Shown here piece after piece: positions 1 to 64,000 of a stretch of 64,000 nucleotides of DNA. This DNA comes from an uncultured Fibrobacteraceae bacterium (GTDB taxonomy: Bacteria; Krumholzibacteriota; Krumholzibacteriia; LZORAL124-64-63): the NCBI GenBank assembly GCA_964559455.1, contig CAZLHO010000006.1:17627-81626 (forward strand), given 5' to 3'. Positions within the stretch are counted from its first letter, which is position 1; each line of letters begins with the position of its first letter. The notes beneath the pieces were generated by a model. It made no database searches, was not told where the DNA came from, and was given only the letters and a program-made list of their open reading frames with translations. The position numbers and the translations under genes were made by a program.

Positions 1-150
1 CTGGTCGAGCGCGTGGCCCGGGTGCTGGGCGACGCCGAGCACGCCCGCGTCCTGGGCGAGGCCGGCCGCGAGCGGGCGCGGCGGCTCTACGCTTTTCCCC
101 GGATGCTGGACGAGTTGGAGGGCTACTTCACGGAATTGATGGAGGCCTAG
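1..150 (+). CDS. C-terminal fragment of a group-1 glycosyltransferase (5' end lies outside the window)
   Basis: Frame 1 translates to ...LVERVARVLGDAEHARVLGEAGRERARRLYAFPRMLDELEGYFTELMEA*. This is the typical C-terminal tail of GT4 enzymes. It converges on the hemA stop. Confidence 0.45.
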   Translation: MVERVARVLGDAEHARVLGEAGRERARRLYAFPRMLDELEGYFTELMEA

Positions 151-1487
151 TCCTCGCCTGAGCGGCCGAGCTCGAAGAGCCGGCGCAGGCTGTCCAGATG
201 CTGGAACCGCTCCTCGCGGCTGGGCGCCGATTTCAGCTGCACCATGGGCCGCTTGAGCAGCGTCTTGATGAAGGTGCGCAGCCCCTCCTCGACCGCCGCG
301 GCGACCGCCTCGGACTCGTGCTTGCGCACGTAGGCCATCTGCTTCTCGCCGATGGATTCCAGGTAGGTCCGGAACTCCGCCACGGTGGGCAGCAGCTCCA
401 TGTCCTGCAGCCAGCCCTGGAACTCGCCGAGCTCCCGCTCGATGATCAGGTCGGCGCCGTCCAGCTCCTTGCGGCGGGCCGCCATGTTGGCGCGGACGAT
501 CCCGTCCAGATCCTCCAGCCCGAAGAGATAGACCCCCTCGAAATCGGCGACGCCGGGATCGACGTCGCGGGGCACGGCGATGTCCAGCAGGAAGAGGGGA
601 TTGCCGCGGCGCTTGCGGACGGCCTCGCGCACCATGTCGGGCAGGATCACCGGTTCGGTGGCGCCGGTGGTGCTCAGGACGACGTCGGCTTCGGCCAGGG
701 AGGCGGTCAGTTCCTCCCAGGGCCGGGCGCGGATCGGCGCGTCCTCGCCGCCGCGCAGCTCCTCGGCCAGCTTCCCGGCGCGCTCGGCGCTGCGGTTGAC
801 GACGGTCATGGCGCCGATGCCGTGCTGCAGGAAGTGGCGGGCGGCCAGCGAACCGGTCTCGCCCGCGCCCACCAGCAGCACCCGGTTGCGGCCCAGGTCG
901 GCGAAGAACTTGCGGGCCAGCTCGACGGCGGCGAAGGCGACGCTGACGGCCCCCTCGCCGATGCGCGTCTCGGTGCGCACCCGTTTGCCGGCGCGGAAGG
1001 CGCCCTGGAAGGCCCGCATGGTCACCGGCCCCAGCGGCCCGACCTCGCGGGCCAGGCGGTAGGCGTCCTTGATCTGGCCGCCGATCTGCGGCTCGCCCAG
1101 CATCATGCTCTCGAGCCCGGCGGCCAGGCGGAAGAGGTGCCGGACGGCCTCGCCGCCGGACAGGTGACGACCGTGCTCGCCCTCGAAGAGCGCGAAGTCG
1201 ACGTCGACCACCGACAGGGCCCTGGCCAGGGACTCGTGCACGCAGCGCGCGGCCGGGGTCTCGATGTAGATCTCGGTGCGGTTGCAGGTGCACAGGGGCA
1301 CGGCCGAGACGATGTCCGGCTCGTCGCCGCAGGCGGCCAGGAAGGCGTGGACGGCGGCGGCGTCCATGTGGACGCGTTCGCGGGTCTCGGTGTCGGCCAG
1401 CTGGTGGTCCACGCTCCAGACCAGGAAGTTGGCCCGGCCGTCCCCGGCGGGGGCGCCGTCGAAAGGTGCGGTGTCGGATCGGGTCAT
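147..1487 (-). CDS. hemA: glutamyl-tRNA reductase
   Basis: CNRTEIY active-site motif and a GxGxxG NAD(P)-binding motif (VGAGETG). Start taken as ATG (CAT at 1485-1487), giving MTRSDT...; this start overlaps the upstream gene's stop (ATGA). Confidence 0.9.
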   Translation of the reverse strand: MTRSDTAPFDGAPAGDGRANFLVWSVDHQLADTETRERVHMDAAAVHAFLAACGDEPDIVSAVPLCTCNRTEIYIETPAARCVHESLARALSVVDVDFALFEGEHGRHLSGGEAVRHLFRLAAGLESMMLGEPQIGGQIKDAYRLAREVGPLGPVTMRAFQGAFRAGKRVRTETRIGEGAVSVAFAAVELARKFFADLGRNRVLLVGAGETGSLAARHFLQHGIGAMTVVNRSAERAGKLAEELRGGEDAPIRARPWEELTASLAEADVVLSTTGATEPVILPDMVREAVRKRRGNPLFLLDIAVPRDVDPGVADFEGVYLFGLEDLDGIVRANMAARRKELDGADLIIERELGEFQGWLQDMELLPTVAEFRTYLESIGEKQMAYVRKHESEAVAAAVEEGLRTFIKTLLKRPMVQLKSAPSREERFQHLDSLRRLFELGRSGED

Positions 1488-2359
1488 GACGCCGGCACCC
1501 CCCCGCGGATCGAGAAGTTGTGGAAGCTGGGGAAGAAGTGGTGCACCAGCGCGATCGCGATCACCATCAGCACGAAGCCGATGATCGCGGCCACGTTCAT
1601 GCGCCGGCCGCGCCAGCCCAGGGTGCGGTGGCCGACGAGGCCCAGCGTGTAGCCGACGAAGATGATCCACGAGGCGATGATCTTGGGGTCGCCGTGGTCC
1701 AGGCGCGCGGCCACCTCGGGGGGCACGCGCCGGGACAGGGCCACCATCCAGACATGGCCGGTGGCCAGGGCGGCGAAGAGCAGCGGCACGCCCAGCTGCA
1801 CCGAGCCCACGCTCATGCGCTCCAGGGTCTCGAGCGGCGGCAGGCGGCGGAAGAGCAGGCCGAAGTTGCGGCGCGAGAGCTGGCGGGCCTGGGCCAGGTA
1901 GAGCAGGGCGTAGACGAAGCCCAGGCTGAGCGAGGTGTAGGCCAGCAGCACCAGCACCGCGTGCAGGGCGTAGCCGGGATCCTCGAGCAGGCCGCTGGTC
2001 GGCGGGGCGCTGGTGCCCACGAAGGAGCTGGCCAGGAACTGCAGCAGGAAGGCGAGCCCGACGACGACGAAGCCGGTCTGCCGCACCTGCATGCGCCGCT
2101 CCAGCAGCGCGTAGATGAGCAGGCTGGACAGGGCCATCAACGAGAAGAATTCCAGCGGCGCGCCCAGGGGCAGCCGCTCCAGCGCCAGCGTGCGCACGAC
2201 GACGGCGCCCAGGTGCAGGGCCAGGGTCGCGCCCAGCAGCCGCCGGCTCCAGACGGCCTCGCGCGGTTCGTCGCGCATGAAGACCAGGACGTAGGCGCCC
2301 AGCAGCATCAGGTAGGCGATCGGCAGCAGCGTGTTGAGGAAACCGAGCAGCGTCTGCAT
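1484..2359 (-). CDS. cytochrome c assembly family membrane protein (CcsA/HemX-like)
   Basis: 291-aa polytopic membrane protein with a degenerate Trp-rich/DPK segment (HGDPKIIASWII). It sits immediately upstream of hemA, as hemX does in hemAXCDBL-type operons. Confidence 0.55.
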   Translation of the reverse strand: MQTLLGFLNTLLPIAYLMLLGAYVLVFMRDEPREAVWSRRLLGATLALHLGAVVVRTLALERLPLGAPLEFFSLMALSSLLIYALLERRMQVRQTGFVVVGLAFLLQFLASSFVGTSAPPTSGLLEDPGYALHAVLVLLAYTSLSLGFVYALLYLAQARQLSRRNFGLLFRRLPPLETLERMSVGSVQLGVPLLFAALATGHVWMVALSRRVPPEVAARLDHGDPKIIASWIIFVGYTLGLVGHRTLGWRGRRMNVAAIIGFVLMVIAIALVHHFFPSFHNFSIRGGVPAS

Positions 2360-2360
2360 C

Positions 2361-3809
2361 TCAGTCGTCCCTTCTCGTGCGCGCGGGCGCGGCGGCGCCC
2401 AGGTGGTCCAGCACCGCGGCGGCGGTCCGCTCCGCCTCGGCGACGCAATGGTTGACGGCGATGCCCCGGTACGAGCTGCCGGTCAGGAAGAGGCCCGGAT
2501 GCTCCGCCAGTCGCCGGGAGACGGCGGCCAGCCGGGCCAGGTGGCCGGGCCGGTACTGGGCGATGGCCCGCGGCCAGCGCACGATCCAGCTGCGCTCGGG
2601 CTCGCCGTGCAGGCCGTAGAGGGGGGTCAGCTCCTCCAGGCAGATCCGGCGCAGGGCGTCGTCGTCCAGGTCCAGGATGTCGGGATCGGCGGCACCGCCG
2701 GCCATGCAGCGCAGCAGGACCCGGTCCCGGGGGGCGCGGCCGGTGAAGATGCTCGAGGACCAGAGCACGCCCAGCAGACGGCGGCCGGCCCGGGTGGGGT
2801 TGAGCATGCCGAAGCCGGAAAGGGGATGGTCGACGGCCGCGCGCGGGTAGGCGAGCACGATCACGGCCATCGGCGCGTAGGGGATCCCGGCCAGCAGGCC
2901 GGTCAGCTCGGCGTCGTCGAGGTGGCCGGCCGCGGCGTGGGCCGGCGCGGTGTTCACCACGGCGGCGAAAGGCCCGTGCTCGCGGCCGTCCGCGGCCACG
3001 GTCCAGCCCTCCGGCCCCCGGCGCAGCGCGGTGACGGGCGCTCCGGTCAGGACCTCGCCCCGCAGCGCGGCCGCCACGGCCCGCGGCAGCTCGACCATGC
3101 CGCCCCGGAAGCTGTGCAGGACGCCGCTGGGTCCGGGCGAGGCCTCTCCCGCGCCGCTGCGTTTCCGCTCGCGTTGCAGCTTGAAGAGCGCCCGGAAGAG
3201 GCCGCCGTGGTCGCGTTCGAGCTCGACCATGCGCGGGAAGGCCGAGGCCAGGCTCAGGCGCCGGGCGTCGCCCCCGAAGACGCCCTTGACCATGGGGTCC
3301 AGGAAGTTCTCGGCGAACTCGCGGCCCAGCCGGCGCACGCCGAAGTCGTAGACGGTCTCGTCGGTGGCGGGATCCTCGGCGGCGCGCCCCAGGTCGCGGC
3401 GCGGCGGCCGCAGCAGCTCGGTCGCGACGCGCAGCTTGCCGGGCCAGCTCAGGGTGCCCGAGCGCAGGAAGGCCGGCGGGCTCATCGGCATCTCCTGCAC
3501 CTTGCCGTCGATCAGCAGGAAGCGGTGGCGCGTGGCGTCCTCGCTGCGCTGCAGGGCGTCGCCCAGGCCGACGCGCTCGACCAGGCGCAGGGTGGCGGGC
3601 TCGCTGTCCAGGAAGCCGTTGGGGCCCTCCTCGAGCTGGAAATCGCCGTCGCGGATGGTGCGCAGGTTGCCGCCGACCGCGGGCGCCGCCTCGAAGACGG
3701 TCACGCGCAGGGGCAGGCCTCGCGCTTCGGCTTCGCGCTCGAGGTCGAAGGCGGTGGCCAGTCCGGCGATGCCGCCGCCGACCACGGCGACCGATAGGGT
3801 CTCAGGCAT
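2361..3809 (-). CDS. hemY: protoporphyrinogen/coproporphyrinogen oxidase, FAD-dependent (HemY/PPOX family)
   Basis: N-terminal FAD-binding fold (VAVVGGGIAGLATA). ~480 aa, a typical PPOX length. Lies within the heme operon. Confidence 0.85.
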   Translation of the reverse strand: MPETLSVAVVGGGIAGLATAFDLEREAEARGLPLRVTVFEAAPAVGGNLRTIRDGDFQLEEGPNGFLDSEPATLRLVERVGLGDALQRSEDATRHRFLLIDGKVQEMPMSPPAFLRSGTLSWPGKLRVATELLRPPRRDLGRAAEDPATDETVYDFGVRRLGREFAENFLDPMVKGVFGGDARRLSLASAFPRMVELERDHGGLFRALFKLQRERKRSGAGEASPGPSGVLHSFRGGMVELPRAVAAALRGEVLTGAPVTALRRGPEGWTVAADGREHGPFAAVVNTAPAHAAAGHLDDAELTGLLAGIPYAPMAVIVLAYPRAAVDHPLSGFGMLNPTRAGRRLLGVLWSSSIFTGRAPRDRVLLRCMAGGAADPDILDLDDDALRRICLEELTPLYGLHGEPERSWIVRWPRAIAQYRPGHLARLAAVSRRLAEHPGLFLTGSSYRGIAVNHCVAEAERTAAAVLDHLGAAAPARTRRDD

Positions 3810-4935
3810 GGTCCGTCTCCTTGTCGCGCCCGGCGGCGACGGCCGCGGGGGCGAAGGCGGTGACGTCCAGGTGCTCGGCCAGGGAGTCGAGCCACCCCGC
3901 GTCCAGGTTCAGGGCCGGCGGACGCACGAACTCGGCGACGCCGGCCCGTGCGGTCTCCTCGCGCAGTTCGATGTCCAGTTCGTGCAGGGTCTCGATGTGC
4001 TCGCAGGTGAAGCTCAGCGGCAGCACGCAGAGCCGCCGGCAGCCGGAGGCCGCCAGCCGCTCGGCCTCGGCGGTCAGTTCGGGACCGATCCAGCGCACCG
4101 GGCCCACCTTGCTCTGGAAGGCCAGCAGGGGCCGCGATCCGCCGGGAAGGCGCTTCCACCAGTCGCCCAGGTCGGCGCCCAGGCGCGAGGCCAGCTCTCC
4201 GTTCAGGGCGGCCATCGTGGCCCGGGTCTGCGACAGGTAGGGATCGCCGCGCTTCAGGAAGCGCTCGGGCAGCGAGTGGGCCGTGCCCAGCAGGGCGCAT
4301 TCGGCGGGATCCCGGCCCTCGGCGTGCCAGCGCCTCAGCACGGGCTCGGCGCGGTCGGCCAGGGCCCGGACGTAGCCGGGCAGCAGGTGCCATTCGGGCA
4401 GCACGTAGACGGCCAGTCCCGGCGCCAGCCGGGTCACGGCCCGCTGCAGGTCGCCCATGACGCTGCCGGTCGTCGCACTCGCGAACTGGGGATAGGCCGG
4501 CACGGCCAAAATCTGTCGCGCGCCGCCTTCCAGCAGCTCGGCCAAGCCCTCCCCCGGGAAGGGATGCCAGTAGCTCATGATCGGTGTCGCCCGCAGGCTG
4601 CGGCCGCGCGCGCGCAGGCGCTCCTCGAGGGCCTCGCACTGCCGCTGCGCCCACTCCAGCTGGGGCGAGCCGCCGCCGTGGCCGATCTCGCGGTAGCGCT
4701 GCTTCACGGCCTCCAGGCGCCGGCGGACGATCAGCCAGCCCACCATGCGGTTGAAGGGGGCCGGGATCGGCAGCACCGCGGGGTCGCGGAAGAGGTTGTG
4801 CAGGAAGGGGGCCACCGAGTCGGGCCCGTCGGGCCCGCCCAGTCCCGCGAAGACGAGGCCCGTGGGCAGGGACGGGTCCAGGGGATGCCGCGCCAGCCGC
4901 TGCAGGTCCTCGTGTCGGGTCAGGCGAGGGACCAT
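3802..4935 (-). CDS. hemH: ferrochelatase
   Basis: Ferrochelatase fold motifs (YPQF.SATTGS; H in AHSLP...). 377 aa. Overlaps hemY by 8 nt. Confidence 0.85.
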   Translation of the reverse strand: MVPRLTRHEDLQRLARHPLDPSLPTGLVFAGLGGPDGPDSVAPFLHNLFRDPAVLPIPAPFNRMVGWLIVRRRLEAVKQRYREIGHGGGSPQLEWAQRQCEALEERLRARGRSLRATPIMSYWHPFPGEGLAELLEGGARQILAVPAYPQFASATTGSVMGDLQRAVTRLAPGLAVYVLPEWHLLPGYVRALADRAEPVLRRWHAEGRDPAECALLGTAHSLPERFLKRGDPYLSQTRATMAALNGELASRLGADLGDWWKRLPGGSRPLLAFQSKVGPVRWIGPELTAEAERLAASGCRRLCVLPLSFTCEHIETLHELDIELREETARAGVAEFVRPPALNLDAGWLDSLAEHLDVTAFAPAAVAAGRDKETDHA

Positions 4936-4950
4936 GGTCTCCTCCGGGAC

Positions 4951-6327
4951 TCAGATCGTCTTCGAGAAGATCGGCCGGTCGCCCGCCCGGTCCAGGTACG
5001 CGTCGAATTCCATGCAGATGTTGCGGACGAAGAAGCGTCCGAGCTCGGTGACCGAGATCCGGTCGTCCGTCCGCTCCAGGAAGCCCTCGGCCACGAAGGG
5101 ATCCATCCGCGCCAGCTCCGGGGCCAGGGCGTCGGCGACGCGGGCGCCGCCGTCGCCGGGGCGCAGATCGAAGGGCAGTTCCAGGTTGCACATCAGGTTC
5201 AGGATGGCGTCGCGGCGCAGGACGTCGTCGGGGCTCAGGCGGTGGCCGCGCACCACGGGCAGGCGGCCGTCGTCGACGCCCTGCTGGTAGCCCTGCAGGC
5301 CGGCGTCGTTCTGGACGAAGGAGCCCGCCACCTCGCCGATGCTGCTCATGCCGAAGGCCAGCATGTGCGGGGCGGGACGCGTGGTGTAGCCCATGAAGTT
5401 GCGGTGCAGCCGCCGCTCGCGCAGGGCCACGGCCAGCTCGTCGTCGCGCTTGGCGAAGTGGTCCATGCCCACCCAGTCGTAGCCGGCCTCGGCGAAGGTG
5501 TCGATGGCCAGCTGGAAGAGGGCGAACTTGGCGTAGGGATCGGGCAGCATGGTCTCGTCGATGAGCTTCTGGTGCGGCTTGACCCAGGGCACGTGGGCGT
5601 AGCTGAAGCAGGCGACGCGGTCGGGGCCCAGGTCGATGATCGAGCGCAGCGTGCGCGCGAAGGATTCGGCCGTCTGGCCGGGCAGGCCGTAGACCAGGTC
5701 CAGGTTCACGCTCTCGAAGCCGAGGTCGCGGCAGGCCCGGAAGAGCTCGACGGTGCGCTTCTCGGACTGCAGGCGGCCGATCGCCTTCTGGACGTCCTTC
5801 TCGAAGTCCTGCACGCCGAAGCTGATGCGGTTGAAGCCCAGCTCGCGCAGCATGGCCATCTGTTCGGTCGAGCCCACGCGCGGGTCGCATTCGATGGACA
5901 GCTCGCCCGCGGGATCGACGGCGAAGGCGTCGCCGATCAGGTTCCAGGCCCTGGCGATCTGCTCGGGCCGGGGGTAGTTCGGCGTGCCGCCGCCCCAGTG
6001 CAGCTGCACGACGCGGCGGCCGGTCCCGAGGACGTCGACGACCATGGCCAGCTCGCGCTCGACCCGGTCCAGGTAGCTGTCGACGACGTTCCTGTCGCCG
6101 GCGATCTCGGAGTTGCAGCCGCAGTAGTGGCAGTGCTTCACACAGAAAGGCAGGTGCAGGTAGACGGACAGCTCGTCGCCGGGCAGGCCGGCCAGCCGCT
6201 CCAGGGCCTCGCGGTAGTCCTTCTCGCCGAAGTCGGCGTTCCAGACGGGCACCGTCGGGTAGCTGGTGTAGCGCGGACCGGGCTTGTTGTAGCGGTCCAG
6301 CATCTCGCGGGGCACGGGAACGGTCAT
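4951..6327 (-). CDS. hemN: oxygen-independent coproporphyrinogen III oxidase (radical SAM)
   Basis: Radical-SAM CxxxCxxC (CVKHCHYC). Full-length 458 aa with the HemN N-terminal extension and an LDLVYGLPGQT motif. Its start overlaps the hemE stop. Confidence 0.9.
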   Translation of the reverse strand: MTVPVPREMLDRYNKPGPRYTSYPTVPVWNADFGEKDYREALERLAGLPGDELSVYLHLPFCVKHCHYCGCNSEIAGDRNVVDSYLDRVERELAMVVDVLGTGRRVVQLHWGGGTPNYPRPEQIARAWNLIGDAFAVDPAGELSIECDPRVGSTEQMAMLRELGFNRISFGVQDFEKDVQKAIGRLQSEKRTVELFRACRDLGFESVNLDLVYGLPGQTAESFARTLRSIIDLGPDRVACFSYAHVPWVKPHQKLIDETMLPDPYAKFALFQLAIDTFAEAGYDWVGMDHFAKRDDELAVALRERRLHRNFMGYTTRPAPHMLAFGMSSIGEVAGSFVQNDAGLQGYQQGVDDGRLPVVRGHRLSPDDVLRRDAILNLMCNLELPFDLRPGDGGARVADALAPELARMDPFVAEGFLERTDDRISVTELGRFFVRNICMEFDAYLDRAGDRPIFSKTI

Positions 6328-7364
6328 GCCTGGTCTCCCGGTCGGTAGCTCTGGACGGTCTCGACCAGCGTCTCGACCGCGGGGATGGGCGTGGGCGGCA
6401 GGATGCCGTGGCCCAGGTTGAAGACGTGGCCCGGCGCGTCGTCGCCGGCGCGGCAGATGGCCAGGGCGCGACGGCGGATCTCCTCGGGCGTGCCGAAGAG
6501 CGCCAGCGGGTCGAGGTTGCCCTGGACGGGGCGGCCCAGCGCGGCGGCGGCCGAGCCCAGGTCGAGGGTCCAGTCCAGCCCGAAGCCCTCGGCGTCCAGG
6601 GTCTTCACGTGGTCCAGGAAGGGCGCCGAACCCTTCAGGAAATAGATGCGCGGCACGCCGGCGTCCTTCAGCCCGTCCAGGATCCGGCGGATGCCCGGCA
6701 GCACCATGGCCTCGTAGTCGGCCGGGTGCAGGATGCCGCCCCAGGTGTCGAAGACCTGCACTGCGTCCACGCCGGCCTCGACCTGCATCTTCAGATAGTC
6801 GAGGACCTGGTCGGCCAGCTTGTCCAGCAGCGCGCGCAGCAGGTCGGGCCGCGCGTAGAGCATGGTCTTCAGGTGGCGGAAGTCCTTGCTGCCGCCGCCC
6901 TCGATCATGTACGAGGCCAGGGTCAGCGGCGCGCCGGCGAAGCCGATCAGCGGCGTCTTATCGCCGAGCTCGCCCTTGATCATGCGGACGGCGTCGGCGA
7001 CGTAGGCGGTGTGCTCGCGCGAGTCGACCACGCGCAGGGCCTTGACGGCGGCCTCGTCGCGGATGGCCGTGACCATCTTCGGGCCGCCGTCGCCGAAGGT
7101 GAAGGGGGCGCCCATGCCCTCCAGCGGCACCAGGATGTCGCTGAAGAGGATGGCGGCGTCGAAGCCGAAGCGGCGGATGGGCTGCAGCGTCACCTCGCAG
7201 GCCAGCTCGGGGGTCTTGCAGACCTCGACGAAGGAGTGCTGCGCCCGCACGGCCATGTACTCGGGCAGGTAGCGGCCGGCCTGGCGCATGATCCAGATCG
7301 GGCGGCGGGCGGGCTTCTCGCCGCGCAGCGCGGCCAGGTAGGGGGAGCCGTTTGTCTCGGTCAT
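6324..7364 (-). CDS. hemE: uroporphyrinogen decarboxylase
   Basis: PIWIMRQAGRYLPEY N-terminal signature. Start set to the internal ATG at 7364 (MTETNGS...), preceded by a GAGGA RBS. Confidence 0.9.
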   Translation of the reverse strand: MTETNGSPYLAALRGEKPARRPIWIMRQAGRYLPEYMAVRAQHSFVEVCKTPELACEVTLQPIRRFGFDAAILFSDILVPLEGMGAPFTFGDGGPKMVTAIRDEAAVKALRVVDSREHTAYVADAVRMIKGELGDKTPLIGFAGAPLTLASYMIEGGGSKDFRHLKTMLYARPDLLRALLDKLADQVLDYLKMQVEAGVDAVQVFDTWGGILHPADYEAMVLPGIRRILDGLKDAGVPRIYFLKGSAPFLDHVKTLDAEGFGLDWTLDLGSAAAALGRPVQGNLDPLALFGTPEEIRRRALAICRAGDDAPGHVFNLGHGILPPTPIPAVETLVETVQSYRPGDQA

Positions 7365-7518
7365 GCTTCGTCCTCGGTCGGGTGTGGCGCGGCTGTGGAG
7401 CCCGCAAAAGATAGACAATTATCCCCCGGAATATGTCATGGAACCGTCATGCGGGCGCAGATCCCACGATCAGCGAAATCAGAGAACGATTTCCCAAATA
7501 ATCCACTAAAGACATAGG
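7365..7518. promoter_or_regulatory. AT-richer divergent intergenic region between the hemE operon and the 7-heme cytochrome gene
   Basis: 154 bp with a local GC drop (aaaagatagacaattatcc..., aaataatccactaaagacatagg) separating divergently transcribed genes. No hexamers assigned. Confidence 0.3.
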
Positions 7519-8367
7519 TTGCGGCGGTCGATTCAGGGCATGATGCACGCCCTGAACCTGAAACGAGCGGGCCTTCCGGCCCTGATCTCCGCGGTCGCGC
7601 TGACGATCCTGATCGCGGCCGTCGCCGCGCCCGGCACCGGAGCGCGGGAAGGCGCGCCGGCCGCGCACCGGGAACTGGAATGCGGCACCTGCCACGCCCC
7701 TCGAGCGGAGGCCGTGACCGCCGCCGCCGGCCGCATCGCTCCGGCCCGACGTTCCTGCCGGGCCTGCCATGTGCTCGCCGACCGGACCGACGCGACGGCC
7801 ACGAACTTCCACGACGACGACGGGCGCGACTGCCGCGACTGCCACTCCTTTCACGAGCCGGCCCGGCTGCGGGCGGGCGAGGTGGAGTTCGTCTACGCCT
7901 ATCGGGATGAGGACCTGCGCGAACAGTGCGCCTCGTGCCACGGGCAGGACGGGGATCTGGCCCTGCTGTCGCCGGGGCACCGCGAGGCGGGCAGGAGCCT
8001 CTACCACGTCGACGCCTACCGGCTGGCGAGGCTCTCGCCCTCGGACGGTTGCCTGCGCTGCCATGACAGCGGAGGCGAGGCCGCGGGCGAGGGCGGAGCG
8101 CCGGCCTTCGCGGGCCACCAGGGACATCCCCTGGGCGTGACCGTGCCTCTGGGGCGCGGCACGCCCGGCAACCACATCCGACGGAGCCTGGATCCGCGCA
8201 TTCCCCTCTACTCGGATCGGATCGAATGTCAGACCTGCCACCTGATGGGCGACGAGCGACCGGATCTGCTGGGGCGTTTCGCCGAATCCTACGATCTTTG
8301 CCTCGGCTGCCACGAGCAGCCCTTCCGGCCGCGCGCCGGCGATCTGAGGCTGGCCTCCGTCCGCTGA
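7519..8367 (+). CDS. multiheme c-type cytochrome (7 CxxCH), membrane-anchored or secreted
   Basis: N-terminal hydrophobic segment. CxxCH motifs: CGTCH, CRACH, CRDCH, CASCH, CLRCH, CQTCH, CLGCH. Confidence 0.8.
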   Translation: MRRSIQGMMHALNLKRAGLPALISAVALTILIAAVAAPGTGAREGAPAAHRELECGTCHAPRAEAVTAAAGRIAPARRSCRACHVLADRTDATATNFHDDDGRDCRDCHSFHEPARLRAGEVEFVYAYRDEDLREQCASCHGQDGDLALLSPGHREAGRSLYHVDAYRLARLSPSDGCLRCHDSGGEAAGEGGAPAFAGHQGHPLGVTVPLGRGTPGNHIRRSLDPRIPLYSDRIECQTCHLMGDERPDLLGRFAESYDLCLGCHEQPFRPRAGDLRLASVR

Positions 8368-8375
8368 CGCGCGAC

Positions 8376-8397
8376 GGCCGCGCCTGACGGCGCGGCC
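8376..8397. terminator. GC hairpin between convergent cytochrome genes
   Basis: GGCCGCGCC-tgac-GGCGCGGCC: perfect 9-bp stem with a 4-nt loop, lying between the stops at 8367 (+) and 8425 (-). Confidence 0.35.
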
Positions 8398-8424
8398 GCG
8401 CGATATCCCGGCGATCGTTTCCCT

Positions 8425-9645
8425 CTATTTCTTGTGACAGGTCACGCACAGATCCATGTTCGGATCCAGCGGCAGATACTGCGGGAAATCGGCGCCGTGC
8501 AGCTGGTGACAGCTGAGGCAGGTCACCGGTTCCCCGGTCCGCTCGTCGATGACGTCCGGACCCACCGGATGCGAGGAGCGGTGGGCGGCCACGTGGCAGT
8601 CGGCGCAGGCCGCGACCGCGTCCGCGGTGAGAAAGGCAGTCTCGGGCGAGCCGTGGGGCACGTGGCATTCGGTGCAGTCCATGCCGTCGTGGGTCGCGTA
8701 CATCGCCTTGGGCTTCTCGGCCGTTCCCTCGAAGTGACAGCGCATGCAGAGCACGCCCTGCGGGGCCGACAGCAGCCCGGCGCCGTCGGCGGCGTGGGGG
8801 GCGTGGCAGTCCGTGCAGGAGCTCTCGTGGTCGAGGTGGCCGTTGTAGTCGGTCTCGAGATCGGCCTGCACGCCGCGATGGCAGCGAAGGCAGAGCGCGC
8901 GACCGTCGCCGGCGATGGCGAAGCCCGCGTCGGGGGCCGGATCCCCATGGCAGGTCTTGCAGTTTCCGCCCGCGAAGGGGGCGTGCCTGTTCTCGCGCAG
9001 GAGGCCCGGGAGCTCCGCCGCGTGGGGCGCGTGACAGGTCGTGCAGTCGGAGGCGCTCAGGTCTCGGCCCTGGTGCGTGCCCGCGAAGCCGGCGCCTCCG
9101 TCGTGGCAGGTGAAACAGAGTCCGGGCACGTCCCGGACCAGGATGCCGGGATACGCCGAGCCGTGGGGCGCGTGGCAGGCGCCGCAGTCGCCGTCGGCTA
9201 CGGGGGCGTGGGGATGGGGCCGCTCGGTCCAGCCGGCGGCCACGGGATGGCAGGAGGCGCAGAGATCCGCGGTGGCGCGGCGCAGCTGGTCGGGATGGTC
9301 CGAGGCGTGGGGGTCGTGACAGGAGCCGCAGGCGCCCTCGCGGACCGGGGCGTGAGGCGCGGCAGGATCCGCCGCCGCGATGTCGTCGTGGCAGCGGGCG
9401 CAGAGCCGCGCGGGCTCCTCCCCCAGCAGGGCCGCGTGGCGCGAGGCGTGGGGGTTGTGACAGGCCGAGCAGCGGCCGTCGGCGAAGACCGTGTGGCGGT
9501 GCCGGGCGGAATCCAGCGCGCCGATGTCGGCGTGGCATTCCAGGCAGACGCCGGGCTCGTCGACGGGCGCGATCGCGCCGGCGCTCCCGGCGGCGAAGGC
9601 CGCGGAAGACAACAGAAGGCCCAGGAGGCGTATCCGGCGGTTCAT
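8425..9645 (-). CDS. multiheme c-type cytochrome, 16 CxxCH, secreted
   Basis: Start ATG at 9645 (MNRRIRLLGLLLSSAAFAAG, a signal peptide). I count 16 CxxCH motifs in ~406 aa (e.g. CLECH, CSACH, CARCH, CGSCH, CASCH, CGACH, CFTCH, CTTCH, CKTCH, CLRCH). The upstream extension of the ORF to 10704 is frame shadow. Confidence 0.85.
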   Translation of the reverse strand: MNRRIRLLGLLLSSAAFAAGSAGAIAPVDEPGVCLECHADIGALDSARHRHTVFADGRCSACHNPHASRHAALLGEEPARLCARCHDDIAAADPAAPHAPVREGACGSCHDPHASDHPDQLRRATADLCASCHPVAAGWTERPHPHAPVADGDCGACHAPHGSAYPGILVRDVPGLCFTCHDGGAGFAGTHQGRDLSASDCTTCHAPHAAELPGLLRENRHAPFAGGNCKTCHGDPAPDAGFAIAGDGRALCLRCHRGVQADLETDYNGHLDHESSCTDCHAPHAADGAGLLSAPQGVLCMRCHFEGTAEKPKAMYATHDGMDCTECHVPHGSPETAFLTADAVAACADCHVAAHRSSHPVGPDVIDERTGEPVTCLSCHQLHGADFPQYLPLDPNMDLCVTCHKK

Positions 9646-11621
9646 GGTCGACCTCCCTCGGCGCCGGGATGACAGATGTCGCAGGCGCCGCTCGAGAACG
9701 GATCGTGCGCGTTGCGCTGGATCAATCCGGCCGTGCTCGCGGCGTGGGGGTCGTGGCAGTGACGGCAGTCCAGCTCTTCGCCGGCGACGCCGAGGTGCAG
9801 GGCGCGGAAGTCGGCGTCGTCCCCGTCGTGGCAGTCGAGGCATTGGCCGGGCACCGCGGCGGCGAGCAGGGTGGCTTCGTCGCTCAGGTGCGGCAGGTGA
9901 CAATCGAGACACGAACCCTCGGCCGCCGGGGCGTGGGCCTCCTGCGTGGCGATGCGCTCGGCCAGCTCGCCGTGGCAGGTGGCGCAGAGGTCGGCGGGAG
10001 CGAGAGGCAGCAGCCCTCGGAGTCCTCCCGCGTGCGGCAGATGGCAGGCGGTGCAGTTCCCCGCCACGTAATCGGGGTGGGCGCTGGTCGCCGCCGCCGC
10101 CGCCCCGGAATCGTCGTGACAGTCGGCGCAAAGCGACGCCTGGGACCGCAGGAGCAGCCCGTCGTGGCCGGCCGCGTGCGGAGCGTGGCAGCCGCCGCAG
10201 TCGGCGTCTGCGAACGGCGGATGGACGACCGCCATGTCGGATGCGGCCATCTCGGACTCGTGGCATCGCGCGCAGAGGTCGTCGCCCGAGGCCCGCAGCA
10301 GGGCGGTCTCGGCCGAGGCGTGGGCGGCGTGGCACGCGTCGCAGCCGTCGGTCTGCAGAGGCTTGTGGACGCTGCGGCTGCGCAGCCAGCCGTCGGCGTC
10401 GTCGTGACAGCCGGAGCAGAGGTCGAAGCTGTCGGCGACCGAGAGCGCGGGAAAGTCCGAGCCGTGGGGAAGGTGGCAGTCCAGGCAGGATCCGCCGGCG
10501 AAGGCGGCGTGGGCTCCGGGCGACTCCATCTCGACCCTCTGGCCGGCGTGGCAGCCCAGGCAGAGCTCGTTGACGTCTCCATCCACCAGGTGGTCGCCGA
10601 CGCGGCCGTGGGCCTGGTGGCAGAGAGTGCAGTCGCGGCCGACGGGATCGTGGCCCGAGGGCTTGTGCAGGGATTCCTCGACGTGGTCGTGGCAGTCCAG
10701 GCACAGCTCCGTCGCCGGCCTTGCCAGCAGGGCCGCCCTGGGCGAGCCGTGCGGATCGTGGCAGGAGGTGCAGGCGCCGTCCGCCACCGGAGGGTGGGGG
10801 TCTTCACCGGCCATCTCGTCGGCGTCGTGACAGACGAGGCAGAGCGTGTCGGCGTCGTTTTCGTTCAGGGCGAAGGGCCGATCCCCTTCCGGGTCGGCGT
10901 GGCAGGAGGCGCAGTCGCCGTCGGCCACCGGGCCGTGGATCGAGGCGCGCAGGAGCGACCTGGAATCGGAGGAGTGGGGGGAGTGGCAGGTGCCGCATCC
11001 GTCTGCGGGGACGGCATAGCCGCTGTGCGCCTGGACGACGGAACGATCCCCGATGTCGTGGCATTGGGTGCAGAGGTCGCCTGCGGGCAGGCGCAGCAGG
11101 CCGGGCTGGTCGCCGCCATGGACGACATGGCAGGAGGCGCAACCCTCCTCGAGGGGAGGATGCCTGTGTTCGAGGCGGAAGGCCCCGGCGTCGTGGCAGG
11201 TGAAGCAGAGATCGCCCTGGGGCGCGGGCAGCAGGCCGGCGTTGTCGGCGGCGTGGGGGTCGTGGCAGGTTTCGCAAAGCCCCCGGGCGGCGGGCTCGTG
11301 GAGGAATGCCCCGTCGAGGCCCAGCGCGGCGTCCTCGTGGCAAAGGCGGCAGAGGGCGCGCCCCGTCTCTTTGAGCCGCAGGGCGCCGACCAGGCCGTGG
11401 GGCTTGTGGCAGTCGCCGCAGCGCTTCTGGGCGAAGGGCTCGTGACGGACCCGGCCGTCGATATCGGCCAGTTCGTGGCAGCCGAGGCAGCCGCCGTCGT
11501 CGCCGAAGCGGCGGCCGCGCTTGATCTGGGCCTCGGCTTCCGGAGGCAGACAGGCGGTCGCCGCCAGTAGCACGGCCGCGAGGATCGGCCAGCGGCGGGG
11601 GATCGGGAATCGCAGGGCCAT
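9642..11621 (-). CDS. multiheme c-type cytochrome, 26 CxxCH, paired-CxxCH repeat architecture, secreted
   Basis: Signal peptide (MALRFPIPRRWPILAAVLLAATA). 26 CxxCH in 659 aa, arranged as ~13 tandem units of the form L-CxxCH-D...(18-22 aa)...CxxCH-xPH. The stop overlaps the start of the 16-heme gene (ATGA). Confidence 0.85.
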   Translation of the reverse strand: MALRFPIPRRWPILAAVLLAATACLPPEAEAQIKRGRRFGDDGGCLGCHELADIDGRVRHEPFAQKRCGDCHKPHGLVGALRLKETGRALCRLCHEDAALGLDGAFLHEPAARGLCETCHDPHAADNAGLLPAPQGDLCFTCHDAGAFRLEHRHPPLEEGCASCHVVHGGDQPGLLRLPAGDLCTQCHDIGDRSVVQAHSGYAVPADGCGTCHSPHSSDSRSLLRASIHGPVADGDCASCHADPEGDRPFALNENDADTLCLVCHDADEMAGEDPHPPVADGACTSCHDPHGSPRAALLARPATELCLDCHDHVEESLHKPSGHDPVGRDCTLCHQAHGRVGDHLVDGDVNELCLGCHAGQRVEMESPGAHAAFAGGSCLDCHLPHGSDFPALSVADSFDLCSGCHDDADGWLRSRSVHKPLQTDGCDACHAAHASAETALLRASGDDLCARCHESEMAASDMAVVHPPFADADCGGCHAPHAAGHDGLLLRSQASLCADCHDDSGAAAAATSAHPDYVAGNCTACHLPHAGGLRGLLPLAPADLCATCHGELAERIATQEAHAPAAEGSCLDCHLPHLSDEATLLAAAVPGQCLDCHDGDDADFRALHLGVAGEELDCRHCHDPHAASTAGLIQRNAHDPFSSGACDICHPGAEGGRP

Positions 11622-11665
11622 GGCTCCACCTCTGCGTCCCCGGGCGCGGCCCGGGGCGTCGTGAT

Positions 11666-13297
11666 CTAGGAATCTCCGGCGAAGTAGCGTTCGATCCGGT
11701 CGTCATGGCGGACGATCGTCGATCGCTCCTTCAGCAGGGACAAATGCTCGTCCATGAGCGCATCGAACTTGCGCTGGAACACGGCCTCGCGGATCGGCAT
11801 CTCGACTTCCTCGATGCTCCTGGGCTGGCCCTGCCGGCGCCCGCGCAGCTTGAAGACCATCCAGCCGGAGGGGATCTTCACGGGCGAACTCACGTCGCCT
11901 TCCTTCATCTCGGCCAACTGCTCCTTCATGGAGCCGGAGAATACATTCTCCGGTGACCAGCTGGGCTCGCCGCCGCCGCCGGCCTTCAGCAGGTCGCGGA
12001 CGAAATCGATGTCGCCGCCTGCCGCCAGGCGCGCGGCCGCGTCGGCGGCCGTCGCCTCGTCATCCAGGACGATCACGTCGAGAAGAACCTCCTCCGGCCC
12101 GCGGAAGCGGTCCAGGTTCTCCCGGTAGAAGGCGTCGAACTCTTCGCGACTGAAAACGATCTCCGGCACGATGATCTCGTTCAGGTACATGTTGATCAGC
12201 ATCTCGCTCCGCTTGTCCCGGACCAGCTTCGCGACGGCCGGGTCGTCCAGCAGGCCGCGCCGGGCGGCGGCGGCCCGCAGGATCAGGTCGTGGCGGACTT
12301 CGTCGCAGCCGCGCCCGTAGAGCTCGTTGAAGCCGGCGTTGCGCAGGTCCATCTGACCCTTGGCGATCGCCCGGCGCAGATCCTTCTCGGTGACGGCCCT
12401 GACGCCGGGGGCGCTGAAGGCCGGTGCGGACCCTCCCTCCATGAACGCGGCGGTTCCCATAGCCGCGGAGTCCCCCCTGACCCTTTCCAGGATCGCGGCG
12501 TTGCGCAGCAGGGGCGCCTCGGCGTCCAGATCCTCCAGGAAGGTCTTCCAGGCGGCCTCGCGCTTCTCGACCGCGTAGTAGCGGCGGATACGTGGCAGGG
12601 CCGCAGCGAAGGCCGTCTCGTCGGGGTCCAGCTTCTGCTCGACGCGAAGGACCGAGAAGATGTTGTGGAAGGGGAAGACCTGGCTGAGCTCGCCCTGGCG
12701 CGTGGCCTCGGCGGGCCCGCGAAGCTGGGGATGGAGGTCGCCCCAGATCACGAGATCGCGGAGGCCGCCCTCGTGGCGCCGGTTGTCCACGGAAACGGAC
12801 ATGGCCAGGCTGTCCATCGGGGCGCCGGCGAGCAGCGCTTCGCGGAGCTTCCCGGCGTCCTCGGCGGTGCGCGCGGAGATCTGGCGCACCTGGATCCGGC
12901 GATAGTAGGTCCGCCAGTATTCCTGGATCTCCTCGTCCGAGATCTCGATCTCGGGGTCGAAGGCCCGGGAGGCGAACGCGGAGGCGGCGGCCGATTCCCT
13001 CATCTCGGCGAGCTCGTCGACGAGGGCCGGTTCCTCGCCCATGCCCATCGCCTCGGCCTGCTGCAGCAGCAGCAGGTCGTTGACCGCCTTGTCCAGGAGC
13101 TTGCCCAGGAAGGCCGCGTTCATGCGCTCCGCTCCGCCGGAGGCGTGCGCCGCCATCACCATGTCGTCCATGGTCGCCGCCGTGATCGCATCGCCGTTGA
13201 TGGTGATCAGCGTGTCGCCGGGCGCGTCGGCGGCGAAGGAGAACACCGGCAGCAGGAGCAGCAATACGGCCGCCGGCAGAAGACGATGCGGGGTCAT
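11666..13297 (-). CDS. periplasmic peptidyl-prolyl cis-trans isomerase, SurA/PpiD-like (parvulin domains)
   Basis: Signal peptide. SurA-like N-terminal chaperone region plus parvulin-type rotamase segments (IQVRQISARTAEDAGKLREALLAG...; second domain VLLDVIVLDDEATAADAAARL...). Confidence 0.7.
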   Translation of the reverse strand: MTPHRLLPAAVLLLLLPVFSFAADAPGDTLITINGDAITAATMDDMVMAAHASGGAERMNAAFLGKLLDKAVNDLLLLQQAEAMGMGEEPALVDELAEMRESAAASAFASRAFDPEIEISDEEIQEYWRTYYRRIQVRQISARTAEDAGKLREALLAGAPMDSLAMSVSVDNRRHEGGLRDLVIWGDLHPQLRGPAEATRQGELSQVFPFHNIFSVLRVEQKLDPDETAFAAALPRIRRYYAVEKREAAWKTFLEDLDAEAPLLRNAAILERVRGDSAAMGTAAFMEGGSAPAFSAPGVRAVTEKDLRRAIAKGQMDLRNAGFNELYGRGCDEVRHDLILRAAAARRGLLDDPAVAKLVRDKRSEMLINMYLNEIIVPEIVFSREEFDAFYRENLDRFRGPEEVLLDVIVLDDEATAADAAARLAAGGDIDFVRDLLKAGGGGEPSWSPENVFSGSMKEQLAEMKEGDVSSPVKIPSGWMVFKLRGRRQGQPRSIEEVEMPIREAVFQRKFDALMDEHLSLLKERSTIVRHDDRIERYFAGDS

Positions 13298-14379
13298 TCG
13301 GAAACCTCCGGAACGGGCGGGGCGGAACGAACCATCTCATCCAGGAAGGCATCGGCGAAGTCGAGGGCCAGTTCTCCGAGCGACGATCGCCGGACCGCGC
13401 CGAAGAGGAATTCGCCTCCCGGTCCCGCGAATTCGTACTCGCGCGCGACCAGGATGCGGCCGTCGCCGGCGTCCAGCATCCTGGCGCCGAAGGCGATCGC
13501 GGGTTCCGGGGCCAGGGAATCGCCGCCGAAAACATCGAAGCGGTCGATCTCGCCGGTGACGACCACATCGACGCCCAGATCGTCGTGCAGGGCGCTCAGG
13601 GTCTGCAGATCGATTCCTCCCCGTGGGGCGACCTGTTTATCCTGGAACAAGAAATTAGCAATCCCAGGCTCTATAACAAGATAGCCCCTGGACACCAGGC
13701 GAGAAAGAAGAAAATCCACCAAAACGGTGGCTGATTCGGCAGGGACCTCTCCCGTGAATGAGAAGGGCACCAGGGCGACAGTCGTTCGCGGGCGCTCGGG
13801 CGGGGGCGAAGGGGTCGAGAAGGACGGGGCGAGGGCGTCGACGAGTTCCGTGACCGCCACCGCCGCCAGTTCCGTGAGGGTCTCGGGCATGCCGACGCCG
13901 AAGAGTCCGACCAGATCCGGAGCCGCGATCGCCCGGGATTCGGCGGCGATCACCCGTGCGGTCGCGGGGTCGAGCAGGCGCAGGGAGACGGCGATCTCGA
14001 GCGCGGGTCGCTCGCGATAGATCCCGACGGTCCCGGTCAGCAGCAGCCCGGCGCCGGTCTCGGCTGCCACGAGGCGAGCTCCCTCGCGGTCGACCATGCC
14101 CACGGCCCGGATCCGGTGGCGTCGCAGGACGGGGCGGATCTCCCGCTCGGCGAGGAATGGCACCCCCCGCTCGGCCAGCGCCGCGTGGAGCAGCATCACG
14201 ACGGTGTCGCGGGCGGCCGCCGCGCCGGTGGGGTTGGCCAGCGGCAGCAGGGCCAGGGTGGCTCCCGTGGCGGGCCCGTCCCCGGAATCCGGAGGCGCGG
14301 ATTGCGCACACGCCGGTGCTCCCGCCAGCAGCAGGGCCGCCAGGAACAGGACGAGGGGATGAAGCCGTGCGCGCGTCAT
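13294..14379 (-). CDS. secreted protein with two tandem CsgG/LpoB-like (TolB-N-like) domains
   Basis: Signal peptide. Two repeats each carrying an LPFxNxTG ... LLTG/VVTGEI pattern (TLALLPLANPTG...LLLTGTVGIY and TVALVPFSFTGE...VVVTGEIDRF). ATGA overlap with the PPIase gene. Confidence 0.45.
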   Translation of the reverse strand: MTRARLHPLVLFLAALLLAGAPACAQSAPPDSGDGPATGATLALLPLANPTGAAAARDTVVMLLHAALAERGVPFLAEREIRPVLRRHRIRAVGMVDREGARLVAAETGAGLLLTGTVGIYRERPALEIAVSLRLLDPATARVIAAESRAIAAPDLVGLFGVGMPETLTELAAVAVTELVDALAPSFSTPSPPPERPRTTVALVPFSFTGEVPAESATVLVDFLLSRLVSRGYLVIEPGIANFLFQDKQVAPRGGIDLQTLSALHDDLGVDVVVTGEIDRFDVFGGDSLAPEPAIAFGARMLDAGDGRILVAREYEFAGPGGEFLFGAVRRSSLGELALDFADAFLDEMVRSAPPVPEVSE

Positions 14380-14386
14380 GATCGTC

Positions 14387-14965
14387 TCAGTCGATCAGGG
14401 TGTCGAGGCAACGCGCCACGCAGCGGCGGGTGACTTCGCTGCGGGATTTCTGGGCGGTGCCGAAGAGTGTCGACCAGAAGCCGCGGCTGTCCTCGGTATG
14501 GGTGGCCGACCAGACCGTGATGCCGGTCTCGCACTCCACGAGCCGGGTGTCGAGAGTGACCACGGATTCCGCTCCGGAGCCGCCGCGCGACGACCCCGAT
14601 TCGCTGACCGTGGCCAGGAACAGGCCCTGGACCTGGAGTTCGCGGCCGACGGCGACGATGTCCTCCCGGGTCATCTGGGCGGTGCTGGTCCAGCCGCGCT
14701 CCAGCAGGGCGCGCTGGACCTCTCCGGGCTCGACGACGTCGAAGACCTCCGCCGCCAGCAGTTCGGTCAGGAAGATGCGCGTCGCACGCGCTCCCGCCCC
14801 CTGGTCGGTCGTCAGGTTCTCGAAGGGGACGACGGCGACCTTTTCCAGGAAACCGAAGTTGTACTCCGGGTGCAGGAAGGTTGTCGGAGCCAGGCCCGCG
14901 CAGCCCGCGCAGGCCAGCAGCGCCGCCAGAAGGCCCGTCGCCATGATCTTCTTCATGCTCACCAC
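14387..14965 (-). CDS. lipoprotein with a single CsgG/LpoB-like domain
   Basis: Lipobox LLAC. VAVVPFENLTTDQG...ELLAAEVFDVVE is characteristic of the LpoB/CsgG N-domain fold. Confidence 0.5.
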   Translation of the reverse strand: MVSMKKIMATGLLAALLACAGCAGLAPTTFLHPEYNFGFLEKVAVVPFENLTTDQGAGARATRIFLTELLAAEVFDVVEPGEVQRALLERGWTSTAQMTREDIVAVGRELQVQGLFLATVSESGSSRGGSGAESVVTLDTRLVECETGITVWSATHTEDSRGFWSTLFGTAQKSRSEVTRRCVARCLDTLID

Positions 14966-14977
14966 CGTTTCCCGGCC

Positions 14978-17074
14978 TCAGAAGCCGATGCGGAGGCCCT
15001 GCTGGAGCGTGTTCCGCTCCTGGCCTCCCGCCTCGCTGTAGTCCAGCTCCGAGTACCTGATGTAGAGGTTGCTCCTGGGACTCAGATTGTAGTTCAGGTT
15101 CGCGCTGAATTGCACGGTCCTGACGTTCTCCGCCTCGAGTATGTAGGCCTGCCCGGTCAGGGACGCCTTTGGGATCGGGGTCCAGCTCAACAGATAATTC
15201 TGCGAGACGTTGTCCTGCCGGTCGTCGACCAGGTTCAGGCTGCCGCGCATGTGGACGGTGCGGCTGAGGCGGAGGTCGCCCGAGAATTCCATGTCGCGTC
15301 GGACCCGGGCTTCTGGCTCGGAGGCGACGTCGGTGCGCCGCACTCCGAAGCCGAGGGTCACGATGAAGGAGGAGGCCAGGGGGCCGCTCAGGCGGCTGCG
15401 GGCGGACCAGGTGTCGGTGACGCCGCCGGCCGCATCCAGGTCGGAACGGACGTAGCCGGCGTCGATGGAGGCCGTGAGCAGCCGCAGGGGGCTGCCGTCG
15501 GCGCCCGCCGAGAGGGAGTGGTAGAGCTGCGTGCGCTCGCCGTCGACCCGCTCTTCGCGGCGCGAGGCCGAGAATCGGGAGGAGAGGGTCGGCAGCGGGC
15601 GGGCGACCACGCCGTAGCTCAGGGAGCGCGAGTCCAGATCCTGGACGGCGCCGCCGGCGCTCTGCCGCGACCAGGTTCCGCCGAGGGAATGCTCAACGAA
15701 CCCGCCCTGGCGCACGTTCAACCGCAACGAGGCGTCGGCGTTCCGGCGACCGTCCGGCAGGCTGCCTCCCTGCTGGTAGAGGTAGGAGCCGCCGCCCGAG
15801 ATTTTAACGCGGTCGGAAAGGAGGTAACGGGCGGAGAGATCGGCCAGGTGCATGTCCTCGCTACGCGTCTCGCGACGGACGCCGGGACGGGGCAGGAAGA
15901 CCTGGATCTCGGTGACCAGCGCCCGGGCCACCTCGTTGACGCCCCGGCTGACGGCCTTCACGTAGCGTGCGCTCACGGCCTGGAAGGTGATCTCGTAGCG
16001 GCGCTGCGCGGGATTGAAGACGAAGGCGGGGAAGGCCTGCGCCTCGGTCCAGACCTCGTTGTCGGCGGAGACGTAGACGCTCCATTCCAGACCGCTGCCG
16101 GACACCCTGTCGGTGAAGACGTAGACGGCCGCGACCTCCCGGGCGAAGCCGAGGTCCACGCCCAGGTTCCAGTCGGCGCCGGCGCCGCCGAGGTCGATCT
16201 CCGGCAGGACCGGCGACCCGAGGTCGCCGTCGATCAGGGCGGGAGCCGGGGCCAGCGGATCGCGGTCCGGCGTCGGATCGAGCGCCCGCAGGCCGGCGGC
16301 CGGGATCAGCGTCTCGAGCAGGACGTCGCCGGTCAGCGACTCGTCCGTCATGCTGAAGCGCCGGTAGGTGTAGGTGCCGCCCAGCGACAGGCGGTCGTCG
16401 GCCAGTTCCCTCAGGTCGCCGACGATGCGGGCCCGGTGCTCGGTGCGGTCGCTCTGCAGGCCCGAAACGACGTTCTCCAGCCAGGCCCGGTTCAACGAGT
16501 AGGACAGCGATGTCCATCCCACGACCTGGTCGACCGAGGCGCGCAGCTGCTCGTTGCGCGTGTTCCGCCCGCCGACGGCGGTGCGGTCGAGGACCTCGTC
16601 CACGGAATAGTCCGCCCGCAGCAGGGGCAGGTCGGATCTCAGGGTCTGCAGCGAGAAGTGGGTGTTGTCCGCGACGAGGGTGCCCGGGGTGTCCGAGAGT
16701 TCGGTCTCCCGCCGACGCCAATCCGCGCCGAAGACGAAGTCCGGGTGGCGCCAGTCCAGTTCGGCGGCGGGCTGGAGCTCCTCGCGGCGGCTGTCCAGGG
16801 TCGGCCCCTGGTCGATGTCGTAGCGGTAATAGCGGAACGTGGCGCGGGCGGTCAGGCGGGGCAGGAAGGCGTGGCGCCAGGCGGCGAAATATTCCTGGCG
16901 AAGGGTGTCCTCTTCCCGGTCGGCCGTCTCGGTCTGGACGGCGGCGATGTCGACGCGGCCGCCGATGTCGGGCGCGGCCGCCGCCGACCCGCCGAGGAGC
17001 AGGAGGATCGGCGCCGCCGTGATCGACAGCCGGGCGAGGCGGTGCAGCGTTGAGGTCATCGGGATTCGATCCAC
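14978..17074 (-). CDS. outer-membrane beta-barrel protein with an inserted F5/8-type-C (discoidin)-like domain
   Basis: Signal peptide. Alternating amphipathic beta-strand pattern rich in Y/R/D. C-terminal ...LRIGF with a terminal Phe, as in OMPs. Internal ~120-aa segment (WSVYVSADNEVWTEAQAFP...YVKAVSRGV) resembles a discoidin domain. The true start may be the Met at 17059. Confidence 0.55.
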   Translation of the reverse strand: MDRIPMTSTLHRLARLSITAAPILLLLGGSAAAAPDIGGRVDIAAVQTETADREEDTLRQEYFAAWRHAFLPRLTARATFRYYRYDIDQGPTLDSRREELQPAAELDWRHPDFVFGADWRRRETELSDTPGTLVADNTHFSLQTLRSDLPLLRADYSVDEVLDRTAVGGRNTRNEQLRASVDQVVGWTSLSYSLNRAWLENVVSGLQSDRTEHRARIVGDLRELADDRLSLGGTYTYRRFSMTDESLTGDVLLETLIPAAGLRALDPTPDRDPLAPAPALIDGDLGSPVLPEIDLGGAGADWNLGVDLGFAREVAAVYVFTDRVSGSGLEWSVYVSADNEVWTEAQAFPAFVFNPAQRRYEITFQAVSARYVKAVSRGVNEVARALVTEIQVFLPRPGVRRETRSEDMHLADLSARYLLSDRVKISGGGSYLYQQGGSLPDGRRNADASLRLNVRQGGFVEHSLGGTWSRQSAGGAVQDLDSRSLSYGVVARPLPTLSSRFSASRREERVDGERTQLYHSLSAGADGSPLRLLTASIDAGYVRSDLDAAGGVTDTWSARSRLSGPLASSFIVTLGFGVRRTDVASEPEARVRRDMEFSGDLRLSRTVHMRGSLNLVDDRQDNVSQNYLLSWTPIPKASLTGQAYILEAENVRTVQFSANLNYNLSPRSNLYIRYSELDYSEAGGQERNTLQQGLRIGF

Positions 17075-17151
17075 CCTTGAATGACGCCCGGGCCAACGTC
17101 GGCCCGGGCGCCATCCATTCTAGACCATATAGCGGTCTCGATGCCACCGAA

Positions 17152-18240
17152 CTACGGAACGACGACGACCTCGATGTGGTCGAACTCGTCCTTGTTGTGG
17201 CACTTGTTGCACAGCGAACGCTGGTTGGTGCTGTTGTACGGATCCGGAATCTCGTAGGAGCCGGACTCGTCGCCGTCCTCGTGCAGCAGCGTCACGCTGA
17301 AGTCCCACCGGCCGGCGTCCGGCGCCGAGGAGGCGTGGGCGCGGTGGCAGGAGATGCAGGAGACCTGGGCCGAGCCAGCGGGCGGGCCGCTGACCTGGTC
17401 GGTCGTGTTGTCGGGATGCTCGAAGGGAACCGCGGCCAGGTACGAGTCGTCCACGGTGGCGCCGCTCTGGTCCTCGGTGCCGTTGTAGCGGTTGTAGATC
17501 CCCTGGATGGTACCGCCCATGGCGCGGCCCGAGGGATGGATCAACGCTCCGCTGTTGTGGAAGTTGCCGTGGCAGTTCGCGCACCAGGCGCTCATCCCGC
17601 TCTTGTAGGCGGTGTGGTTGCTGTTGGACTCGAAGCCGCCGGACCACGGGAAGATCGAAAGGCCCTCCGCGTCGGGGGCCGCGTTCGCGAACACGGCGAC
17701 GCCGTCCTGGACGACCCGGTTGGCGCCGTACAGGAAGCGGAAGTCCGTGGTGCCGTGCGGGTCGTGGCAGCTGGTGCAGCCGAGATCCGCGGCCGCGAAG
17801 CCGCCGCCGGGAGCCGTGCTCAGCGTGGCGTCCGGATACAGGCCGTAACCGGGGGCGTTCAGGTTGTGGCCCGCGGCGTCGCCGTCGATCCAGTTCTCGA
17901 CCAGGTGGCCGTCGTGGCCGTCGTTCAGGTTGTCCTCCAGCAGGAAGACGAAGTTGCCCGCGCCCTTCAGGCCCGGAGGCGCCATGGGATCGGGATCGGT
18001 GATCGGGAAGGGCTGGTCGAGGTGATCGTGGCAGCCGATGCAGACCTCGCTGGGCGTGGCCTCGTTAAGCAGCCAGCTGTTCGGGCCGAAGTCGGGACCG
18101 ATCTGGTCGACCGTGACGCCGTCCTGGCTGTTGTGCATGGTGTGGCAGCCGCTGCAGTTGGCGACGCCGCCATCGTGGAACGCATAGGCCGGGAAGGCCA
18201 GCAGGCCGAGGCCGAGCGCGAGAAGGATGATCTTCCTCAT
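17152..18240 (-). CDS. multiheme c-type cytochrome (6 CxxCH), secreted
   Basis: Signal peptide MRKIILLALGLGLLAFPAYA. CxxCH motifs: CSGCH, CIGCH, CTSCH, CANCH, CISCH, CNKCH. Less Arg-biased composition than its neighbours. Confidence 0.8.
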   Translation of the reverse strand: MRKIILLALGLGLLAFPAYAFHDGGVANCSGCHTMHNSQDGVTVDQIGPDFGPNSWLLNEATPSEVCIGCHDHLDQPFPITDPDPMAPPGLKGAGNFVFLLEDNLNDGHDGHLVENWIDGDAAGHNLNAPGYGLYPDATLSTAPGGGFAAADLGCTSCHDPHGTTDFRFLYGANRVVQDGVAVFANAAPDAEGLSIFPWSGGFESNSNHTAYKSGMSAWCANCHGNFHNSGALIHPSGRAMGGTIQGIYNRYNGTEDQSGATVDDSYLAAVPFEHPDNTTDQVSGPPAGSAQVSCISCHRAHASSAPDAGRWDFSVTLLHEDGDESGSYEIPDPYNSTNQRSLCNKCHNKDEFDHIEVVVVP

Positions 18241-18371
18241 TCCGTTACCTCCACGTACGGAAAGAGCGCAAAACGAACGGACGGATTGAGAGTCGGAAAA
18301 CCTGAAATGCAGACGGGGGTCCCTCCTTCACGTTGTTGGTAGATGTCTCGTGACGCACGTCGCATCACCTT

Positions 18372-19424
18372 TCAGGAACGCGAGCCGGGTCCGGCGTCGT
18401 GGATCCGGATCCTGATGGATTCCGGGATCCGGCAGACCTGCACGCGGCTCTTGAAGACCTGGCCGACGTAGATCCTGCCGTCGCCGTCGACGGCGAGCAG
18501 GCCGGGATAATAGAACCAGCCGGGCGCGGCGCCCTTGCCGCCGAACTCGCCGGCGAAGCGGCCGTCGGGGCGGTAGCAGAGGACCGCGAAGCGGTTCTTG
18601 TCCAGGACGAGCACCGTTCCGTCCGGGGCCACCTCGGCGGCGATCGGGAAGGCCAGCTGACCCACCTTCCCGCCGGGATAGCCGAACGAGCGCAGGTGCT
18701 CGCCGTCGAGATCGAAGACCCGGACCGTGCCCAGCGTCGGGATGGGCACGTAGACCAGGTCGTCGTGCACGCTGATCTTGCCGATGCCTTGTCCGTAGAC
18801 CTCTTCGGGGTCCAGGGAGTCCAGCACCGGAAAGCGCTTCAGCAGGGAGCCGTCGCGGCCGTGGACCTCGACGGCACGCGTGGCGTGCTCCGAAACGACG
18901 ACGCGGCCGCCGGAGGCGACCGCGACGCTGCGGTAGTCGGCAGGCAGTGCGCCGCCGTGATGTTCCAGGTTCACGAGGCCCAGGAACATGCCGTCGAAAT
19001 CGCAGCGCACCAGTTCCCGCCGGTTGCCGACGTTGGCCAGGATGAGGATGGTGCCCTCGGGTTCGACGGTGAGGTCGGTGGGGGTCGAAAAACGGTCGCC
19101 GCCGGAGAAGGAGAAACGGAAGGCGCCGCTCTTGTCGAAGATAAGGATCCGGTTGCGGCCCATGTCGGCCACCAGGATCTCGCCGGTGAGGGGATCGTGG
19201 TGGATGGCGGCCGGCCGGCCGAAGTCATCGTTGACTCCGGGAGGGGAGAGAAGATGCGAGAAATCGGAAGGGACGGCCAGGGGACCGCCGCGGTTTCCGG
19301 CGTTGTCGCTTGCAGGAGCGCTGGAGCAACAGGCAACGACCACGAACAACAGGAAGCCGCCCCCCATGAGGAGACGACGTCGGTAGTCGCGGCCGTGGCG
19401 CTGTTTTGTCGTTGTCGGGCTCAT
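18372..19424 (-). CDS. NHL-repeat (six-bladed beta-propeller) protein, secreted
   Basis: Repeated ~40-aa blades with G-x-hydrophobic-D motifs (PAAIHHDPLTGEILVADMGRNRILIF; PDGTVLVLDKNRFAVLCY; DGRIYVGQVFKSRVQV). A hydrophobic N-terminal segment may start at the internal Met (19367). Confidence 0.65.
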   Translation of the reverse strand: MSPTTTKQRHGRDYRRRLLMGGGFLLFVVVACCSSAPASDNAGNRGGPLAVPSDFSHLLSPPGVNDDFGRPAAIHHDPLTGEILVADMGRNRILIFDKSGAFRFSFSGGDRFSTPTDLTVEPEGTILILANVGNRRELVRCDFDGMFLGLVNLEHHGGALPADYRSVAVASGGRVVVSEHATRAVEVHGRDGSLLKRFPVLDSLDPEEVYGQGIGKISVHDDLVYVPIPTLGTVRVFDLDGEHLRSFGYPGGKVGQLAFPIAAEVAPDGTVLVLDKNRFAVLCYRPDGRFAGEFGGKGAAPGWFYYPGLLAVDGDGRIYVGQVFKSRVQVCRIPESIRIRIHDAGPGSRS

Positions 19425-19604
19425 TGCTAAAAGGGCAATCCTCGGAAATCATGTTGGATGTTTCACAGCTCGACATAAAACCTACACCACCGACGGGTGT
19501 TTTTTCAAGGGGTTCATGACAATTCGCTGACATTTTTTTGTTTTATCATGAGGTCGATTTTCATTCCCGATTCGCGGGTTCGATACCAGTCGGTATGTTA
19601 ATTA

Positions 19605-19642
19605 ACGAAAAGACAACGCCCTGGACCATGAGGCCCAGGGCG
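19605..19642 (-). terminator. putative intrinsic terminator of the hemCDBL operon
   Basis: 7-bp stem (GCCCTGG / CCAGGGC; 19618-24 / 19635-41) with a 10-nt loop. It is followed on the minus strand by T-rich gttgtcttttcgt, 36 nt past the hemL stop. Confidence 0.35.
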
Positions 19643-19677
19643 CGGAGGAGGCATATCAAAGAGTCCGGATCTCTTGT

Positions 19678-20973
19678 TTAATCGTTCACGAGATTCCCCA
19701 TCGCCTTGCCCGCGGCCGCCACGGTGCGCGCGATGTCCTCGTCGCCGTGGGCCGCCGAGACGAAGCCGACCTCGTAGCCCGAGGGGGCCAGGTAGACGCC
19801 CTCGTCGATCATCATCCTGTGGAAGCGGCCGTAGGTCGCCATCGCTCCCCCGTCGACCGCGTCGAAGCGGCGCGGCGCGTCGGCCTGGAAGGCGGTCCAG
19901 AAGATCGAGCCGACGCGGACCACCGTGGCGGTGACGCCGGCGGCAGCGGCCGCGGCGCGCAGGCCGGCCTCCAGGGTCGCGCCCTTGCGTTCCAGTTCCT
20001 CGTAGAAGCCGGGGCGGCCGGTCTTCTCGAGCGTGGCCAGGCCGGCGGCCATGGCCACGGGGTTGCCGCTGAGGGTGCCCGCCTGGTAGACGGGGCCGTT
20101 GGGCGAGACGTGATCCATCAGCGACCGCGAGGCCGCGTAGGCGCCCACGGGCATGCCGCCGCCGATGATCTTGCCGTAGGTCGCGATGTCGGGCGTGATG
20201 CCGTAGAGCATCGCGGCGCCGCCCGGCCCCACGCGGAACCCGTTGATCACCTCGTCGAAGATCAGCAGGGCGCCGTGCTTCGCGGTCAGCTCGCGGCACT
20301 TCTTCAGGAACTCGGGCCGCTGCACGAGCAGGCCGGAGTTGGCGGGGATCGGCTCGATGATCAGGGCGGCCGTCTTGTCGCCGTGCTCGGCGAAGAAGGC
20401 CTCCAGCGCCGCGTCGTCGTCCAGGGGCAGCACGGCCGTATGCTTCGTGAAGTCGGCCGGCACGCCGCCGCTGCTGGGGGTGCCGAAAGTGGCCAGGCCG
20501 CTGCCGGCCTGCACCAGCAGGCTGTCGACGTGGCCGTGGTAGCAGCCGTCGAACTTCAGGACCAGGTCGCGGCCGGTGACGCCGCGCGCCAGGCGGATGG
20601 CGCTCATCACGGCCTCGGTGCCCGAGCTGACGAAGCGCACCTGGTCGAAGAGGGGCAGCCGGGCCAGGAAGGCCTCGGCCAGCAGCACCTCACGGCGGCT
20701 GGGTGCGCCGAAGCTGGCGCCCTCGCGCACGGCCTCTTCGATCGCCGCGCGCACCTCGGGGTCGTCGTGGCCCAGGATCATCGGACCCCAGCTCTGGCAG
20801 TAGTCGATGAAGCTGCGCCCGTCCTCGTCGACGAAGCGGCCGCCCGAGGCCTTCGCGAAGAAGACGGGGTCGCCGGGCACCGAGCGGAAGGCCCGCACCG
20901 GACTGTTCACTCCGCCGGGCAAAACCTTTCGGGCCCGTTCCCACCAGCCGGCGTTTCCCGGACGTTCGCTCAT
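19678..20973 (-). CDS. hemL: glutamate-1-semialdehyde 2,1-aminomutase
   Basis: PLP-aminotransferase class III motifs (LIFDEVINGFR; GKIIGGGMPVGAY with the Lys). Start ATG at 20973 (MSERPGNAGWW...). Confidence 0.9.
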   Translation of the reverse strand: MSERPGNAGWWERARKVLPGGVNSPVRAFRSVPGDPVFFAKASGGRFVDEDGRSFIDYCQSWGPMILGHDDPEVRAAIEEAVREGASFGAPSRREVLLAEAFLARLPLFDQVRFVSSGTEAVMSAIRLARGVTGRDLVLKFDGCYHGHVDSLLVQAGSGLATFGTPSSGGVPADFTKHTAVLPLDDDAALEAFFAEHGDKTAALIIEPIPANSGLLVQRPEFLKKCRELTAKHGALLIFDEVINGFRVGPGGAAMLYGITPDIATYGKIIGGGMPVGAYAASRSLMDHVSPNGPVYQAGTLSGNPVAMAAGLATLEKTGRPGFYEELERKGATLEAGLRAAAAAAGVTATVVRVGSIFWTAFQADAPRRFDAVDGGAMATYGRFHRMMIDEGVYLAPSGYEVGFVSAAHGDEDIARTVAAAGKAMGNLVND

Positions 20974-21950
20974 CGGATCCATCCCTTCCGCAGGGCCTCG
21001 CGGCCGTGATAGGTGATGATCAGGTCGGCGCCGGCGCGGCGCATCGAGAGCAGGTTCTCGAGGACCAGGGCCTGCTCGTCTCCGTAGCCGGCGGCCGCCG
21101 ACGCCTTCACCATCGAATACTCGCCGCTGACGTTGTAGACGCAGACCGGGCGCAGGGTCTCCTCGCGCAGCCGGGCGACGACGTCGAGGTAGGCCAGCGC
21201 GGGCTTGACCATGACCATGTCCGCGCCCTCGTCGATGTCCAGCAGGGCCTCGAGCAGGGCCTCGCGCCCGTTGCGGAAGTCCATCTGGTAGGTCTTGCGG
21301 TCGCCCTGCGGCGCGCTGTCGCAGGCGTCGCGGAAGGGGCCGTAGTAGGCGCTGGCGAACTTCGACGAGTAGGCCAGGATCGAGACGTCCTCGAAGCCCT
21401 CCTCGTCCAGGGCGTCGCGGATGCCGATCACCCGGCCGTCCATCATGTCGCTGGGGCTGACGATGTTCGCGCCGCAGCGGGCGTGCAGCACGGCCATGCG
21501 CGCCAGCTGATCGACGCTGGGGTCGTTGACGACCTTGCCGTCCTCCAGGAAGCCGCAGTGCCCGTGGGTGGTGTAGGCGCAGAGGCAGACGTCGGTGATC
21601 AGGATGACGTCGTCGCCGAACTCCTTGCGCAGGGCGCGCAGAGCCTGGGCGATCACGGTGTCCTCGTTCACGGCGTCGTCGCCGTGGGGGGTCTTGGCGT
21701 CCTCGGCGGGCACGCCGAAGAAGAGGTGCGACTTCAGGCCCAGCTCGAGGTCGGCGCCGACCTCGGCCACGAGCTTGTCCACCGAGACGTGCCCGACCCC
21801 GGGCATGCTGGGGATCTCCTCCTCGACGCCCTTGCCCGGCACCACGAAGTGCGGGGTGATCAGGTGGCGGGGGTGGACCTCGGTCTCGGCGACGAGCTCG
21901 CGCATCAGCGGCGTCGTGCGCAGGCGGCGGGGGCGTTGGGTCAGTCTCAT
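20970..21950 (-). CDS. hemB: porphobilinogen synthase (delta-aminolevulinic acid dehydratase)
   Basis: ALAD motifs (active-site Lys region VKPALAYLDVV; metal site DVCLCAYTTHGHCG). Start at the internal ATG 21950 (MRLTQRPRRLR...). ATGA overlap with hemL. Confidence 0.9.
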   Translation of the reverse strand: MRLTQRPRRLRTTPLMRELVAETEVHPRHLITPHFVVPGKGVEEEIPSMPGVGHVSVDKLVAEVGADLELGLKSHLFFGVPAEDAKTPHGDDAVNEDTVIAQALRALRKEFGDDVILITDVCLCAYTTHGHCGFLEDGKVVNDPSVDQLARMAVLHARCGANIVSPSDMMDGRVIGIRDALDEEGFEDVSILAYSSKFASAYYGPFRDACDSAPQGDRKTYQMDFRNGREALLEALLDIDEGADMVMVKPALAYLDVVARLREETLRPVCVYNVSGEYSMVKASAAAGYGDEQALVLENLLSMRRAGADLIITYHGREALRKGWIR

Positions 21951-22684
21951 GGGGCACGCTCCGGAGTGTTTGGGGATGCGTCCAGGTCCAGGCCGACGGC
22001 GCGGCACAGTGATTCCAGGTCGGGCCGCTCGGCGACGGCCGGATCGAGTCCGGCGTCGCGGGCGGCGGCGGCGGTGGTCTCGCCGATGGCGACGCAGTCC
22101 GGCGCGGCGACGGGCCAGGCGCCGCGGAAGGCCGACACGGTCGAGGGGCTGGCGAAGACCACGACGTCGCCGGGCAGGAAAGGGTCGGCCGGCAGCTCGG
22201 CGGGGGGCACCGGCAGGGTCGCGTACAGGGGGAGGTCGCGCACGGTGAAGCCGGCGTCGGCCAGGATGTCGACGGGCTCGCGCATGCGCCGGGCGGCGCC
22301 GGGCAGCAGCACGCGGGCCGGCGGGGCGACGCGGGCGAGGAATGCGCGCGCCAGCTCCACGCCGTCGCGGGCGTCGACGCCCAGGTCGTCGTGGCCGCCG
22401 CGGGACTCGAGCTCGGCGCGGGTGCCGGGCCCCAGGACGCCCAGGCGCGCGCCGGCCGAGGGCAGTTCCGCGGCCAGGGGACCGTCGTAGAAGGCGCTCA
22501 CGGCCTGCGGCGAGGTGAAGAGGATCCAGTCCCAGTCGGCCAGGCGGAAGTCGGCGGGCGGCGCGACGGCCTCGTGGCGGATCAGCGGCGGCAGCAGTGG
22601 CGGCACGCCGGCGGCCTCCGGACGGAGGCGCCAGGGCTCGTTGCGCCCGGATACGCGCGTGAGCACGATGCGCCGCGGAGTCAC
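21947..22684 (-). CDS. hemD: uroporphyrinogen-III synthase
   Basis: ~246-aa HemD-like two-domain protein. Start assigned to the GTG at 22684 (VTPRRIVLTR...), which forms a GTGA overlap with the hemC stop. The upstream part of the ORF is frame shadow over hemC. Confidence 0.65.
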   Translation of the reverse strand: MTPRRIVLTRVSGRNEPWRLRPEAAGVPPLLPPLIRHEAVAPPADFRLADWDWILFTSPQAVSAFYDGPLAAELPSAGARLGVLGPGTRAELESRGGHDDLGVDARDGVELARAFLARVAPPARVLLPGAARRMREPVDILADAGFTVRDLPLYATLPVPPAELPADPFLPGDVVVFASPSTVSAFRGAWPVAAPDCVAIGETTAAAARDAGLDPAVAERPDLESLCRAVGLDLDASPNTPERAP

Positions 22685-23643
22685 GAGGTCGTTCCCTTCC
22701 CTTCGTCCTCTTCGGACCTGCGCACGGCGATGCGGTCGAAGGCCTCGTCGGCCAGGGCCTCGGGGTCCGGCCCCGCCAGGGACAGGCGCAGCGGGGCCGC
22801 GGCCTCGCCCTGCCAGAAGGCCTCCAGGCGGAAGGCGCCGTCGTCGGGCCGCACGTTCACGCCGAAGGGCAGCTGGCAGCCGCCCTCCAGGCGGGTCAAA
22901 AGCCTGCGTTCGGCCTCGACGGCCCGGGCCGCCTCGGCGCAGTGCAGGGGGCGCAGCAGATCCCGGGCGCCGTCCTCGTCCCGGCACTGCAGGGCGAGCA
23001 TGCCCTGGGCGGGGGCGGGCACGAAGCCCGTGACCGGCAGCGGGCGGGTCCAGAGGTCGCCCAGGTCCAGCTCCAGCCGCGTCACGCCGGCCAGGGCCAG
23101 CAGGATGGCGTCGTAGCCGCCCTCGCGCAGCTTGCGCACGCGGGTGGGCACGTTGCCGCGCAGGTCGACCAGCTCGAGGTCCGGGCGCAGGTCCTTGATC
23201 TGGGCCTGGCGGCGGGCGGCGCTGGTGCCCACGCGGGCGCCGTCGCGCAGCGGCAGCACGGCGCCGTTGCGCTCGCGCTCCGGATCGATCGCTTCGGCTC
23301 GGGCCAGCAGCAGCTCGGCCGGATCCTCGCGGCCGATCAAGGCGGCCAGGATGAGCCCGGCCGGCATCTCGGTGGCCAGGTCCTTCATGGAGTGGACGGC
23401 CAGGTCCACGCGCCGCTCGAGCAGCGCGTCCTCCAGTTCCTTCGTGAAGAAGCCCTTGCCCTCGAGCTGGGCCAGGGGCACGTCGTCGATGCGGTCGCCC
23501 TGGGTCTTGATGACGGTGATCTCGACGTCGACGCCGCGGGCGGTCAGCAGGTCGCGCACGTGGTGCGCCTGCCAGAGGGCCAGGTCGCTGCCGCGGGTGC
23601 CGATGCGCAGGCCGGGGGCGTCGCTGGGGGATCCGTGGGTCAA
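22681..23643 (-). CDS. hemC: hydroxymethylbilane synthase (porphobilinogen deaminase)
   Basis: LRIGTRGSDLALWQA N-terminus. Dipyrromethane cofactor Cys region (LEGGCQLPFG). 320 aa. Confidence 0.9.
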   Translation of the reverse strand: MTHGSPSDAPGLRIGTRGSDLALWQAHHVRDLLTARGVDVEITVIKTQGDRIDDVPLAQLEGKGFFTKELEDALLERRVDLAVHSMKDLATEMPAGLILAALIGREDPAELLLARAEAIDPERERNGAVLPLRDGARVGTSAARRQAQIKDLRPDLELVDLRGNVPTRVRKLREGGYDAILLALAGVTRLELDLGDLWTRPLPVTGFVPAPAQGMLALQCRDEDGARDLLRPLHCAEAARAVEAERRLLTRLEGGCQLPFGVNVRPDDGAFRLEAFWQGEAAAPLRLSLAGPDPEALADEAFDRIAVRRSEEDEGKGTTS

Positions 23644-23739
23644 GGGGCCTCCTCGGGGACGGCGTGGCGTTGCGGAAACCGGGTCAAGATAATGCGCAAT
23701 CGGCGGGAAGTTGTCACGCGGTCGTCACGAGCCGTTCCC

Positions 23740-24429
23740 TTAGAGCACGAGCCGATACCCCACCCCGTGCACCGTCAGGATGTGCTCGGGCTGGGCCGGA
23801 TCCCGCTCCAGGGCCTTGCGCAGGCTCAGGATGAAGTTGTCGACGGTGCGGGTGGTCGGGTAGGCCTCGAAACCCCAGATGCGGTCCAGGATCGTGCGGC
23901 GCGAGACCGGCTCGCCGGCGAATTCGGCGAGCAGGCGCAGGATCTGCGATTCCTTCTCCTTCAGCTCGACCTTGCCGTGGGGGCCGTGCGCCACCAGGGT
24001 GCGCAGGTCGATCCTGGATGAGCCGACCCGCAGCAGGTCGGTCTTGGCCGAGGTGCGCAGCCAGTCCTCGCGGCGGAAGATGCCCTTGATGCGGGCCAGC
24101 AGCTCGCGCAGGTTGAAGGGCTTGACGATGTAGTCGTCGCCGCCCTCTTCGAGGCCGCGGATGCGGTCGTCGTCGCGCCCCCGGGCGGTCAAAAACAGCA
24201 CGGGGACGCGGTCGCCGGATTCGCGGACGCGCCGGCAGAAGGCGAAGCCGTCCATGCCCGGCAGCATGACGTCCAGCAGGATCAGGTCGACCCCGCCGCG
24301 TTTCCAGTAGTGCAATCCCTCCTCGGCCGACTCGGCCACGACCGGATCGTGGCCCTCCAGTTCGAGGTTGACGCGCAGCCCGTCGGCCAGGTGCTGGTCG
24401 TCCTCGACGACCAGGATGCGCTTCTTCAT
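23740..24429 (-). CDS. OmpR-family response regulator
   Basis: Start ATG at 24429 (MKKRILVVEDDQHLADGLR...). Receiver domain with D in LILLDVMLPGMDG. C-terminal winged-helix domain (TVHGVGYRLV). Confidence 0.85.
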   Translation of the reverse strand: MKKRILVVEDDQHLADGLRVNLELEGHDPVVAESAEEGLHYWKRGGVDLILLDVMLPGMDGFAFCRRVRESGDRVPVLFLTARGRDDDRIRGLEEGGDDYIVKPFNLRELLARIKGIFRREDWLRTSAKTDLLRVGSSRIDLRTLVAHGPHGKVELKEKESQILRLLAEFAGEPVSRRTILDRIWGFEAYPTTRTVDNFILSLRKALERDPAQPEHILTVHGVGYRLVL

Positions 24430-25547
24430 GCCCTCTCCTCCGTCGTTTCGGGCGGCGAGGCGGCGGGCAGCCGCAGGGTGAACACGCTGCCGCGGCCTTC
24501 CTCGCTCTGCAGGTCGACGTCCCCGCCCAGCAGGCGGGCGTTGTGCTCGACCAGGTAGAGGCCCAGGCCCGAGCCCGAGGTCGGTCCCTTCACGGCGCCG
24601 TCCCGGGGCTCGAGGCGGACGAAGCTCTCGAAGACGCGGCGGCGGTCGCGGCGGGGAATGCCGGGCCCCCCGTCGCCGACCGACAGCAGCAGGCGGCGGC
24701 CCTCGCGGCGCAGGGCGACCTTCACGCGCGCCGGCGGCGACGAATACTGGACCGCGTTCTGCACCAGGTTGCGCAAGGCCAGGGCCAGCACTTCGCGGTC
24801 TCCGGCCAGGGCGTGGCCGGAGGGCAGGTCCGTCTCCAGGAGGGCGCCGGCGCGCTCCAGGAAGCCGTGCATCTCGTCCAGCACCTCGGCGGCGGCGACG
24901 CCGGGGTCGAAGATCCCGCGGGGCCCGGGCGCGGTCGCCTCGCCGCGGCTCAGCGCGAGGACATGGTCGACCAGGGACTCCAGGCGCTGCACGTCCTCCA
25001 CCAGGCCGTCGGTCATGCGCCGCCGGTCCGCCTCCTTCAGATCGGGGCGGGCCAGCGTCTCGGCGTAGAGGCGCAGGCTGGCCAGGGGCGTGCGGAACTC
25101 GTGGGTGGCCCCGGCCAGGAAGAGCTCGCGGGCGCGCTTGAACTGGCGTTCGCGGCGCAGCGCCTCGGTCAGCACGACGGTGCCGGCCGCCAGCAGCATC
25201 AGGAAGAAGACCCCCTCGCCGGCGAACATGCGACGGCGGCGCTGGGCCTCGCCTCGGACGGCTTCCTGGGCCTCGGCGGTGATGCGGATCTGCCGGCCCA
25301 CGGCCGTGTTCTCCATTCTGAGGTGGGGATAGTGGTCGCGGAGGAAAGCGTCGGGATCGGAAGCCAGTTCGGGGTTGGCCTCGAGCACCATCGAGGCGTG
25401 CAGCAGGTCCGTGGCCATCTGATGCTGCCGCAGGCGCTCGTAGGTCTCGGCCTCGCGCGACAGGAAGACGAACCACCACACGCCCAGCGAGACGAGCAGC
25501 ACCACCAGCACGCCGTAGATCAGACCCAGTCGCAGCGGGAACCGCAT
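24426..25547 (-). CDS. sensor histidine kinase
   Basis: One N-terminal TM helix. H-box ATHEFRTPLASL. N/G boxes (NLVQNAVQYS; GSGLGLYLV). ATGA overlap with the regulator gene. Confidence 0.8.
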   Translation of the reverse strand: MRFPLRLGLIYGVLVVLLVSLGVWWFVFLSREAETYERLRQHQMATDLLHASMVLEANPELASDPDAFLRDHYPHLRMENTAVGRQIRITAEAQEAVRGEAQRRRRMFAGEGVFFLMLLAAGTVVLTEALRRERQFKRARELFLAGATHEFRTPLASLRLYAETLARPDLKEADRRRMTDGLVEDVQRLESLVDHVLALSRGEATAPGPRGIFDPGVAAAEVLDEMHGFLERAGALLETDLPSGHALAGDREVLALALRNLVQNAVQYSSPPARVKVALRREGRRLLLSVGDGGPGIPRRDRRRVFESFVRLEPRDGAVKGPTSGSGLGLYLVEHNARLLGGDVDLQSEEGRGSVFTLRLPAASPPETTEERA

Positions 25548-25734
25548 GGAACGTCCTTTCAGCCGGGCGCCGCTGCCGGATCCGGAGGCGCCGCCCAGGC
25601 ACTATAACAGGAGGCGGGCGCGTTGGCAGCGGCGACCTGCGGGACGGCGGCGGCATTTTGCTTGCGGACCCGGGGGCGCGGGCGCAATCTCGCCGGCTGG
25701 AAGGGATTCTCCGGGGACCTGCGGGAGCCGAGCC

Positions 25735-27219
25735 TTGAGCGAGCCGAAACAGCAGAGCGACATCTTTCCGCCGCGGTTCGCGGTCGCGGCCGCGCTCGTC
25801 CTGGCGTTGCTGGCGCAGGCTCTGCTCTACGCCCGGGGATTCCACGCCCTCTCCGCCGACGACAGCGCCCGCGTCCTGGCGGCCCGGGGGCACGGCCTGT
25901 CGGCCCTGTGGCAACCGGGTTGGTGGCCGCCGCTGCCGGCCATGGTTCAGGGTCTGCTCCTCGAACTCTGGCCCGATCTCTTCCGGGCGCCCCGGCTGCT
26001 CGCCGGGCTTGTCGGGCTGGCCGTGGTGCCTGCGGTGGGCCGGCTCGCCGCCCGGCTCTTCGCCGACCGCGCGGTGAGCGGCGCGGCCGTCGTGCTGGCG
26101 GCCCTCTACGCGCCGCGGCTGGTTTTCGCGATGCTGCCCCTGGCCGAGATCTGGCTCACCCTCTTCGCCGTGCTCGCCGCCGCCGACACCGCCGCCTGGC
26201 TGCGCGAGGACAGCCCCGGACTGCTGCGCCGCGCCGCCGTCTGGAGCTTGTTCGCGGCGATGTCCCGCTACGAGGGCTGGCTGCTGGCCGCGGCCCTCGC
26301 CATGCTGGCGCTGGTCGCCTGGCGGCGCGGCGTGGCCGGACGCCGCCTGGGCGGATCCGATGCCGCGGGCACGGTCCTCGTCGCCGCCGTCTTTCCCGTC
26401 TACTGGCTGGCGGCCGCCGCGCTCGGCGGCCGGCTGGCGCTGCTCGGGGAGGCCTCCCGCCGCTACGACCTGCTTCAGGGGGGCGCTTCGGCGGTCGTCT
26501 GGAGGCATACCCACCTCTTCCAGTTCCTGCGGCAGGCGGCGACGACCCCGATCGTCGCCGGAGCCGCGGCGTTGACGGTCTGGTGGCTGCGCTCGTCCCG
26601 CGTGCGCTGGTGGTCGTCGCTGATGCTCTTCCCACTGCTGGGCATGTCCGCCTTGGCGCTGGCCACGCACAGCCTGCCGAGCCACAACTGGGGACGGCTG
26701 GCGGCCCCCTGGCTCGTGATGCTGCTGCCCTTCCTGGCCTGGCTGCTGGAAAAGGCGGCCGCGGCCCTGGCGCCGCCCGGTCCGGGACGGCGCGCGCTGC
26801 TGGCCTGCGCGGTGGTCGTCTTCCTGGCCGGTTTCTGGGACGGCGCCGCTTCGGTCGCGGCGCGCAGCGACATGACCCGGGACGACCTGCGCGCGGGACG
26901 GGCGGCCGCGGCCATGGTCGCCGACGGCCCGGGCCGCATCCTCCTGGACTCGAGCCACTGGAGCCACCTGCACCTGCAGGTCGCTTCGGGGATTCCCGAC
27001 CGTTTCCTGCTCAACACCGGCTACGACCCCCGCCTTCCCGGGCCGTCGATCCTGCCCGACGAGGCGCTGCCCACCCCGGAAGCCCTGCGCAATCTGGGCC
27101 TGGACCTGCTCGTCTTCCGCGATCCGGAGCGCGTGCGGGCGTTGGCCGCGGCCGGCCTGGAGCAGGCCGCCGCCTTCGGGCCCTGGCGCCTGTTCCGGAT
27201 CCCGCCCGCCGGTTCCTGA
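25735..27219 (+). CDS. polytopic membrane protein, putative GT39/ArnT-like glycosyltransferase
   Basis: At least 10 predicted TM helices with an N-terminal loop carrying conserved acidic residues (ALSADDSARVLAARG). Start placed at the in-frame TTG 25735 (GGGAG RBS), because the ATG at 25546 would overlap the divergent kinase start. The start is uncertain. Confidence 0.4.
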   Translation: MSEPKQQSDIFPPRFAVAAALVLALLAQALLYARGFHALSADDSARVLAARGHGLSALWQPGWWPPLPAMVQGLLLELWPDLFRAPRLLAGLVGLAVVPAVGRLAARLFADRAVSGAAVVLAALYAPRLVFAMLPLAEIWLTLFAVLAAADTAAWLREDSPGLLRRAAVWSLFAAMSRYEGWLLAAALAMLALVAWRRGVAGRRLGGSDAAGTVLVAAVFPVYWLAAAALGGRLALLGEASRRYDLLQGGASAVVWRHTHLFQFLRQAATTPIVAGAAALTVWWLRSSRVRWWSSLMLFPLLGMSALALATHSLPSHNWGRLAAPWLVMLLPFLAWLLEKAAAALAPPGPGRRALLACAVVVFLAGFWDGAASVAARSDMTRDDLRAGRAAAAMVADGPGRILLDSSHWSHLHLQVASGIPDRFLLNTGYDPRLPGPSILPDEALPTPEALRNLGLDLLVFRDPERVRALAAAGLEQAAAFGPWRLFRIPPAGS

Positions 27220-27443
27220 TCTTCTCCGGCATCGTGTCCCGCGGCGATGACGGCCCGGGCGTCGCGCGCATCCCGGCGGCGACGGTCCGCGACCGCTCCG
27301 GAAAGCCGGCCGCCGCCCGCGATCGCCGTCGCGCTGCGGTCCTCCTTCCCTTCCGGCCTTCGCGCCGGCGTCGGCACCCTCGTTGCAGCGGGGCGCATCG
27401 TGTCGCGTCGTGAGCCAGGGATTCCGGCCCGGGGAGGTGAATG

Positions 27444-27638
27444 ATGAGCGAGGTCGAGTGGAGGGAGATCGAGAGCACCCTCGAGAGGATGGGCGTGGAG
27501 CAGGTCCAGGAGAGGCTCGAGATCAGTCCCGTGATCGTGGGCGGCGCGCCGGGCGTCGACGGCTGCGACTGCAGCTGCGACTGCACGTTGCCGCCGCTGG
27601 AGCCCTATTCGCGGGCCCAGACCTTCTTCAACGGTTGA
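27444..27638 (+). CDS. small peptide with an acidic helical N-terminal region, a GG motif and a Cys/Asp-rich C-terminal core (precursor-peptide-like)
   Basis: MSEVEWREIESTLERMGVEQVQERLEISPVIVGG | APGVDGCDCSCDCTLPPLEPYSRAQTFFNG. GGAGGT RBS 6 nt upstream. Immediately followed by a perfect GC hairpin. Confidence 0.45.
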   Translation: MSEVEWREIESTLERMGVEQVQERLEISPVIVGGAPGVDGCDCSCDCTLPPLEPYSRAQTFFNG

Positions 27639-27645
27639 TGCGCGC

Positions 27646-27673
27646 GCGGCCCGGGCTTCCTCGCCCGGGCCGC
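27646..27673 (+). promoter_or_regulatory. perfect 11-bp-stem hairpin between the small-peptide gene and the downstream genes (attenuator-like; no U-tract)
   Basis: GCGGCCCGGGC-ttcctc-GCCCGGGCCGC, 8 nt after the peptide stop and 13 nt before the next ATG. Confidence 0.5.
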
Positions 27674-27686
27674 GCTCCGGAGGGGC

Positions 27687-28826
27687 ATGCACCAGGCGGA
27701 CGTCCTGCCGACGGCGGGGGAGAGCTGGGAACTCTGGAACCTGAGGGCGCTCTTTCCCGGCGCCGGCGTTGCGGACCTGCGGGACCTGGCCGACCGCCGG
27801 CGGCGGATCGTCGGCCTCGAGAGAAAGACCTTCGGCCGCGGCCTCGAGGCCAACCGCGGAATCGTGGCCGGGGCGGGGCTGTTCCTGGGCGCCCATCCGG
27901 AACTGCGCAGCGGCCTGATCGCGACCCTGCACCTGGGGCCCTACGCCTTGGTGCCCGCCCTCTACGCGCTGGCCGGCCTCGACCCGGTGGTCGTGGTCGA
28001 CCGCGCGGCGCTGGAGCGGCTGCGGGATCAGGCCGAGGCGCACCTGGCCGCTCTGGGCGCGTCGGGACGCCTGCAGTGGCTCTGCGTCGACGAGCCGGTA
28101 TTCGCCGGGCGGCTGCTGCGCGCGCTGCGGGGGGGCGGCGTGGCGGTGGTCTACCTGGACGGCAACGGCGGCAGCGGGGGCCCCGCGGCCACGCGCGAGC
28201 GCGGGATGCGCTACGAGCTGCCCGGGCGTGCGATCCGTCTGCAGACCGGTCTGGGGCGGCTGCTGCCCCGGGCCGGCTGCGCCGTCCACGGCCTGTTGAC
28301 GCGGTGGTCGGATGACGGAAATCTGGATTGGGAGCCCGGACCCGCCTGGCGCTGGCCGCGCGACGCCTCCGCCGACGAGATCACCACCGCGCTCTACGAT
28401 TGGGCCTTCACGGCCATCCGCCGTCATCCGGAACAATGGGCTTTCTGGGGGATGCTCGGGACGTCGAGCGAATGCTTCCGGTCGGACCGGCTCGAGGCCG
28501 GACCGGGCGGCAGGTCGCGCCGAGGGCGTTGCGCCTTCTTCTGCGACTGCCTGAGGACCTGCCCCGATGCGGTGCGCGCGACGTTGGCCGGAGAGGTCGA
28601 AGTCTGGCCCGGGGATGTCCTGGTCGATCTCGCCAACCAGCATTTCTACGCCGCGGAAGGACTGCGGGACGACGACCTCGAGGACCTGCGCTGGGGCGGC
28701 TCGCCGTCGCTGGCCGACCTGCGCCGGCGTCGCGGCGGTCGTTGGGTCGAGTTCCACCTGCTGCGACTCTACGTGCTGGATCTGGTCGCCCTGGAGATCG
28801 GCGGCCCCGGGACCGCGGGCGGGTGA
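27687..28826 (+). CDS. divergent LpxL/HtrB-like (LPLAT-superfamily) acyltransferase-fold protein
   Basis: Ordered parallels to lipid A lauroyl/myristoyl transferases: HLGPYAL for HFGNWE, VAVVYLDGNGG for ILPDQD.G, and a C-terminal IRRHPEQWAFWGML for RRYPDQWLWLHRRW. The acidic residue of the HX4D/E motif is absent. Confidence 0.4.
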   Translation: MHQADVLPTAGESWELWNLRALFPGAGVADLRDLADRRRRIVGLERKTFGRGLEANRGIVAGAGLFLGAHPELRSGLIATLHLGPYALVPALYALAGLDPVVVVDRAALERLRDQAEAHLAALGASGRLQWLCVDEPVFAGRLLRALRGGGVAVVYLDGNGGSGGPAATRERGMRYELPGRAIRLQTGLGRLLPRAGCAVHGLLTRWSDDGNLDWEPGPAWRWPRDASADEITTALYDWAFTAIRRHPEQWAFWGMLGTSSECFRSDRLEAGPGGRSRRGRCAFFCDCLRTCPDAVRATLAGEVEVWPGDVLVDLANQHFYAAEGLRDDDLEDLRWGGSPSLADLRRRRGGRWVEFHLLRLYVLDLVALEIGGPGTAGG

Positions 28827-28975
28827 GCAGAGAGCCCGCTCCGGTTCGTCGTCCCCGCCGAGATCGGCGTTTCATCCTGCACGCCCATCCCGAAGGGCCC
28901 TGGCTGCTGCAGGCGGGGGGGCGTTCCTATGCCGTGCCCTCGGCGCTGGGGCGCAGGTTGCGTCCCCTGAGGGGA

Positions 28976-29989
28976 ATGGTGCCCACCGAGGAGGCGCTGG
29001 CCTCGCTGTTGCCCGGGCGGGCGCCGCATCAGGTCAGGGCCCTGCACGCCCTGCTGGCGGGGGACGATGGCGGCCGCGGTGAGCGGGAACCGCAATCGAG
29101 GGGCGCCCTCAGGCTCCGACCGAGGGCGACCCTCGTGCCGGCCCGCGCGGTGCACCGTGCGGCGCGCCGTCTCGCGGGGTTCACCACGTGGCCCTGGCTG
29201 CTGGGGGCGTTCCTGTCCGGGGCGCTGGGCTACGCGGCGGGTCTGGTCGCGCTCCGGGGAAGCGGGCTCGACCCGCAGGGTCCGCCGGGCCTGGCCGCCG
29301 CGGCGCTGCTGGTCGTGCTGACCGCCCTGATCCATGAATTCGGCCACGCCGCCGCCCTGGCCGACGCCGGTTATCCGCCCGGGTCCGTCGGCGCGGGACT
29401 GCTGGTCCTGTTGCCGGTGCTCTACTGCGACGTCACGGCCGTGGCGCTGCTGCCGGGACGGGCCCGCCTGCGCATCGACGCCGCGGGCGCGGCGTGGCAG
29501 CTGGCCGCCGGCGGCGCGATGGCCCTGGCGGCGGCCGGGGTCGGGAGCCGGGTCTTCCCGCCTTCGGCCTGGGCCGCAGGCGCGGCCGCGATTCTGAAGA
29601 CCGCGTCCCTGGGCGTGCTGGCGGCCGCGGTCTGGAGCCTGCTGCCCCTGCCGCGATCCGATGGATGCTGGCTGGCCTGCGACGCCCTGGGGGTGCGCGA
29701 CCTGGACGCCCCGGCGCACAGGGGGCGGGGGGGGCGCGTCCAGGACCGTCGTCGTCTGGCCTGGCTGTGGGGCCTGCGCGGCCTGCACATCCTCTTCTTT
29801 TCGGCCCTCGCGGGGGCGGCCCTGGTCCAACTGCGGCGTCTGGAACCGGCGCTGGCCGGTTGTTCCCCGCTTCTGCGAGCGGCTGGTCGGGTCGGCCTGG
29901 CGGTCGTCGGCACGGTGGTCGCCGCGGTCGCCCTGCGAAGGGCCTGGCGTCTGCTGAGGGCTGCGTTGGCGGACGCCGGTCGTCTTTGA
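28976..29989 (+). CDS. integral-membrane zinc metallopeptidase (HExxH in a TM helix; M50/site-2-protease-like)
   Basis: LTALIHEFGHAAALADAG inside a hydrophobic helix. Multiple TM segments. Downstream LLPVLYCD may supply the third ligand. Start taken at ATG 28976; GTG 28934 is an alternative. The upstream extension to 28328 overlaps the previous gene in another frame. Confidence 0.5.
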   Translation: MVPTEEALASLLPGRAPHQVRALHALLAGDDGGRGEREPQSRGALRLRPRATLVPARAVHRAARRLAGFTTWPWLLGAFLSGALGYAAGLVALRGSGLDPQGPPGLAAAALLVVLTALIHEFGHAAALADAGYPPGSVGAGLLVLLPVLYCDVTAVALLPGRARLRIDAAGAAWQLAAGGAMALAAAGVGSRVFPPSAWAAGAAAILKTASLGVLAAAVWSLLPLPRSDGCWLACDALGVRDLDAPAHRGRGGRVQDRRRLAWLWGLRGLHILFFSALAGAALVQLRRLEPALAGCSPLLRAAGRVGLAVVGTVVAAVALRRAWRLLRAALADAGRL

Positions 29990-30053
29990 CGCGGACGGCG
30001 ACGGCGTGCTAGCTTCCTCGAAGGGGGGATTCATCAACTCAGGAGGGGATGTC

Positions 30054-30812
30054 GTGTTCGCCCACGCGCTCACCCGTCTGCCCGGTCCCGACTTCGCCGA
30101 CGGTTTGACCACCGCCGGCCTCGGGATCCCCGACCACGCCCTGATGCTTCGCCAGCACGCCGAGTACGTGGCCGCCTTGCGCAGGCTGGGGGTCGCCGTC
30201 GAGGTGCTGGACCCGCTGCCCGGCTATCCCGACGCCCACTTCGTGGAGGATGTGGCCGTCGTCACCTACGACTTGGCCGTGCTCACCCGCCCCGGCGCCG
30301 ACTCCCGCCGCGGCGAGGTGGCCGCGATCGAACCCTTCCTGGGCGCCCGCCGGCGGCTGGCCCGCATCGAGGAGCCCGGGCGGCTCGACGGCGGCGACGT
30401 GATGCATGTCGGCCGGAGCTACTTCGTCGGTCTCTCGGAGCGCACGAACGAGGAGGGGGCCGCCCAGCTCTGCCGGATCCTGGCCGACGAGGACTTCTCC
30501 TGCGTCATGGTGCCCGTCGGCGAGGGCCTGCACCTGAAGTCCGGGGTGAACCACGCCGCCTGGGACACCCTGCTGTTGACCGAGGACTTCATCGACCTGC
30601 CCCAGTTCCGGGACTACGACAAGATCCTGGTCCCTGCGGAGGAATCCTACGCCGCCAACACCCTGCTGCTGAACGGGACCATCCTGACGCCCGCCGGTTT
30701 CCCCCGCACGCGGGCCGAACTGCAGAAACTGGACCTGCCGGTCGTGGAGCTCGACATGAGCGAGGCGCGCAAGATGGACGGCGGCCTGACCTGCCTGTCG
30801 CTGCGCTATTGA
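30054..30812 (+). CDS. N(G),N(G)-dimethylarginine dimethylaminohydrolase (amidinotransferase superfamily)
   Basis: DDAH-like sequence with a C-terminal catalytic Cys (MDGGLTCLSLRY). Start assigned to GTG 30054, 7 nt after AGGAGG; the ATG at 30006 is an alternative. Confidence 0.65.
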   Translation: MFAHALTRLPGPDFADGLTTAGLGIPDHALMLRQHAEYVAALRRLGVAVEVLDPLPGYPDAHFVEDVAVVTYDLAVLTRPGADSRRGEVAAIEPFLGARRRLARIEEPGRLDGGDVMHVGRSYFVGLSERTNEEGAAQLCRILADEDFSCVMVPVGEGLHLKSGVNHAAWDTLLLTEDFIDLPQFRDYDKILVPAEESYAANTLLLNGTILTPAGFPRTRAELQKLDLPVVELDMSEARKMDGGLTCLSLRY

Positions 30813-30886
30813 ATCGCGGCCCGGCGACGACGACGAGGGGGCGCCCCGGCGGGGCGCCCCCTTCGTTTCGTGCGGCGGCCGCGGTC

Positions 30887-31564
30887 TCAGGCTGTGGGTT
30901 CGTCGAAGAAGTCCATCAGGTCCACCGGCATCACCACGGACGAGGCGATGTTCGACATGTGGCCGAGGATGCGCTTGTAGAAGCGCAGGCCCAGCACGAT
31001 GCAGACGGCGTCGTTGGTGCGCATGTCGCCGCGGGTGATCGCCGCGATGCCCGCCTCGGTCTGCAGCTGCAGGGTCCTGGTGCGCGAGATCACGTCCCGC
31101 GCCCGGGATTCGTCGCTGAGCACGAAGGCGTCGCGCGTGACCGAGAAGAGACCGGCCGCCGCGTCGGCGGTCTCGCCCATGTGCTCTCGGTAGAGGGCGC
31201 GGTCGATGTCTGCGGGCAGCAGCTTGTGGGCCACGTCGTAGAGGTTCTTCACGTAGTCGCCGATCCGCTCGCAGTCCTTGACGACGTTGGTGAAGATCAA
31301 GGCCGAGGCGACGTCGGTCTTGGCGCCCGTCGACAGCCGCAGCACGACGCTGCGCCGGATCTCCCTCTCCATCAGGTTGATGCGCTTGTCGCGGTCGTAG
31401 ATCGAGGCCTGGGCCTCGCTCTGGTCGGCGCCGTTGAAGATCATCAGGCTCGCATAGTCGAACATGGCGGCGGCCAGGTCCAGCATCTCGCCGATGCTGG
31501 CGGCGTTCTTGCCGCTCCAGTCGTCGCTCTTGAAGAGATCCTTCAGGGATCCGAAGACGGCCAC
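30887..31564 (-). CDS. PhoU-domain (DUF47-like) protein associated with the Na/Pi transporter
   Basis: 225-aa helical protein with two PhoU-like repeats, directly downstream of nptA as in canonical NptA-PhoU pairs. Confidence 0.55.
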   Translation of the reverse strand: MAVFGSLKDLFKSDDWSGKNAASIGEMLDLAAAMFDYASLMIFNGADQSEAQASIYDRDKRINLMEREIRRSVVLRLSTGAKTDVASALIFTNVVKDCERIGDYVKNLYDVAHKLLPADIDRALYREHMGETADAAAGLFSVTRDAFVLSDESRARDVISRTRTLQLQTEAGIAAITRGDMRTNDAVCIVLGLRFYKRILGHMSNIASSVVMPVDLMDFFDEPTA

Positions 31565-31578
31565 GTTTCCACTCCCGG

Positions 31579-32754
31579 TCAGGGGCGCTGGAGCACCCGC
31601 GAAATGACGACGAAGATCAGGGGCAGGACGAAGAATACGCCCAGCATATAGTAAAGCGCGAAGGCCTTGTTGCGCGAGGTCCGTAGGGCCAGCAGGCGGG
31701 CCAGGCGGATCGGTACCTTCCGCAGGGGCTTGAAGGGGTAGATGATGGCGATGCCGGTGAGGTTGAAGAGCAGGTGCACCAGCGCCACCGTCACCGCGGC
31801 GACGTTGCCGGTCAGCGAGGCCAGCAGGGCCGTCACGGTGGTGCCCACGTTCGCGCCCAGGGTCACGGCCAGGGCCGTCGTCAGGGGCACGATGCCGGCG
31901 CCGATCAGCGGCACCATCAGGCTGGTCGTGATCGAGCTGCTCTGGACCATCACCGTCACGACCATGCCCAGCAGCATCGCCAGCGGGCCGCTGCGGCCCA
32001 GGTACCTGTTGAAGGCGCCCTCGGCCCGCACCACGACCAGCCGGCGCATCAGCCGGGTCAGCATCGTCAGGGCGAAGAAGAGGGAGGCCAGGGAGATCAC
32101 CAGCATCAAGGTCCCGGCCAGCGCGTCCGGCAGGGGCAGCGGATCGATGAGGGCATGCTGGAAGAACTTGACCGCGGGTTTGACGGCGGCCTTGACCGGG
32201 CCGTGGAACTCCACGCCCTGGGTCCCGGTCAGGTGGGTCGACAGCCAGCTCGCCGCCCGCTCCAGGTAGTGCGTCGCCTGCTCCAGCGGGAAGAGGATGC
32301 AGATCGTCATCAGGTTGAAGAAGTCGTGCATCGTGGCGCCGGCGAAGGCGCGGCGGAACTCGGCGCGGCGGCTCATCGAGCCCATGGCGACGATCGTGTT
32401 GGTGACCGTCGTGCCCATGTTGGCCCCCATGATGATGGGGATGGCGCCGCGCACGGTCAGGGCGTCCACGGCCACCAGGCCGACCACGATCGAGGTCGTG
32501 CCCGACGAGCTCTGGATCAGCGATGTGGCCAGCAGGCCGATCATCAGGCCGACGACCGGGCTGGCGGTGGTCGTGATCAGGGCCTCGCTGAAACCGGCGC
32601 CGAAGGCCTTGAAGGCCGCGCCCATCAGGGAGATCGCGAAGAGGAAGAGGTAGAGCAGCGCCAGCAGGGCGGTCGTGCGCAACACCGAGCGCAGGACGGA
32701 GCCCTGGACCGGGCTGTATGACCCGGAGGCGGGGTTGGCCGGGCTGAGTGGCAT
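31579..32754 (-). CDS. nptA: Na+/phosphate cotransporter family protein
   Basis: Start ATG 32754 (MPLSPANP...). Two inverted repeats with QSSS motifs (IQSSSGTTSI; VQSSSITTSL) typical of NaPi-II. ~392 aa. Confidence 0.8.
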   Translation of the reverse strand: MPLSPANPASGSYSPVQGSVLRSVLRTTALLALLYLFLFAISLMGAAFKAFGAGFSEALITTTASPVVGLMIGLLATSLIQSSSGTTSIVVGLVAVDALTVRGAIPIIMGANMGTTVTNTIVAMGSMSRRAEFRRAFAGATMHDFFNLMTICILFPLEQATHYLERAASWLSTHLTGTQGVEFHGPVKAAVKPAVKFFQHALIDPLPLPDALAGTLMLVISLASLFFALTMLTRLMRRLVVVRAEGAFNRYLGRSGPLAMLLGMVVTVMVQSSSITTSLMVPLIGAGIVPLTTALAVTLGANVGTTVTALLASLTGNVAAVTVALVHLLFNLTGIAIIYPFKPLRKVPIRLARLLALRTSRNKAFALYYMLGVFFVLPLIFVVISRVLQRP

Positions 32755-32920
32755 GGCGATCCGGGCTCGAGGACGGTGAGTGGCGGACGCGACTCCGCCG
32801 TGACGACCGGAAGCTACCGTTCCGGACGGGCCGGGTAAAGGTGATTTTGCGCCGCGCCGTGATGATGGGCTATAGTGGCCTTCCGACGGTGTCGAGAAGC
32901 TCTTCCGGGAGGAGGCCGGC

Positions 32921-34153
32921 GTGATCGCTCTGGACGAAGCCCTGCGGCGGCTGGACGAGGCCTGCGCCCCGCGCCTCGCGCCGGCGGAGCCCGCGTCGAC
33001 CCGCGAGGCGGCCGGCCGGGTGCTGGCCGCCGACGCCGTGTCGCGTCTGGACATCCCCCCCTTCGACCGCGTGACGATGGACGGCTACGCCATCCCGCCG
33101 GCGCCGGAGGGCCGTCTCTACGAGGTCGCCGGCGAGGTCCGGGCGGGACAGGCGGCCTCGGCGCCGCTGCGGCCGGGCGCCGCCCTCAAGGTCATGACCG
33201 GCTGCGTCGCCCCGCCCGGGACCGGGCGCGTGGTGATGGTCGAGAAGGCCCGCGAGCGGGACGGCCTGGTCGAGATCCTGGATGGGGGCGGGCCGCGCAA
33301 CGTGGCCGCCCGGGGCGAGGACGTCCGCGTCGGGCAGGTCGTCGTTCCCGCCGGCGCCCGGCTGACGCCCCGCGACATCGCCGGCCTGCTGGCCTGCGGC
33401 GTGGCCGAGGTCTCGGCCCGCGCCGTCCCGCGCGTGACCGTGATGGCCACCGGCGACGAGCTGGTCGCCGGCGACCGGGATCTGCCTCCGGGCGCGATCT
33501 ACGACGCCAACACCCCCCTGCTGGCGGGGCTCCTGGCGGCCCACGGCTATGCGGCCCGGACCGAGCCGCCCGTGCCCGACGATCCGGCCGCGACCCGGGA
33601 TGCCCTGGCCGCCGCCCTCGCCGTCTCCGACCTGGTCGTGCTGACCGGCGGAGTTTCGATGGGCGACCACGATCACGTGCCCGGCGCCATGAAGGAACTG
33701 GGCCTGGAGATCGTCTTCGACCGGGTCGCGGTCAAGCCCGGCAAGCCGGCGACCCTGGCCGCGGGGCCGGCGGGCCTGGTGCTGGGGCTGCCCGGCAACC
33801 CCGTGTCGGCTTTCGTGGGCTGCCATCTCTACGTGCTGCCCGCCCTCTCCCGGCTCCAGGGCCGGCGCCTGAGCCCCCGCTTCCTGGAGCTGCGCCTGGC
33901 CGAGGCCTTCGGCGGCGGTCCCGAGCGCCGCCTGCGCCTGCTGCCGGCCCGCCTCGACGCCGAGGCCCGCGTCGTTCCCCTGGCCTTCCACAGCTCGGGA
34001 CATCTGCACTCGCTGCTGGCTGCCGAGGGGCTGGTCCGGATCGATCCCGGCGTCTCGGGGCTGCGCGCCGGCGACCGGATCGACTTCTGGCCCCTGACGC
34101 CGCGGGCCTATCTGTCCCACGCCGGCGACGCCGGGACGGAGGTTGCGCCATGA
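32921..34153 (+). CDS. moeA: molybdopterin molybdotransferase
   Basis: MoeA domain architecture: GGVSMGDHDH motif region and a C-terminal MoeA domain. 410 aa. Confidence 0.85.
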   Translation: MIALDEALRRLDEACAPRLAPAEPASTREAAGRVLAADAVSRLDIPPFDRVTMDGYAIPPAPEGRLYEVAGEVRAGQAASAPLRPGAALKVMTGCVAPPGTGRVVMVEKARERDGLVEILDGGGPRNVAARGEDVRVGQVVVPAGARLTPRDIAGLLACGVAEVSARAVPRVTVMATGDELVAGDRDLPPGAIYDANTPLLAGLLAAHGYAARTEPPVPDDPAATRDALAAALAVSDLVVLTGGVSMGDHDHVPGAMKELGLEIVFDRVAVKPGKPATLAAGPAGLVLGLPGNPVSAFVGCHLYVLPALSRLQGRRLSPRFLELRLAEAFGGGPERRLRLLPARLDAEARVVPLAFHSSGHLHSLLAAEGLVRIDPGVSGLRAGDRIDFWPLTPRAYLSHAGDAGTEVAP

Positions 34154-34668
34154 AGCAGGCCAACGACCGGGCGATCAGGGCCGTGGTGATCACGGTCAGC
34201 GACCGGGCCAGCGCCGGCGCCTACGCCGACGAGAGCGGCCCCGCCGCCGAGGCCGCCCTGCGCGACGCGCCGGCCTTCGCGGACCGTCCCCTCGAGGTGG
34301 GCCGGCGCCTGGTGCCCGACGAGCGGGAGCGGATCGCCGCCGCGCTGCGCGACGCCCTGGATGAAGGGGCGGATCTCGTCGTCACGACCGGGGGCACGGG
34401 CCTGGCGCTCCGGGACGTCACGCCCGAGGCCACGCTCGACGTCGTGGACCGTGAGATCCCCGGCCTGATGGAGATGGTGCGTCGCGAGAGCGCGCGCCTG
34501 GTCCCGACCGCGCCCCTGAGCCGGGCGGTGGCCGGACAGCGGGGGCGGTCCCTGGTCGTCAATCTGCCCGGCAGCCCCCGGGCGGTGCGCGAGTGCCTGG
34601 GGCTGATCCTTCCCCTGTTGCCTCACGCCCTGGCCATGGCCCGGGGTGGCGGGCACACGGACAGTTGA
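34150..34668 (+). CDS. mogA: molybdenum cofactor biosynthesis protein MogA/MoaB
   Basis: Start ATG 34150 (ATGA overlap with moeA). VITVSDRAS and GGTGLALRDVTPEA motifs. Confidence 0.8.
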   Translation: MKQANDRAIRAVVITVSDRASAGAYADESGPAAEAALRDAPAFADRPLEVGRRLVPDERERIAAALRDALDEGADLVVTTGGTGLALRDVTPEATLDVVDREIPGLMEMVRRESARLVPTAPLSRAVAGQRGRSLVVNLPGSPRAVRECLGLILPLLPHALAMARGGGHTDS

Positions 34669-34742
34669 TTTATGCTGCCCACCTGGAGGGAGGCCGTCCT
34701 CGCGGTCGTCCGTGATCCCGTTTCATCGACCGAGGAGAGATC

Positions 34743-35132
34743 ATGACCCGCAAGACAATGATGCTGTGCGCGCTGCTGGCCCTGGGCGCGGTCGCGGTCC
34801 TGGCGACCGGCTGCGGCGAGAAGGCCGAGGCCGAGATGACCGTCTGCGAGGGCTGCAGCGCCGAGTACGCCAAGGCCGACACGAAGATCGTCGGCGGCAA
34901 GGCTCTGTGCCCGGCCTGCGCCGAGAAGATGGCCGCGCAGCCCGCCGAGGAGATGCTGGTCTGTACGGCCTGCGGCATGAAGATGGCCGCGTCCGAGATG
35001 ACGATGGTCGACGGCAAGCCCTACTGCTCGCATTGCGAGGCTCCGGCCGCCGCCGTCGATGCGGCCAAGGACGCCGCCGCAGCGACCAAGGACGCCGCCG
35101 AGAAGGTGGGCGAGGCGGCTGCGGGTCACTAG
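34743..35132 (+). CDS. small lipoprotein with duplicated CxxC...CxxC zinc-ribbon-like modules
   Basis: Lipobox LATGC. Two ~30-aa repeats (TVCEGCS...ALCPACAEKMA and LVCTACG...PYCSHCEA). GAGGAGAG RBS. Confidence 0.5.
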   Translation: MTRKTMMLCALLALGAVAVLATGCGEKAEAEMTVCEGCSAEYAKADTKIVGGKALCPACAEKMAAQPAEEMLVCTACGMKMAASEMTMVDGKPYCSHCEAPAAAVDAAKDAAAATKDAAEKVGEAAAGH

Positions 35133-35311
35133 GCCGTCGCCATATCCGCAGCGGATCGAGGGGGCGCCCGGCGCGCCCCCTTTCCATTTTCCGCTCTTCA
35201 CTGCATATTATGGAGCGATGTTCCGGCCGCGCCGCCGTGCTAGAATCACGGGAAGCCGGCGCCGCCGCCAACGCCCATCCGCTTCAAGCCAATCGAGGAG
35301 GCCGGACCGAC

Positions 35312-35869
35312 ATGGCCATCCTGAAGATCGCCCGTCTCGGGCACCCCGTCCTTCGCCGCGTCGCCGACCCGATCGACCCCGAGAAGATCCGCTCTCCGGA
35401 GATCCAGGGTCTGATCCGCGACATGCTCGAGTCGATGATCGAGCACAACGGCGTCGGGCTGGCGGCTCCCCAGGTGCATGCCTCCCTGCAGCTGGCCCTG
35501 GTCGGCGGTGACGAGGACGACGAGGGGCGGCCCAAGCTGCGGGTGGTCATCAACCCCGAGATCACCCCGCTCACCGACCGCCGCTTCGGCATGTACGAGG
35601 GCTGCCTCAGCTTGCCGGGAATGCGCGGCTGGGTCGAACGTCCCGCCACCGTGCGGGCGAAGTATCTGGACGAGAAGGGCGAGCCGGTCGACGTCGAGCT
35701 CGACGGCTTTCCCGCCGTGGTCATGCAGCACGAATGCGATCACCTGCGCGGCGTGCTCTACGTGGACCGCATCGAGGACATGACGAAGTTCGCCTACGAG
35801 GAGGAGGCCGGACGCTTCCTGCCCGTGGACGAGTTCGACGACGGCCTGGACGACGACAGCGAGGAGTGA
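35312..35869 (+). CDS. def: peptide deformylase
   Basis: The three PDF motifs: GVGLAAPQV, EGCLSLPG, QHECDHL. GAGGAG RBS. Confidence 0.9.
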   Translation: MAILKIARLGHPVLRRVADPIDPEKIRSPEIQGLIRDMLESMIEHNGVGLAAPQVHASLQLALVGGDEDDEGRPKLRVVINPEITPLTDRRFGMYEGCLSLPGMRGWVERPATVRAKYLDEKGEPVDVELDGFPAVVMQHECDHLRGVLYVDRIEDMTKFAYEEEAGRFLPVDEFDDGLDDDSEE

Positions 35870-35877
35870 CCACGCCC

Positions 35878-36258
35878 ATGAAGGACGCCTATCTGCACAA
35901 GACCGTCGACGCCTTCAACCAGCGCCGCTACGACGAGGCCGCCCTGCTCGCGCAGAAGGGCCTGGACGCCGCCGTGGGCCGGGACGAGCTGTTCTGGCTG
36001 GGCCTCCTCGAGACCTGCCTGGGCTTCGGCATGATCATGCGCAACAACCTGCCCGCCGCCGAGGAGAAGCTGGTGGCGGCCATCGAGAAGTTGCGTAACT
36101 TTGGCTTCCGCTACGAGGAACTGGAAGTGACCAGCGTCCTGGCGGGCCTGCGCGGCGGCGTGGCCGAGATCCGGTCGGTGCGCGGCGCCCGCAAGCGGGT
36201 CTTCGACGTCAGCCTGCTGCCCACCATGCGCCTGGCCGGGGCCGAGGGCAATCGCTGA
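35878..36258 (+). CDS. hypothetical helical protein
   Basis: 126-aa ORF with ATG 8 nt after the def stop. No recognisable motif. Confidence 0.35.
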   Translation: MKDAYLHKTVDAFNQRRYDEAALLAQKGLDAAVGRDELFWLGLLETCLGFGMIMRNNLPAAEEKLVAAIEKLRNFGFRYEELEVTSVLAGLRGGVAEIRSVRGARKRVFDVSLLPTMRLAGAEGNR

Positions 36259-36343
36259 CCCCTGGCTCAGCCTTGCGATTCGGGACCCGGCCGGCCGCCA
36301 TGCCCGCCGGGTCTCTTTCTTTCCGCCGGAGGACGACGTCTCG

Positions 36344-37429
36344 ATGATTCCCCACGACCACCCCCTGCGCGCCGCGGCCGACAAGGTGCTGGCGGGCGAG
36401 CGCCTGGACGAGGCCGACGGTCTGGCCCTGGCCGCCTCGGACGATCTGCCCCTGCTGGGCTGGCTGGCCCACGTCGCCCGGACGCGCCGGCACGGCGACA
36501 AGGTCTTCTACAACGTCAACCGCCACCTGAACCCGACGAACGTCTGCTGCGTGGGCTGCGAGCTCTGCGCCTACGCCGACGACCCCAACGCCGAGGGCAC
36601 CTGGTCCTACACGCCCGCCGAATGCGTCGAGATCGCCCGCCGCGACTGGACTCCCGACGTCACCGAATTCCACGTCGTCGGCGGCCTGCATCCGCGCTGG
36701 CCTTTCGCGACCTACGTCGAGATCCTGAGCTCCCTGCGCGCCGCCTTCCCTGCGGTGCACCTGAAGGCCTTCACCATGGTCGAGATCGACTTCCTGGCCA
36801 AGATCGCCAAGAAGAGCGTCCCCGAGACCCTGGGGATCCTGCGCGAGGCCGGCCTGGACAGCTGCCCCGGCGGCGGCGCCGAGATCTTCCACCCCGAGGT
36901 GCGCGACCGCATCGCCTCGCGCAAGATGTCGGCGGAACGCTGGCTCGAGGTGGCCGGAGTCTGCCACCGCGAGGGCCTGAAGACGAATTGCACGATGCTC
37001 TTCGGCCACATCGAGGAGCCGCGGCACTGGGTCGACCACCTGCTGCGGCTGCGCGCGCAGCAGGACGCGACCGGCGGCTTCCAGTGCTTCATCCCCCTGG
37101 CCTTCCATCCCGCGAACACGAAGTTCGCCGACCTGCCGGGGCCGTCGCTGGGCATGAAGCTGAAGGTGGTCGCCCTGTCGCGTCTGCTGCTGGACAACGT
37201 GCCGCACGTGAAGGCCTACTGGGTGATGCTGGGCCGCGAGGCGGCCCAGGTGGCGCTGCGCTTCGGGGCCGACGACCTGGACGGCACCGTGGTCGACGAG
37301 CGGGTGACTTTGGCCGCCGGCGGGGCGGCGGGCAAGGGCATGACCGTACCCGCCATCGAGGCCTTCATCCGCGGCGCCGGTCTGACGCCGGTACGCCGGG
37401 ACACGGTTTACAACGAACTGCCGGCCTGA
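36344..37429 (+). CDS. futalosine-pathway radical SAM enzyme (MqnC/MqnE family)
   Basis: Radical-SAM cluster motif CVGCELCAY after NVNRHLNPTN. ~360 aa with a C-terminal region typical of cyclic dehypoxanthinyl futalosine synthase / aminofutalosine synthase. Confidence 0.75.
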   Translation: MIPHDHPLRAAADKVLAGERLDEADGLALAASDDLPLLGWLAHVARTRRHGDKVFYNVNRHLNPTNVCCVGCELCAYADDPNAEGTWSYTPAECVEIARRDWTPDVTEFHVVGGLHPRWPFATYVEILSSLRAAFPAVHLKAFTMVEIDFLAKIAKKSVPETLGILREAGLDSCPGGGAEIFHPEVRDRIASRKMSAERWLEVAGVCHREGLKTNCTMLFGHIEEPRHWVDHLLRLRAQQDATGGFQCFIPLAFHPANTKFADLPGPSLGMKLKVVALSRLLLDNVPHVKAYWVMLGREAAQVALRFGADDLDGTVVDERVTLAAGGAAGKGMTVPAIEAFIRGAGLTPVRRDTVYNELPA

Positions 37430-37432
37430 GCC

Positions 37433-38350
37433 TTGCGGCTGCGGCGGGGTGCCTCTATCGTGAATCCAGGTGGAGGTCGCTCCACATTTCGTCCGGTCCC
37501 GATCCCACATCTTCAGCCCCAGGGTGCCGACTTGCAGCGTGACCACGACATCACCCTCGACGACGACGGCTCCGCCCCCGAAGGCGCGGCCTGGCGCTGC
37601 GCGGACGAATACGCCGGACCCATCCGCCCCTGCGACGTCCGCGGCCTGCTGCACTGCCACACCGCCTACTGCGACGGCGCCCACTCCCTGCGCGACATGG
37701 TCGAGACCGCCCGCGACCTGGGCCTGGAGTACCTGGGCTTCAGCGACAAGGCCCGCACGACCGGCCACGCCGAGGGTCTTTGCGCGGTCTCCTTCGTGCG
37801 CCAGCGCGAGGAGATCGAGGCCCTGCGCGAGGAGTTCGCCGACATCCACCTGCTGCACGGCATCGAGGTCGAGGCCGACGCCGACGGCGGGCTGCCCATG
37901 AGCGACGACGATCTGGCCCGCTTCGACTACGTCGTGGCCACCCTGACCAACAGCGGCGAGCTGGGCCCCTCGGCCCGGATGCGACGCGCCCTGAACGTGA
38001 TCGCCAACCCCTACGTGTCGATCCTGGGCCACCCCGTCGGCGAGCTGATGACCTCCGGCGGCGACCTGCCCCTGGACATGGTCGCCCTGCTGCACGCCGC
38101 CGCCGAGGCCGGCGTGGCCCTGGAGGTCGACGCCAACCCCGCCCACCCCAACCTCTGCTGGGACTATTGCTTCCTGGCCCAGGAGCTGGGCGTGCCGATG
38201 GTCATCTCGTCGGACGCGCACCGCGCCGCGCGTCTGGTCGACTACCGCCACGGGGCCGAGTTGATCCGCTCGGCCGGGATCGGCTGCCGACAGGTCCTGA
38301 ACACCCTGGACGTCCCGGCGCTGGGCGCCTTCCTGGGGCGCCGCCGCTAG
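37433..38350 (+). CDS. PHP-domain metal-dependent phosphoesterase
   Basis: LLHCHTAYCDGA and ...SSDAH motifs of the PHP (histidinol-phosphatase-like) fold. The N-terminal ~60 aa are probably not translated, so the start is uncertain. Confidence 0.55.
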   Translation: MRLRRGASIVNPGGGRSTFRPVPIPHLQPQGADLQRDHDITLDDDGSAPEGAAWRCADEYAGPIRPCDVRGLLHCHTAYCDGAHSLRDMVETARDLGLEYLGFSDKARTTGHAEGLCAVSFVRQREEIEALREEFADIHLLHGIEVEADADGGLPMSDDDLARFDYVVATLTNSGELGPSARMRRALNVIANPYVSILGHPVGELMTSGGDLPLDMVALLHAAAEAGVALEVDANPAHPNLCWDYCFLAQELGVPMVISSDAHRAARLVDYRHGAELIRSAGIGCRQVLNTLDVPALGAFLGRRR

Positions 38351-38438
38351 ATTTCCCCCTCCTCCGGTGATAGCATGGCCGCCGGCGCCGCGCCCTTTCC
38401 GCCGCGCCGCGCCCGTCTACCCGCTCGAGGAGGAAACG

Positions 38439-39020
38439 ATGAGGATCCGCATGTACCTGCTGATACCCGTCCTGCTGGCGCTGCCCTTCGCCGCGCTCGC
38501 GCAGGACGCCGCTCCCGATCAGGCCGCGATGATGGAGGCCATGATGAAGGCCGGCGCCCCCGGCCCCGAGCACCAGAAGCTGGCGGCCATGGCCGGCGAC
38601 TTCATCTGCAAGTTCACGTCGTTCCAGGGCCCCGCCGGCGAGCCGATGGTCATGGAGGGCACGGTCGAGGCCAAGGCGATCATGGGCGGCCGCTACGTGT
38701 TCGAGACCGTCGAGATGCCCGGGATGATGGGCATGCCGCCGATGCAGGGCATGGGCCTGTACGGCTACGACAATATCGCCGGCGAATACTTCATGCTCTG
38801 GTGGGACAACTACAGCACCGGCGCCATCGAGGTCCGCGGCGCGATGGACGAGGCCGGCGCGCTGACGATGACCGGCGTCATGACCGACCCGATGGGCGGC
38901 GAGGTGGGCTTCCGCATGGTCAACACCTTCGCCGAGGACGGCTACACCTCGACCTACTACGAGGCCCGCGAGGGCCAGGAAGAGACCAAGACGATGGAGA
39001 TCGTGCAGACCCGGAAGTGA
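38439..39020 (+). CDS. DUF1579-family secreted protein (Met-rich)
   Basis: Signal peptide. Family-typical ...GLYGYDN...YFMLWWDNYSTG...KTMEIVQTRK C-terminus. Contains a Met-rich MPGMMGMPPMQGMG segment. GAGGAGG RBS. Confidence 0.65.
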   Translation: MRIRMYLLIPVLLALPFAALAQDAAPDQAAMMEAMMKAGAPGPEHQKLAAMAGDFICKFTSFQGPAGEPMVMEGTVEAKAIMGGRYVFETVEMPGMMGMPPMQGMGLYGYDNIAGEYFMLWWDNYSTGAIEVRGAMDEAGALTMTGVMTDPMGGEVGFRMVNTFAEDGYTSTYYEAREGQEETKTMEIVQTRK

Positions 39021-39060
39021 TGGCCCGGAAGGGGTGCGCGCTCCTTCCGTTCGGGGACGA

Positions 39061-39094
39061 GGGGCAGCCCATCCATGGGCTGCCCCTCTCTTCG
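39061..39094 (+). terminator. intrinsic terminator after the DUF1579 gene
   Basis: GGGGCAGCCCA-tcca-TGGGCTGCCCC: perfect 11-bp stem, followed by tctcttcg. Confidence 0.5.
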
Positions 39095-39657
39095 CTCCGG
39101 CGTCGGCGGCATCCTGCCGCCGACTGCCTGCGCGGAGCCCCTCACGCAAGGAGCGCGCACCCCTTGCGGGGCATCATCATCGCTCGAAAGATCTCCGTCG
39201 TTCCGGTCTCTGCCCGGACTCCCGGCGGGTGTCGGCGCGAAGGAATGGCGTCCCTGAGCGGAAGGAGCACGACCCCTTTTCGGGCATCCTCGGCGCGCGG
39301 GCGATCTCCATCGTCGTCGTCGCTTGCGGTGCCGAGGGAGGACGGAGCGAACGGGGGGCGACAACGCGGGGGGACGGGGCGAAGGGAGGGGCTGGCGCAG
39401 TCGCGTCGGTTGCGCGGGGGCACGGGGATTGCCCCGGGCGGGGCGGCGGCAGGCGGGCGGCAGGCGCGCGCCGCGGCGGCCCAGGTCCGGCGCCCCGAAC
39501 CCCTCGACCGGAGTGGCGAAGACGGGGGCGTCCCGGCCCGGGGCTCGGCCCGGCCGGCGGGCTCGGCCCGCCCCGCCGCCGCTTCGGGCGTTGCATTGCC
39601 GGGACCCGTTGAGCATCATGTCCCGAAATGCCGGTTCGATTCCCGAGGGGGGGACCC

Positions 39658-40593
39658 GTGAACGCCCGATCGATCCCGACCGTCTGCCTGGGCCTGGCGC
39701 TGCTCCTGGCCGCGCCCGCGTGCGCGCAGGACCAGACCGCCGGCTCCGGCGCCGAGGACGATCCCTTCGTCCTGGACGTCGACGAGCTGCTGAAACAGGG
39801 CTTCGGCCTGATCGTCGCCGCCGAGGACTCCATCCCCTTCGCCGACGGCACCGCCGACACCGTGCTGATCACGGCGCCGCGGGTGACCGTGGCCGAGGTC
39901 GTGCGCCGCATCGGCGAGCGCATGGAGCGCGAGAGCCTGGCCATGGGCCGCCACGCGTACACCACGCGCACCAACGTGGTCATGCGCAAGCACGGCGAGG
40001 TGAAAGAGGGCCGCCCCGTCGAGATCAAGGTGCTGGAGCAGGCCGACCGCGTCACCGAGAGCGAGGGCGCGATCCAGATCGCGACCCTGTGGAAGCGCGA
40101 GCGCAAGCTGAGCGACGGCGAGGTCGTGGACGAGAAGGTCGACGACGAGGTCAGCGCCGACTGGCAGGCCGTCGAGGAGGCCGCCGAGCAGGGCATGAAC
40201 GTGCCCTTCTCGCTGCTGACCGGCGACGCCTACGACTACGAGATCCAGGAGCGCGCCCTGATCGGCGAGCACCTGATCTACCGCGTGGGCTTCGCGCCCA
40301 AGACCGGCTTCCGCGCCGAGCCCACGGGCACCGTCTGGATCGACTACGGCGAGTACGTGATCCGGCGCATGGAGGGCCGCGTCGACGCCCCCTTCACCAT
40401 GCCGCCCATCCTGAAGGGCATCCCCGAGTTCCGGCTGCGGCAGGAGCAGGTCGACGGCTGGTGGGTGCCGGTCGAGATCTACCTGCGCGTCGAGCTGCGC
40501 CGCCTGCTGCCCGGGATCCCCGCCGAGATCGAGCTCTTCTGGCGCAGCGAGGACCACGAATTCGAGAACTCCGGCGGGGAGGTCGCGCGATGA
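39658..40593 (+). CDS. hypothetical secreted/periplasmic protein
   Basis: GTG start 39658 after a G-rich RBS. Signal peptide VNARSIPTVCLGLALLLAAPACA. Acidic ~310-aa protein. Its stop overlaps the next start. Confidence 0.45.
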   Translation: MNARSIPTVCLGLALLLAAPACAQDQTAGSGAEDDPFVLDVDELLKQGFGLIVAAEDSIPFADGTADTVLITAPRVTVAEVVRRIGERMERESLAMGRHAYTTRTNVVMRKHGEVKEGRPVEIKVLEQADRVTESEGAIQIATLWKRERKLSDGEVVDEKVDDEVSADWQAVEEAAEQGMNVPFSLLTGDAYDYEIQERALIGEHLIYRVGFAPKTGFRAEPTGTVWIDYGEYVIRRMEGRVDAPFTMPPILKGIPEFRLRQEQVDGWWVPVEIYLRVELRRLLPGIPAEIELFWRSEDHEFENSGGEVAR

Positions 40594-41969
40594 AGCGACT
40601 CGCCCTGGCCTGCCTGCTGATGCTCCCGACCCTGGCCGCCGCCCTGCCGCCCGCGCCGGCCGACTCGCTGCTGTGGGAGAGCGAGCAGGCGGCCATCGAC
40701 TCGCTGAACAGCTACTGGCGCACCCTGGACGCCGACTGGTACGACCCCCTGACCCCCGAGCTGCTGGACTTCGGGCTGGACGCCGCGCGCCTGGACTCGC
40801 TGACGGCGGTGGGCGACGTCCTGATCGGGCGGATCCTGTCGGGCCGCTACGTGAAGACCGATTTCCACCCCTTCGGCATGATGGCCTTCAACCGCACCGA
40901 GGGGCTGCGGCCGGGCGCGTCGCTGGAGTTCGTGCGCCCCGGCCCGGCGCCGGCGCGGCTCGAGATCGGGGCCGGCTACGGCATCGCCAGCGAACGTGTG
41001 GTGCACGAGCACGGGCTGGATCTGCCGCTGGCCGTGGCCCGCCCGCGCGACGACCGGGGCGCGCTGAAGCGCCGCCCCTGGCCCTGGCTGTCGCTGCGCG
41101 CCGAGGGGGGGCGCGCGACGAGGGCCTTCGGCGGCGAGCTGGGCCGCACCTGGGACATGTGGGCCTTCCTCTACGGCGAGGAGCCCAGCCAGTTCTACGA
41201 GGACGAGTTCTGGCGCGCCGGCCTGCGGCTGCGGCCCCGGCCGGAGCTGGCCCTGGAGCTGGGCGGCGGGCATCACGACGAGCGCCCGCGGCCGGTGGCC
41301 ACCCGCTGGACCCTGTTCGGCGAGGCGAGCGACGTGGACCCCAACCTGCAGGTGCCGGCGCTGACCGCCCGCGAGCTCTACGCCGGGCTGCGCTGGCGCC
41401 GCGGCCGCGTGGAGGCCGGGGCGCGGATGACCTGGCTGCGCGCCGCGGGCGACCAGGTGAACGCCCCCTGGGGGGCGACGGACGCGTTGTGGCACCGCCG
41501 GCTGCGGCTGGACGGCGCGGCGACCCTGATCGACCGCTGGGGCACCGAATACGCCCTGAAGGGGGTGTGGCGCACCGCCGACCGCCGCGCGCCCCCGCAG
41601 TGGCAGCTGTTCCTGGGCGACTACGGCACCCTGAGGGGCTTCGAGGCCCGCGAGCTGGCCGGCGACGAGGGCGGCCTGGCCACCCTGGACGTGCGCCTGG
41701 GCGCCGACCCCTTCCGCGCCCTGCGCGTGCCCCTGCTGAAGAGCTTCCGCCTGCAGCCCATCCTCTTCGCCGAATACGGCCGCGCCCTGCGCGCCGAGGG
41801 CCCCGGAGAGCCCTACGGGGCCACCGGCTGGCGGGCCGACGTGGGCTTCGGCTTCGGCAAGGCCATCGGCCTGCCCGGCGTGGGCGGCAACCTGCGCATG
41901 TACGTGGCCCGCCCGGTGGGCCCGGGCATGGGCGACTACAGCTGGCGGGTGACGGTGGGGGTGGAGTAG
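40590..41969 (+). CDS. hypothetical outer-membrane beta-barrel-like protein
   Basis: Signal peptide MKRLALACLLMLPTLAAA. Alternating aromatic/basic strand pattern (W/Y/R-rich). ATGA coupling with the upstream gene. Confidence 0.45.
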   Translation: MKRLALACLLMLPTLAAALPPAPADSLLWESEQAAIDSLNSYWRTLDADWYDPLTPELLDFGLDAARLDSLTAVGDVLIGRILSGRYVKTDFHPFGMMAFNRTEGLRPGASLEFVRPGPAPARLEIGAGYGIASERVVHEHGLDLPLAVARPRDDRGALKRRPWPWLSLRAEGGRATRAFGGELGRTWDMWAFLYGEEPSQFYEDEFWRAGLRLRPRPELALELGGGHHDERPRPVATRWTLFGEASDVDPNLQVPALTARELYAGLRWRRGRVEAGARMTWLRAAGDQVNAPWGATDALWHRRLRLDGAATLIDRWGTEYALKGVWRTADRRAPPQWQLFLGDYGTLRGFEARELAGDEGGLATLDVRLGADPFRALRVPLLKSFRLQPILFAEYGRALRAEGPGEPYGATGWRADVGFGFGKAIGLPGVGGNLRMYVARPVGPGMGDYSWRVTVGVE

Positions 41970-42297
41970 GGAAATCTTGAACTTGACGTATCGAAATTAT
42001 CGTGGAGAATCATAGCCGCGGGCCCGATGGTCTGCGGCTGTTTCCTATCTCCCGGACAGCGTCGATTCACAGAATTTATCTAGTCGGCTCAACACCATGT
42101 ACTAACGCATCTCCCAAGATTCAACGGACGTCAACTAGCGACTACAAATCAAGTTTCCCGGTCGAGATGGGGGGTCTGTGGCCAGCATTTCGCCGCCTAG
42201 CAATCCCTGCCTGAAAGCAAACGCAGGGGCTGGAAGTCGTTAAGTCTGAACGAGTAGTATTTCAATCCATGTAAGCCGCGCAGAAAGGTACTCGCCC

Positions 42298-44850
42298 ATG
42301 CACAACATTGATGCCGCGATTACAAACGATCTGATAACCCACCCAAAATCAGGGACCAGCGGCATGATGGAATGGCTGAGAAAGAAGATGTTCAATGAAG
42401 AATATGAAGAGGTCTTCGAAAAGCTTGAATCGATTCTGGGGACTAACCAAAATGAGCCTGAAGGTGCGGAGTCGTCCGGGCTGAAGATTGCGGATATGGT
42501 AATTTTGGCCGCGGAGGCACGGTATCTATCTGGAGGATTTCAGGCATGCTTGGAGATGATCGATAAATATACGGAATCTGGGCTGCTGGAAGCAGAAGAC
42601 GGTGCTGCAAATTTAATTCGGGGATGGGTCTTGACTCAATATGGCAGGCACAACGAGGCCATGGACATAGCAAAAGGAGGCCTGAAAAGAACGACACTTA
42701 CTTCCAAGCCCTTGCTTCATGGGCAGTATTTGCACCTGAGGGGGATGTGCCGACATAAATTGGGGGACAATGAGAATGCTTTGGATGATCTAAGGGATTC
42801 CCAGGCCTTGTTTCGGCAGACAGGGGATCGTTTTCGAGAAATGAACGCGCTGAACGCACTCGCGATTGTCGAATCACGAGCTTTCTCTCTTGAGGGAGCG
42901 TGCCGGCACCTTGAGCGCTCACTGAGAATTCTGCCGAATGGTATCGGAAACGGAAGAAAGATTCAGGCCCTGCTGAACCATGCCGTCATGTTGTTCAAGA
43001 GGGGGTTGATCAGACAGGCGGAAATCCAAATTACGGCCGCATTGGCAATTCGATCAGGCCACCGTCCCGAATTGCAACATGCTAGACTGAATATTCTGAA
43101 AGCAAGGATTGCCGTTCAAAACGGAGAGTTCACTGAAGCCATGGAATTACTCGAGAAGGTTCTCGAGTTCTCGATTCGAAACAAATTCGCAAGAGAGGAG
43201 GCCATGGTTCTGGAAACCATGGCCGATTTGTTTCTGGCCAAGAATGAAGTGCTGCAAGCGGAGAGATTGATATCGAGGACACAAGAAGTGGCCGCGTCCC
43301 ATGATATGGAGGTGGATTTTGCGTCAGGGGCTCATCGCCGACGCGGGCAAATCCACCTGGCAGCAGAAGATTATGGGGAGGCGCTGAAAGAATTCCGTGT
43401 TTCGCTTGAAAGGGCGTTACTCGACAACGATACCCTAGAGGAGGGGCTGGCAAGACGATATCTATCGACTTGTTATCGATGCATGAGCATGTACGGGAAG
43501 GCCTATGCGGAATGTCGCAGATCGGTTGATATATTTCAGAAGCACTGCGTCGAAATCGAACTAGGGCGGAGCTACCTCGAGGCCGCACGTATCCGGATTT
43601 GCTGGCATTCATATCAGGAACAGTTGGCAGAAGATGATGACCTAGGCTCAATCATCCAGACTGGATCACCCACGGCCCCGCGCGAGGAGTACCGGGACCA
43701 TATCGAGGCGGCATGGAGCTATTCAGTCGAAGCGAGGCATCTCTTCGATCTTCTCGGCAACGCCCCGGGAGCGACAGACTGTGAACAGGAAATGGATATG
43801 ATGCGAGCCATCAAAATGCCATCACTTTGTTGCTTGCCATTCAAAATTACTACTGTTGGTCGGACGTCGCATGAGGAGTTTCCAAGTAGGCCGGTTGGTG
43901 GCGGGGAGATGATTGCGGCCTCCCCGGCAATGAAAAATCTTCTTGCCCTTGTCGATGTGGCAGCGACGACTTGTGAGCCAGTATTGATCACCGGTGAGAC
44001 CGGGACGGGGAAGGAGTTGATTGCACGCAGGATCCACGGATTGAGCTCAAGAGCAAAATTTCACATCGTTCCTGTAAATTGCGCCGCGATTCCCGATACG
44101 CTATTCGAGCGCGAATTTTTTGGGCACTGCCGAGGGGCCTACACAGGGGCAGATTCGGAGGCCCCGGGTCTTTGTGAGCAGGCTGACCGAGGCACCTTGT
44201 TCCTCGACGAAATCGGAGACTTGCCGCTGGTTCTCCAGGCAAAATTGCTCAGGATCCTACAAGAAGGGACATACAGGAAGTTAGGGGATCCAAAGGAGTT
44301 GCATGCAGACCTTCGCTTGGTTGCGGCCACGAACGCCTCGCTGGAAGAATTGATGATTTCTGGGAAATTTCGGCGAGATCTCTATTACCGACTGCAGACA
44401 ATGGAAATTCATGTGCCACCTCTTCGCGAGCGCAAAGAGGATATCGACCCGCTGATAAGCCTGTTCATTAAAAAAGTGTATTCCCGCAATGTCGTGATCC
44501 ATGATGTAATATCCAGTGAAGTTCTGCAGGCCCTTCACCATTATCCGTGGCCGGGTAATATCAGGGAACTCGAGGCCATCGTCCGGCGCTTGGCTCATTT
44601 GGCTCGGCACAAGGGCCAGGCGACCTTGGCCATGCTCCCCGACCACATCGCTCACTGGTACGACCGCCCCTCGGCCGTCGCAGGCTCCCTGGACCTCGCC
44701 GCCCATCTCTCCCGGGCCGAGAACGCCCGCATCCGCCACGCCCTGCTCCTCTCGGGCGACAACCGCAGCCAGGCCGCCCGGGCCCTGGGCATCTCCCGCA
44801 ACACCCTCTACAAGAAGATGGAGAAGCTGGGCATCCCGGGGGCGGCCTGA
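42298..44850 (+). CDS. sigma-54-dependent transcriptional activator with a ~500-aa N-terminal TPR-like sensory domain instead of a receiver domain
   Basis: AAA+ sigma-54 interaction domain (GETGTGKE Walker A; GAYTGA in place of GAFTGA; DEIGDLP Walker B; RELE arginine finger). C-terminal Fis-type HTH (RSQAARALGISRNTLYKK). The N-terminus carries repeated helical TPR-like units. The gene body is ~50% GC against ~70% in the flanks. Confidence 0.85.
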   Translation: MHNIDAAITNDLITHPKSGTSGMMEWLRKKMFNEEYEEVFEKLESILGTNQNEPEGAESSGLKIADMVILAAEARYLSGGFQACLEMIDKYTESGLLEAEDGAANLIRGWVLTQYGRHNEAMDIAKGGLKRTTLTSKPLLHGQYLHLRGMCRHKLGDNENALDDLRDSQALFRQTGDRFREMNALNALAIVESRAFSLEGACRHLERSLRILPNGIGNGRKIQALLNHAVMLFKRGLIRQAEIQITAALAIRSGHRPELQHARLNILKARIAVQNGEFTEAMELLEKVLEFSIRNKFAREEAMVLETMADLFLAKNEVLQAERLISRTQEVAASHDMEVDFASGAHRRRGQIHLAAEDYGEALKEFRVSLERALLDNDTLEEGLARRYLSTCYRCMSMYGKAYAECRRSVDIFQKHCVEIELGRSYLEAARIRICWHSYQEQLAEDDDLGSIIQTGSPTAPREEYRDHIEAAWSYSVEARHLFDLLGNAPGATDCEQEMDMMRAIKMPSLCCLPFKITTVGRTSHEEFPSRPVGGGEMIAASPAMKNLLALVDVAATTCEPVLITGETGTGKELIARRIHGLSSRAKFHIVPVNCAAIPDTLFEREFFGHCRGAYTGADSEAPGLCEQADRGTLFLDEIGDLPLVLQAKLLRILQEGTYRKLGDPKELHADLRLVAATNASLEELMISGKFRRDLYYRLQTMEIHVPPLRERKEDIDPLISLFIKKVYSRNVVIHDVISSEVLQALHHYPWPGNIRELEAIVRRLAHLARHKGQATLAMLPDHIAHWYDRPSAVAGSLDLAAHLSRAENARIRHALLLSGDNRSQAARALGISRNTLYKKMEKLGIPGAA

Positions 44851-44943
44851 GCCCGTTCCGGGCGTCTTCGGGGGCGGCGTTGTTGACAATGATTCTCTTG
44901 ACCATGCAGTCTCAAAGATCCCTTGACACGCCCTTTGGGCCTG

Positions 44944-44958
44944 TGGCACTCTGCTAGC
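44944..44958 (+). promoter_or_regulatory. candidate sigma-54 (-24/-12) promoter element
   Basis: TGGCAC-tctgc-TAGC has the GG and GC dinucleotides at the canonical spacing (consensus TGGCACG-N4-TTGC). It lies 94 nt downstream of the activator gene and ~115 nt upstream of a small ORF. Confidence 0.3.
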
Positions 44959-45071
44959 GTGCCGGACTCTACCGGCGCGAGGGTACCCCACGACCCTGCA
45001 CCTGCCCGAACCCGCATCCCGGTGCCCGTCTGTACGGTTAGCCCGAGTGACCATCCTCTGGGGGAGGAGTG

Positions 45072-45200
45072 ATGGGCAGGGCTTGCGTTCACCCATGGCG
45101 GCTGGTTGTAGTCTTCGTCCTGACTCTGCGGTTCTTCTTCGGCGTGCTTACGCTGCCACGCGTGGTCCCTGTGGCCTCGTCCCCGAAGCCGGCGCTCTAG
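45072..45200 (+). CDS. putative 42-aa single-TM small protein
   Basis: GGGGGAGGAG RBS. MGRACVHPWRLVVVFVLTLRFFFGVLTLPRVVPVASSPKPAL. Too short to appear in the ORF track. Confidence 0.25.
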   Translation: MGRACVHPWRLVVVFVLTLRFFFGVLTLPRVVPVASSPKPAL

Positions 45201-45311
45201 AGGGTTGAGCGTCGGCGCCCCGGTCGCTTCCGGAGGGCGACTCGCAGTCCGGCGGTTCCCACCGCCGGGGAAACCTCCGGGCCAAGGCCCGCGGCCCTGC
45301 CGGCACGATCG

Positions 45312-45338
45312 GCGGCCGCGGGCCGCTATTTTTTGCCC
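45312..45338 (+). terminator. intrinsic terminator (GC stem plus T-tract)
   Basis: GCGGCC-gcg-GGCCGC followed by TATTTTTTG. Confidence 0.4.
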
Positions 45339-45406
45339 CGCGACGCCGCCCCCCGTACCGTGCTAGGCTCCGGCGGTCCTCTTCCGCGCAACCCGGAGGT
45401 CCATCG

Positions 45407-46174
45407 ATGTCCCGCGCCCGTCTTCTCGTCCCCCTGGCCCTGCTGGCCGCGCTGCTGGCCGCAGGCTGCGACAACGGCGGCCCCGAGAGCGGTCCGTACA
45501 TCGCCGGCGTGGTCGTCGACGCCGCCGGCAAGCCCGTCGAGGGCGCTCGCCTGAACATCATCTACGCCTTCGAGATCATTCCCGCCGTCGATCGCGGCGG
45601 GGACGATCCGCCGCCGCCGCCGGTGCCCATGACCCTGCTCGGCCTGCCCAACCCCTTCGAGATCCAGGGCCTCGTCCGCTTCACCGTGCCGTTCCCGGGC
45701 ATGGTCCGGCTGCGGGTCCTCGACCACGAGGGCCGGCCGGTGCGCACGCTCGTCCTCGGAGAGCTGGTGGCTGGCGTCCACCAGATCGCCTGGTCGACCC
45801 TGGACGACGCGGGCGTCCCCTTGGCCAACGGCCTCTACGCGCTGGACCTCGTCCTGAGCGACGGCGAGCGCGAGGTCCCCATGACCTGGCCCTGGGTCTT
45901 CATCAACAACGTGGACGGGTCCATGCTGGCCGACGCCGCGCTGGACGTGACCGACCGCATCGGCCGCTTCCGCATCCCCTCCGGGGCCCTGCCGCTGGGC
46001 CGCGAGATCCCGCTCGTCGGCTCGGAGGGCCTGGATCGCGGCGAATTCACCGTCCGCTCCACGCTGCGGCTCTACGCCTTCGCCGGCGACGGGCCGGACT
46101 ACTCCAGCGCCATGGCCGAGCTGGTCCTGCCCGCGGACGGCGGCGGACGGCTGGTGCAGCTGGTCCTGGAGTGA
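45407..46174 (+). CDS. lipoprotein with a CarboxypepD_reg-like domain and an internal FlgD-Ig/T9SS-CTD-like beta-sandwich
   Basis: Lipobox LLAAGC. YIAGVVVDAAGKPVEGARLNI (carboxypeptidase-regulatory-like). LPNPFEIQGLVRFTVP...HQIAWSTLDDAGVPLANGLYALDL resembles the Por-secretion-tail / FlgD Ig-like domain. Confidence 0.55.
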   Translation: MSRARLLVPLALLAALLAAGCDNGGPESGPYIAGVVVDAAGKPVEGARLNIIYAFEIIPAVDRGGDDPPPPPVPMTLLGLPNPFEIQGLVRFTVPFPGMVRLRVLDHEGRPVRTLVLGELVAGVHQIAWSTLDDAGVPLANGLYALDLVLSDGEREVPMTWPWVFINNVDGSMLADAALDVTDRIGRFRIPSGALPLGREIPLVGSEGLDRGEFTVRSTLRLYAFAGDGPDYSSAMAELVLPADGGGRLVQLVLE

Positions 46175-46285
46175 GCGCCGCCCGGCGTGGTGGTGTATCC
46201 TATCCTGAGGAGCCGGAGGCGGCGGGGCCCCCGTCAGCCCCCTTCGAACGCCCGGACGCCGCCGTCGGATAATCAGACGCCACCG

Positions 46286-49200
46286 ATGAAACCGCGACCC
46301 GCACGTCTGCTCGCCCGTCTCCTGCCGCTGCTGACGGCGGCCGCGGCGTTCTGCGCCCAGCCCGCCTTCGCCGCGCCCCCCGACTACGTCCCCGATCAGG
46401 TCCTGGTCAAGTTCCGGCCCGCCGCCGCCCGCGCCGACCGCGAGGTCCTGCTGCGCGAGATCGGTGAATCGACCGTGCGCGAGCTGCGGCCCCTGGACGT
46501 GCAGGTCCTCCGCCTGGCCCCCGGCGCGGACGGCGCCGATCCCGTGCCGGCCGCCCTGGCCCGCTGGCGCGGCCATCCCCTGGTCGAGTACATCGAGCCC
46601 AACTGGATCCTGAGCGGCTGCGTCCTGCCCGACGACCCCCTGCTGCCCGACCAGTGGCACCTCTTCAACGACGGCGCCGACGGCGGCGTGGCCGGCGCCG
46701 ACGTGGGCGCGGCCCTGGGCTGGGACGTGGCCGTCGACGCCCGCCCGGTGGTCGTGGCCGTCCTGGACAGCGGCGTCGACTACACCCATCCCGACCTGGC
46801 GGCCAACATGTGGGACGGCGGACCCGGGTTGCCGCATCACGGCTGGGATGTCGTCGCCAACGACGACGACCCCATGGACGAGTACGGCCACGGCACCCAC
46901 GTCGCGGGCCTGATCGGCGCCGTCGGCGGCAACGGCCGCGGCGGGGCGGGGGTGTGCTGGAACGTGCGCCTGATGGCGATCCGCATCCTGGACGGGGCCA
47001 ACCGCGGCCGGCTGGACGACATCGTCCTCGGGGTCCTGCTGGCCGTCGGGTGGGGCGCCGACGTGCTGAACAACAGCTACGGCGACGCCGGCGAGTATTC
47101 GCAGACCTTCCGCGACGCCGTCGCCTACGCCGCGGACCGGGGGGTGCTCTTCGTGGCCGCCGCCGGCAACGACGCCGTCGACAACGACCTCGTCCCCTTC
47201 TATCCCGCCGACTACGACCTGCCCAACGTCGTCTCGGTGGGCGGCACAGACCGGCGGGACGAACTCGCCGAATGGTCGAACTACGGCGCAGCCTCGGTGG
47301 ACCTGGCCGCGCCCGGAGACGGGATCTTCAGCACCGGCTGGCCGGGCCACGGCTACCGGACGATCTCCGGCACCTCGATGGCGGCGCCGCAGGTCTCCGG
47401 GGCGGCCGCCCTGATCCGCGCGCGACATCCCGAGGTCGATCTGGACACCTGGCGGGCCTGGCTGCTGGCGGGCGCCGAGCCCCTGCCCTCCCTGCAGCGG
47501 CGCACCGTCACCGGCGGCCGGCTGGACCTGGGCCGGGCCCTGGCCGCGGCCGACCTGACGCCGCCGTCGCCGGTGGACGACCTGCGGGCCGAGGCCGTCT
47601 CGCCCTGGCGGGTGCTGCTGACCTGGACCGCGCCCGGCGACCTGGGGGGCCTGCCCGCGCCCGCCCGCTACGAGATCCGCCGTTCGGACGGCCCCCTGGA
47701 CGCCGCGAACTTCGACGCGGCGATCCTCGTGCCCGCGCCGCCGACTCCATCGGCGGCCGGAGCGCCCGAGACCCTTTCGGTGGGCGGGCTGGAGCCGGGG
47801 GCGACCCTGAGCTTCGCCCTGCGGGCGATCGACGCCGCGGGCAATGCCGCGCCCCTGTCCAACGTCGTCACGGCCTTGACTCCCCCGGCGGCCTCGCTGC
47901 AGGTCTCCGGCCCCGACCTGGCGGCCGACCTGCCGACCGGGACCGCCCGCGAGTTCCCGCTCGTCGTCCGCAATCCCGGCCCCGGTCCCATGGCCTGGGT
48001 GGTCCGCGCGGTCGGCTTCCCCGCCGTATCCGCTTCCGAGGCCGCGCCCTCTTCTTCCTCGCGCCCGGCCGCGTCGGCGCCGCGACCGCGCGCATCCGTC
48101 TCCGTGGACCGCCTGCGGCTGCGCACACCCGGGGCCGCGCCGGCGGATCTGGTCGCGCTGGCCGAGGGCGCGGGGGTGGGACTGGTCTTCAGCGACGACG
48201 TCGAATCCGGTCCCGGCGGCTGGACCGGCGACGGCGACGGCTTCGCGCTGTGGAACCTGAGCCGCGACGCCTACGGCAGCCCCTTCGTCTCCTGGCGCTG
48301 CGGCTTCGCCGGGACGGGCTACGCCACGGGCGACAGCGTGGACGCGGCGCTGGTCTCGCCGACGATCGACCTCGGGCGGGTCGACGGGACGGCAACCCTG
48401 GAGTTCCTGGAGTGGTTCGTCACCGAACCCGACCGCGACTTCTGCCGCGTCGAGGCGGCCGCGCCCGGCGACCCGTCGTGGACGCCGCTGCGCGCGCCCG
48501 TCTCGGGCGACGGCGGTGGCTGGGCCCTGCGCGCTCTGGACCTGACGCCCTGGGTCGGCGGTCCGGTGCGCGTCCGCTTCCGCCTGACCGCGGCCGACGC
48601 CCTGGTCAACGACCTGCCCGGCTGGTTCGTGGACGACGTGCGCGTGGTCGCGGGGGGCTGCTCCTGGCTCGTCCCCGATCGGAACTCGGGCCTGCTGGCG
48701 GCGGGCGCCGTCGACACGCTGCGCGTGCGGCTGGACGCGGGCGGCCTCTGTGGCGGCCGGCGCTACGGCCAGCTCGAGTTCGCGTTCGCCGACCCCGACG
48801 CGCCGGCCGTCCTGCTGCCCGCCGCCCTCGACGTGAGCGCGGCCCCCGATCTGGACCTGGACGCGGCCGCTCTGGACCTGGGCCCCGTCTTCGTCGGCGC
48901 CGAGCGGCGCGCCTTCGTCACGGTCACCAACGCCGGCTGCCTGGATCTGGTCGTGACGGGGGTCGAGTCCGAGGGCGAGGGCTTCGCGACGACCGACGGG
49001 TCGGCGTTCTCGTTGCCGCCCGGCGGCGCGCGCGCCCTCGATGTGGTCTTCGCGCCGATTGTGCCCGGGGCGGCGGCCGGAGCCTTGCGGCTGTTCTCGA
49101 CCGACCCCGACGCCTCGATCACGGCGCTGCCCCTGTCCGGCGCAGGACTGGAGCCTCCGTTCCCCGTCCTGGTCGATCCGGAGCCCGGATGCTCCGCCGT

Positions 49201-51373
49201 GTCGAGCGCGATCGTCGATCCCGGGGTCCTGCTGCGCAACGACGGCGCCTCGCCGCTGCGCTGGAGCCTGGCCGGGCCGCTGCCGCCCGAGCCCGAGGGC
49301 GTCCTGCCGGCCCCGCCGCCGCCGCCGGCCGTGGGCGAGGACCTGCGCGGGCGCCGCATCCTGTGGCTGCGCCGCCACAGCGAGATGCCGTCTTTGGGCA
49401 GCATCCGCTTCGTGGAGGATATGCGCGACCGGGGGGCCGAGGTGGTCGAGACCTCGGCGGTGGTCACGGCCGAGCTGCTGGCCGGCGCCGACCTGGCCCT
49501 GGTCGTGGGCGGCAGCCTCTGGAACGCCGTCGAGCGCGACGCCCTGGCCGTCTGGCTGCGCGGGGGCGGCGGCCTACTGATCGTGGCGCGGCTGCAGTCG
49601 AGCATCGCGGCGGCCAACGACATCCTGGGCGCGGCCGGGGCCGGGCTGGGCTACGGCTGGCCCGGCGGCGTCGTCGGCCCGGGCGAGCCTGTGACCTCGC
49701 ATGCCGTGCTGGCCGGCGTCCGCGACATCGAGCTGTCCCAGAACGACGGCTGGCTCGCGGTGGACTGGCCCGGCCGGCCCCTGCTGCGCGATCCCGGCGG
49801 CAGGCTGGCCGCGGCGATCTCCCTGCCGGGCCGCGGCCGCATCGTGGCCCTGGCTTCGCTGACGCCCCTGGACTTCGCCATCGACGCCGGCGACAACCGG
49901 CGCTTCATGAACAACATCGTCGACTGGCTGTCGGCGCGCTGGCTGCGCGCGACGGCGCTCGAGGGGGTCGTGCCCGCCGGCGACGCCGTCGTCCTGCCGC
50001 TGCGCGTGGATACCGGCGGCCTGGTCGCCGGCGCGCACGTCGACACCCTCGTCCTGCACACCAACGCCCCGGACGCGCCGACGCTGCCCTTGCCCGTGCG
50101 GGTGGACGTCCGCGGCGTGCCGAAGCTGGTGGTGGACGGACTGAACCTGGAGGACGAGGTTGTGGACTTCGGCCCGGCCGGACTCGACGAGGCGCTGGAT
50201 CGCGATCTGGTCCTGCGCAACCACGGCACCGGCGACCTGCACCTGCTGGACCTGGCCGCGGACGGCGCCGGTTTCGGGATAGCGCTGCGGGATCCGGCCC
50301 CCGTGCTCGCCCCCGGCGACAGCGTCACGGCGACGCTGCGCTTCCGCCCCGAAGTCCTGGGGCCGCATCTGGGAGGCCTGGAGCTGGGCACCGACGACCC
50401 GCGTCTGCTCCGGCGCCGGATCTGGCTCTCGGGCTTGGGGTTGACGCCGGCGCAGATCGCCGTCGGACCCGACTCGCTCGTCGCCGAGCTCTACACCGCC
50501 GGCATCTCCCGCATCCTGCTGACCTTCACGAACACGGGCGGGGCGCCGCTGCGCCTGACGCTGGCGCCCACCGTCGCCTGGATCATCCCCCAGGCCACGA
50601 CCCTCGACGTGCCCGGGGGCGAGGCGCGCCAGCTCTACGCAGCGATCTACGCCTACGAGATGGGGGACGGCGACTACACGGGCGCCCTGCGGATCGGCAC
50701 CAACGTGCCCGAAAGGCCGGTCGTCGTCCTGCCGGCCCGCCTGCGCGTTTTCAACGCGCCCGACCTGGTCGTGGTCCCTTCCTTCGTGGAGTTTCCGCCG
50801 ACGATGATCTACGAAGAGGCCTACGAGCACGTCTACCTGCAGAACCATGGCTCGGTGCGGCTGGACATCGAGTGGCCGCCCCAGGTCGATTCGCCCTATC
50901 TCGAGGTTCTGGGTCCCGACGTTCCCTACATGTGGGTCCCGCCGGGCGAGGCCATGGTCTTCTACCTGCGCTACCGCCCGCTGGAGCCCGACATCCTGGA
51001 CGCCGTCATGCGCATCCGCAGCAACGACCCCTACGAGCCCGTGGTCGAGGTTCTGGTCAGCGGCGAAACAATCTACCGGCCGCAGAAGGAAGGTCCCGAG
51101 AAGCTGGTCAACGTCCCCAACCCCTTCAACCCGCTCACGGAGCTGCGCTTCACGCTGCCCGCCGCGGGCCGCGCCGAGGTGCGGATCTACGATCTCAGGG
51201 GAAGGCTGGTGCGCCGGCTGGACGCGGGCGCGCGCCCGGAGGGGCCGGGCGCGCTGAGCTGGGACGGCCGGGGCGACGACGGGGCGTCGGCCTCCAGCGG
51301 GACCTACCTGGCGCGGCTGCTGCTCGACGGCCGTCCCCTGGGCGAGCCCCGCCGCATGAAGCTGCTGCGCTGA
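46286..51373 (+). CDS. giant secreted subtilisin-like serine protease (peptidase S8) with multiple ASH / choice-of-anchor-D-like Ig domains, a ThuA/GATase1-like insert and a T9SS-type C-terminal sorting domain
   Basis: Start ATG 46286 (MKPRPARLLARLLPLLTAAAAFCAQPAFA). I9-like propeptide (VLVKFRPAAARADREVLLREIG). Catalytic triad motifs AVLDSGVDYTHPDL, HGTHVAGLIGAVGGNG and GTSMAAPQVSGAAAL. C-terminus NVPNPFNPLTELRFTLP...SWDGRGDDGASASSGTYLARL matches the Por_Secre_tail pattern. Confidence 0.85.
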   Translation: MKPRPARLLARLLPLLTAAAAFCAQPAFAAPPDYVPDQVLVKFRPAAARADREVLLREIGESTVRELRPLDVQVLRLAPGADGADPVPAALARWRGHPLVEYIEPNWILSGCVLPDDPLLPDQWHLFNDGADGGVAGADVGAALGWDVAVDARPVVVAVLDSGVDYTHPDLAANMWDGGPGLPHHGWDVVANDDDPMDEYGHGTHVAGLIGAVGGNGRGGAGVCWNVRLMAIRILDGANRGRLDDIVLGVLLAVGWGADVLNNSYGDAGEYSQTFRDAVAYAADRGVLFVAAAGNDAVDNDLVPFYPADYDLPNVVSVGGTDRRDELAEWSNYGAASVDLAAPGDGIFSTGWPGHGYRTISGTSMAAPQVSGAAALIRARHPEVDLDTWRAWLLAGAEPLPSLQRRTVTGGRLDLGRALAAADLTPPSPVDDLRAEAVSPWRVLLTWTAPGDLGGLPAPARYEIRRSDGPLDAANFDAAILVPAPPTPSAAGAPETLSVGGLEPGATLSFALRAIDAAGNAAPLSNVVTALTPPAASLQVSGPDLAADLPTGTAREFPLVVRNPGPGPMAWVVRAVGFPAVSASEAAPSSSSRPAASAPRPRASVSVDRLRLRTPGAAPADLVALAEGAGVGLVFSDDVESGPGGWTGDGDGFALWNLSRDAYGSPFVSWRCGFAGTGYATGDSVDAALVSPTIDLGRVDGTATLEFLEWFVTEPDRDFCRVEAAAPGDPSWTPLRAPVSGDGGGWALRALDLTPWVGGPVRVRFRLTAADALVNDLPGWFVDDVRVVAGGCSWLVPDRNSGLLAAGAVDTLRVRLDAGGLCGGRRYGQLEFAFADPDAPAVLLPAALDVSAAPDLDLDAAALDLGPVFVGAERRAFVTVTNAGCLDLVVTGVESEGEGFATTDGSAFSLPPGGARALDVVFAPIVPGAAAGALRLFSTDPDASITALPLSGAGLEPPFPVLVDPEPGCSAVSSAIVDPGVLLRNDGASPLRWSLAGPLPPEPEGVLPAPPPPPAVGEDLRGRRILWLRRHSEMPSLGSIRFVEDMRDRGAEVVETSAVVTAELLAGADLALVVGGSLWNAVERDALAVWLRGGGGLLIVARLQSSIAAANDILGAAGAGLGYGWPGGVVGPGEPVTSHAVLAGVRDIELSQNDGWLAVDWPGRPLLRDPGGRLAAAISLPGRGRIVALASLTPLDFAIDAGDNRRFMNNIVDWLSARWLRATALEGVVPAGDAVVLPLRVDTGGLVAGAHVDTLVLHTNAPDAPTLPLPVRVDVRGVPKLVVDGLNLEDEVVDFGPAGLDEALDRDLVLRNHGTGDLHLLDLAADGAGFGIALRDPAPVLAPGDSVTATLRFRPEVLGPHLGGLELGTDDPRLLRRRIWLSGLGLTPAQIAVGPDSLVAELYTAGISRILLTFTNTGGAPLRLTLAPTVAWIIPQATTLDVPGGEARQLYAAIYAYEMGDGDYTGALRIGTNVPERPVVVLPARLRVFNAPDLVVVPSFVEFPPTMIYEEAYEHVYLQNHGSVRLDIEWPPQVDSPYLEVLGPDVPYMWVPPGEAMVFYLRYRPLEPDILDAVMRIRSNDPYEPVVEVLVSGETIYRPQKEGPEKLVNVPNPFNPLTELRFTLPAAGRAEVRIYDLRGRLVRRLDAGARPEGPGALSWDGRGDDGASASSGTYLARLLLDGRPLGEPRRMKLLR

Positions 51374-51385
51374 TCCGTCGACGGG

Positions 51386-52699
51386 TCAGGACGACGGATC
51401 CAGCACCCTCCCGAAGAAGAGCAGCGCGCCGGTGCCCCGGTCGCGGATCCCCACCAGGAAGGGCCGGTCCACCACGACCTGGCTCGGTATCGACGTGATG
51501 TCGATGACGATGGCCGTCGCCGCGGCCGCCTCCACGCCCTTCTCGTCCACGGCCAGGAAAGTCTTGTGGTAGGCCTCGCTGATGAACAGCCGGACGTCGC
51601 TGATGCCCCCGAAGTCGGCCGCCGTCGTGAAGGGCAGCGGCATGCCCAGTTCGCTCAACGGCGTTTTGAGCCTGCAGCCGGCCTCCATCGTGAACCGGGG
51701 CATGGTCACGTCCACGCGGCTGCTGCCGAGTTCGTCGAGGATCGCCTCGAGGGCGTCGGCGTCCAGGTCCGCCTCGAAGGCTGCGAACTCGCCGGCGTCG
51801 GGCACGATCATCAGGAAGCCCAGCTCCTCGCCGCGCAGGTGCAGTTCGACCGCCTGCCAGCCGGGGCCCTCGGCCGCCAGGCAGCCCATCGACGTGTTCA
51901 TCATCGGCACGGTCACCTCGCCGCCGCCCAGCAGGTGGAACGTTCCGTCCGACGTGCCCTCGGGCGAAAAGGCGTCCGCCCACGGCGCCTTCAGGTAGAG
52001 GGCGTTGGCCAGCACGGCGCGGGTGGCCGGCGAGATCGACCCCGGCGGCAGCAGGTCCAGGATGCGGTCGCGGGTGCGCTCGGCGACCCAGCCGTTGATT
52101 GCTTCGCGGCCGACCTCGGGGGCGTTCTCGAAGTCCAGCCCGTAGGCGGCGGCGCCGTAGTTCACGGCCAGCAGATCCAGCCACGGGTCCAGGAAGGGGA
52201 AGCCGATCTGGCCCCAGAGCGAGTTGGCCGTCGACAGCTCGACCGCTTCCTCTTCGCCGGTGGCGGGCAGGTTGCGGGCGGCCAGGGCCAGGTCCAGGGC
52301 GTTGAAGGCGGCGTGGCGCCGGCCGGCGGGCAGCAGATCGTAGTGCAGGACCGCGGCGATCTGCTCGGCCGTCTCGCCCAGGGCGCCGCCGTAGGCCATG
52401 GCGAAGGCCGTACGGATGCTCAGCGGCGAGAAGAGCAGGTTGCCCGGCTCATCGCCGCGCAGCTCGTGGTACAGGTCCACGGCGAAGGCGTGGTTGCCGG
52501 CGGCCAGGGCGTCGATCTCGGCGGGGGTGGCGTCGGGCGCGGTCTCGCGCTCCAGGTCCGAGCTGTAGGTCTCCCAGGCGTCGTCGATCGGGTCGGGCCG
52601 GGTGCCGTCGTCGTCGCAGCCGACGGCCAGGATCAGCGCCAAGCACAGGAAGACAGCCGCCGCCGGCGCGGTCCGGGGCGCGAGCAGATTCGAGAACAT
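51386..52699 (-). CDS. serpin-family serine protease inhibitor, lipoprotein
   Basis: Lipobox LAVGC. Serpin hinge and reactive-centre loop EKGVEAAAATAIVIDITSIPSQ. ~437 aa. Convergent with the S8 protease, with stops 12 bp apart. Confidence 0.8.
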   Translation of the reverse strand: MFSNLLAPRTAPAAAVFLCLALILAVGCDDDGTRPDPIDDAWETYSSDLERETAPDATPAEIDALAAGNHAFAVDLYHELRGDEPGNLLFSPLSIRTAFAMAYGGALGETAEQIAAVLHYDLLPAGRRHAAFNALDLALAARNLPATGEEEAVELSTANSLWGQIGFPFLDPWLDLLAVNYGAAAYGLDFENAPEVGREAINGWVAERTRDRILDLLPPGSISPATRAVLANALYLKAPWADAFSPEGTSDGTFHLLGGGEVTVPMMNTSMGCLAAEGPGWQAVELHLRGEELGFLMIVPDAGEFAAFEADLDADALEAILDELGSSRVDVTMPRFTMEAGCRLKTPLSELGMPLPFTTAADFGGISDVRLFISEAYHKTFLAVDEKGVEAAAATAIVIDITSIPSQVVVDRPFLVGIRDRGTGALLFFGRVLDPSS

Positions 52700-52814
52700 A
52701 CCATTGCTCCTTGCTCAGGGGCGGTTATGGGCAGGGGCGGCAGGGGGTTCGCCCGGGGTCCGGCGGGGGGCGCTCCTCACGAGGTCGCCCCCCGCCACCA
52801 ACGGGCGAGTCGGA

Positions 52815-53381
52815 TCAGCGATACAGGGTCTTGACCCGGGACCACGTCGCGTCGCCGACGGGGATCGGGCCGAGCTCCACGGTCAGGGTGTTGTTCGTCT
52901 CATCATATTCGGGAATCTGGAGGTCCGTGTCTATGGACAAGGTGATGTTCTGCTGCCCGGTGAAGGCGTGCCAGATGCTGCCCTCTCCGTAGGTGTACCA
53001 GCGGCAGGCGCAGCGGTAGACCAGGGGCGTGGACGTGACCAGCTCGTCGTAGCACGAGCCGAAGTAGGTCACGGCGCCGAAAACGAGGTCGTAGCACTCG
53101 CCGTCGCAGTCGGGATACGCATTCAGGGGGCAGGATCCAGAATCGAAGGGCACGATGACGTAGGGGATCTGCTCGACCAGGCCGCCGTCGATGTACACGT
53201 CGATGGTGGTGTTGATCGCGGGCACGGGGCCGACGGCCGTCACGACGATCGTGGGCACGACCTGGAAGGCGTTGCCCGAGGACACGAGTTCGACGTCGAA
53301 GAGTTCGAGGTCGACGTCTTGGGCCGCGGCGGAGCCCGCCATCAGGCTCGCCGCGACGATCAACATGAGCAATTTCTTCAT
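52815..53381 (-). CDS. secreted CARDB-domain protein
   Basis: Start ATG 53381 (MKKLLMLIVAASLMAGSAAA) with a CAGGAG RBS. CARDB-like C-terminal signature ...EYDETNNTLTVEL. Lower GC than the surroundings. Confidence 0.55.
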   Translation of the reverse strand: MKKLLMLIVAASLMAGSAAAQDVDLELFDVELVSSGNAFQVVPTIVVTAVGPVPAINTTIDVYIDGGLVEQIPYVIVPFDSGSCPLNAYPDCDGECYDLVFGAVTYFGSCYDELVTSTPLVYRCACRWYTYGEGSIWHAFTGQQNITLSIDTDLQIPEYDETNNTLTVELGPIPVGDATWSRVKTLYR

Positions 53382-53762
53382 ATCGGACTCCTGCTTCTGA
53401 GGGCCGCCACGCGCGGGCGGCGCATTCTCCAGGGCGAGGGGGAGTAGCGGTGACAAGGGGATCGGGCCTCACCTCCCGGTTCGGGTCGGGCCAGGCCTCC
53501 GTGCGCGTCGTCGTCGGACGGTTTCACGCAGGGCGCGCATTCCTGTCGCCCCCGCGACGGGTCGTCGATACGGCGGAGCGGGCGCCGCTCCAACGGTGAA
53601 ATGGTATCATGTTTTGCGGGATCATTTCAATACATCACGCTTTCATCGCCCTAAGTCCGCAACCTGAAAGGGCTCTTTCCGTAGGATGCGGGTTGCCGCG
53701 TGCACCCGCCACGCCGCGGCTCCAGGGAATCCGGAGGATCCATCCTCTCGAAAGGAGACGCG

Positions 53763-56003
53763 GTGAAAGGCAACCGCTACCTCGTGATCGGCATGCTGTC
53801 GCTCACCCTGATCGCGCTAGAACTGACCTGGACGCGCATTTTCTCGGCCGAATACTTCTATACCTTCGCCTTCCTGGTCCTGTCGCTGGCCGTGCTCGGC
53901 ATCGGCCTGGGCGCCCTGGCCCTGCGGCTGGTCCCGGCCCTGAACGACGACCGCTACCTGGGGCCGGCGCTGTCGCTGACCGGTCTGATGGCCCTGGCCG
54001 GACCGCCGCTGGTGCTGCTGCTGGACCTGAAGCTGGGTCTGCTCTTCACCAGCTGGAAGATGGTCGGCCTCTTCGCGGCCACGGTGCTGATCCTGAACTC
54101 GGCCTTCTTCTTCGGCGGCGTCGCCCTGGCCCTGCTCTTCCGCCGGCACCACGCCGACATGCCGCGCATGTACATGGCCGACCTGCTGGGCGCCGGGGCC
54201 GGCGTGGTCGTGGCGATCGTGGCCATGAACCTGCTGGGCACGCCGCGGGCCGCCCTTTGGGTGGCCTTGCCGGCGCTGCTGGCCTCGTTGATCGCCGCGC
54301 GCGGCGGCTGGCGGGCGCTGCCGGTCCTGCTGATCGCGGTGACGGTCCTGCTGGGGGCCCACGCAGATCTGGTGATGCAATCCCACGCCCGCGACCGCGC
54401 GCCGGTGGGCTACCTGCACTGGGACGCCTCGGCGCGGATCAAGATCTACGAGTTCAACGAGTTCTACCACGGCATCGAGATCGACAACGCCGCCAACTCT
54501 CCGGTCTTCGCCTTCGACGGGAACTGGGACCGGCCGGACTCGATGCGCTTCGGCTTCGACATCGACGTCGGCGGCCTGATCGGCATGTTCGACGACTGCT
54601 CCTTCCTGTCGCTGGGCGCCGGCGGCGGCGGCGACGTGCTGCAGGCCCTGCAGGCCGGGGCGACCGACATCCACGCCGTCGAGGTCGTGCCCCACATCAA
54701 CTGGCTGATGACCGAAGGGAAGCTGGCGGAGTTTTCGGGCGGGATCTACAACGATCCGCGCGTGACCGTGGCCACCGAGGACGCCCGCGCCTACGTGCGC
54801 CGCCACCCCGGCCGCTTCGACGTCATCTACTCGCTCAGCTCCAACACCTTCGCCGCGCTGGCCTCGGGTGCCTTCGCCCTGTCCGAGAACTACCTCTTCA
54901 CCACCGAGGCCTTCCGCGACTACTGGCGCTCGCTGAGCGACGGCGGCTTCCTGATGATGGAGCACCAGTTCTACGCGCCGCGCATGATCAGCGAGGTGCT
55001 GGACGCCCTGCGCGCCGAGGGGGTGGCCGATCCCGCAGCCCACCTGGCCGTCTACGACATGCCGCAGCACCGGCGCAACATCATCCTGCTGTCGAAGCGG
55101 GCGCTGGACGACGAGCTGCGCATCGCGGCCCTGGCCGGCGGGGAAGAGGCCCTGCCCGAGCACATCGTGCCCCTGTATCCGGCGCCCTCGGACACCGCCA
55201 CGACCCTGGCGGCGCGGATCGTCGAGGAGGGCTGGCGCGCCGTGCAGCCCGACCATCCCACCGACCTCTCGCCCTGCGACGACGACCGGCCCTTCGTGGC
55301 CCAGCTCGGCCTGTGGCGCAACGCCTCCCGGGAGGGACTGGTCAACCTGAGCCCGCTGGAGATCCGCGGTTTCCCGGTCTCGAGGGTGATGGTCCTGATC
55401 ATCCTGGCCGTGGTGCTGGTGATCGTCGTGCCCCTGAACCTGCTGCCGGCGCTGACGCACGGCCCCCGGCTCAGGGCGGCGCCGTGGCTCTACTTCTTCC
55501 TGCTCGGGGCGGCCTACATGGCCGTCGAGGTCGTGCTGATCCAGAAGTACACGCTCTTCGTCGGGCCGTCGGTCTACAGCATCAGCACCATCCTGCTGAC
55601 CCTGCTGGTGGCCTCGGGCCTGGGCAGCCGCATCGCCGACCGCGTGCCCGACGGCCGGCCGTTCCTGGGCATCCTGGTCTGGATCGCGCTGGATATCCTG
55701 GTGCTGCCGAAGCTCACGGCCACCATGGGCGGCATGACGATGGCGCCGCGCATGATCGTGGCCGCCGCGCTGGTCTTTCCGCTGGGCTTCTGCATGGGCA
55801 TGCCCTTCCCCAAGGGCGCCCTGCGCGTGGGCGAGCTGGTGGACTGGGGCTTCGCGGTCAACGGCGCCGCCTCGGTGCTGGGCTCCACGGCGATCATCCT
55901 GGTCGCCTTCTCCTGGGGATACGCCGCGGCCCTGTCCACGGCCGGCGCCCTCTATCTCTCGGCCTGGCTGCTGCTTGCGCGGCGGTCGGCCTGGGCGCGA
56001 TAA
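53763..56003 (+). CDS. membrane-embedded polyamine aminopropyltransferase (spermidine/spermine-synthase)-like protein
   Basis: ~8 N-terminal TM helices. Central class-I methyltransferase/spermidine-synthase fold (LSLGAGGGGDVLQAL; FDVIYSLSS). A further ~6 C-terminal TM helices. Start GTG 53763, 5 nt after an AAGGAG RBS. Confidence 0.65.
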   Translation: MKGNRYLVIGMLSLTLIALELTWTRIFSAEYFYTFAFLVLSLAVLGIGLGALALRLVPALNDDRYLGPALSLTGLMALAGPPLVLLLDLKLGLLFTSWKMVGLFAATVLILNSAFFFGGVALALLFRRHHADMPRMYMADLLGAGAGVVVAIVAMNLLGTPRAALWVALPALLASLIAARGGWRALPVLLIAVTVLLGAHADLVMQSHARDRAPVGYLHWDASARIKIYEFNEFYHGIEIDNAANSPVFAFDGNWDRPDSMRFGFDIDVGGLIGMFDDCSFLSLGAGGGGDVLQALQAGATDIHAVEVVPHINWLMTEGKLAEFSGGIYNDPRVTVATEDARAYVRRHPGRFDVIYSLSSNTFAALASGAFALSENYLFTTEAFRDYWRSLSDGGFLMMEHQFYAPRMISEVLDALRAEGVADPAAHLAVYDMPQHRRNIILLSKRALDDELRIAALAGGEEALPEHIVPLYPAPSDTATTLAARIVEEGWRAVQPDHPTDLSPCDDDRPFVAQLGLWRNASREGLVNLSPLEIRGFPVSRVMVLIILAVVLVIVVPLNLLPALTHGPRLRAAPWLYFFLLGAAYMAVEVVLIQKYTLFVGPSVYSISTILLTLLVASGLGSRIADRVPDGRPFLGILVWIALDILVLPKLTATMGGMTMAPRMIVAAALVFPLGFCMGMPFPKGALRVGELVDWGFAVNGAASVLGSTAIILVAFSWGYAAALSTAGALYLSAWLLLARRSAWAR

Positions 56004-56027
56004 CCCCACGAAAAGTGAAACATTTAG

Positions 56028-56057
56028 CGGTCCGGCCCGTTGAGAAACGGGTCGGAC
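56028..56057 (+). other. near-perfect inverted repeat / hairpin in the intergenic region
   Basis: GGTCCGgCCCGTT-gaga-AACGGGtCGGACC, between the stop at 56003 and the AGGAGA RBS of the next gene. Confidence 0.35.
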
Positions 56058-56100
56058 CTGCTTCGACGCCCCCCAAGGATATTCAAGGAGACAGCCCTCA

Positions 56101-58773
56101 ATGCGGATCTTCCCTCGTTCACGCCCCCGAGTCCTTCTGACCCTCTGCGGGGCCCTGATGTCCTGCGTCTTCGCCGTCGGCGCCCGGGCCGCCGTCGTCG
56201 CCACGGCCGATATCGTGAAGGCCGTGCGCATGGACGCCCCGGTGCGCGTCGACGGCCGGCTGGACGAACCGTCCTGGCGCGGGCCGTCCGCCGCGCCTTT
56301 CATCCAGAACGAGCCGGACAACGGCGCGGCCCCGAGGCTGCGCACCGACTGGTGGATCGGCTACGACGACGAGAACCTCTATGCGGCCTTCCGGATGCAC
56401 GACGCCGCGCCCGACTCCATCGTCGCCCGCCTGGGACGGCGCGACAGCGACACGCGGTCGGACTACGTGCGCATCGACCTCGACACCTTCAACGACGACC
56501 GCAGCGGCTTCGCCTTCTCGGTCAACGCCGCCGGCTCGATCTACGACGCTGTCTTCTTCAACGCCGGCGAGGACGACGCCTCCTGGGACGGCGTCTGGGA
56601 CTGCGCCACGCGGGTGGACGAACGGGGCTGGACCGCCGAGATGCGCATCCCCTTCTCGCAGTTGCGCTTTCCCGAGGGTGCGGAGCAGCGCTGGGGCGTG
56701 AACGTGACCCGCTACGTGCAGCGCTACGAGGGTCGCGACGATCTCTGCCTGCGCCCGCGCGACGACAGCTCCTTCCCCAGCCGCTACCCCGACCTGGTGG
56801 GAATCACGGGCGTGCGGCCGGGCAAGGCGATCGAGGCGCTGGTCTACGCCACGGGGCGGGCGTCGTTCCTCGAGACAGCTCCGGGAGATCCCTTCGACGA
56901 CGGCTCCGAATACGATGCGGACGCCGGCCTGGACCTGAAGTGGAACCTGTCCAGCGACCTGACGCTGAACGCCGCGCTGAACCCGGACTTCGGCCAGGTG
57001 GAGGTCGATCCGGCCGTGGTGAACCTGAGCGACGCCGAGACCTTCTTCGAGGAGCGCCGGCCCTTCTTCGTCGAGGGCGGCGGCATCTTCCGCTACGGCC
57101 GCGACGGCACCAGCAGCAACTGGAACTTCGACTGGTCGGACCCCCGGCTCTTCTACAGTCGGCGCATCGGCCGGTCGCCGAGCCTGCCGCTGGAAGAGCA
57201 CGACTACGCCGACAGGCCGGGCTTCACGACCATCCTGGGCGCGGCCAAGCTGACCGGGCATGCGGGCGACACCTCGCTGGGCGTGCTCCACGCCGTGACG
57301 GCCGAGGAAAGCGCCGCTCTCTGGCTGGGCGGAGAGACCCGCGACCAGATCGTCGAGCCCCTGACCAACTATACCGCCGCCCGGCTGCGCCGCGACTTGG
57401 ACAGCGGCGCGATCGGCCTGATGGCCACCAGCGTGCAGCGCGAACGGCCCACAGGCCTGTCGCGCGCCCTGCTGCCGCAGCGGGCCTACTCGGCGGGCCT
57501 GGACGGCTGGACCTTCCTGGGGGAGGACCGCGGCTGGGCGGTGCGAGGCTACCTGGCGGGCAGCCGGATCAGCGGCGACGCGGCGGCCATCGACCGCGTG
57601 CAGCGCAGCTCCCGCCACTACATGGACCGCCCCGACATGGACTACCTGGACTACGACCCCGACCGCACCAGCCTGGACGGCTGGGCCGGGCGCGCGGTGC
57701 TGAACAAGGAGCGGGGCAGCTTGACCTTCAACGCCTCGCTGGGAGCCGTCTCGCCGGGCTTCGACGTGGCCGAGGTGGGCTTCCTGAACTGGTCCGACCT
57801 GGTGAACCGCAGCGTCGCCGTCGGCCACCGCTGGCTCGAGCCGCGCGGGGTCTTGCGCAACCTTTCGCTGACCTACACCCACTTCCAGAACTGGGATTTC
57901 GACGGCCGACCCATCGAGAACGGCTCGGGCGTCTTCGGCAACGCCACCTTCAGCAACTACTGGACCTTCCAGGGGCAGTGGATGTACATGCCGGACCGCT
58001 ATTCTCCCCGGGTCACCCGCGGCGGCCCTCTGATGCGCCTGCCCAAGGTCTGGACCAGCTTCCTCACCCTGGTCTCGGACCAGCGCAGGCCGCTGGCCGT
58101 CGGCGCCTGGCTGTCGCGCTGGAGCTGCGTCGACGACAGCGAGAGCACGAGCGGCGGCATCGAGTTCGTGGTGCGGCCCGGCCCGTCGCTGCGCCTGTCG
58201 ATCGAGCCGCAGATCGTGTGGCACAAGGAGGTCGTGCAGTGGGTGGGCGCCTTCGCCGATCCCGCGGCCACGCAGACCTTCGGCGGCCGCTACGTCTTCA
58301 GCGACATGGAGTACCGCGAGTTCAGCCTGCCGTTGCGCGTGGACTGGACCTTCACGCCGCGGCTGACGCTGCAGGGGTACGTGCAGCCGCTATTCGCCTC
58401 GGCGGACTACCGGCAGTTCAAGGAATTCGAGAAGCCCGGCACCTACGACTTCACGGTCTACGGCCGCGAGGGCGGCTCGACGATCGCCTATGACGAGTCC
58501 GCACGCTCCATCGTCGTCGATCCCGACGGCGCCGGCGCGGCGGAACCCTTCGCCTTCAACGACCCCGATTTCAACTTCAAGTCGCTGAAGGTGAACATGG
58601 TCCTGCGCTGGGAGTACCACGCGGGTTCGACCTTCTACCTGGTCTGGACGCAGGATCGGATGAACCTGGACGACCCCGGCGATTTCCGGTTGGGCCGCGA
58701 CACGCGCTCGCTCCTGGACGCCCCCGGCGACGACATCGTGATGATCAAACTGACCCGCTGGCTGGATTTTTAG
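56101..58773 (+). CDS. DUF5916-family protein with an N-terminal CBM9-like (DOMON-like) carbohydrate-binding domain, outer-membrane associated
   Basis: Signal peptide. CBM9-like N-domain (VDGRLDEPSWRG...WWIGYDDENLYAAFRMHD). Conserved central NPDFGQVEVDPAVVNLSDAETFFEERRPFF. OMP-like C-terminus ending ...RWLDF. Confidence 0.65.
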   Translation: MRIFPRSRPRVLLTLCGALMSCVFAVGARAAVVATADIVKAVRMDAPVRVDGRLDEPSWRGPSAAPFIQNEPDNGAAPRLRTDWWIGYDDENLYAAFRMHDAAPDSIVARLGRRDSDTRSDYVRIDLDTFNDDRSGFAFSVNAAGSIYDAVFFNAGEDDASWDGVWDCATRVDERGWTAEMRIPFSQLRFPEGAEQRWGVNVTRYVQRYEGRDDLCLRPRDDSSFPSRYPDLVGITGVRPGKAIEALVYATGRASFLETAPGDPFDDGSEYDADAGLDLKWNLSSDLTLNAALNPDFGQVEVDPAVVNLSDAETFFEERRPFFVEGGGIFRYGRDGTSSNWNFDWSDPRLFYSRRIGRSPSLPLEEHDYADRPGFTTILGAAKLTGHAGDTSLGVLHAVTAEESAALWLGGETRDQIVEPLTNYTAARLRRDLDSGAIGLMATSVQRERPTGLSRALLPQRAYSAGLDGWTFLGEDRGWAVRGYLAGSRISGDAAAIDRVQRSSRHYMDRPDMDYLDYDPDRTSLDGWAGRAVLNKERGSLTFNASLGAVSPGFDVAEVGFLNWSDLVNRSVAVGHRWLEPRGVLRNLSLTYTHFQNWDFDGRPIENGSGVFGNATFSNYWTFQGQWMYMPDRYSPRVTRGGPLMRLPKVWTSFLTLVSDQRRPLAVGAWLSRWSCVDDSESTSGGIEFVVRPGPSLRLSIEPQIVWHKEVVQWVGAFADPAATQTFGGRYVFSDMEYREFSLPLRVDWTFTPRLTLQGYVQPLFASADYRQFKEFEKPGTYDFTVYGREGGSTIAYDESARSIVVDPDGAGAAEPFAFNDPDFNFKSLKVNMVLRWEYHAGSTFYLVWTQDRMNLDDPGDFRLGRDTRSLLDAPGDDIVMIKLTRWLDF

Positions 58774-58878
58774 ATGAGGGGTTCAACCAAATCGCGCCGA
58801 CGGATGTCTCATGGTATGTGGAGCCACCTGCATTTGCCTGCCTCGGTGGTCGTCCCTACCCGCGAAAGAGAGAGAACG

Positions 58879-61605
58879 ATGAATCCGACCGCAACGCGCC
58901 GACACTCGCGTGGACGCCGCGGCTTCCCTCGGCACGTCACGGCCGCGGCGCTTTTGGTGCTGCTGATCGCGGCCGCATCTTCGGCCGTCGCCCTCGAGAT
59001 CTACACCGAGTCGCCGAAGGCCCCCGGCCTGAAGCTGGCCAGCCAGATCGTCGCCTACCGCATCGACGGCGGCGTCGTCGTGGACGGCAAGCTGGACGAG
59101 CGCGTCTGGAGCAATCCCACCGCCGCCCCGCTGATCCAGCGCGATCCCGACTGCGGCGCTCCTCCGACGCAGCGCACCGACTGGTGGGTTGCCTACGACG
59201 ACGAGGCCATCTACGTCGCGGCCCGCTGCCACGACACGGCGCCGGATTCCATCCTGGCGAACCTGGCGCGACGCGACAACTGGGTGCCCTCGGACCGGGT
59301 CTACGTGAACCTGGACACCTTCAACGACGACCGGAACGCCTACTCCTTCAACGTCAGCGCCGCGGGCGCGATCGGCGACGCCCGCCTCTACAACGACGGC
59401 TGGGACGACAGCACCTGGGACGGGGTCTGGGAGAGCGCCACGCATATCGACGACGGCGGCTGGAACGTCGAGATCAAGATCCCCTTCTCGCAGCTCAGCT
59501 TCCCGAAGGCGCAGGAGCAGGTCTGGGGCATCAACTTCAGCCGGCGCATGGGCCGCAGCAACGAGCGGTCCGACGTCTTCTACATGCCTCGCGAGGAGTC
59601 GGGCTACACCGGTCGCTTCCCCGACCTGGTGGGCATCCAGGGGGTCTGCCCCGGCAACAACGTCGAGGTCATGCCCTACGCGGTGACCAAGGTCGAGCGC
59701 CTGGAGATCGACGGCGACAACCCCTTCACCGACGGCAGCGAGCAGGACATCGACGGCGGTCTGGACCTGAAGTGGTGCCCGTCGAGCACGCTGACCCTGA
59801 ACGCCACCTTCAACCCCGACTTCGGCCAGGTCGAGGTCGATCCGGCCGTGGTGAACCTGAGCGACGCCGAGACCTACTTCGACGAACGCCGGCCCTTCTT
59901 CGTGCAGGACTACAACATCTACCGCTTCGGCCGCGAGGGCACGAGCAGCAGCTGGGGGCTCAACTGGAGCGAGCCGACTCCCTTCTACAGCCGGCGCATC
60001 GGCCGCAACCCGCAGCTCTGGCCGTCCGCCGACTGGAGCGATCGGCCCGACGGCACGACGATCCTGGGCGCGGGCAAGCTCAGCGGACGCTTCGGCCCCT
60101 GGCAGGTCGGCCTGCTCAACGCGACCACCGCCGAGGAGAAGGCCACGTTGGACATCGGCGGCGTGCGCAGCGAGGAGACCGTCGAGCCGTTGACCAATTA
60201 CACCGTGGCCCGCATGAAGCGCGATTTCGACGGCAAGGCCGGCCTCGGCTTCATGGCCACCGGCGTCCAGCGCGACCTGAGCTCCGACCTGGCCCGTGAT
60301 CGGCTGACCAGCAGCGCTTACAGCCTGGGCGTCGACGGCTGGACCTTCCTGGACGACGACGAGGGCTGGGCCATGAAGGGCTACTTCAGCGGGAGTTCCA
60401 TCAAGGGCAGCGCGGCGGCGATCGATCGCGTGCAGAACTCCTACCGCCACTACATGGCGCGCATGGACGCCGGCCACATCGACTACGACCCCAACCGCAC
60501 CGGCCTCTCCGGATACGCAGGTCGCGTGATGGTCAACAAGCAGAAGGGCAACATCCGGCTGAACACGGCCTTCGGCGCCGTGTCGCCCGGATACGAGATC
60601 AGCGACCTGGGCTGGATGTACCGGGCCGACAAGCTGAACTTCCACGCCGCGCCCGGCTACCGCTGGCTCGAGCCCAAGGGCATCATGCGCAGCGCCTGGA
60701 TCGATGTCGCCGGCTACAGCAGCTGGGACTTCGACGGCACGCCCGATCAGCGCGGCTTCTATTCGTCGTGGGGCATGACCATGATGAACTACATGGGGGT
60801 CTGGGGCACCTACTCCTACACGCCGGACTACACGAGCGTGGCGGCGTTGCGCGGCGGTCCGAACGTGCGGCTGCCCGAGTCGCGCAGCGGCACGCTGCAC
60901 TTCGACACCAACGGCCGCAAACCCCTGTACCTGCACACCTGGGGCTCGTTCTGGGACACCCACGGCAACGGCCACGGCGCCGGCGGCGGGCTCGAGGTCG
61001 TCTACAAGCCCAGCAGCGCCCTGCGCATCAGCACCGGCCCCGAGTACACCTGGAACCAGGAGCAGCTGCAGTGGGTCGGCAGCGTCGGGGATCCCCTGAT
61101 GGAGGCCACCGGCGGCCGGCGCTACATCTTCAGCGAGATGGACTACCGCGAGTTCGCCCTGACCACCCGCGTGGACTGGACCTTCTCGCCCAAGCTCTCG
61201 CTGCAGACCTACATGCAGCCGCTGTTCGTGTCGGGCGACTACGACCAGTTCAAGGAGTTCCAGCGCCCCAGCAGCTCCGACTGGAGCTACCTGGGCCGGG
61301 ACAACGGCTCGACCGTGGCCTACGACGCGGGGTCCGACGAGTACGAGGTCGATCCCGACGGCGACGGCCCGGCCGAGGCCTTCACGATCTCGAACCCGGA
61401 CTTCAGCTACCGCTCGCTGAAGGTGAACATGATCCTGCGCTGGGAATACGACCCCGGCTCGACCCTCTACTTCGTCTGGACCCAGGATCGCGTGAACTTC
61501 GACGATCCGGGCGACTTCAGCCTGGGCGCCGGCACCCGCGCGCTCCTGGACGCCCCCGGCGACGACATCTTCATGGTGAAGGCGACGCGCTGGCTGAACT
61601 TCTGA
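58879..61605 (+). CDS. DUF5916/CBM9-like paralog of the upstream gene
   Basis: Start ATG 58879 (MNPTATRRHSRGRR..., with a signal peptide). Same block structure as its neighbour (NPDFGQVEVDPAVVNLSDAETYFDERRPFF). Ends ...RWLNF. Confidence 0.65.
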   Translation: MNPTATRRHSRGRRGFPRHVTAAALLVLLIAAASSAVALEIYTESPKAPGLKLASQIVAYRIDGGVVVDGKLDERVWSNPTAAPLIQRDPDCGAPPTQRTDWWVAYDDEAIYVAARCHDTAPDSILANLARRDNWVPSDRVYVNLDTFNDDRNAYSFNVSAAGAIGDARLYNDGWDDSTWDGVWESATHIDDGGWNVEIKIPFSQLSFPKAQEQVWGINFSRRMGRSNERSDVFYMPREESGYTGRFPDLVGIQGVCPGNNVEVMPYAVTKVERLEIDGDNPFTDGSEQDIDGGLDLKWCPSSTLTLNATFNPDFGQVEVDPAVVNLSDAETYFDERRPFFVQDYNIYRFGREGTSSSWGLNWSEPTPFYSRRIGRNPQLWPSADWSDRPDGTTILGAGKLSGRFGPWQVGLLNATTAEEKATLDIGGVRSEETVEPLTNYTVARMKRDFDGKAGLGFMATGVQRDLSSDLARDRLTSSAYSLGVDGWTFLDDDEGWAMKGYFSGSSIKGSAAAIDRVQNSYRHYMARMDAGHIDYDPNRTGLSGYAGRVMVNKQKGNIRLNTAFGAVSPGYEISDLGWMYRADKLNFHAAPGYRWLEPKGIMRSAWIDVAGYSSWDFDGTPDQRGFYSSWGMTMMNYMGVWGTYSYTPDYTSVAALRGGPNVRLPESRSGTLHFDTNGRKPLYLHTWGSFWDTHGNGHGAGGGLEVVYKPSSALRISTGPEYTWNQEQLQWVGSVGDPLMEATGGRRYIFSEMDYREFALTTRVDWTFSPKLSLQTYMQPLFVSGDYDQFKEFQRPSSSDWSYLGRDNGSTVAYDAGSDEYEVDPDGDGPAEAFTISNPDFSYRSLKVNMILRWEYDPGSTLYFVWTQDRVNFDDPGDFSLGAGTRALLDAPGDDIFMVKATRWLNF

Positions 61606-61649
61606 CCCGCACCCCGAGGGCCGGCGCCGGATGCGGCCGGCGTCGCCAA

Positions 61650-61692
61650 GGGCCCCGACCGTGATGCGGCATGGTCGGGGCCCGTCTTCGTC
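61650..61692 (+). terminator. intrinsic terminator after the DUF5916 paralog
   Basis: GGGCCCCGACC-(12-nt loop)-GGTCGGGGCCC: perfect 11-bp stem, then gtcttcgtcc. Confidence 0.4.
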
Positions 61693-61769
61693 CGCGGACG
61701 AATCCTCGTGGCCGATCCTGCGTACCAATCCGGTCCCGTGACCGATCCCGCCCGACCCGGAGGATGATC

Positions 61770-62573
61770 ATGGCCCGCATGCCCGCGCACGTCCTCGCGC
61801 TGCTCCTGCTGCTGCCGATCGCCGCCATCGCCGCCGACCCGCCGACCCTGACCGAAGAGCACCTGCGGTTCCGGCAGCAATCGGCCGCGCGGGACGAGGC
61901 GCGGCTGCGGGGCTTCCTGGCCGCCAACGAAGGCGAACTGGCGACGACGGCCGGCGAGGTGCTGGCCCGGCATCACGCGGCGACCGGCGGGTTGGAGGCC
62001 TGGCGCGCCGTCGAATCGCTGAAGATGACCTTCCGGGGCGGAGCGGGATCGTCGGAGCTGGTCCTGGAGCGCTGCTATCGGCGTCCGGACCTCTACCGGC
62101 AGGAGGTCGTCGGCTCGCCCGGCGCCTCGGTCAGCGACGGAGAGCGGGTGTGGCGGCAGGGGCCGGACGGCTCCTGGAGCGAGGCGCCGTCCAACGGCTA
62201 CCGCTGGTTCGGCGGCCTGGATGTCCTGGCCCTGGATCCCGACGATCCCGGCGTGAGCTACGAGCTGGCGGGCGTCGAGATGGTCAACCGGGAGCCCTGC
62301 TATCACGTGGCGCAGGTCTGGGACGACGACGAGCGGCACGAGCTCTACTTCTCGATCGCCTCCGGCCGTCTGGTCGAGCGCCTGACCGACTACCTGAGCG
62401 GGCCGAGCTGGTTCTCGTACTGGGACTACCGCGAGGTCGACGGCGGCCTGTGGCTGCCGCACGTGCGGATCCGTTCGGTGGGCGACCTGGGCCCGCCCCA
62501 CGGCGTCGTGCTGGAGTCGGTGGAGGTGGATCCCGAGCTGCCGGACGCGTTTTTCGGCCCCGCAGCCGACTAG
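61770..62573 (+). CDS. secreted LolA-like protein (outer-membrane lipoprotein-sorting-like fold)
   Basis: Start ATG 61770 (MARMPAHVLALLLLLPIAAIAA) 7 nt after GGAGG. VLARHHAATGGLEAWRAVESLKMTFRG resembles the LolA-like family N-terminal block. Confidence 0.45.
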   Translation: MARMPAHVLALLLLLPIAAIAADPPTLTEEHLRFRQQSAARDEARLRGFLAANEGELATTAGEVLARHHAATGGLEAWRAVESLKMTFRGGAGSSELVLERCYRRPDLYRQEVVGSPGASVSDGERVWRQGPDGSWSEAPSNGYRWFGGLDVLALDPDDPGVSYELAGVEMVNREPCYHVAQVWDDDERHELYFSIASGRLVERLTDYLSGPSWFSYWDYREVDGGLWLPHVRIRSVGDLGPPHGVVLESVEVDPELPDAFFGPAAD

Positions 62574-62580
62574 GGGTGGC

Positions 62581-63660
62581 TCATCCTCGCGCCCTCTGGC
62601 GCAGGGCGAGGTCGGCCAGGACCAGCGCCGCCATGCTCTCGACGATGGGCACGGCGCGCGGCACCACGCAGGGGTCGTGGCGGCCCTTGGCCTCGAGCAC
62701 GACCTCGCGGCCCTCGTAGTCCACCGTCGCCTGCGGGCGGCCGATGGTCGCCGGGGGCTTGAAGGCGACCCGGAAGACGATGGGCTCGCCGTTGCTGATG
62801 CCCCCCTGGACGCCGCCGCTGCGGTTGGTCGCCGCGCCGATGCCGCCGTCCCGGCCGACGAAGGGGTCGTTGTGCGCCGAGCCGGCCATGCGCGCTCCGG
62901 CGAAGCCCGAGCCGATCTCGAAGCCCTTGACGGCCGGCAGGGACATCATGGCCTGGGCCAGCCTGGCCTCGAGCTTGTCGAAGACGGGTTCGCCCCAGCC
63001 GGCGGGAACGCCCCGACAGACGCAGCGCACCACGCCGCCGACGGAATCGTCGGCCGCGCGCGCCTCCTCCACGGCGGCGATCATCGCCCCGGCCGCGGCG
63101 GGGTCGGGGCAGCGGACGGCGGTGGCGTCGACCGCCTCGCGGGTCACCGCCGCGACGTCCACGGCGCCGCAGTCCACGGCGCCGACCGACTCGACCCAGG
63201 CCACGATCTCCACGCCGTAGGCGTCGCGCAGGAAGATCTCGGCGACGGCGCCGGCGGCCACGCGGCCGATCGTCTCGCGGGCGCTGGCCCGACCGCCGCC
63301 GCTGGCGGCGCCCACGCCGTACTTGGCGCGGTAGGTGAAGTCGGCGTGCGAGGGGCGGGGGACGTCGCGCAGGGCGGCGTAGTCGCCGGGGCGGGCGTCG
63401 CGGTTGGCCACGAGCATGGCGATGGGCGTGCCCAGGGTCCGTCCGCCTTCGACGCCGGACAGGATCGTGACCCGGTCCGCCTCGTCGCGGGCCGTGGTCA
63501 GGGCGCTCTGGCCGGGCCGTCGGCGGTCGAGCTGGCGCTGGACGTCGTCCTCCGCCAGCGCGATCCCGGGGGGCGTCCCGTCCAGCACGACGCCCACGCC
63601 GCCGCCGTGGGACTCGCCGAAAGTCGTCAACCTGAGGATGGTTCCGAATCCGCTGGACAT
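62581..63660 (-). CDS. aroC: chorismate synthase
   Basis: [19 protein letters not shown]-terminal signature plus the RPGHADxxY region. 359 aa. AGGAGG RBS. Confidence 0.9.
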
Positions 63661-63699
63661 GCCGGCCTCCTGCTATTTTCCGGCTTTTACGGGCCGGCT

Positions 63700-63729
63700 A
63701 TTGACGCATATGTGAATACTAGTATATAC
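63700..63729 (+). promoter_or_regulatory. sigma-70-like promoter (TTGACG-N18-TATACT) containing the 10-bp palindrome ATACTAGTAT
   Basis: -35 TTGACG at 63700-63705. -10 TATACT at 63724-63729. The perfect palindrome ATACTAGTAT at 63715-63724 overlaps the spacer and -10. This is the only AT-rich patch of the aroC-distal intergenic region. Confidence 0.35.
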
Positions 63730-63956
63730 TGATTCGACGCTTCCGAACGCTTCGACCTGCGCGCCGCGCCGGAAAAAGCGCCTTCGACGACAGTCGCCGA
63801 AAGAGTCGCAAGTGATCCGCGAGTCCCACACCATCCGCACCCGGACGACGACGCAGGCTCGTCGTTGGTGGCGATGGTATGCCTACCGTCTGCGGATGGT
63901 CGGTACTGGGCGGATCCCTGACTCCGGATAGAATTCCGAGCAGCCTCGACGCCCCG

Positions 63957-63990
63957 ACCCACCATCCGAACGATGGTGGGATTTTTTTGT
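63957..63990 (+). terminator. intrinsic terminator on the plus strand with no upstream plus-strand CDS
   Basis: CCCACCATC-cgaac-GATGGTGGG (9-bp stem) followed by ATTTTTTT. The minus-strand reading has no U-tract. Confidence 0.5.
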
Positions 63991-64000
63991 ATCCGCACCC

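Follow-up and report, generated by a model that had tools for sequence, protein, structure and literature searches.

A probable omcS-plus-companion cytochrome cluster lying within the heme-biosynthesis genes of an uncultured, FCB-like bacterium

A core operon encoding a 16-heme cytochrome, a 26-heme cytochrome, a peptidyl-prolyl isomerase (PPIase) and a beta-propeller has been described (Skennerton 2017, PMC5539420). In the syntrophic sulfate reducers that are partners of ANME, the cassette was later named the OetABI conduit, in which OetA is periplasmic, OetI is the porin and OetB is extracellular (Murali 2023, PMC10553843). Its order is hmlA-hmlB-PPIase-..-DUF799 lipoprotein-omb-propeller-NHL, with the "DUF799 family lipoprotein" appearing under that name in the S5 table, and the published OetI tree takes in Zixibacteria, Calditrichaeota and Geobacter sulfurreducens WP_010943136.1 (PMC10553843). 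An omcS-companion (osc) operon of G. sulfurreducens was reported by Shen et al. (2025, Cell Chem Biol 32:239), as cited in PMC13194489, and the genetics, as summarized there, give the companions roles in folding, secretion and morphology. Similar kinds of parts occur in Uet of Tenderiales (a PPIase, UetB; NHL proteins, UetHI; a barrel, UetC; and multiheme cytochromes) and in PCC3 of Gallionellaceae, which has periplasmic cytochromes with 21-27 hemes (PMC10734462). OmcS has also been reported in Krumholzibacteria, and one such metagenome-assembled genome (MAG) encodes Cyc2 as well.

We analyzed a 64-kb stretch of DNA (the window; 64,000 nucleotides in all). Within 12 kb, it encodes four secreted cytochromes with 7, 16, 26 and 6 CxxCH motifs (55 in total), along with a PPIase, two related periplasmic proteins or lipoproteins, an outer-membrane beta-barrel with a CBM32/discoidin-like insert and an NHL-repeat propeller. 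Six-frame translation of the whole window gave 56 CxxCH motifs, 55 of them in the four cytochromes, so their density in the cluster is far above chance. The cytochromes of the original prediction were recounted, and their heme numbers and coordinates hold. CxxCK and Cx3-4CH motifs were not identified in the cytochromes by a motif scan, and an Rfam scan of the window returned nothing. We conclude, with a probability of about 0.85, that this is an omcS-plus-companion cluster of the kind variously described as Geobacter osc, OetABI and the "16-heme/26-heme operon". The cluster copies an already described and widespread omcS osc/Oet cluster and is thus not a new kind of system. The claim that its accessory set corresponds to no described module is contradicted by the Skennerton 2017 operon, the Murali 2023 Oet cassette and the Shen 2025 osc operon.

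As in the osc operon, the gene for an OmcS-family hexaheme cytochrome precedes those for the barrel, the small DUF799/LpoB-like lipoprotein, its larger paralogue and the PPIase, and beta-propeller genes are close by. Unlike the osc operon, which has three OmcS paralogues, the window copy has a single one, lacks the OscD-like propeller of about 470 amino acids and is embedded in a heme-biosynthesis operon. The equivalences used below (OscE for the barrel, OscF for the small lipoprotein, OscG for its paralogue and OscH for the PPIase) are putative, and were assigned from the order and sizes of the genes and by comparison with unlabelled Geobacter-type contigs. With the Oet/hml cassette the cluster shares the 16-heme and 26-heme cytochromes, the PPIase and a six-bladed propeller, as well as the order of DUF799 lipoprotein, barrel (omb) and NHL genes. 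In contrast, the Oet cassette was read by its authors as a conduit for interspecies electron uptake and often includes OmcX and Apc2a cytochromes, neither of which was seen here. The MtrCAB (Shewanella) and Pcc (Geobacter) systems also combine a large barrel with MtrA-like periplasmic multiheme cytochromes. The window cluster differs from them in its CBM32 insert, in cytochromes that have 16 and 26 rather than 10 hemes, in the lack of MtrC/OmcA, and in its additional PPIase, LpoB-like proteins and NHL propeller. The resemblance to Uet and PCC3, compared by description, is in composition only; their cytochromes include undeca-, tetra- and triheme forms, and an OmcS homologue is not reported in PMC10734462.

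The hexaheme protein (17152..18240, minus strand) is an OmcS-family cytochrome and a candidate nanowire subunit. It matches OmcS (PDB 6EF8/6NEF) from mature residue 1 through the C-terminus (phmmer, E 1.5e-39), a homology that had been overlooked although the six hemes were counted correctly. In addition to the six CxxCH motifs there are eight other invariant His residues, among them His16 in CHTMH. Geobacter OmcS polymerizes via a histidine that ligates a heme of the next subunit, and the position of this histidine is retained in the window homologue (His16). The need for OmcS filaments in Geobacter physiology is disputed in the literature (PMC11077965; PMC13194489).

The OmcS-like gene and the barrel gene (14978..17074, minus strand; likely start at M6, position 17059) lie only 78 bp apart. 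The barrel is a member of the OetI/OscE family. A first AlphaFold2 model built from three sequences was poor (pLDDT 59) and was replaced by a later one. The barrel has 28 strands, and the predicted discoidin-like insert was borne out as a CBM32/discoidin domain at about residues 247-400, between strands 11 and 12; strand parity in the model would place it in an extracellular loop. This domain, and not the membrane strands, is the most conserved part of the family. Among solved barrels, Foldseek places MtrB closest (TM 0.41-0.44, 8-11% identity). MtrB itself has 26 strands. No Pfam or NCBIfam family, MtrB/PioB included, matched the barrel above its cut-off. The protein contains no CxxCH and so is not a Cyc2-type heme-porin fusion. 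The family profile did, by comparison, match the barrel on a Geobacter-type OmcS contig with 99.7% probability (E 5e-26), with the insert covered and 18% identity in the profile alignment.

Next in the operon is a 192-amino acid outer-membrane lipoprotein (14387..14965, minus strand; OscF position) with LpoB/CsgG/GNA1162(DUF799)-like character. Its lipobox Cys22 is invariant, and its family gives weak Pfam matches to LpoB (12/15), CsgG (8/15) and GNA1162-like proteins (5/15). DUF799/LpoB-like lipoproteins were matched on two Geobacter-type contigs, L101 and L102 (E 6e-40 and 1e-39). The following gene (13294..14379, minus strand; OscG position) encodes a paralogue, a secreted 361-amino acid protein with two LpoB/CsgG/FlgO-like domains. 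Its family aligns with that of the small lipoprotein (hhalign 99.4%, E 4.7e-22), the second domain also being matched, and has Pfam matches to FlgO (6/14) and CsgG (4/14). There is no Cys among its invariant columns and hence no conserved lipobox Cys, so the proposal of two CsgG/LpoB-type lipoproteins was half right: it applies to the 192-amino acid protein and not to its paralogue.

The PpiC-type peptidyl-prolyl isomerase/chaperone (11666..13297, minus strand; OscH position) is predicted to be periplasmic. Its PPIase domain is clear (Rotamase_2, 90 bits, 2.7e-25) and it has a homologue on L101 (HMM, E 7e-17). The SurA-like label does not extend to the SurA equivalog, where the protein scores 21.8 bits and the cut-off is 394. 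The first gene of the operon encodes the NHL-repeat propeller (18372..19424, minus strand; start called by gene callers at M20, 19367). The propeller is confirmed by Pfam NHL at 41.6 bits and also matches DUF5128, a six-bladed propeller. It is present in the window cluster where the OscD-like propeller is missing. The latter was not found in the window or in the related loci L001 and L008, whereas homologues of the 464-amino acid propeller of locus L002 occur in about 35 other loci.

The last two genes of the operon encode large secreted cytochromes built of paired-CXXCH repeats. The 26-heme protein (9642..11621, minus strand; hemes spaced by 22-28 residues; no conserved lipobox) scores 302 bits against the DmsE family TIGR03508 (cut-off 192), as seven repeated stretches. 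The MtrA-like 16-heme protein (8425..9645, minus strand; about 25 amino acids per heme) scores 162 bits, under the same cut-off, and matches Paired_CXXCH_1 in eight stretches (Pfam, 259 bits). It starts with MNRRIRLL, and its ATG overlaps the stop codon of the 26-heme gene (ATGA), indicating translational coupling. The closest solved relative of both is chain A of 6R2Q, which we take to be MtrA (E 5.5e-25 for the 26-heme and 1.4e-15 for the 16-heme protein). Judging from their sequences, they appear to be linked to MtrA/DmsE by their repeat units, and are not decahemes. The 7-heme c-type cytochrome (7519..8367, plus strand; Paired_CXXCH, c3 and c7 Pfam matches) is secreted and its gene is convergent with the end of the main operon. 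Gene callers predict a protein of 274 amino acids, so that translation probably begins at the ATG at 7543. Full-length 7-heme orthologues occur in L002 and L008, and in Zixibacteria and Ignavibacteria loci the gene adjoins the NHL gene.

Related loci were sought with an alignment of the barrel, the first scan yielding no relatives; this was replaced by a degenerate DNA pattern derived from the insert domain. The pattern matched 90 GTDB genomes, with about nine chance matches expected by estimate, and seven of the matched loci had no barrel. The other 83 share the order NHL, OmcS-like, barrel, small lipoprotein, two-domain paralogue, PPIase, 26-heme and 16-heme. Downstream of the barrel, adjacency holds in series in 68/70, 61/61, 40/43, 23/25 and 6/7 loci, the first three figures being for the small lipoprotein after the barrel, the 361-amino acid paralogue after the small lipoprotein and the PPIase after the paralogue. 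The OmcS-like gene is upstream of the barrel in 52 of 66 loci, and in 20 of the 27 that reach far enough the NHL gene lies upstream of the OmcS-like gene. The genomes belong to Ignavibacteria, Zixibacteria, Krumholzibacteriota, Eisenbacteria, Calditrichota, Acidobacteriota and Deltaproteobacteria, most of them to the first six; contrary to what had been supposed, the cluster is therefore not unexpected in an FCB-like background. The MAG of one locus (L032) is a member of the published OetI tree (PMC10553843).

The closest GTDB clusters have only about 35% barrel identity to the window. Heme counts of 26, 16 and 6 are constant in every compared locus, as is 7 in full-length small cytochromes, down to 33-35% barrel identity; the 16 and 26 hemes are kept in five of five compared loci, and the 26 also in the GTDB loci. 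A search for the G. sulfurreducens locus with OmcS residues 1-156 returned short fragments only, and two fragment-bearing contigs (L101 and L102) were taken instead. The same gene order was found on such contigs, where OmcS is 60-65% identical to that of G. sulfurreducens. L102 has three tandem OmcS paralogues and a homologue of the propeller (471 amino acids), like omcS-omcT-oscC-oscD, and the paralogue on L101 carries a long Ig/PKD extension that is missing from the window copy.

One flank of the cluster consists of hemE, hemN, hemH, hemY, a ccsB-like gene and hemA, and the other of hemC, hemD, hemB and hemL (the last identified by Aminotran_3 and operon position). These flanks are real, as originally described, and are confined to the lineage of the window (the window, L001 and L008/L009). 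The hemCDBL operon is set apart from the cytochrome operon by a terminator-like hairpin that follows hemL (19616..19643, minus strand); it has a 12-bp stem, in which 9 pairs are G-C, and a T-rich tail. A promoter of the cluster's own probably lies in the AT-rich spacer at 19425-19615, and the cluster would form its own transcription unit despite its position inside the heme operon. We thus rejected a general design in which heme supply is placed beside heme consumers, given the lineage-restricted flanks and the hairpin that parts hemL from the cluster.

The net function is likely to be extracellular electron transfer, to minerals, to partner cells or from them; sequence gives no direction of electron flow. 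Roles were assigned to the parts by homology and from the literature. The OmcS homologue would be folded in the periplasm with the PPIase as chaperone and, once exported, would be displayed on the outside of the cell to conduct electrons. Passage through the outer membrane would be provided by the 28-strand barrel, the small lipoprotein and the two-domain paralogue, acting as a cytochrome secretion/assembly channel, as a sheath around an electron-carrying cytochrome, or as both. The MtrA-like 26-heme and 16-heme proteins, at about 25 residues per heme, could serve as long periplasmic heme wires that link the quinol pool of the inner membrane with the complex in the outer membrane, with the NHL propeller and the 7-heme cytochrome as accessory components.

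The same genes might instead encode an Mtr/Pcc-type porin-cytochrome conduit without a filament, in which the barrel sheathes the 16- or 26-heme protein, the OmcS-like protein is a monomeric surface reductase, and the lipoproteins and PPIase serve assembly only. We regard this as possible, if on the improbable side. In its favor are the DmsE-family score of the 26-heme protein, which exceeds the cut-off, the match of this protein to chain A of 6R2Q, and the OetA-OetI-OetB conduit that Murali 2023 (PMC10553843) modeled for the same cassette. However, the barrel has 28 strands, a lectin-like insert and no MtrB/PioB family match in sequence, and the best score to the MtrC/OmcA decaheme family TIGR03507 is 29 bits (cut-off 209); the Shen 2025 genetics, as cited in PMC13194489, also point to folding, secretion and morphology. 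This explanation overlaps with the omcS-companion reading and is compatible with it. The porin-cytochrome likeness of the original prediction stands insofar as this is a cluster of the extracellular electron transfer type with a co-conserved barrel; for the MtrB family, it is one of fold only.

Electron uptake, in which the same parts would bring in electrons supplied by Fe(II), a cathode or a partner cell, seems quite unlikely. It would accord with the composition of Uet and the 21-27-heme cytochromes of PCC3 (PMC10734462), with the proposal that a homologous cassette in ANME partners receives electrons (PMC10553843) and with the Krumholzibacteria MAG that has both OmcS and Cyc2, but neither Cyc2 nor another oxidation marker was seen in the annotated parts of the window. 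We give almost no credence to the idea that these are ordinary periplasmic reductase subunits (Nrf, Hao, Otr or similar) beside an unrelated nutrient porin. There are weak matches to NrfB/NrfH-type heme-packing motifs, yet all fall far under their cut-offs. Pfam and NCBIfam HMMs identified no NrfA/HAO catalytic domain in any of the four cytochromes, there are no partner Fe-S or molybdopterin genes and no CxxCK, and the barrel keeps its cytochrome neighbors in 83 genomes. The two refutations raised with the original prediction, a generic porin and a reductase, thus failed, and the NrfA/HAO reading was rejected.

Within the omcS-companion reading, we offer the doubtful conjecture that the lectin-like insert is the functional heart of the machine, either as a gate or dock for the base of the OmcS filament or as a glycan or mineral binder, with the LpoB/CsgG-like paralogues as a periplasmic ring beneath. 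If true, there would be a dedicated outer-membrane export system for folded holo-cytochromes across FCB phyla and Acidobacteriota, one that in the window lineage needs no OscD propeller and has a physical link to heme supply.

With this cluster, a high-GC, FCB-like uncultured lineage joins the predicted builders of OmcS-type extracellular cytochromes. A nine-gene module is tightly kept in at least seven phylum-level groups, with hemes fixed at 26, 16, 6 and (if full length) 7, and such conservation supports the published view of an ancient and widespread machinery. The 28-strand barrel with its conserved lectin-like insert, the paralogous LpoB-like pair and the dispensable OscD-like propeller may be of use to structural and genetic work on the known system.

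Eight genes form a run on the minus strand, from 19424 down to 8425. In this G+C-rich window (~71%), genes were chosen by third-position G+C. In transcription order, the run encodes an NHL propeller (18372-19424), a 6-heme cytochrome (17152-18240), a 698-aa outer-membrane barrel (14978-17074), a 192-aa lipoprotein (14387-14965), a 361-aa secreted protein (13294-14379), a PPIase (11666-13297), a 26-heme cytochrome (9642-11621) and a 16-heme cytochrome (8425-9645), the ATG of which overlaps the stop codon of the 26-heme gene. The gene for a 7-heme cytochrome (7519-8367, plus strand) is convergent with the operon end. The cytochromes carry 6, 26, 16 and 7 CxxCH motifs, summing to 55 (vs 56 in the six frames of the 64-kb window). 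The gene calls and this count confirm the gene content, heme total and flanks described in the original prediction.

The 6-heme protein is a full-length homologue of OmcS, the nanowire subunit of Geobacter sulfurreducens, and matches OmcS (PDB 6EF8/6NEF, E 1.5e-39) from mature residue 1 through the C-terminal CNKCH. In OmcS filaments, His16 ligates a heme belonging to the adjacent subunit. The motif C9-x-x-C12-H13-T-M-H16 of the window protein is identical and in the same register, and His16 and seven other non-motif histidines are invariant in 13 family members. Both the 26- and the 16-heme protein consist of paired-CXXCH units in series (~25 residues per heme, with a regular spacing of 22-29 residues). 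Their closest solved relative (E 5.5e-25 and 1.4e-15, respectively) is chain A of 6R2Q, which we take as the MtrA subunit of MtrCAB (the table gives another molecule name). The cytochromes could instead have been ordinary reductase subunits of the NrfA or HAO type, but profile and motif searches detected neither a catalytic domain nor CxxCK in any of the four. Heme counts of 26, 16 and 6 are constant across the compared loci, as is 7 in full-length copies of the small cytochrome.

Some variation in these genes was observed. In one GTDB MAG (L067, 4832-7936), the 26- and 16-heme genes form one stop-free ORF with 42 CxxCH, either a natural fusion or the result of a lost stop codon. The 7-heme gene adjoins the NHL gene at the cluster start in L033, L039, L042, L057, L063, L068, L077, L096 and L099 (labelled Zixibacteria or Ignavibacteria, together with some unclassified MAGs); its position after the 16-heme gene in the window differs. 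In the gene calls of L005 (JGI 3300029797, from the window's organism), hemN and the genes for the OmcS-like and 361-aa proteins are split up or cut short, probably by assembly frameshifts. The same genes are intact in ENA assemblies of sister samples.

The barrel model (from a 95-sequence alignment; mean pLDDT 93.1) has 28 strands: 11, then a CBM32-like beta-sandwich insert (about residues 247-400), then 17. Strand parity would place the insert, which follows strand 11, on the extracellular side. The insert is the best-conserved region of the family alignment. The best solved Foldseek match is MtrB (6r2q_B; E 1.7e-10, TM 0.41-0.44, 8% identity), followed by TonB-dependent transporters and pilus ushers.

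In the PPIase, a long N-terminal region precedes a PpiC-type rotamase domain at the C-terminus; comparison with family profiles ruled out a SurA equivalog. Members of the small lipoprotein family (15 in total) weakly match LpoB (12), CsgG (8) and GNA1162/DUF799 (5). Two lipoproteins had been proposed here. The lipobox cysteine is invariant in the family of the 192-aa protein, supporting that assignment, whereas no conserved lipobox cysteine was found for the 361-aa protein, there being no cysteine among the invariant columns of its family alignment. The latter is a paralogue of the small lipoprotein: its N-terminal half matches that family (hhalign 99.4%, E 4.7e-22). One homologue has a second copy of the same domain in its C-terminal half.

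A generic porin unrelated to the cytochromes would not be expected to keep them as neighbours. A word-indexed protein search returned only three barrel homologues, each within this nine-gene arrangement, even at 35% identity. An exhaustive profile search with the barrel found 928 representative clusters, mostly about 700 aa and 231 of them at E<=1e-30. A degenerate DNA pattern derived from the insert domain (covering 85 of 118 family members) matched 90 stretches in GTDB species genomes, and the barrel was confirmed by HMM in 83 of these. Neighbours were sought with HMMs from five loci (that of the window plus four related ones), and a locus entered a count only if its 8-kb block extends far enough. 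The small lipoprotein follows the barrel in 68 of 70 loci, and the two-domain paralogue is present in all 61, the PPIase in 40/43, the 26-heme gene in 23/25 and the 16-heme gene in 6/7. Upstream, the OmcS-like gene was identified in 52 of 66 loci and the NHL gene in 20 of 27. The barrel is thus tied to the cytochromes.

The genomes with this cluster are mostly MAGs of Ignavibacteria/Ignavibacteriales, Zixibacteria, Krumholzibacteriia, Eisenbacteria, Calditrichota and Acidobacteriota (Thermoanaerobaculia and Polarisedimenticolia). Single carriers are from Fibrobacteraceae and Gemmatimonadota, and several are from Deltaproteobacteria, Desulfobacterales, Polyangiaceae and Syntrophobacter.

Similar gene sets have been described. 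The core operon, with a 16-heme and a 26-heme cytochrome, a PPIase and a beta-propeller, was reported in SEEP-SRB1, Desulfuromonadales, Anaeromyxobacter and others (Skennerton 2017, PMC5539420). The order hmlA, hmlB, PPIase, two hypotheticals, DUF799 lipoprotein, omb, beta-propeller lactonase and NHL is given in table S5 of Murali 2023 (PMC10553843), which models the set as an OetABI conduit. The OetI tree of that study (OetI query OEU57520.1) includes G. sulfurreducens WP_010943136.1, Zixibacteria, Calditrichaeota, Thermoanaerobaculia and PJA73705.1 of 'bacterium CG_4_9_14_3_um_filter_65_15'. We identified the barrel of this last MAG (our locus L032) with the window-family HMM (6e-162). In Geobacter, a 2026 paper (PMC13194489) citing Shen et al. 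2025 places omcS, omcT and oscC within the osc (omcS companion) operon, and assigns folding to OscH, secretion to OscE, OscF and OscG, and morphology to OscD.

Two contigs, L101 and L102, were chosen as a bridge to the Geobacter cluster by OmcS fragments 60-65% identical to G. sulfurreducens OmcS. Both have the order OmcS paralogues, propeller-type gene, barrel, small lipoprotein, paralogue and PPIase. The Shen abstract reportedly describes OscH as a prolyl-isomerase chaperone, OscEFG as channel-like and OscD as beta-propeller-like. Over 590 columns, insert included, the barrel of L101 aligns with the family profile (99.7%, E 5e-26). It has VTR where the insert DNA pattern demanded VTE, which is why the pattern missed Geobacter-type genomes. 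The L101 propeller is lactonase-type (372 aa). In L102, three tandem OmcS paralogues precede a 471-aa protein homologous to the ~470-aa propeller whose gene separates the OmcS-like and barrel genes in ~35 loci. The window lacks that propeller and has one OmcS paralogue.

The genes for heme biosynthesis lie on both sides of the cytochrome block, as predicted: hemE, hemN, hemH, hemY, a weak ccsB-like gene and hemA on one flank, and hemC, hemD, hemB and hemL (an Aminotran_3 gene at the expected position) on the other. The product of the 'ccsA-like' gene (1484-2359) scores 69 bits against a CcsB equivalog cut-off of 187.6, and is a divergent cytochrome-assembly-family membrane protein rather than a bona fide CcsB. 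A histidine kinase (24426-25547) is encoded immediately upstream of hemC. Placement of the cluster between hemL and hemE was also seen in L001 and L008/L009, and at no other locus. HemL is 84% and 76% identical to that of the window in L001 and L008/L009, respectively, compared with 49% and 33% for the barrel. The PPIase is 49% and 44% identical, and over 7519-23643 divergence is far more rapid in the cluster proteins than in the housekeeping genes on either side. A terminator-like hairpin occurs downstream of hemL, so the cluster is probably transcribed as a unit of its own.

Elsewhere in the window, a low-GC island (42000-44900; GC 0.515 vs about 0.71 for the rest) contains one 850-aa ORF (42298-44850, plus strand). 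By eye, this runs from a TPR-like N-terminus through a sigma-54-interaction AAA+ domain to a C-terminal Fis-type HTH, and it resembles an NtrC-family enhancer-binding protein gained by horizontal transfer. Within 46187-52699, a 1728-aa subtilase (Peptidase_S8) carries a FlgD_ig-like domain at its C-terminus, which probably prompted an earlier remark on T9SS-type C-terminal domains. The same domain occurs in a 255-aa protein encoded upstream (45407-46174), and a serpin gene (51386-52699) is directly beside the subtilase gene on the opposite strand. Two large tandem paralogues with DUF5916, one also with a CBM9 domain, are encoded at 56101-61605. An MqnC/CofH-like radical SAM gene (36344-37429) is a hint that menaquinone is made by the futalosine route.

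We conclude that the window cluster belongs to a known, widespread cluster type. Homology, constant heme counts, synteny and fold were shown directly. The original interpretation as an extracellular electron transfer cluster with a co-conserved barrel holds. Its accessory set, thought to match no described module, is of the kind described by Skennerton 2017, Murali 2023 and for the osc operon. Nor is the FCB-like host unexpected, given the FCB-group carriers and published reports of OmcS in Krumholzibacteria and of iron-cycling cytochromes in Zixibacteria, Ignavibacteriales, Eisenbacteria and Gemmatimonadota. By analogy with the literature, the OmcS homologue would be the extracellular electron-carrying element, folded by the PPIase, and the barrel and two LpoB-like proteins would provide the outer-membrane passage. 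The barrel may be a secretion channel, the sheath of an electron conduit, or both. Sequence features suggest that the MtrA-like 26- and 16-heme proteins may act as heme wires spanning the periplasm.

Follow-up and report, generated by a model that had tools for sequence, protein, structure and literature searches.

What does a gene for a 26-heme cytochrome, followed directly by a gene for a second cytochrome with 16 hemes, contribute to the cell that carries it? In the 64-kb window (the whole stretch of DNA analyzed here), the pair lies on the minus strand and encodes a secreted 26-heme cytochrome c of 659 aa with MtrA-like paired-CxxCH modules (9642..11621), which is of the OscI / OetB(HmlB) / GSU2495 type, and a 16-heme cytochrome c of 406 aa (8425..9645), which is assigned to the OscJ / OetA(HmlA) / GSU2494 type by its motifs and family. 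Proteins of these two kinds are among the most heme-dense known. The 26-heme gene is not new, as it is an ortholog of an already described 26-heme/16-heme pair; its value is that of a new, distant, high-GC member of a recorded protein family. We consider it probable that the 26-heme protein is the OscI/OetB/GSU2495-type member of a conserved, MtrA-like pair of all-bis-His wires, with the ATGA-coupled 16-heme protein as its partner.

The heme content of the protein agrees with a preliminary description of the locus made from the sequence alone, which had put it at one heme per ~25 residues and 26 in all: we counted 26 CxxCH motifs in 659 aa (1 per 25 residues), with spacings that alternate between 23 and 25 aa. 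This count is not a matter of chance, since just four ORFs had at least two CxxCH motifs when the entire 64-kb window was translated in six frames. The paired repeat in the same description is real, but its figure of ~13 modules has to be amended, as the architecture is [A-B]x4, a single heme, [A-B]x8 and another single heme, or 12 pairs plus the unpaired hemes 9 and 26. Paired_CXXCH_1 (PF09699), a domain of about 41 aa that holds two CxxCH and occurs in tandem copies, matched the protein in 12 stretches (E=1.6e-127; 415 bits versus a cut-off of 20.6), and TIGR01905 matched it with E=1.1e-119 (390 bits versus a cut-off of 25.2). As had been expected, the modules can be aligned to each other; the mean identity among the 12 is 36%, and without the invariant Cys and His columns it is 23% versus 9.7 +/- 0.7% in shuffles.

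The protein had also been described as heme-wire-like, and the evidence points the same way. Heme modules run from end to end, exactly 26 non-motif His are conserved across 95 homologs (one distal His per heme), and the sole solved relative by sequence in PDB is the heme wire MtrA (E=5.5e-25). Pfam found no extra or catalytic domain in the 26-heme protein; a catalytic non-wire domain would have counted against the wire reading. A catalytic multiheme enzyme was considered as a candidate and is ruled out by the lack of such a domain together with the conserved distal His on every heme. The suggested kinship with the c7/GSU1996 polymers did not hold up. The dodecaheme GSU1996 proteins of Geobacter are likewise periplasmic cytochromes with a repetitive, multiheme, 'nanowire-like' build, but the c7 unit has three hemes whereas the unit of the window protein has two; moreover, Cytochrome_C7 scored 82 bits in 2 stretches against the 415 bits of Paired_CXXCH_1, and there was no GSU1996 match in PDB at E<=0.001.

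Another proposal was that the DNA of the 26-heme gene is internally repetitive, so that the copy number of the modules may vary by recombination. Repeats do exist, with a period of 141/144 nt, but their identity is only 60-80%, Tandem Repeats Finder detected no tandem array in the 26-heme gene, and exact direct repeats in the 26-heme and 16-heme genes together reach 21 nt at most. If the protein were one of variable length, with a module number that drifts through recombination between DNA repeats, the clade-level variants with 28, 30, 35 and 38 hemes among more distant relatives and the one locus that splits as 24+18 would be readily explained. The repeats, however, are old and diverged, and comparison of module number among orthologs, which the preliminary description had recommended, revealed a near-constant heme count across >12 phyla. 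The 26+16 arrangement holds at 50 of the 67 complete loci, and 11 encode a single fused 42-heme protein (61 of 67 with one arrangement or the other), and most of the remainder sum to 41-42 hemes. An identical 26-heme protein is also present on seven contigs. We regard drift in module number as largely refuted and give it almost no credence.

The orthologs bear on the nature of the pair as well as on its size. Members with 26 hemes make up 39 of the 120 homologs listed. Proteins of the OscI/OetB type hold their 26 CxxCH within about 650-700 aa, a size that the window protein shares. The 26-heme protein of the window is 32% identical over 649 aa to that of Desulfobacterales bacterium C00003106 (Seep-SRB1g; E=8e-121), and the 16-heme protein is 33% identical over 416 aa to the 16-heme protein of the same organism (E=4e-77), with alignments that are full-length and match heme for heme. 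The Geobacter sp. loci L047 and L050, which served as the Geobacter comparison, gave a 35% match to the 26-heme protein. Overall, identity is 32-35% to members of the Desulfobacterota, and the nearest genome of the species collection reaches 54%.

In the fused 42-heme proteins, the 26-heme part is N-terminal and the 16-heme part C-terminal, collinear with the split pair. Across >12 phyla the cytochromes occur both as separate proteins (26+16, in one case 24+18) and as a 42-heme fusion, which suggests head-to-tail docking of the two. The natural 26-16 fusions argue for docking end to end and for a fixed relative orientation of both proteins, and the near-invariant total of 42 hemes argues for a constraint on length. 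In the literature library searched, we found no mention of the 42-heme form. The 42-heme total and the fusion may be new points, and Shen et al. 2025 may already describe them. Both offer direct experimental handles on the route of electrons to extracellular nanowires.

The 16-heme gene of the window is coupled to the 26-heme gene and shares its module, as the preliminary description had it: its start codon shares bases with the TGA that ends the 26-heme gene (ATGA), and its product has 16 CxxCH motifs, belongs to the paired-CxxCH family and carries a signal peptide of its own. One candidate explanation for the arrangement, a frameshift artefact that splits one 42-heme gene, was rejected on account of this signal peptide and of a separate Shine-Dalgarno sequence, GGGAGG, which lies within the 3' end of the 26-heme gene 6 nt before the ATG (9652..9657, minus strand). 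The artefact is also countered by the split form being the majority state among loci. Upstream, the 26-heme gene has a Shine-Dalgarno sequence read as GGTGGAG (11624..11630, minus strand), and a GC-rich hairpin, CCCCGGGC-CGC-GCCCGGGG, is found between the stop codon of the preceding peptidyl-prolyl isomerase (PPIase) gene and the 26-heme start (11638..11656, minus strand).

According to its AF2 model (pLDDT 90.1), the 26-heme protein folds like MtrA, and Foldseek with this model finds 6r2q_A (MtrA) with E=6.8e-07. MtrA, chain A of the Shewanella MtrCAB porin-cytochrome complex in PDB 6R2Q, shares with the window proteins an elongated wire fold, the paired-CxxCH module, bis-His hemes and a small amount of peptide for each heme, but it has 10 hemes where they have 26 or 16. 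TIGR03508 (DmsE/MtrA) does score 302 bits versus a cut-off of 192 on the 26-heme protein, through 7 overlapping partial matches; this family comprises proteins with ten hemes in about 300-350 aa, which the 659-aa protein is not. The C-terminal half of the 16-heme protein runs collinear with residues 182-327 of MtrA, a stretch that takes in the long spacer preceding the final MtrA heme, and we take the matched end to be the outward-facing end of MtrA in 6R2Q. The 10 hemes of MtrA reportedly span about 8 nm, as Edwards et al. 2020 are said to have found, and by scaling from MtrA a 26-heme wire would be about 21 nm long and a 42-heme wire about 34 nm.

How might such a pair of wires work? In the paired wire that we favor, the C-terminus of the 26-heme protein would dock on the N-terminus of the 16-heme protein to form one 42-heme electron path. 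The 16-heme protein probably sits in or at an outer-membrane channel, given the correspondence of its C-terminal half to the outward MtrA end, and the chain may carry electrons between the periplasmic/inner-membrane side and an OmcS-like cytochrome or other external acceptors or donors. A bolder version, which we offer tentatively and with considerable doubt, is that evolution has conserved the sum of 42 hemes and not the number 26. Here the pair would dock head to tail as a wire of fixed length, about 30-35 nm, and act as a molecular ruler that spans the Gram-negative envelope completely: it would start at the surface of the inner membrane, cross the periplasm, pass the outer-membrane channel and end at the base of an OmcS-type filament. 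The wire would thereby be the electrical connection so far missing between cytochrome nanowires and the inner membrane.

A different arrangement has been published for homologs of the pair. Murali et al. 2023 (PMC10553843 and its S6 table) renamed HmlA (16 hemes) and HmlB (26 hemes) OetA and OetB, in association with the barrel OetI, and assigned OetA to the periplasm and OetB to the extracellular side as an outward-facing lipoprotein. The 16-heme protein would then be periplasmic within the barrel, and the 26-heme protein would face outward on top of it in the manner of MtrC relative to MtrA. The N-terminus of the window 26-heme protein is compatible with this assignment in that it has a lipobox-like LLAATAC, the Cys of which is the sole Cys outside the heme motifs, and a lipobox-like Cys occurs in 13 of the 37 further 26-heme homologs; the same N-terminus also has an AEA|Q signal-peptidase-I site. 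The lipobox is missing, however, in 24 of 38 26-heme proteins and in 48 of 53 fused 42-heme proteins, and therefore lipidation is not a trait of the family. Moreover, the order of the parts in the fusions, together with the collinearity of the 16-heme C-terminus with outward MtrA, would place the 26-heme part on the periplasmic side. On balance, we think it unlikely that the 26-heme protein is a surface lipoprotein.

The genes that surround the pair are informative about the paired wire as well. In the direction of transcription, the block consists of an NHL propeller, an OmcS-like hexaheme cytochrome, an outer-membrane protein of ~693 aa, an LpoB/CsgG-like protein, a 361-aa protein, the PPIase, the 26-heme cytochrome and the 16-heme cytochrome, all on the minus strand, and this synteny is conserved across phyla. 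The first gene encodes an NHL-repeat, six-bladed beta-propeller of 331 aa (18372..19367; Pfam NHL E=6.8e-11 and DUF5128, 6-bladed propeller), with a homolog at 68 of 85 related loci. The hexaheme cytochrome of 362 aa (17152..18240) is a candidate nanowire subunit of the OmcS family (GSU2501/OscC type); it matches OmcS in PDB (6ef8_A) over its full length with E=1.5e-39, and FHDGGVANCSGCHTMHNS, the N-terminus of the mature protein, lines up with FHSGGVAECEGCHTMHNS in OmcS.

Next in the block is a 693-aa outer-membrane protein in the OscE/OetI position (14978..17059), which has a signal peptide and ends in ...GLRIGF. Its model predicts a large beta-barrel into which an F5/8-type-C-like domain is inserted. 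The AF2 model has about 27 long strands but a pLDDT of just 63.8 from a shallow alignment of 4 sequences, and Foldseek with this low-confidence model returned generic large outer-membrane barrels alone (TM about 0.2). Neither a MtrB_PioB Pfam match at E<=0.01 nor a specific structural match was found for this protein. Homolog searches with it gave 3-4 proteins each, seven orthologs align end to end, and a profile HMM finds a homolog at 54 of 85 related loci, Geobacter included.

The two small genes that follow encode a putative LpoB/CsgG-like lipoprotein of 192 aa in the OscF position (14387..14965; weak Pfam CsgG), whose orthologs carry LpoB/CsgG matches and which has a homolog at 66 of the 85 loci, and a secreted protein of 361 aa in the OscG position (13294..14379; no Pfam family), which has a homolog in the same position in 56 of 85. 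Directly before the 26-heme gene, in the OscH position, is the gene for the PpiC-type PPIase of 543 aa (11666..13297; Pfam Rotamase_2 E=2.7e-25), with a homolog at 64 of 85 related loci. Two homologs (P0082 and P0113) are fusions of a PPIase with a cytochrome, and the PPIase may be the folding chaperone of the cluster. Convergent with the operon is a gene on the plus strand for a 7-heme cytochrome c of 274 aa (7543..8367; 7 CxxCH, cytochrome Pfam), whose homologs are restricted to 6 of 85 loci in the closest relatives.

The companionship of these genes matters for the view that both giant cytochromes are a capacitor or general periplasmic carrier outside any fixed trans-envelope path. Their very high heme load (42) would suit such a store. 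In addition, the core operon of the 26/16-heme pair, which also holds a PPIase and a six-bladed propeller, encodes four proteins that are all predicted to be soluble and periplasmic, and the homologs, which have no known physiological function, showed no expression in four cultured species while these respired metals (PMC5539420); the lack of expression tells against the paired wire as well. A simple store would not be expected, however, to keep a near-invariant heme number and a fixed order of fusion, or to have its genes in close and widespread linkage with those for lipoproteins, an OmcS-like cytochrome and an outer-membrane protein. We consider a periplasmic store very unlikely.

Among known systems, the pair comes closest to OscI (GSU2495) and OscJ (GSU2494), which are the same proteins as OetB/OetA (HmlB/HmlA) from syntrophic sulfate reducers and as those of the operon published in 2017. 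The 26-heme cytochrome adjoining a 16-heme cytochrome was described in SEEP-SRB1, Geobacter and Anaeromyxobacter (Skennerton 2017, PMC5539420). In two further accounts, GSU2495 is oscI and GSU2494 is oscJ of the omcS-companion operon in Geobacter sulfurreducens, and the eight-gene block GSU2500-2493 is tied to nanowire maturation and secretion (PMC13194489, PMC12977616). The 26/16 pair thus travels with the only gene block so far tied to OmcS-type nanowire assembly. A frameshift in oscJ arose in a long-term anode-evolved Geobacter line, and oscJ is therefore dispensable under that condition, which counts against the paired wire. This omcS-companion (osc) nanowire cluster, with OscI and OscJ, is reportedly the subject of the study by Shen et al. 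2025.

With both the osc and the oet clusters, the window cluster shares the 26 plus 16 hemes, the 16-heme gene directly downstream, the PPIase directly upstream and an NHL propeller in the cluster. It also has the OmcS-like hexaheme gene upstream, followed by the genes for the large outer-membrane protein and the small lipoprotein-like proteins, ordered as in Geobacter sp. L047/L050, where orthologs of about 695, 192 and 361 aa are at matching positions. These three may make up a channel-like component of the OscEFG/OetI kind (the barrel model, as noted, has a pLDDT of 63.8). The likeness to osc is not complete. Geobacter sp. L050 has a 467-aa gene between the OmcS-like and outer-membrane genes, whereas an OscD-sized gene (beta-propeller-like, about 470 aa) is absent from this interval of the window, where the gap is 92 nt. 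The NHL gene of the window is upstream instead of downstream, and the source of the window is an uncultured bacterium with 70-72% GC. Unlike MtrCAB, the window cluster has no MtrC/OmcA-type decaheme.

The PCC3 clusters of iron oxidizers resemble the window cluster in having very heme-rich, repetitive cytochromes (medians of 21 and 34 hemes) beside a predicted porin, which have been read as trans-envelope wires, and they include a conserved inner-membrane protein of five helices that carries two HX13H motifs (He et al. 2017). The companion genes of the window cluster are different ones. Membership in PCC3 was rejected, as the genes called from hemB through hemA included no five-helix protein with two HX13H motifs.

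A last difference from osc is that the window cluster is embedded in heme biosynthesis genes, which were called and identified with Pfam. Downstream of the cytochrome cluster, heme biosynthesis and cytochrome maturation genes occupy 147..7364 on the minus strand: hemE (6324..7364), hemN (4951..6327), hemH (3802..4935), a protoporphyrinogen-oxidase-like gene (2361..3809), a Cytochrom_C_asm gene (1484..2359) and hemA (147..1487). Upstream are a hemL-like class-III aminotransferase gene on the same strand (19678..20973) and, further upstream, hemB (ALAD), such that heme biosynthesis genes flank the cluster on both sides. Rfam gave no matches in the whole window. That the cluster sits within a locus for heme biosynthesis and cytochrome maturation suggests a coordinated supply for a 55-heme operon.

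The gene at 9642..11621 on the minus strand encodes a 659-residue protein with 26 CxxCH motifs, or one heme per 25.3 residues, as described previously, with motifs spaced alternately 23 and 25 residues apart. Only four ORFs across all six frames of the window have at least two CxxCH motifs, and they encode this protein and the 16-heme, 7-heme, and 6-heme proteins. A motif-by-motif reading of the 26-heme protein distinguished a type A heme, L-CxxCH-D ... H-x-P, that alternates with a type B heme, G-x-CxxCH-x-P-H ... LL. Hemes 9 and 26 are two additional B-like singles (B'), and the architecture is therefore [AB]x4 + B' + [AB]x8 + B'. Consistent with this arrangement, the protein contains 12 stretches matching Pfam Paired_CXXCH_1 rather than 13 (E=1.6e-127). 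Thus, the pairing of modules proposed in the preliminary description holds, but the number of about 13 is replaced by 12 pairs plus the single hemes 9 and 26. The 12 modules can be aligned with one another at a mean identity of 36%, and when the invariant Cys/His columns are left out the identity is 23% versus 9.7 +/- 0.7% for shuffles. The paired modules are real but old. The 26-heme gene ends in a TGA that overlaps the ATG of the 16-heme gene (8425..9645, minus strand), GGGAGG lies 6 nt upstream of this ATG, and the 406-residue 16-heme protein has its own signal peptide and opens with the same [AB]x4 + B', which bears out both the overlap and the shared module noted earlier.

The suggestion that recombination may vary the number of modules did not fare as well. 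Direct repeats across the two genes share 60-80% identity and recur every 141/144 nt, Tandem Repeats Finder detected no tandem array in the 26-heme gene, and the longest exact direct repeat in the two genes is 21 nt, all of which make the region a poor substrate for homologous recombination. Relatives fall into discrete classes of heme number, with 42 hemes in 55, 26 in 39, and 16 in 5 of the best 120 homologs. A survey of species-representative genomes, drawn from many phyla, gave 80 loci; among the phyla were Calditrichota, Ignavibacteria, Zixibacteria, Acidobacteriota, Myxococcota, Desulfobacterota, Nitrospirota, Rokubacteria, Gemmatimonadota, Krumholzibacteriia, and Eisenbacteria. Genes were complete at 67 loci, of which 61 have either a 26+16 pair (50/67) or a single 42-heme gene (11/67). 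Three others have 25+16, with masked bases in one and a CxxxxCH variant in another, while 24+18, 26+15, and 23+16 occur once each.

In the 42-heme proteins, the 26-heme and 16-heme sequences follow one another collinearly, in that order. They share a spacing fingerprint with the pair, in which hemes 8 and 25 are each followed by a 28-residue gap and the ending is 29/30-24, and BLASTP placed the 26-heme protein on residues ~30-670 and, in most of them, the 16-heme protein on residues ~680-1060. Given this collinearity and the quantised counts, module number is under strong constraint, which seems to act on the total of 42 hemes. Both the near-invariant total and the widespread fusion are possibly new; we found no mention of the 42-heme form in the searchable literature, which did not extend to Shen et al. 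2025. Among the homologs collected, P0001-P0058 include the single 42-heme proteins, of about 1050-1090 aa, and such proteins are common in Zixibacteria, Krumholzibacteriia, Latescibacterota, Gemmatimonadota, and Eisenbacteria. Loci with a single 42-heme protein are L036, L043, L057, L068, L069, L070, L076, L077, L080, L083, and L088. At L076 a split copy and a fused copy lie on the same contig, and at L060 the chain is divided 24+18.

How does the 26-heme protein work? Heme modules extend from the signal peptide to the final residue, and an alignment of 95 homologs contains exactly 26 conserved non-motif His residues, one per heme, which fits bis-His hemes that serve in electron transfer only. 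Conserved Pro residues adjoin the heme ligands in each module. The one solved structure related to it by sequence is MtrA from the Mtr complex (6r2q_A, E=5.5e-25). A confident AlphaFold2 model built from the 95-sequence alignment (pLDDT 90.1, pTM 0.70) likewise matched only MtrA in a Foldseek search of the PDB (E=6.8e-07, TM 0.59 on target), in keeping with the heme-wire reading of the preliminary description. The c7/GSU1996-type polymers that it offered for comparison were rejected, as they gave no match in the PDB sequence search (E<=0.001). The cut-off of TIGR03508 (DmsE/MtrA) was passed solely through seven partial repeat matches, and the protein is therefore MtrA-like in its working without being a decaheme MtrA. 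MtrA 182-327 runs collinear to the C-terminal half of the 16-heme protein, and the match takes in the long spacer that precedes the final MtrA heme; the 16-heme protein then has one further heme.

The 26-heme protein is thus an MtrA-like chain of bis-His hemes, and its conserved gene cluster also encodes an outer-membrane protein and an OmcS-type cytochrome. Most likely, the C-terminus of the 26-heme protein docks on the N-terminus of the 16-heme protein to give a 42-heme path. The 16-heme part probably associates with the outer-membrane channel, its C-terminal end resembling the outward end of MtrA, and the 26-heme part would then reach into the periplasm. MtrA spans about 0.8 nm per heme; at that rise the lengths would be ~21 nm for 26 hemes, ~13 nm for 16, and ~34 nm for 42.

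Alternatively, the 26-heme protein may sit at the surface as a lipoprotein. Residues 1-32 include a lipobox-like LLAATA-C24 in the signal peptide, and C24 is the only Cys outside the heme motifs, but the same signal peptide has an AEA|Q cleavage site in register with the signal-peptidase-I site of the nearest relatives. With both sites present, lipidation is ambiguous, although the lipobox is absent from 24/38 of the 26-heme homologs and 48/53 of the 42-heme homologs. A required role is argued against by homologs that are uninduced in metal respiration (PMC5539420) and by an oscJ frameshift in an anode-evolved Geobacter line (PMC13194489).

An operon in which a 26-heme cytochrome adjoins a 16-heme one was described by Skennerton et al. 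2017 (PMC5539420) in SEEP-SRB1, Desulfuromonadales, Geobacter, Anaeromyxobacter, Desulfurivibrio, and Ca. Desulfofervidus. Its four-gene core includes a PPIase and a six-bladed propeller besides the two cytochromes, and its function was reported as unknown, with no expression in metal respiration. Murali et al. 2023 (PMC10553843) described HmlA (16 hemes, periplasmic) and HmlB (26 hemes, extracellular), equated in the main text with OetA/OetB, with the barrel OetI, in a cassette that also holds OmcS-like, OmcX, and Apc2a genes. In G. sulfurreducens, according to Shen et al. 2025 as relayed in PMC13194489, GSU2495 is oscI and GSU2494 is oscJ of the omcS-companion operon, in which folding is assigned to OscH, secretion to OscE/F/G, and filament morphology to OscD. 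The eight-gene block GSU2500-2493 always comes after the OmcS-like gene GSU2501 (PMC12977616). The Seep-SRB1g genome of those papers is among the loci found here, and full-length alignments to its counterparts were obtained for the 26-heme (E=8e-121) and 16-heme (E=4e-77) proteins. These matches and the shared gene content mark the locus as a new and distant member (32-54% identity) of a family and cluster already on record.

The scaffold is metagenomic (MUDA16-1_SAMN06140901; also JGI 3300029797), and an identical 26-heme protein was found on seven contigs. On the minus strand, the order is hemB, hemL, an NHL propeller (331 aa), the hexaheme cytochrome (362 aa), the outer-membrane protein (693 aa), a 192-aa LpoB/CsgG-like protein, a 361-aa protein, a PpiC-type PPIase (543 aa), and the 26-heme and 16-heme proteins. 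The block order is the same in the closest relatives (L005 and L010) and in loci from Desulfuromonadales (L007), Acidobacteria (L008), and a Geobacter sp. (L050). Among 85 related loci, many of them cut by contig ends, homologs were present for the propeller at 68, the 192-aa protein at 66, the PPIase at 64, the 361-aa protein at 56, the hexaheme at 55, and the outer-membrane protein at 54 (by profile HMM). Beyond the 16-heme gene lie a convergent 7-heme gene and then hemE, hemN, hemH, a protoporphyrinogen-oxidase-like gene, a Cytochrom_C_asm gene (CcsA-like), and hemA. The cytochrome cluster, with 55 heme sites over four genes, has hemB and hemL upstream and the other genes of heme biosynthesis and cytochrome maturation downstream (147..7364 and 19678..about 21950 (-)). 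Such flanks were not seen at the other loci inspected (L005-L009), and the position of this cluster inside a heme biosynthesis locus is possibly new.

In two homologs, P0082 (857 aa) and P0113 (896 aa), a PpiC-type PPIase domain at the N-terminus is fused to a 22-23-heme cytochrome of the family. These predicted fusions are a Rosetta-stone link that connects the operon isomerase not only with OmcS but also with the giant cytochromes. Downstream of the PPIase stop codon and ahead of the 26-heme Shine-Dalgarno sequence, a perfect GC stem of 8 bp closes a 3-nt loop and has no T run (11638..11656, minus strand; CCCCGGGC CGC GCCCGGGG); it may act in mRNA processing or stability and so set the chaperone:cytochrome ratio. 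A GC-rich 18-nt unit containing the palindrome GCGCGGCCGCGC occurs in two copies at 8364..8401, between the convergent 16-heme and 7-heme genes, and the pair is probably a bidirectional terminator.

The hexaheme protein (17152..18240, minus strand) matches OmcS over its full length (6ef8_A, E=1.5e-39). Its mature N-terminus, FHDGGVANCSGCHTMHNS, aligns residue for residue with FHSGGVAECEGCHTMHNS of OmcS, and the alignment covers the His at mature position 16, which we take to be the inter-subunit heme ligand in OmcS filaments. The 362-aa protein is a candidate nanowire subunit from an uncultured high-GC bacterium. The outer-membrane protein (14978..17059, minus strand) has a signal peptide, ends in GLRIGF, and aligns end to end with six orthologs. 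Its low-confidence model (pLDDT 63.8) has ~27 long beta strands and an inserted F5/8-type-C-like domain, and Foldseek returned generic large outer-membrane barrels only. The conserved insert (residues about 260-390) separates two runs of long beta strands and is the best conserved region across the seven orthologs (LIDGN..DRN.G.DLGF...YVYTDR.SG...WSVYVS.DN); its F5/8-type-C or galactose-binding-like matches are weak (E=1.8e-05, below the Pfam cut-off).

Elsewhere in the window, a low-GC island at 42298..44850 on the plus strand (51% versus about 72% in the remainder) looks horizontally acquired. By eye, its 850-aa product seems to have a TPR-like N-terminus fused to a sigma-54 AAA+ enhancer-binding domain and a Fis-type HTH. 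AT skew is strongly negative, at -0.19 to -0.26, at 26001..30000, 48001..50000, and 54001..56000, and ~0 elsewhere in the window.

Follow-up and report, generated by a model that had tools for sequence, protein, structure and literature searches.

Daptide biosynthesis offers the closest described parallel to the locus reported here. In that pathway, the leader peptidase MpaP consists of an RRE fused N-terminally to an intramembrane site-2 protease (S2P), and the leader motif ELExMEAP is bound by this RRE-protease (PMC10036551). The YydH/LiaK epipeptide proteases (NCBIfam NF058609) are likewise HExxH membrane proteases that serve RiPP maturation, in clusters defined by a radical-SAM epimerase. 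Fatty-acylated RiPPs, namely selidamides, lipolanthines, goadvionins, lipoavitides and aphotorhaptins, are made by GNAT enzymes (PMC8784127; PMC13647313), and a 2026 overview describes all the fatty-acylated ribosomal peptides that it covers as acylated by GNAT-type enzymes (PMC13647313). Acyltransferases of the LPLAT fold, such as PatA and LpxL/LpxM (PF03279), have lpx or PIM genes as neighbours and glycolipids as acceptors. In PatA, His126 is the general base and Glu200, supplied by an E-x-D-L-T-R block, is the charge-relay acid (PMC8519569). Searches of the open literature on LPLAT/PF03279-type RiPP enzymes, on Krumholzibacteria gene clusters and on RiPPs combining an arginase with a fatty-acyl-AMP ligase (FAAL) gave no account of a system like the present one. 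The locus described below most likely makes a fatty-acylated peptide with an LPLAT-type enzyme, an enzyme type absent from described ribosomal peptide pathways.

A conserved three-gene locus

The window, which is the whole 64-kb stretch of DNA analysed, derives from an uncultured Fibrobacteraceae bacterium (contig CAZLHO010000006.1, assembly GCA_964559455.1). It carries, in this order and all on the + strand, a peptide gene, a hairpin, a gene for a 379-aa protein and a gene for a 388-aa HExxH protein, with the following features.

27444..27638, +, predicted precursor peptide gene, 64 aa (65 aa from the other ATG, at 27441)
27477..27539, +, putative leader recognition block TLERMGVEQVQERLEISPVIV, where conservation within the peptide is highest
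27564..27584, +, Cys block CDCSCDC of the core, from comparison of homologous peptides
27644..27675, +, perfect GC hairpin, 13-bp stem and 6-nt loop, separating the peptide stop from the next ribosome-binding site (RBS)
27687..28826, +, acyltransferase-like protein of PatA/LpxM fold (LPLAT, HtrB-type), 379 aa, bearing an RRE-like domain at its C-terminus
27930-27932, +, H82 of the 379-aa protein
28158-28166, +, D158-G-N160 of the 379-aa protein
28518..28799, +, RRE (PqqD-like winged-helix) fold domain, residues ~278-371 of the 379-aa protein
28823..29989, +, 388-aa S2P-like intramembrane HExxH metalloprotease, GTG start
about 28868-29062, +, predicted soluble N-terminal ~120-aa RRE-like domain of the protease
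29333-29347, +, HEFGH, residues 171-175 of the protease
29657-29671, +, S2P-like SDGCW, residues 279-283 of the protease
29944..29979, +, hairpin resembling a terminator, then TCGTCTTTGA, where the third gene ends, from the terminator scan

The pairing of the peptide with the LPLAT-like gene, singled out in an earlier sequence-only reading, recurs in 38 further species-level genomes: 38 species-representative metagenome-assembled genomes (Krumholzibacteriota-type) and several metagenome contigs hold the same trio. The order peptide, LPLAT-like gene, HExGH gene was observed in loci L001, L003, L004 and L006-L008. A small peptide ORF lies immediately 5' of the enzyme genes in all related loci with upstream sequence, and the HExxH protease gene is present in all those with enough downstream sequence; the trio is thus kept in every related locus with enough sequence, which is more than chance would give. 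Its surroundings fall into two differing neighbourhoods, one Pho-like and the other with DUF2797/Smr, so the trio behaves as a unit. Within the three-gene version of the loci there are no acyl-activating, transporter or immunity genes. In the window and in 12 related loci, a divergent PhoR/PhoB-like histidine kinase/response regulator pair is found on the upstream side of the trio.

Precursor peptides with a conserved leader and a Cys block

The peptide ORF opens with two adjacent ATGs, and a GGAGG lies 6-7 nt 5' of 27444. As the sequence-only reading had described, the 64-aa product has an acidic N-terminal half, ending ...ERLEISPVIVGG (VIVGG), and a Cys/Asp core, GVDGCDCSCDCTLPPLEPY... Searches of Pfam and NCBIfam with the window peptide gave no match, and no hydrophobic segment was found in it. 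Comparison of 30 non-identical precursors revealed a common leader consensus, xLxRLGIxELEERLExSPLL, which is more conserved than the core. Each homologue has 2-5 Cys inside a block of 3-8 residues, the exception being one extra C-terminal Cys in L030, and the block begins 11-22 residues past the leader motif, indicating that the spacing is constrained across the 30 precursors. Most blocks read CC[VTS]CK (mostly CCxCK); other forms are CDCHCDC in L013, CCCxCVCK, CCNNFCQCK and CHEKC. A Lys adjoins the Cys block in most homologues, and since the window core has none, no acceptor apart from Cys is apparent that could serve all of them. The family thus combines what is expected of RiPP precursors: a short gene, a conserved leader, a distinct core and adjoining maturation enzymes.

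The same reading had set the double glycine of VIVGG between leader and core. As a leader cleavage motif this GG is not supported, and double-glycine processing was rejected, since the homologues do not keep a GG at this site; an ABC/C39 peptidase-transporter gene is also absent from the trio loci examined.

Compared with daptides, the acidic motif ELExMEAP resembles the ELEERLExSP of the short precursors of this family. The present cores are Cys-rich and their tailoring enzyme is of the LPLAT fold, whereas daptide cores are aliphatic and end in an invariant Thr; the C-terminal residues of our peptides are G, Y, F, W, R and others. Daptide clusters also carry an oxidative decarboxylase, an aminotransferase and a methyltransferase (MpaC/D/M), whereas no dehydrogenase, aminotransferase or methyltransferase occurs in the trio, either in the window or in related loci. 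GNAT-acylated RiPPs have NHLP/Nif11 or lanthipeptide-type leaders, unlike the leader found here, and a Cys cluster is the feature of the present cores. The trio holds no GNAT and the window core no Lys, which sets the locus apart from the selidamide type (GNAT acting on Lys or Orn).

A hairpin behind the peptide gene

The sequence-only reading had placed a perfect GC hairpin between the peptide gene and the two larger genes; it is present and conserved, with a stem of 13 bp rather than the 11 bp given there. The arms occupy 27644-27656 and 27663-27675, with a folding energy of -33 to -38 kcal/mol, and the RBS of the 379-aa gene, GGAGGGG, follows on the 3' side at 27678-27684. The hairpin is more stable than 99.97% of the other 44-nt windows within +/-6 kb. 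A hairpin 0 to +70 nt past the peptide stop exceeds 99% of same-locus windows in stability in 33 of the 38 loci and falls within the top 5% in 37 of them. In one subclade it forms a 20-pair stem, 3 pairs of which show compensatory changes. Without a T-run, the element at 27644-27675 was not called as an intrinsic terminator in the terminator scan. Its sole Rfam match, to ftsZ-DE, scored 18 bits against a gathering score of 72 bits and was rejected as chance. A hairpin after the precursor gene is therefore a conserved part of the operon design.

An LPLAT-fold enzyme with a C-terminal RRE fold

The 379-aa protein has the characteristic LPLAT/Lip_A_acyltrans alpha/beta fold, and its best structural matches are PatA and LpxM, both long-chain acyltransferases. 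No transmembrane anchor was predicted. Against Pfam Lip_A_acyltrans (PF03279) it scored 10.9 bits, below the cut-off of 22.3; several homologues and distant relatives pass the threshold where the window protein falls short. Neither the 379-aa protein nor a close-family profile retrieved anything relevant from the PDB by sequence search, and PatA was reached only by a profile widened with distant relatives. The sequence-only reading of an LpxL-like fold lacking the acid of the HX4D/E motif was borne out, in that a PatA/LpxM-type fold was found and H82 is invariant across the family, while position +5 holds A, Q, T or P but no acidic residue in any member. The signature of the family is HxGP[YF] ... 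YLDGNxG, with an invariant D158 and an Arg/Thr-rich block.

With the widened profile, H82 aligns with the general base His126 of PatA. The segment D158-G-N...T169-R170 matches the PatA block E200-x-D-L-T-R in block order, which is not a residue-level structural superposition. Because PatA takes its Glu200 from another block, in which, by block order, the invariant Asp158 would lie here, the missing HX4D acid need not, by analogy, mean that catalysis is lost. The 379-aa protein shares with PatA and LpxL/LpxM the order of sequence blocks, and with PatA the Arg/Thr-rich donor-binding block and, as far as block order shows, an acidic residue in the block that supplies Glu200. It differs from these enzymes in its HxGP[YF] ... 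YLDGNxG signature, its additional RRE and the lack of an acid at +5. The contexts also differ: lpx or PIM neighbours and a glycolipid acceptor there, peptide and protease neighbours and a presumed peptide acceptor here.

The C-terminal domain, composed of one helix, four strands and three helices, has the RRE fold, as carried by or partnered with RiPP maturases. Sequence profiles failed to pick up the RRE domains: Pfam searches with the isolated RRE-like domains gave no PqqD match, and PDB searches with two domain profiles (A6 and A7) gave marginal, uninformative matches only. Compared with each other, the RRE-like domains of the two enzymes gave a moderate match (hhalign probability 51%). The repurposed role that the sequence-only reading had proposed for the LPLAT-like protein gains from this fold, from the adjoining peptide gene and from the neighbourhoods, in which no lpx gene occurs at any locus.

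A distant relative of the daptide leader peptidase

The third gene opens with a GTG that overlaps the preceding stop by 4 nt. Its product, taken in the sequence-only reading for an M50/S2P-like membrane metalloprotease, indeed has HEFGH, SDGCW and about 6 hydrophobic, TM-like segments, and the family invariants are HExGHAxAL, D203 and D280-G-x-W. It matched NCBIfam daptide_HExxH (NF041824) with E=1.1e-15 over residues 24-370 and profile positions 16-365 of 379, at a score of 57.7 bits, far below the 300-bit equivalog cut-off. As judged from this sequence match, the protease is related, distantly but over its full length, to the daptide RRE-S2P MpaP, in which an N-terminal RRE-like part is joined to an HExxH/S2P part; a similar build is predicted for the window protein. 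An AF2 model built from 6 sequences was poor (pLDDT 51), with three strands and three helices at the N-terminus. The epipeptide-type role of an HExxH membrane protease in RiPP maturation is the one proposed here, although the radical-SAM epimerase that defines epipeptide clusters is absent from the trio and the window protease did not reach NF058609 in the NCBIfam search. Index searches, which gave 6 protease-family proteins and 10 for the fusion protein described below, were not used for claims of distribution, the candidate lists of both being probably flooded by low-complexity Ala/Leu/Gly words.

Fusions and fatty acyl activation in distant relatives

Single-chain RRE-S2P-LPLAT-RRE fusions were observed (P0149, P0093, P0098 and P0142), and peptides of 43-50 aa are encoded upstream of each; in the fused actinobacterial-type systems the cores are not Cys-rich. 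The L010 and L051 clusters encode peptides with a leader ...ELEDRLEL and a core DRC[TL]CR, together with RRE-S2P, an RRE-arginase-like protein, two LPLAT(+RRE) units and FAAL-ACAD-ACP, the last of which connects the family with fatty acyl groups in activated form. Their arginase-like gene and acyltransferases recall the selidamide ksp and pha clusters, in which a peptide arginase occurs with an N-acyltransferase. The proteases of L010 and P0149 match the daptide_HExxH model at 2e-34 and 2e-31, and the L010 protease and P0044 match the YydH/LiaK model NF058609 at 1e-10 and 4e-12, respectively. In the distant locus L052, a peptide, an LPLAT-like gene, a LytS-type kinase and a response regulator stand in an agr-like order. 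No lpx or glycolipid genes were found in the annotated neighbourhoods of the trio loci or of the distant-relative clusters.

Proposed pathway and alternatives

On the observed gene order and its conservation, folds, motifs, fusions and FAAL-ACP association, the three-gene set is very probably a RiPP-like maturation module. By a modest degree we favour acylation as its modification, and we incline to a similar extent towards a pathway in which an RRE-bearing LPLAT enzyme acylates the peptide under leader guidance and the leader is then removed within the membrane. In such a pathway, the post-stop hairpin would probably keep peptide mRNA or expression above that of the enzymes. The 379-aa enzyme would dock on the leader, LxRLGIxELEERLExSPLL, through its C-terminal RRE, and docking would place the Cys block, at its fixed distance, in the PatA/LpxM-type active site. 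There, His82 would serve as general base, probably polarised by Asp158 as Glu200 polarises the histidine of PatA, and a thioester donor would pass an acyl group to a nucleophile of the core. This donor may be cellular acyl-ACP or acyl-CoA in the window system and a dedicated FAAL-ACP in distant relatives. We tentatively suggest Cys as the acceptor; its thiol seems the likeliest, and onward transfer to the adjoining Lys of most homologues is conceivable. The presumably RRE-bearing S2P-like protease may then bind the same leader and cut it off at the membrane, in the manner of MpaP in daptide maturation, so that a small Cys-rich lipopeptide would stay embedded in the membrane or associated with it. 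Acyl transfer that depends on the leader of a ribosomal precursor, followed by loss of that leader, would also be the logic of the GNAT-acylated RiPPs, which use the GNAT superfamily instead of an LPLAT-fold enzyme with a fused RRE. Thioester products would be labile, which we count against the acylation reading.

A RiPP-like module whose LPLAT-fold domain has a task different from fatty acylation is an improbable alternative, in which the domain could perform short-chain acyl or aminoacyl transfer or intramolecular thioester/lactam chemistry, or act structurally or as a chaperone, and the Cys block would mainly serve metal, disulfide or redox functions. The family-wide absence of the HX4D acid and the lack of an acyl-activation gene in the three-gene loci are consistent with it, as are cores such as CHEKCH, CCHCVCK and CDCHCDC, which resemble metal ligands, and a core conservation unusually high for an antibiotic-type RiPP. 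It accounts poorly, however, for an invariant His82, Asp158 and Arg/Thr-rich block typical of thioester-donor-binding LPLATs, for long-chain acyltransferases as the nearest structures, and for FAAL-ACAD-ACP adjoining family members in L010 and L051. A signalling module is compatible with acylation and appears less probable still; here the processed peptide would act in quorum sensing or as an envelope signal, or would be a regulator to which the adjoining two-component system responds, and not an antibiotic or cofactor. The divergent PhoR/PhoB-like pair of the window and 12 related loci, the agr-like order of L052 and the absence of transporter or immunity genes from the three-gene loci would fit such a module, but the other major subclade has no two-component system adjoining the trio, no export route is evident, and the kinase/regulator pair of the window subclade sits with PhoU and a Na/Pi symporter, as in plain phosphate-regulon synteny.

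An ordinary envelope-lipid acyltransferase (for lipid A, PIM-like or ornithine lipids) next to an unrelated protease, the small ORF being non-functional or regulatory, is very unlikely. Public annotations do name some homologues 'lauroyl/myristoyl acyltransferase', PatA and LpxM are the best structural matches, and the window locus lies near phosphate-regulon-like genes; phosphate limitation triggers lipid remodelling. Against this stand a small ORF whose protein sequence, divided into leader and core, is kept in more than 38 species, the RRE fold that the enzyme has in common with RiPP maturases, its fusion to or constant position beside an RRE-S2P of daptide/epipeptide type, and neighbourhoods in which lpx/glycolipid genes nowhere occur. 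A canonical lipid A role was rejected on this neighbourhood, RRE and fusion evidence.

Fusion of a leader-recognition domain seems to have directed the very large lipid A/PIM acyltransferase superfamily to peptide substrates. If leader-guided acylation is correct, the enzyme would define a RiPP class by its HxGP[YF], YLDGNxG and C-terminal RRE signature, which already retrieves hundreds of uncharacterised clusters (the profile hits number 866), and annotations of family genes as 'lauroyl/myristoyl acyltransferase' or 'hypothetical' would be corrected. With its three genes, the trio would be a minimal means of encoding lipopeptides genetically, and its product a conserved peptide of a candidate phylum without cultured biology, possibly with the physiological role that core conservation and vertical inheritance suggest. 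A bolder and rather doubtful version holds that the LPLAT enzyme S-acylates a 'cysteine string' (CCxCK / CDCSCDC) and that the RRE-S2P frees the product into the membrane, in a system inherited vertically and phylum-wide in Krumholzibacteriota-type bacteria. Such a system would parallel, in bacteria and under leader guidance, the palmitoylation of cysteine strings in eukaryotes, and its product would be a membrane-anchored metal/redox cofactor or signal rather than an antibiotic. The family would then be the founding member of a RiPP superfamily of more than 300 clusters at 50% identity, including the protease-acyltransferase fusions and the FAAL-ACP-fed versions.

Downstream, the terminator scan gave 29944..29979 as the sole terminator-like site in 27000-30300, with 0.8 expected from shuffles, so that the evidence for a terminator is weak; the site is the probable end of the operon.

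A compact precursor, acyltransferase-fold and protease operon

Between 27.4 and 30.0 kb of the window (~70% GC) lie three closely packed forward-strand ORFs (the trio): a precursor peptide, a 379-aa protein resembling the PatA/LpxL/LpxM acyltransferases (LPLAT superfamily) and a 388-aa site-2-protease (S2P)-like protein. An earlier sequence-only reading had described this locus, and its description was confirmed with small corrections, all three ORFs and a hairpin being present; the perfect GC stem stood, and its length was revised from 11 to 13 bp.

Features of the operon and the phosphate-type genes around it (window coordinates)
23740-25547, -, PhoB-like response regulator and PhoR-like histidine kinase, divergent, upstream of the trio
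27441 or 27444 (ATG) to 27636-27638 (stop), +, precursor peptide ORF, 64/65 aa, MMSEVEWREIESTLERMGVEQVQERLEISPVIVGGAPGVDGCDCSCDCTLPPLEPYSRAQTFFNG
27644-27675, +, hairpin with perfect 13-bp GC stem and 6-nt loop, starting six nt past the peptide stop
Between hairpin and ATG of the 379-aa ORF, +, ribosome-binding site GGAGGGG
27687-28826, +, 379-aa ORF, ATG start
28823 (GTG) to 29989, +, third ORF, 388 aa, overlapping the preceding stop by 4 nt
29944-29979, terminator-like hairpin and T-run closing the third gene
30887-33054, -, PhoU and Na/Pi symporter, downstream of the trio

A word-indexed protein search returned 38 homologues of the 379-aa protein (37-53% identity), the named ones from Candidatus Krumholzibacteriia MAGs and publicly labelled "hypothetical" or "lauroyl/myristoyl acyltransferase". 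The order small ORF, homologue, ~310-370-aa ORF was present in 6/6 contigs fetched by exact protein look-up. Scanning one genome per GTDB species gave 38 loci, all from uncultured FCB-group MAGs labelled Krumholzibacteriia, Latescibacterota, "Fibrobacteraceae" or "bacterium". A leader-bearing small ORF preceded the enzyme gene wherever upstream sequence was available; downstream, wherever the sequence reached far enough, came either an ORF with HExGH or a region matching the third protein in tblastn. The peptide gene is therefore kept beside homologues of both enzymes, the conservation that the earlier reading had asked about, and lpx genes, its alternative outcome, were not seen as neighbours of the 379-aa homologues. 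In L023 (5071-7822), the LPLAT-like and S2P-like genes are ~1.9 kb apart, a spacing that implies an insertion. One MAG carries the trio locus on each of two contigs (L016 and L049); the peptide N-terminus in L049 is degenerate, and that copy is therefore a duplicate, haplotype or pseudogene.

In the window subclade the trio has the divergent two-component system of PhoR/PhoB type on one side and the genes for PhoU and a Na/Pi symporter on the other, and in the other subclade its neighbours are a DUF2797 gene and Smr/SDR genes; since the same trio occurs in two different neighbourhoods, it behaves as a unit. Twelve related loci have this kinase/regulator pair beside the trio (identities 72-83% and 49-59%), four of them with PhoU as well, so that the operon may belong to a phosphate regulon or be controlled together with one. 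A 557-aa multi-pass membrane protein (25546-27219, +), whose gene separates the two-component system from the peptide gene, has no Pfam or NCBIfam match; it lacks a counterpart in all other fetched loci and so looks like a local insertion outside the module. Directly after the operon lies a dimethylargininase (DDAH)-like gene (30006-30812, +; NCBIfam NF045658, 6e-72, below the equivalog cut-off), which was not found beside the trio in other annotated loci.

Precursor peptides and the hairpin that follows them

Thirty distinct precursors share the block xLxRLGIxELEERLExSPLL, followed by a variable acidic/Gly-rich spacer, a first Cys 11-22 (mostly 16-18) residues past the ERLE[x]S/T motif, a block of 2-5 Cys within 3-8 residues and a Pro/Asp/Gly-rich C-terminal tail of 1-38 residues. 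The Cys block is CC[VTS]CK in most, with CCCxCVCK and CCNNFCQCK also present and CHEKC or CCHDKC in a few; the window peptide and its closest relative (L013) have CDC[SH]CDC. With this conserved N-terminal recognition block, fixed spacing and short reactive core, the peptides have the usual anatomy of a RiPP precursor. Lys directly follows the Cys block in 25/30 peptides, and the window core has no Lys. The leader end had been read as a double glycine, which is unsupported because VIVGG is not conserved (other peptides have SPLLASDDG, SPLLVESS, SPLIPAGGDVQG and others at that position) and no C39 peptidase/transporter is present.

All 44-nt windows of each of the 38 loci were folded. Within 0 to +70 nt of the peptide stop, the structure was stabler than >99% of the other windows of the same locus in 33/38 loci and in the top 5% in 37/38 (the exception being L033); at the window locus, just 0.03% of other windows matched it. 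The hairpin proposed earlier is thus a real feature, exceptionally stable in 33-37 of 38 loci. The stem sequence differs between subclades, and within the CCxCK-IP subclade a 20-pair stem is kept with compensatory changes at three pairs. A clear T-tract is missing from all of the hairpins checked. The structure may serve in partial termination, protect the 3' end of the precursor transcript or impede translation of the enzyme gene. In many public gene calls (the alignment A1 homologues; L004, L006, L027-L030, L035, L038, L039, L045, L047 and L050), the LPLAT-like ORF begins on the peptide stop codon or overlaps it, so that the hairpin is read as a conserved N-terminus, SRSGPSRSSEPDGR. These starts are probably mis-called; alternatively, the hairpin would be part of the 5' coding sequence and hold translation back.

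An LPLAT-fold enzyme with a predicted leader-binding domain

The 379-aa protein matches Pfam Lip_A_acyltrans weakly (E=0.25) and has no NCBIfam match or PDB sequence match; the RiPP enzymes listed for its comparison were TigE, LynD, NisB, MibB, MadB, ThcOx, McbB, MccB, TbtB and TglI. By fold it is an acyltransferase-type enzyme that carries a predicted leader-binding domain of its own, a RiPP recognition element (RRE) assigned at the fold level. Invariant in the family are H82-x-G-P-[YF], Y-L-D158-G-N-x-G, T169-R170, LPGR and R-x-R-T-G, the first of which bears out the earlier remark that the acid of HX4D/E is missing. With a profile widened by distant relatives, H82 aligned to PatA His126. 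The PatA histidine is helped by Glu200 and not by the Asp of its own motif (PMC8519569). Because Glu200 lies in an E-x-D-L-T-R block that corresponds, by block order, to D158-G-N...T169-R170, we regard the 379-aa enzyme as probably active through a predicted His82/Asp158 pair, Asp158 being the putative Glu200 equivalent.

A putative intramembrane protease distantly related to daptide peptidases

The third protein has a soluble N-terminal region of ~120 residues, about six hydrophobic segments, HEFGH at residues 171-175 and SDGCW at 279-283. HExGHAxAL, D203 and D280-G-x-W are invariant in its family and fit the S2P metal-ligand pattern. Nearly the full length of the protein (residues 24-370) aligned to positions 16-365 of 379 in NCBIfam NF041824, the model for the daptide intramembrane metalloprotease (E=1.1e-15), at a score (57.7 bits) far under the 300-bit equivalog cut-off. 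The structure model was poor (pLDDT 51), with three strands and three helices predicted at the N-terminus; in profile-profile comparison, this region gave a moderate match to the C-terminal domain of the 379-aa protein (probability 51%, E=1.5e-4, 41 columns).

The daptide protease MpaP is described as a site-2 protease of the intramembrane type with an RRE joined to its N-terminus, and the daptide leader motif as ELExMEAP (PMC10036551), close to ELEERLExSP of the window family. The window system shares its leader style, and probably this peptidase type, with daptides but lacks the C-terminal Thr and MpaC/D/M, and its protease scores below threshold. Its tailoring enzyme belongs structurally with PatA/LpxL/LpxM, yet is without the HX4D acid, a Pfam threshold score or a lipid-gene context, and an RRE has been added to it. 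GNAT enzymes acylate all the fatty-acylated RiPPs known so far (selidamides, lipolanthines, goadvionins, lipoavitides and aphotorhaptins; PMC8784127; PMC13647313). No description of an LPLAT-type RiPP maturase or of this Krumholzibacteria locus was found in the open literature, and we regard the system as a RiPP-like pathway whose class-defining enzyme has no precedent there.

Distant relatives and a possible acylation chemistry

When 1.84 billion representatives were searched exhaustively with a profile of the 379-aa family, 866 matched at E<=1e-3, of which 317 reached <=1e-10 and 22 reached <=1e-30; among the 129 representatives listed that have 280 aa or more, the HxG motif was present in 124 and a DGNxG-like motif in 117. 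Five distant loci were sampled. Four proteins (P0149, P0093, P0098 and P0142) are single chains with, in this order, an RRE, an HExxH protease, an LPLAT-like domain and a C-terminal RRE-like domain, a Rosetta-stone fusion of window genes two and three. Their loci encode 43-50-aa peptides with the leader ...EV.DRRELFG and also hold CPBP/Rce1-like, FAD-oxidase, MatE or ABC genes. The four-domain chains at L009 (4818-7442), L011 (3710-6814) and L012 (1985-5090) lie downstream of one or two such peptides, whose cores are Ser/Asp/aromatic-rich and mostly Cys-poor, e.g. YYFYSDQFDLSDLFSGTGSSD. Duplicated LPLAT+RRE units occur in P0057, P0058 and the L051 pair.

Elaborate relative clusters
L010, 2011-12073, two LPLAT+RRE units fused
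L051, 1068-10947, two LPLAT+RRE units separate

Both clusters encode a 37-40-aa peptide (leader ...ELEDRLEL, core DRC[TL]CR), an RRE-S2P (daptide_HExxH at 2e-34), an arginase/agmatinase-like protein, with an RRE-like N-terminal extension in L010, and a 1260-aa fatty-acyl-AMP ligase/acyl-CoA-dehydrogenase/carrier protein (FAAL-ACAD-ACP); a CatA-like acetyltransferase is further encoded in L010, and a polytopic membrane protein of 252 aa in L051. They look like a separate, uncharacterised family of lipopeptide RiPPs, in which the Arg flanking the Cys block is possibly converted to Orn. Such a dedicated protein for activating and carrying fatty acids, encoded beside the family, gives the strongest evidence at hand for a transfer of fatty-acyl groups to the peptide by these enzymes.

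In the mechanism we propose, the precursor would be produced in excess and bound at its leader by the RRE of the LPLAT-fold enzyme, whose His82/Asp158 would activate a core nucleophile for attack on an acyl thioester, supplied in the three-gene systems by cellular acyl-ACP or acyl-CoA; the leader would then be cut off by the RRE-S2P at the membrane. Cys is the sole nucleophile kept in all Krumholzibacteriota-type cores and in L010/L051, and the Cys block is adjoined by Lys in most of the former and by Arg in the latter, so it is conceivable, as a speculation, that Cys is acylated first with onward transfer to a neighbouring amine. A physiological role, as a membrane-anchored metal/redox peptide or a signal, is suggested over an antibiotic one by the strongly conserved core, by vertical inheritance and by the absence of genes for export or immunity. 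L052 (3076-6184) encodes, in this order and in one direction, a 34-aa peptide (…TSCGDVFP), an LPLAT-like protein lacking an RRE, a LytS-type histidine kinase and a response regulator; this agr-like arrangement is a hint that the enzyme family may be used in signalling.
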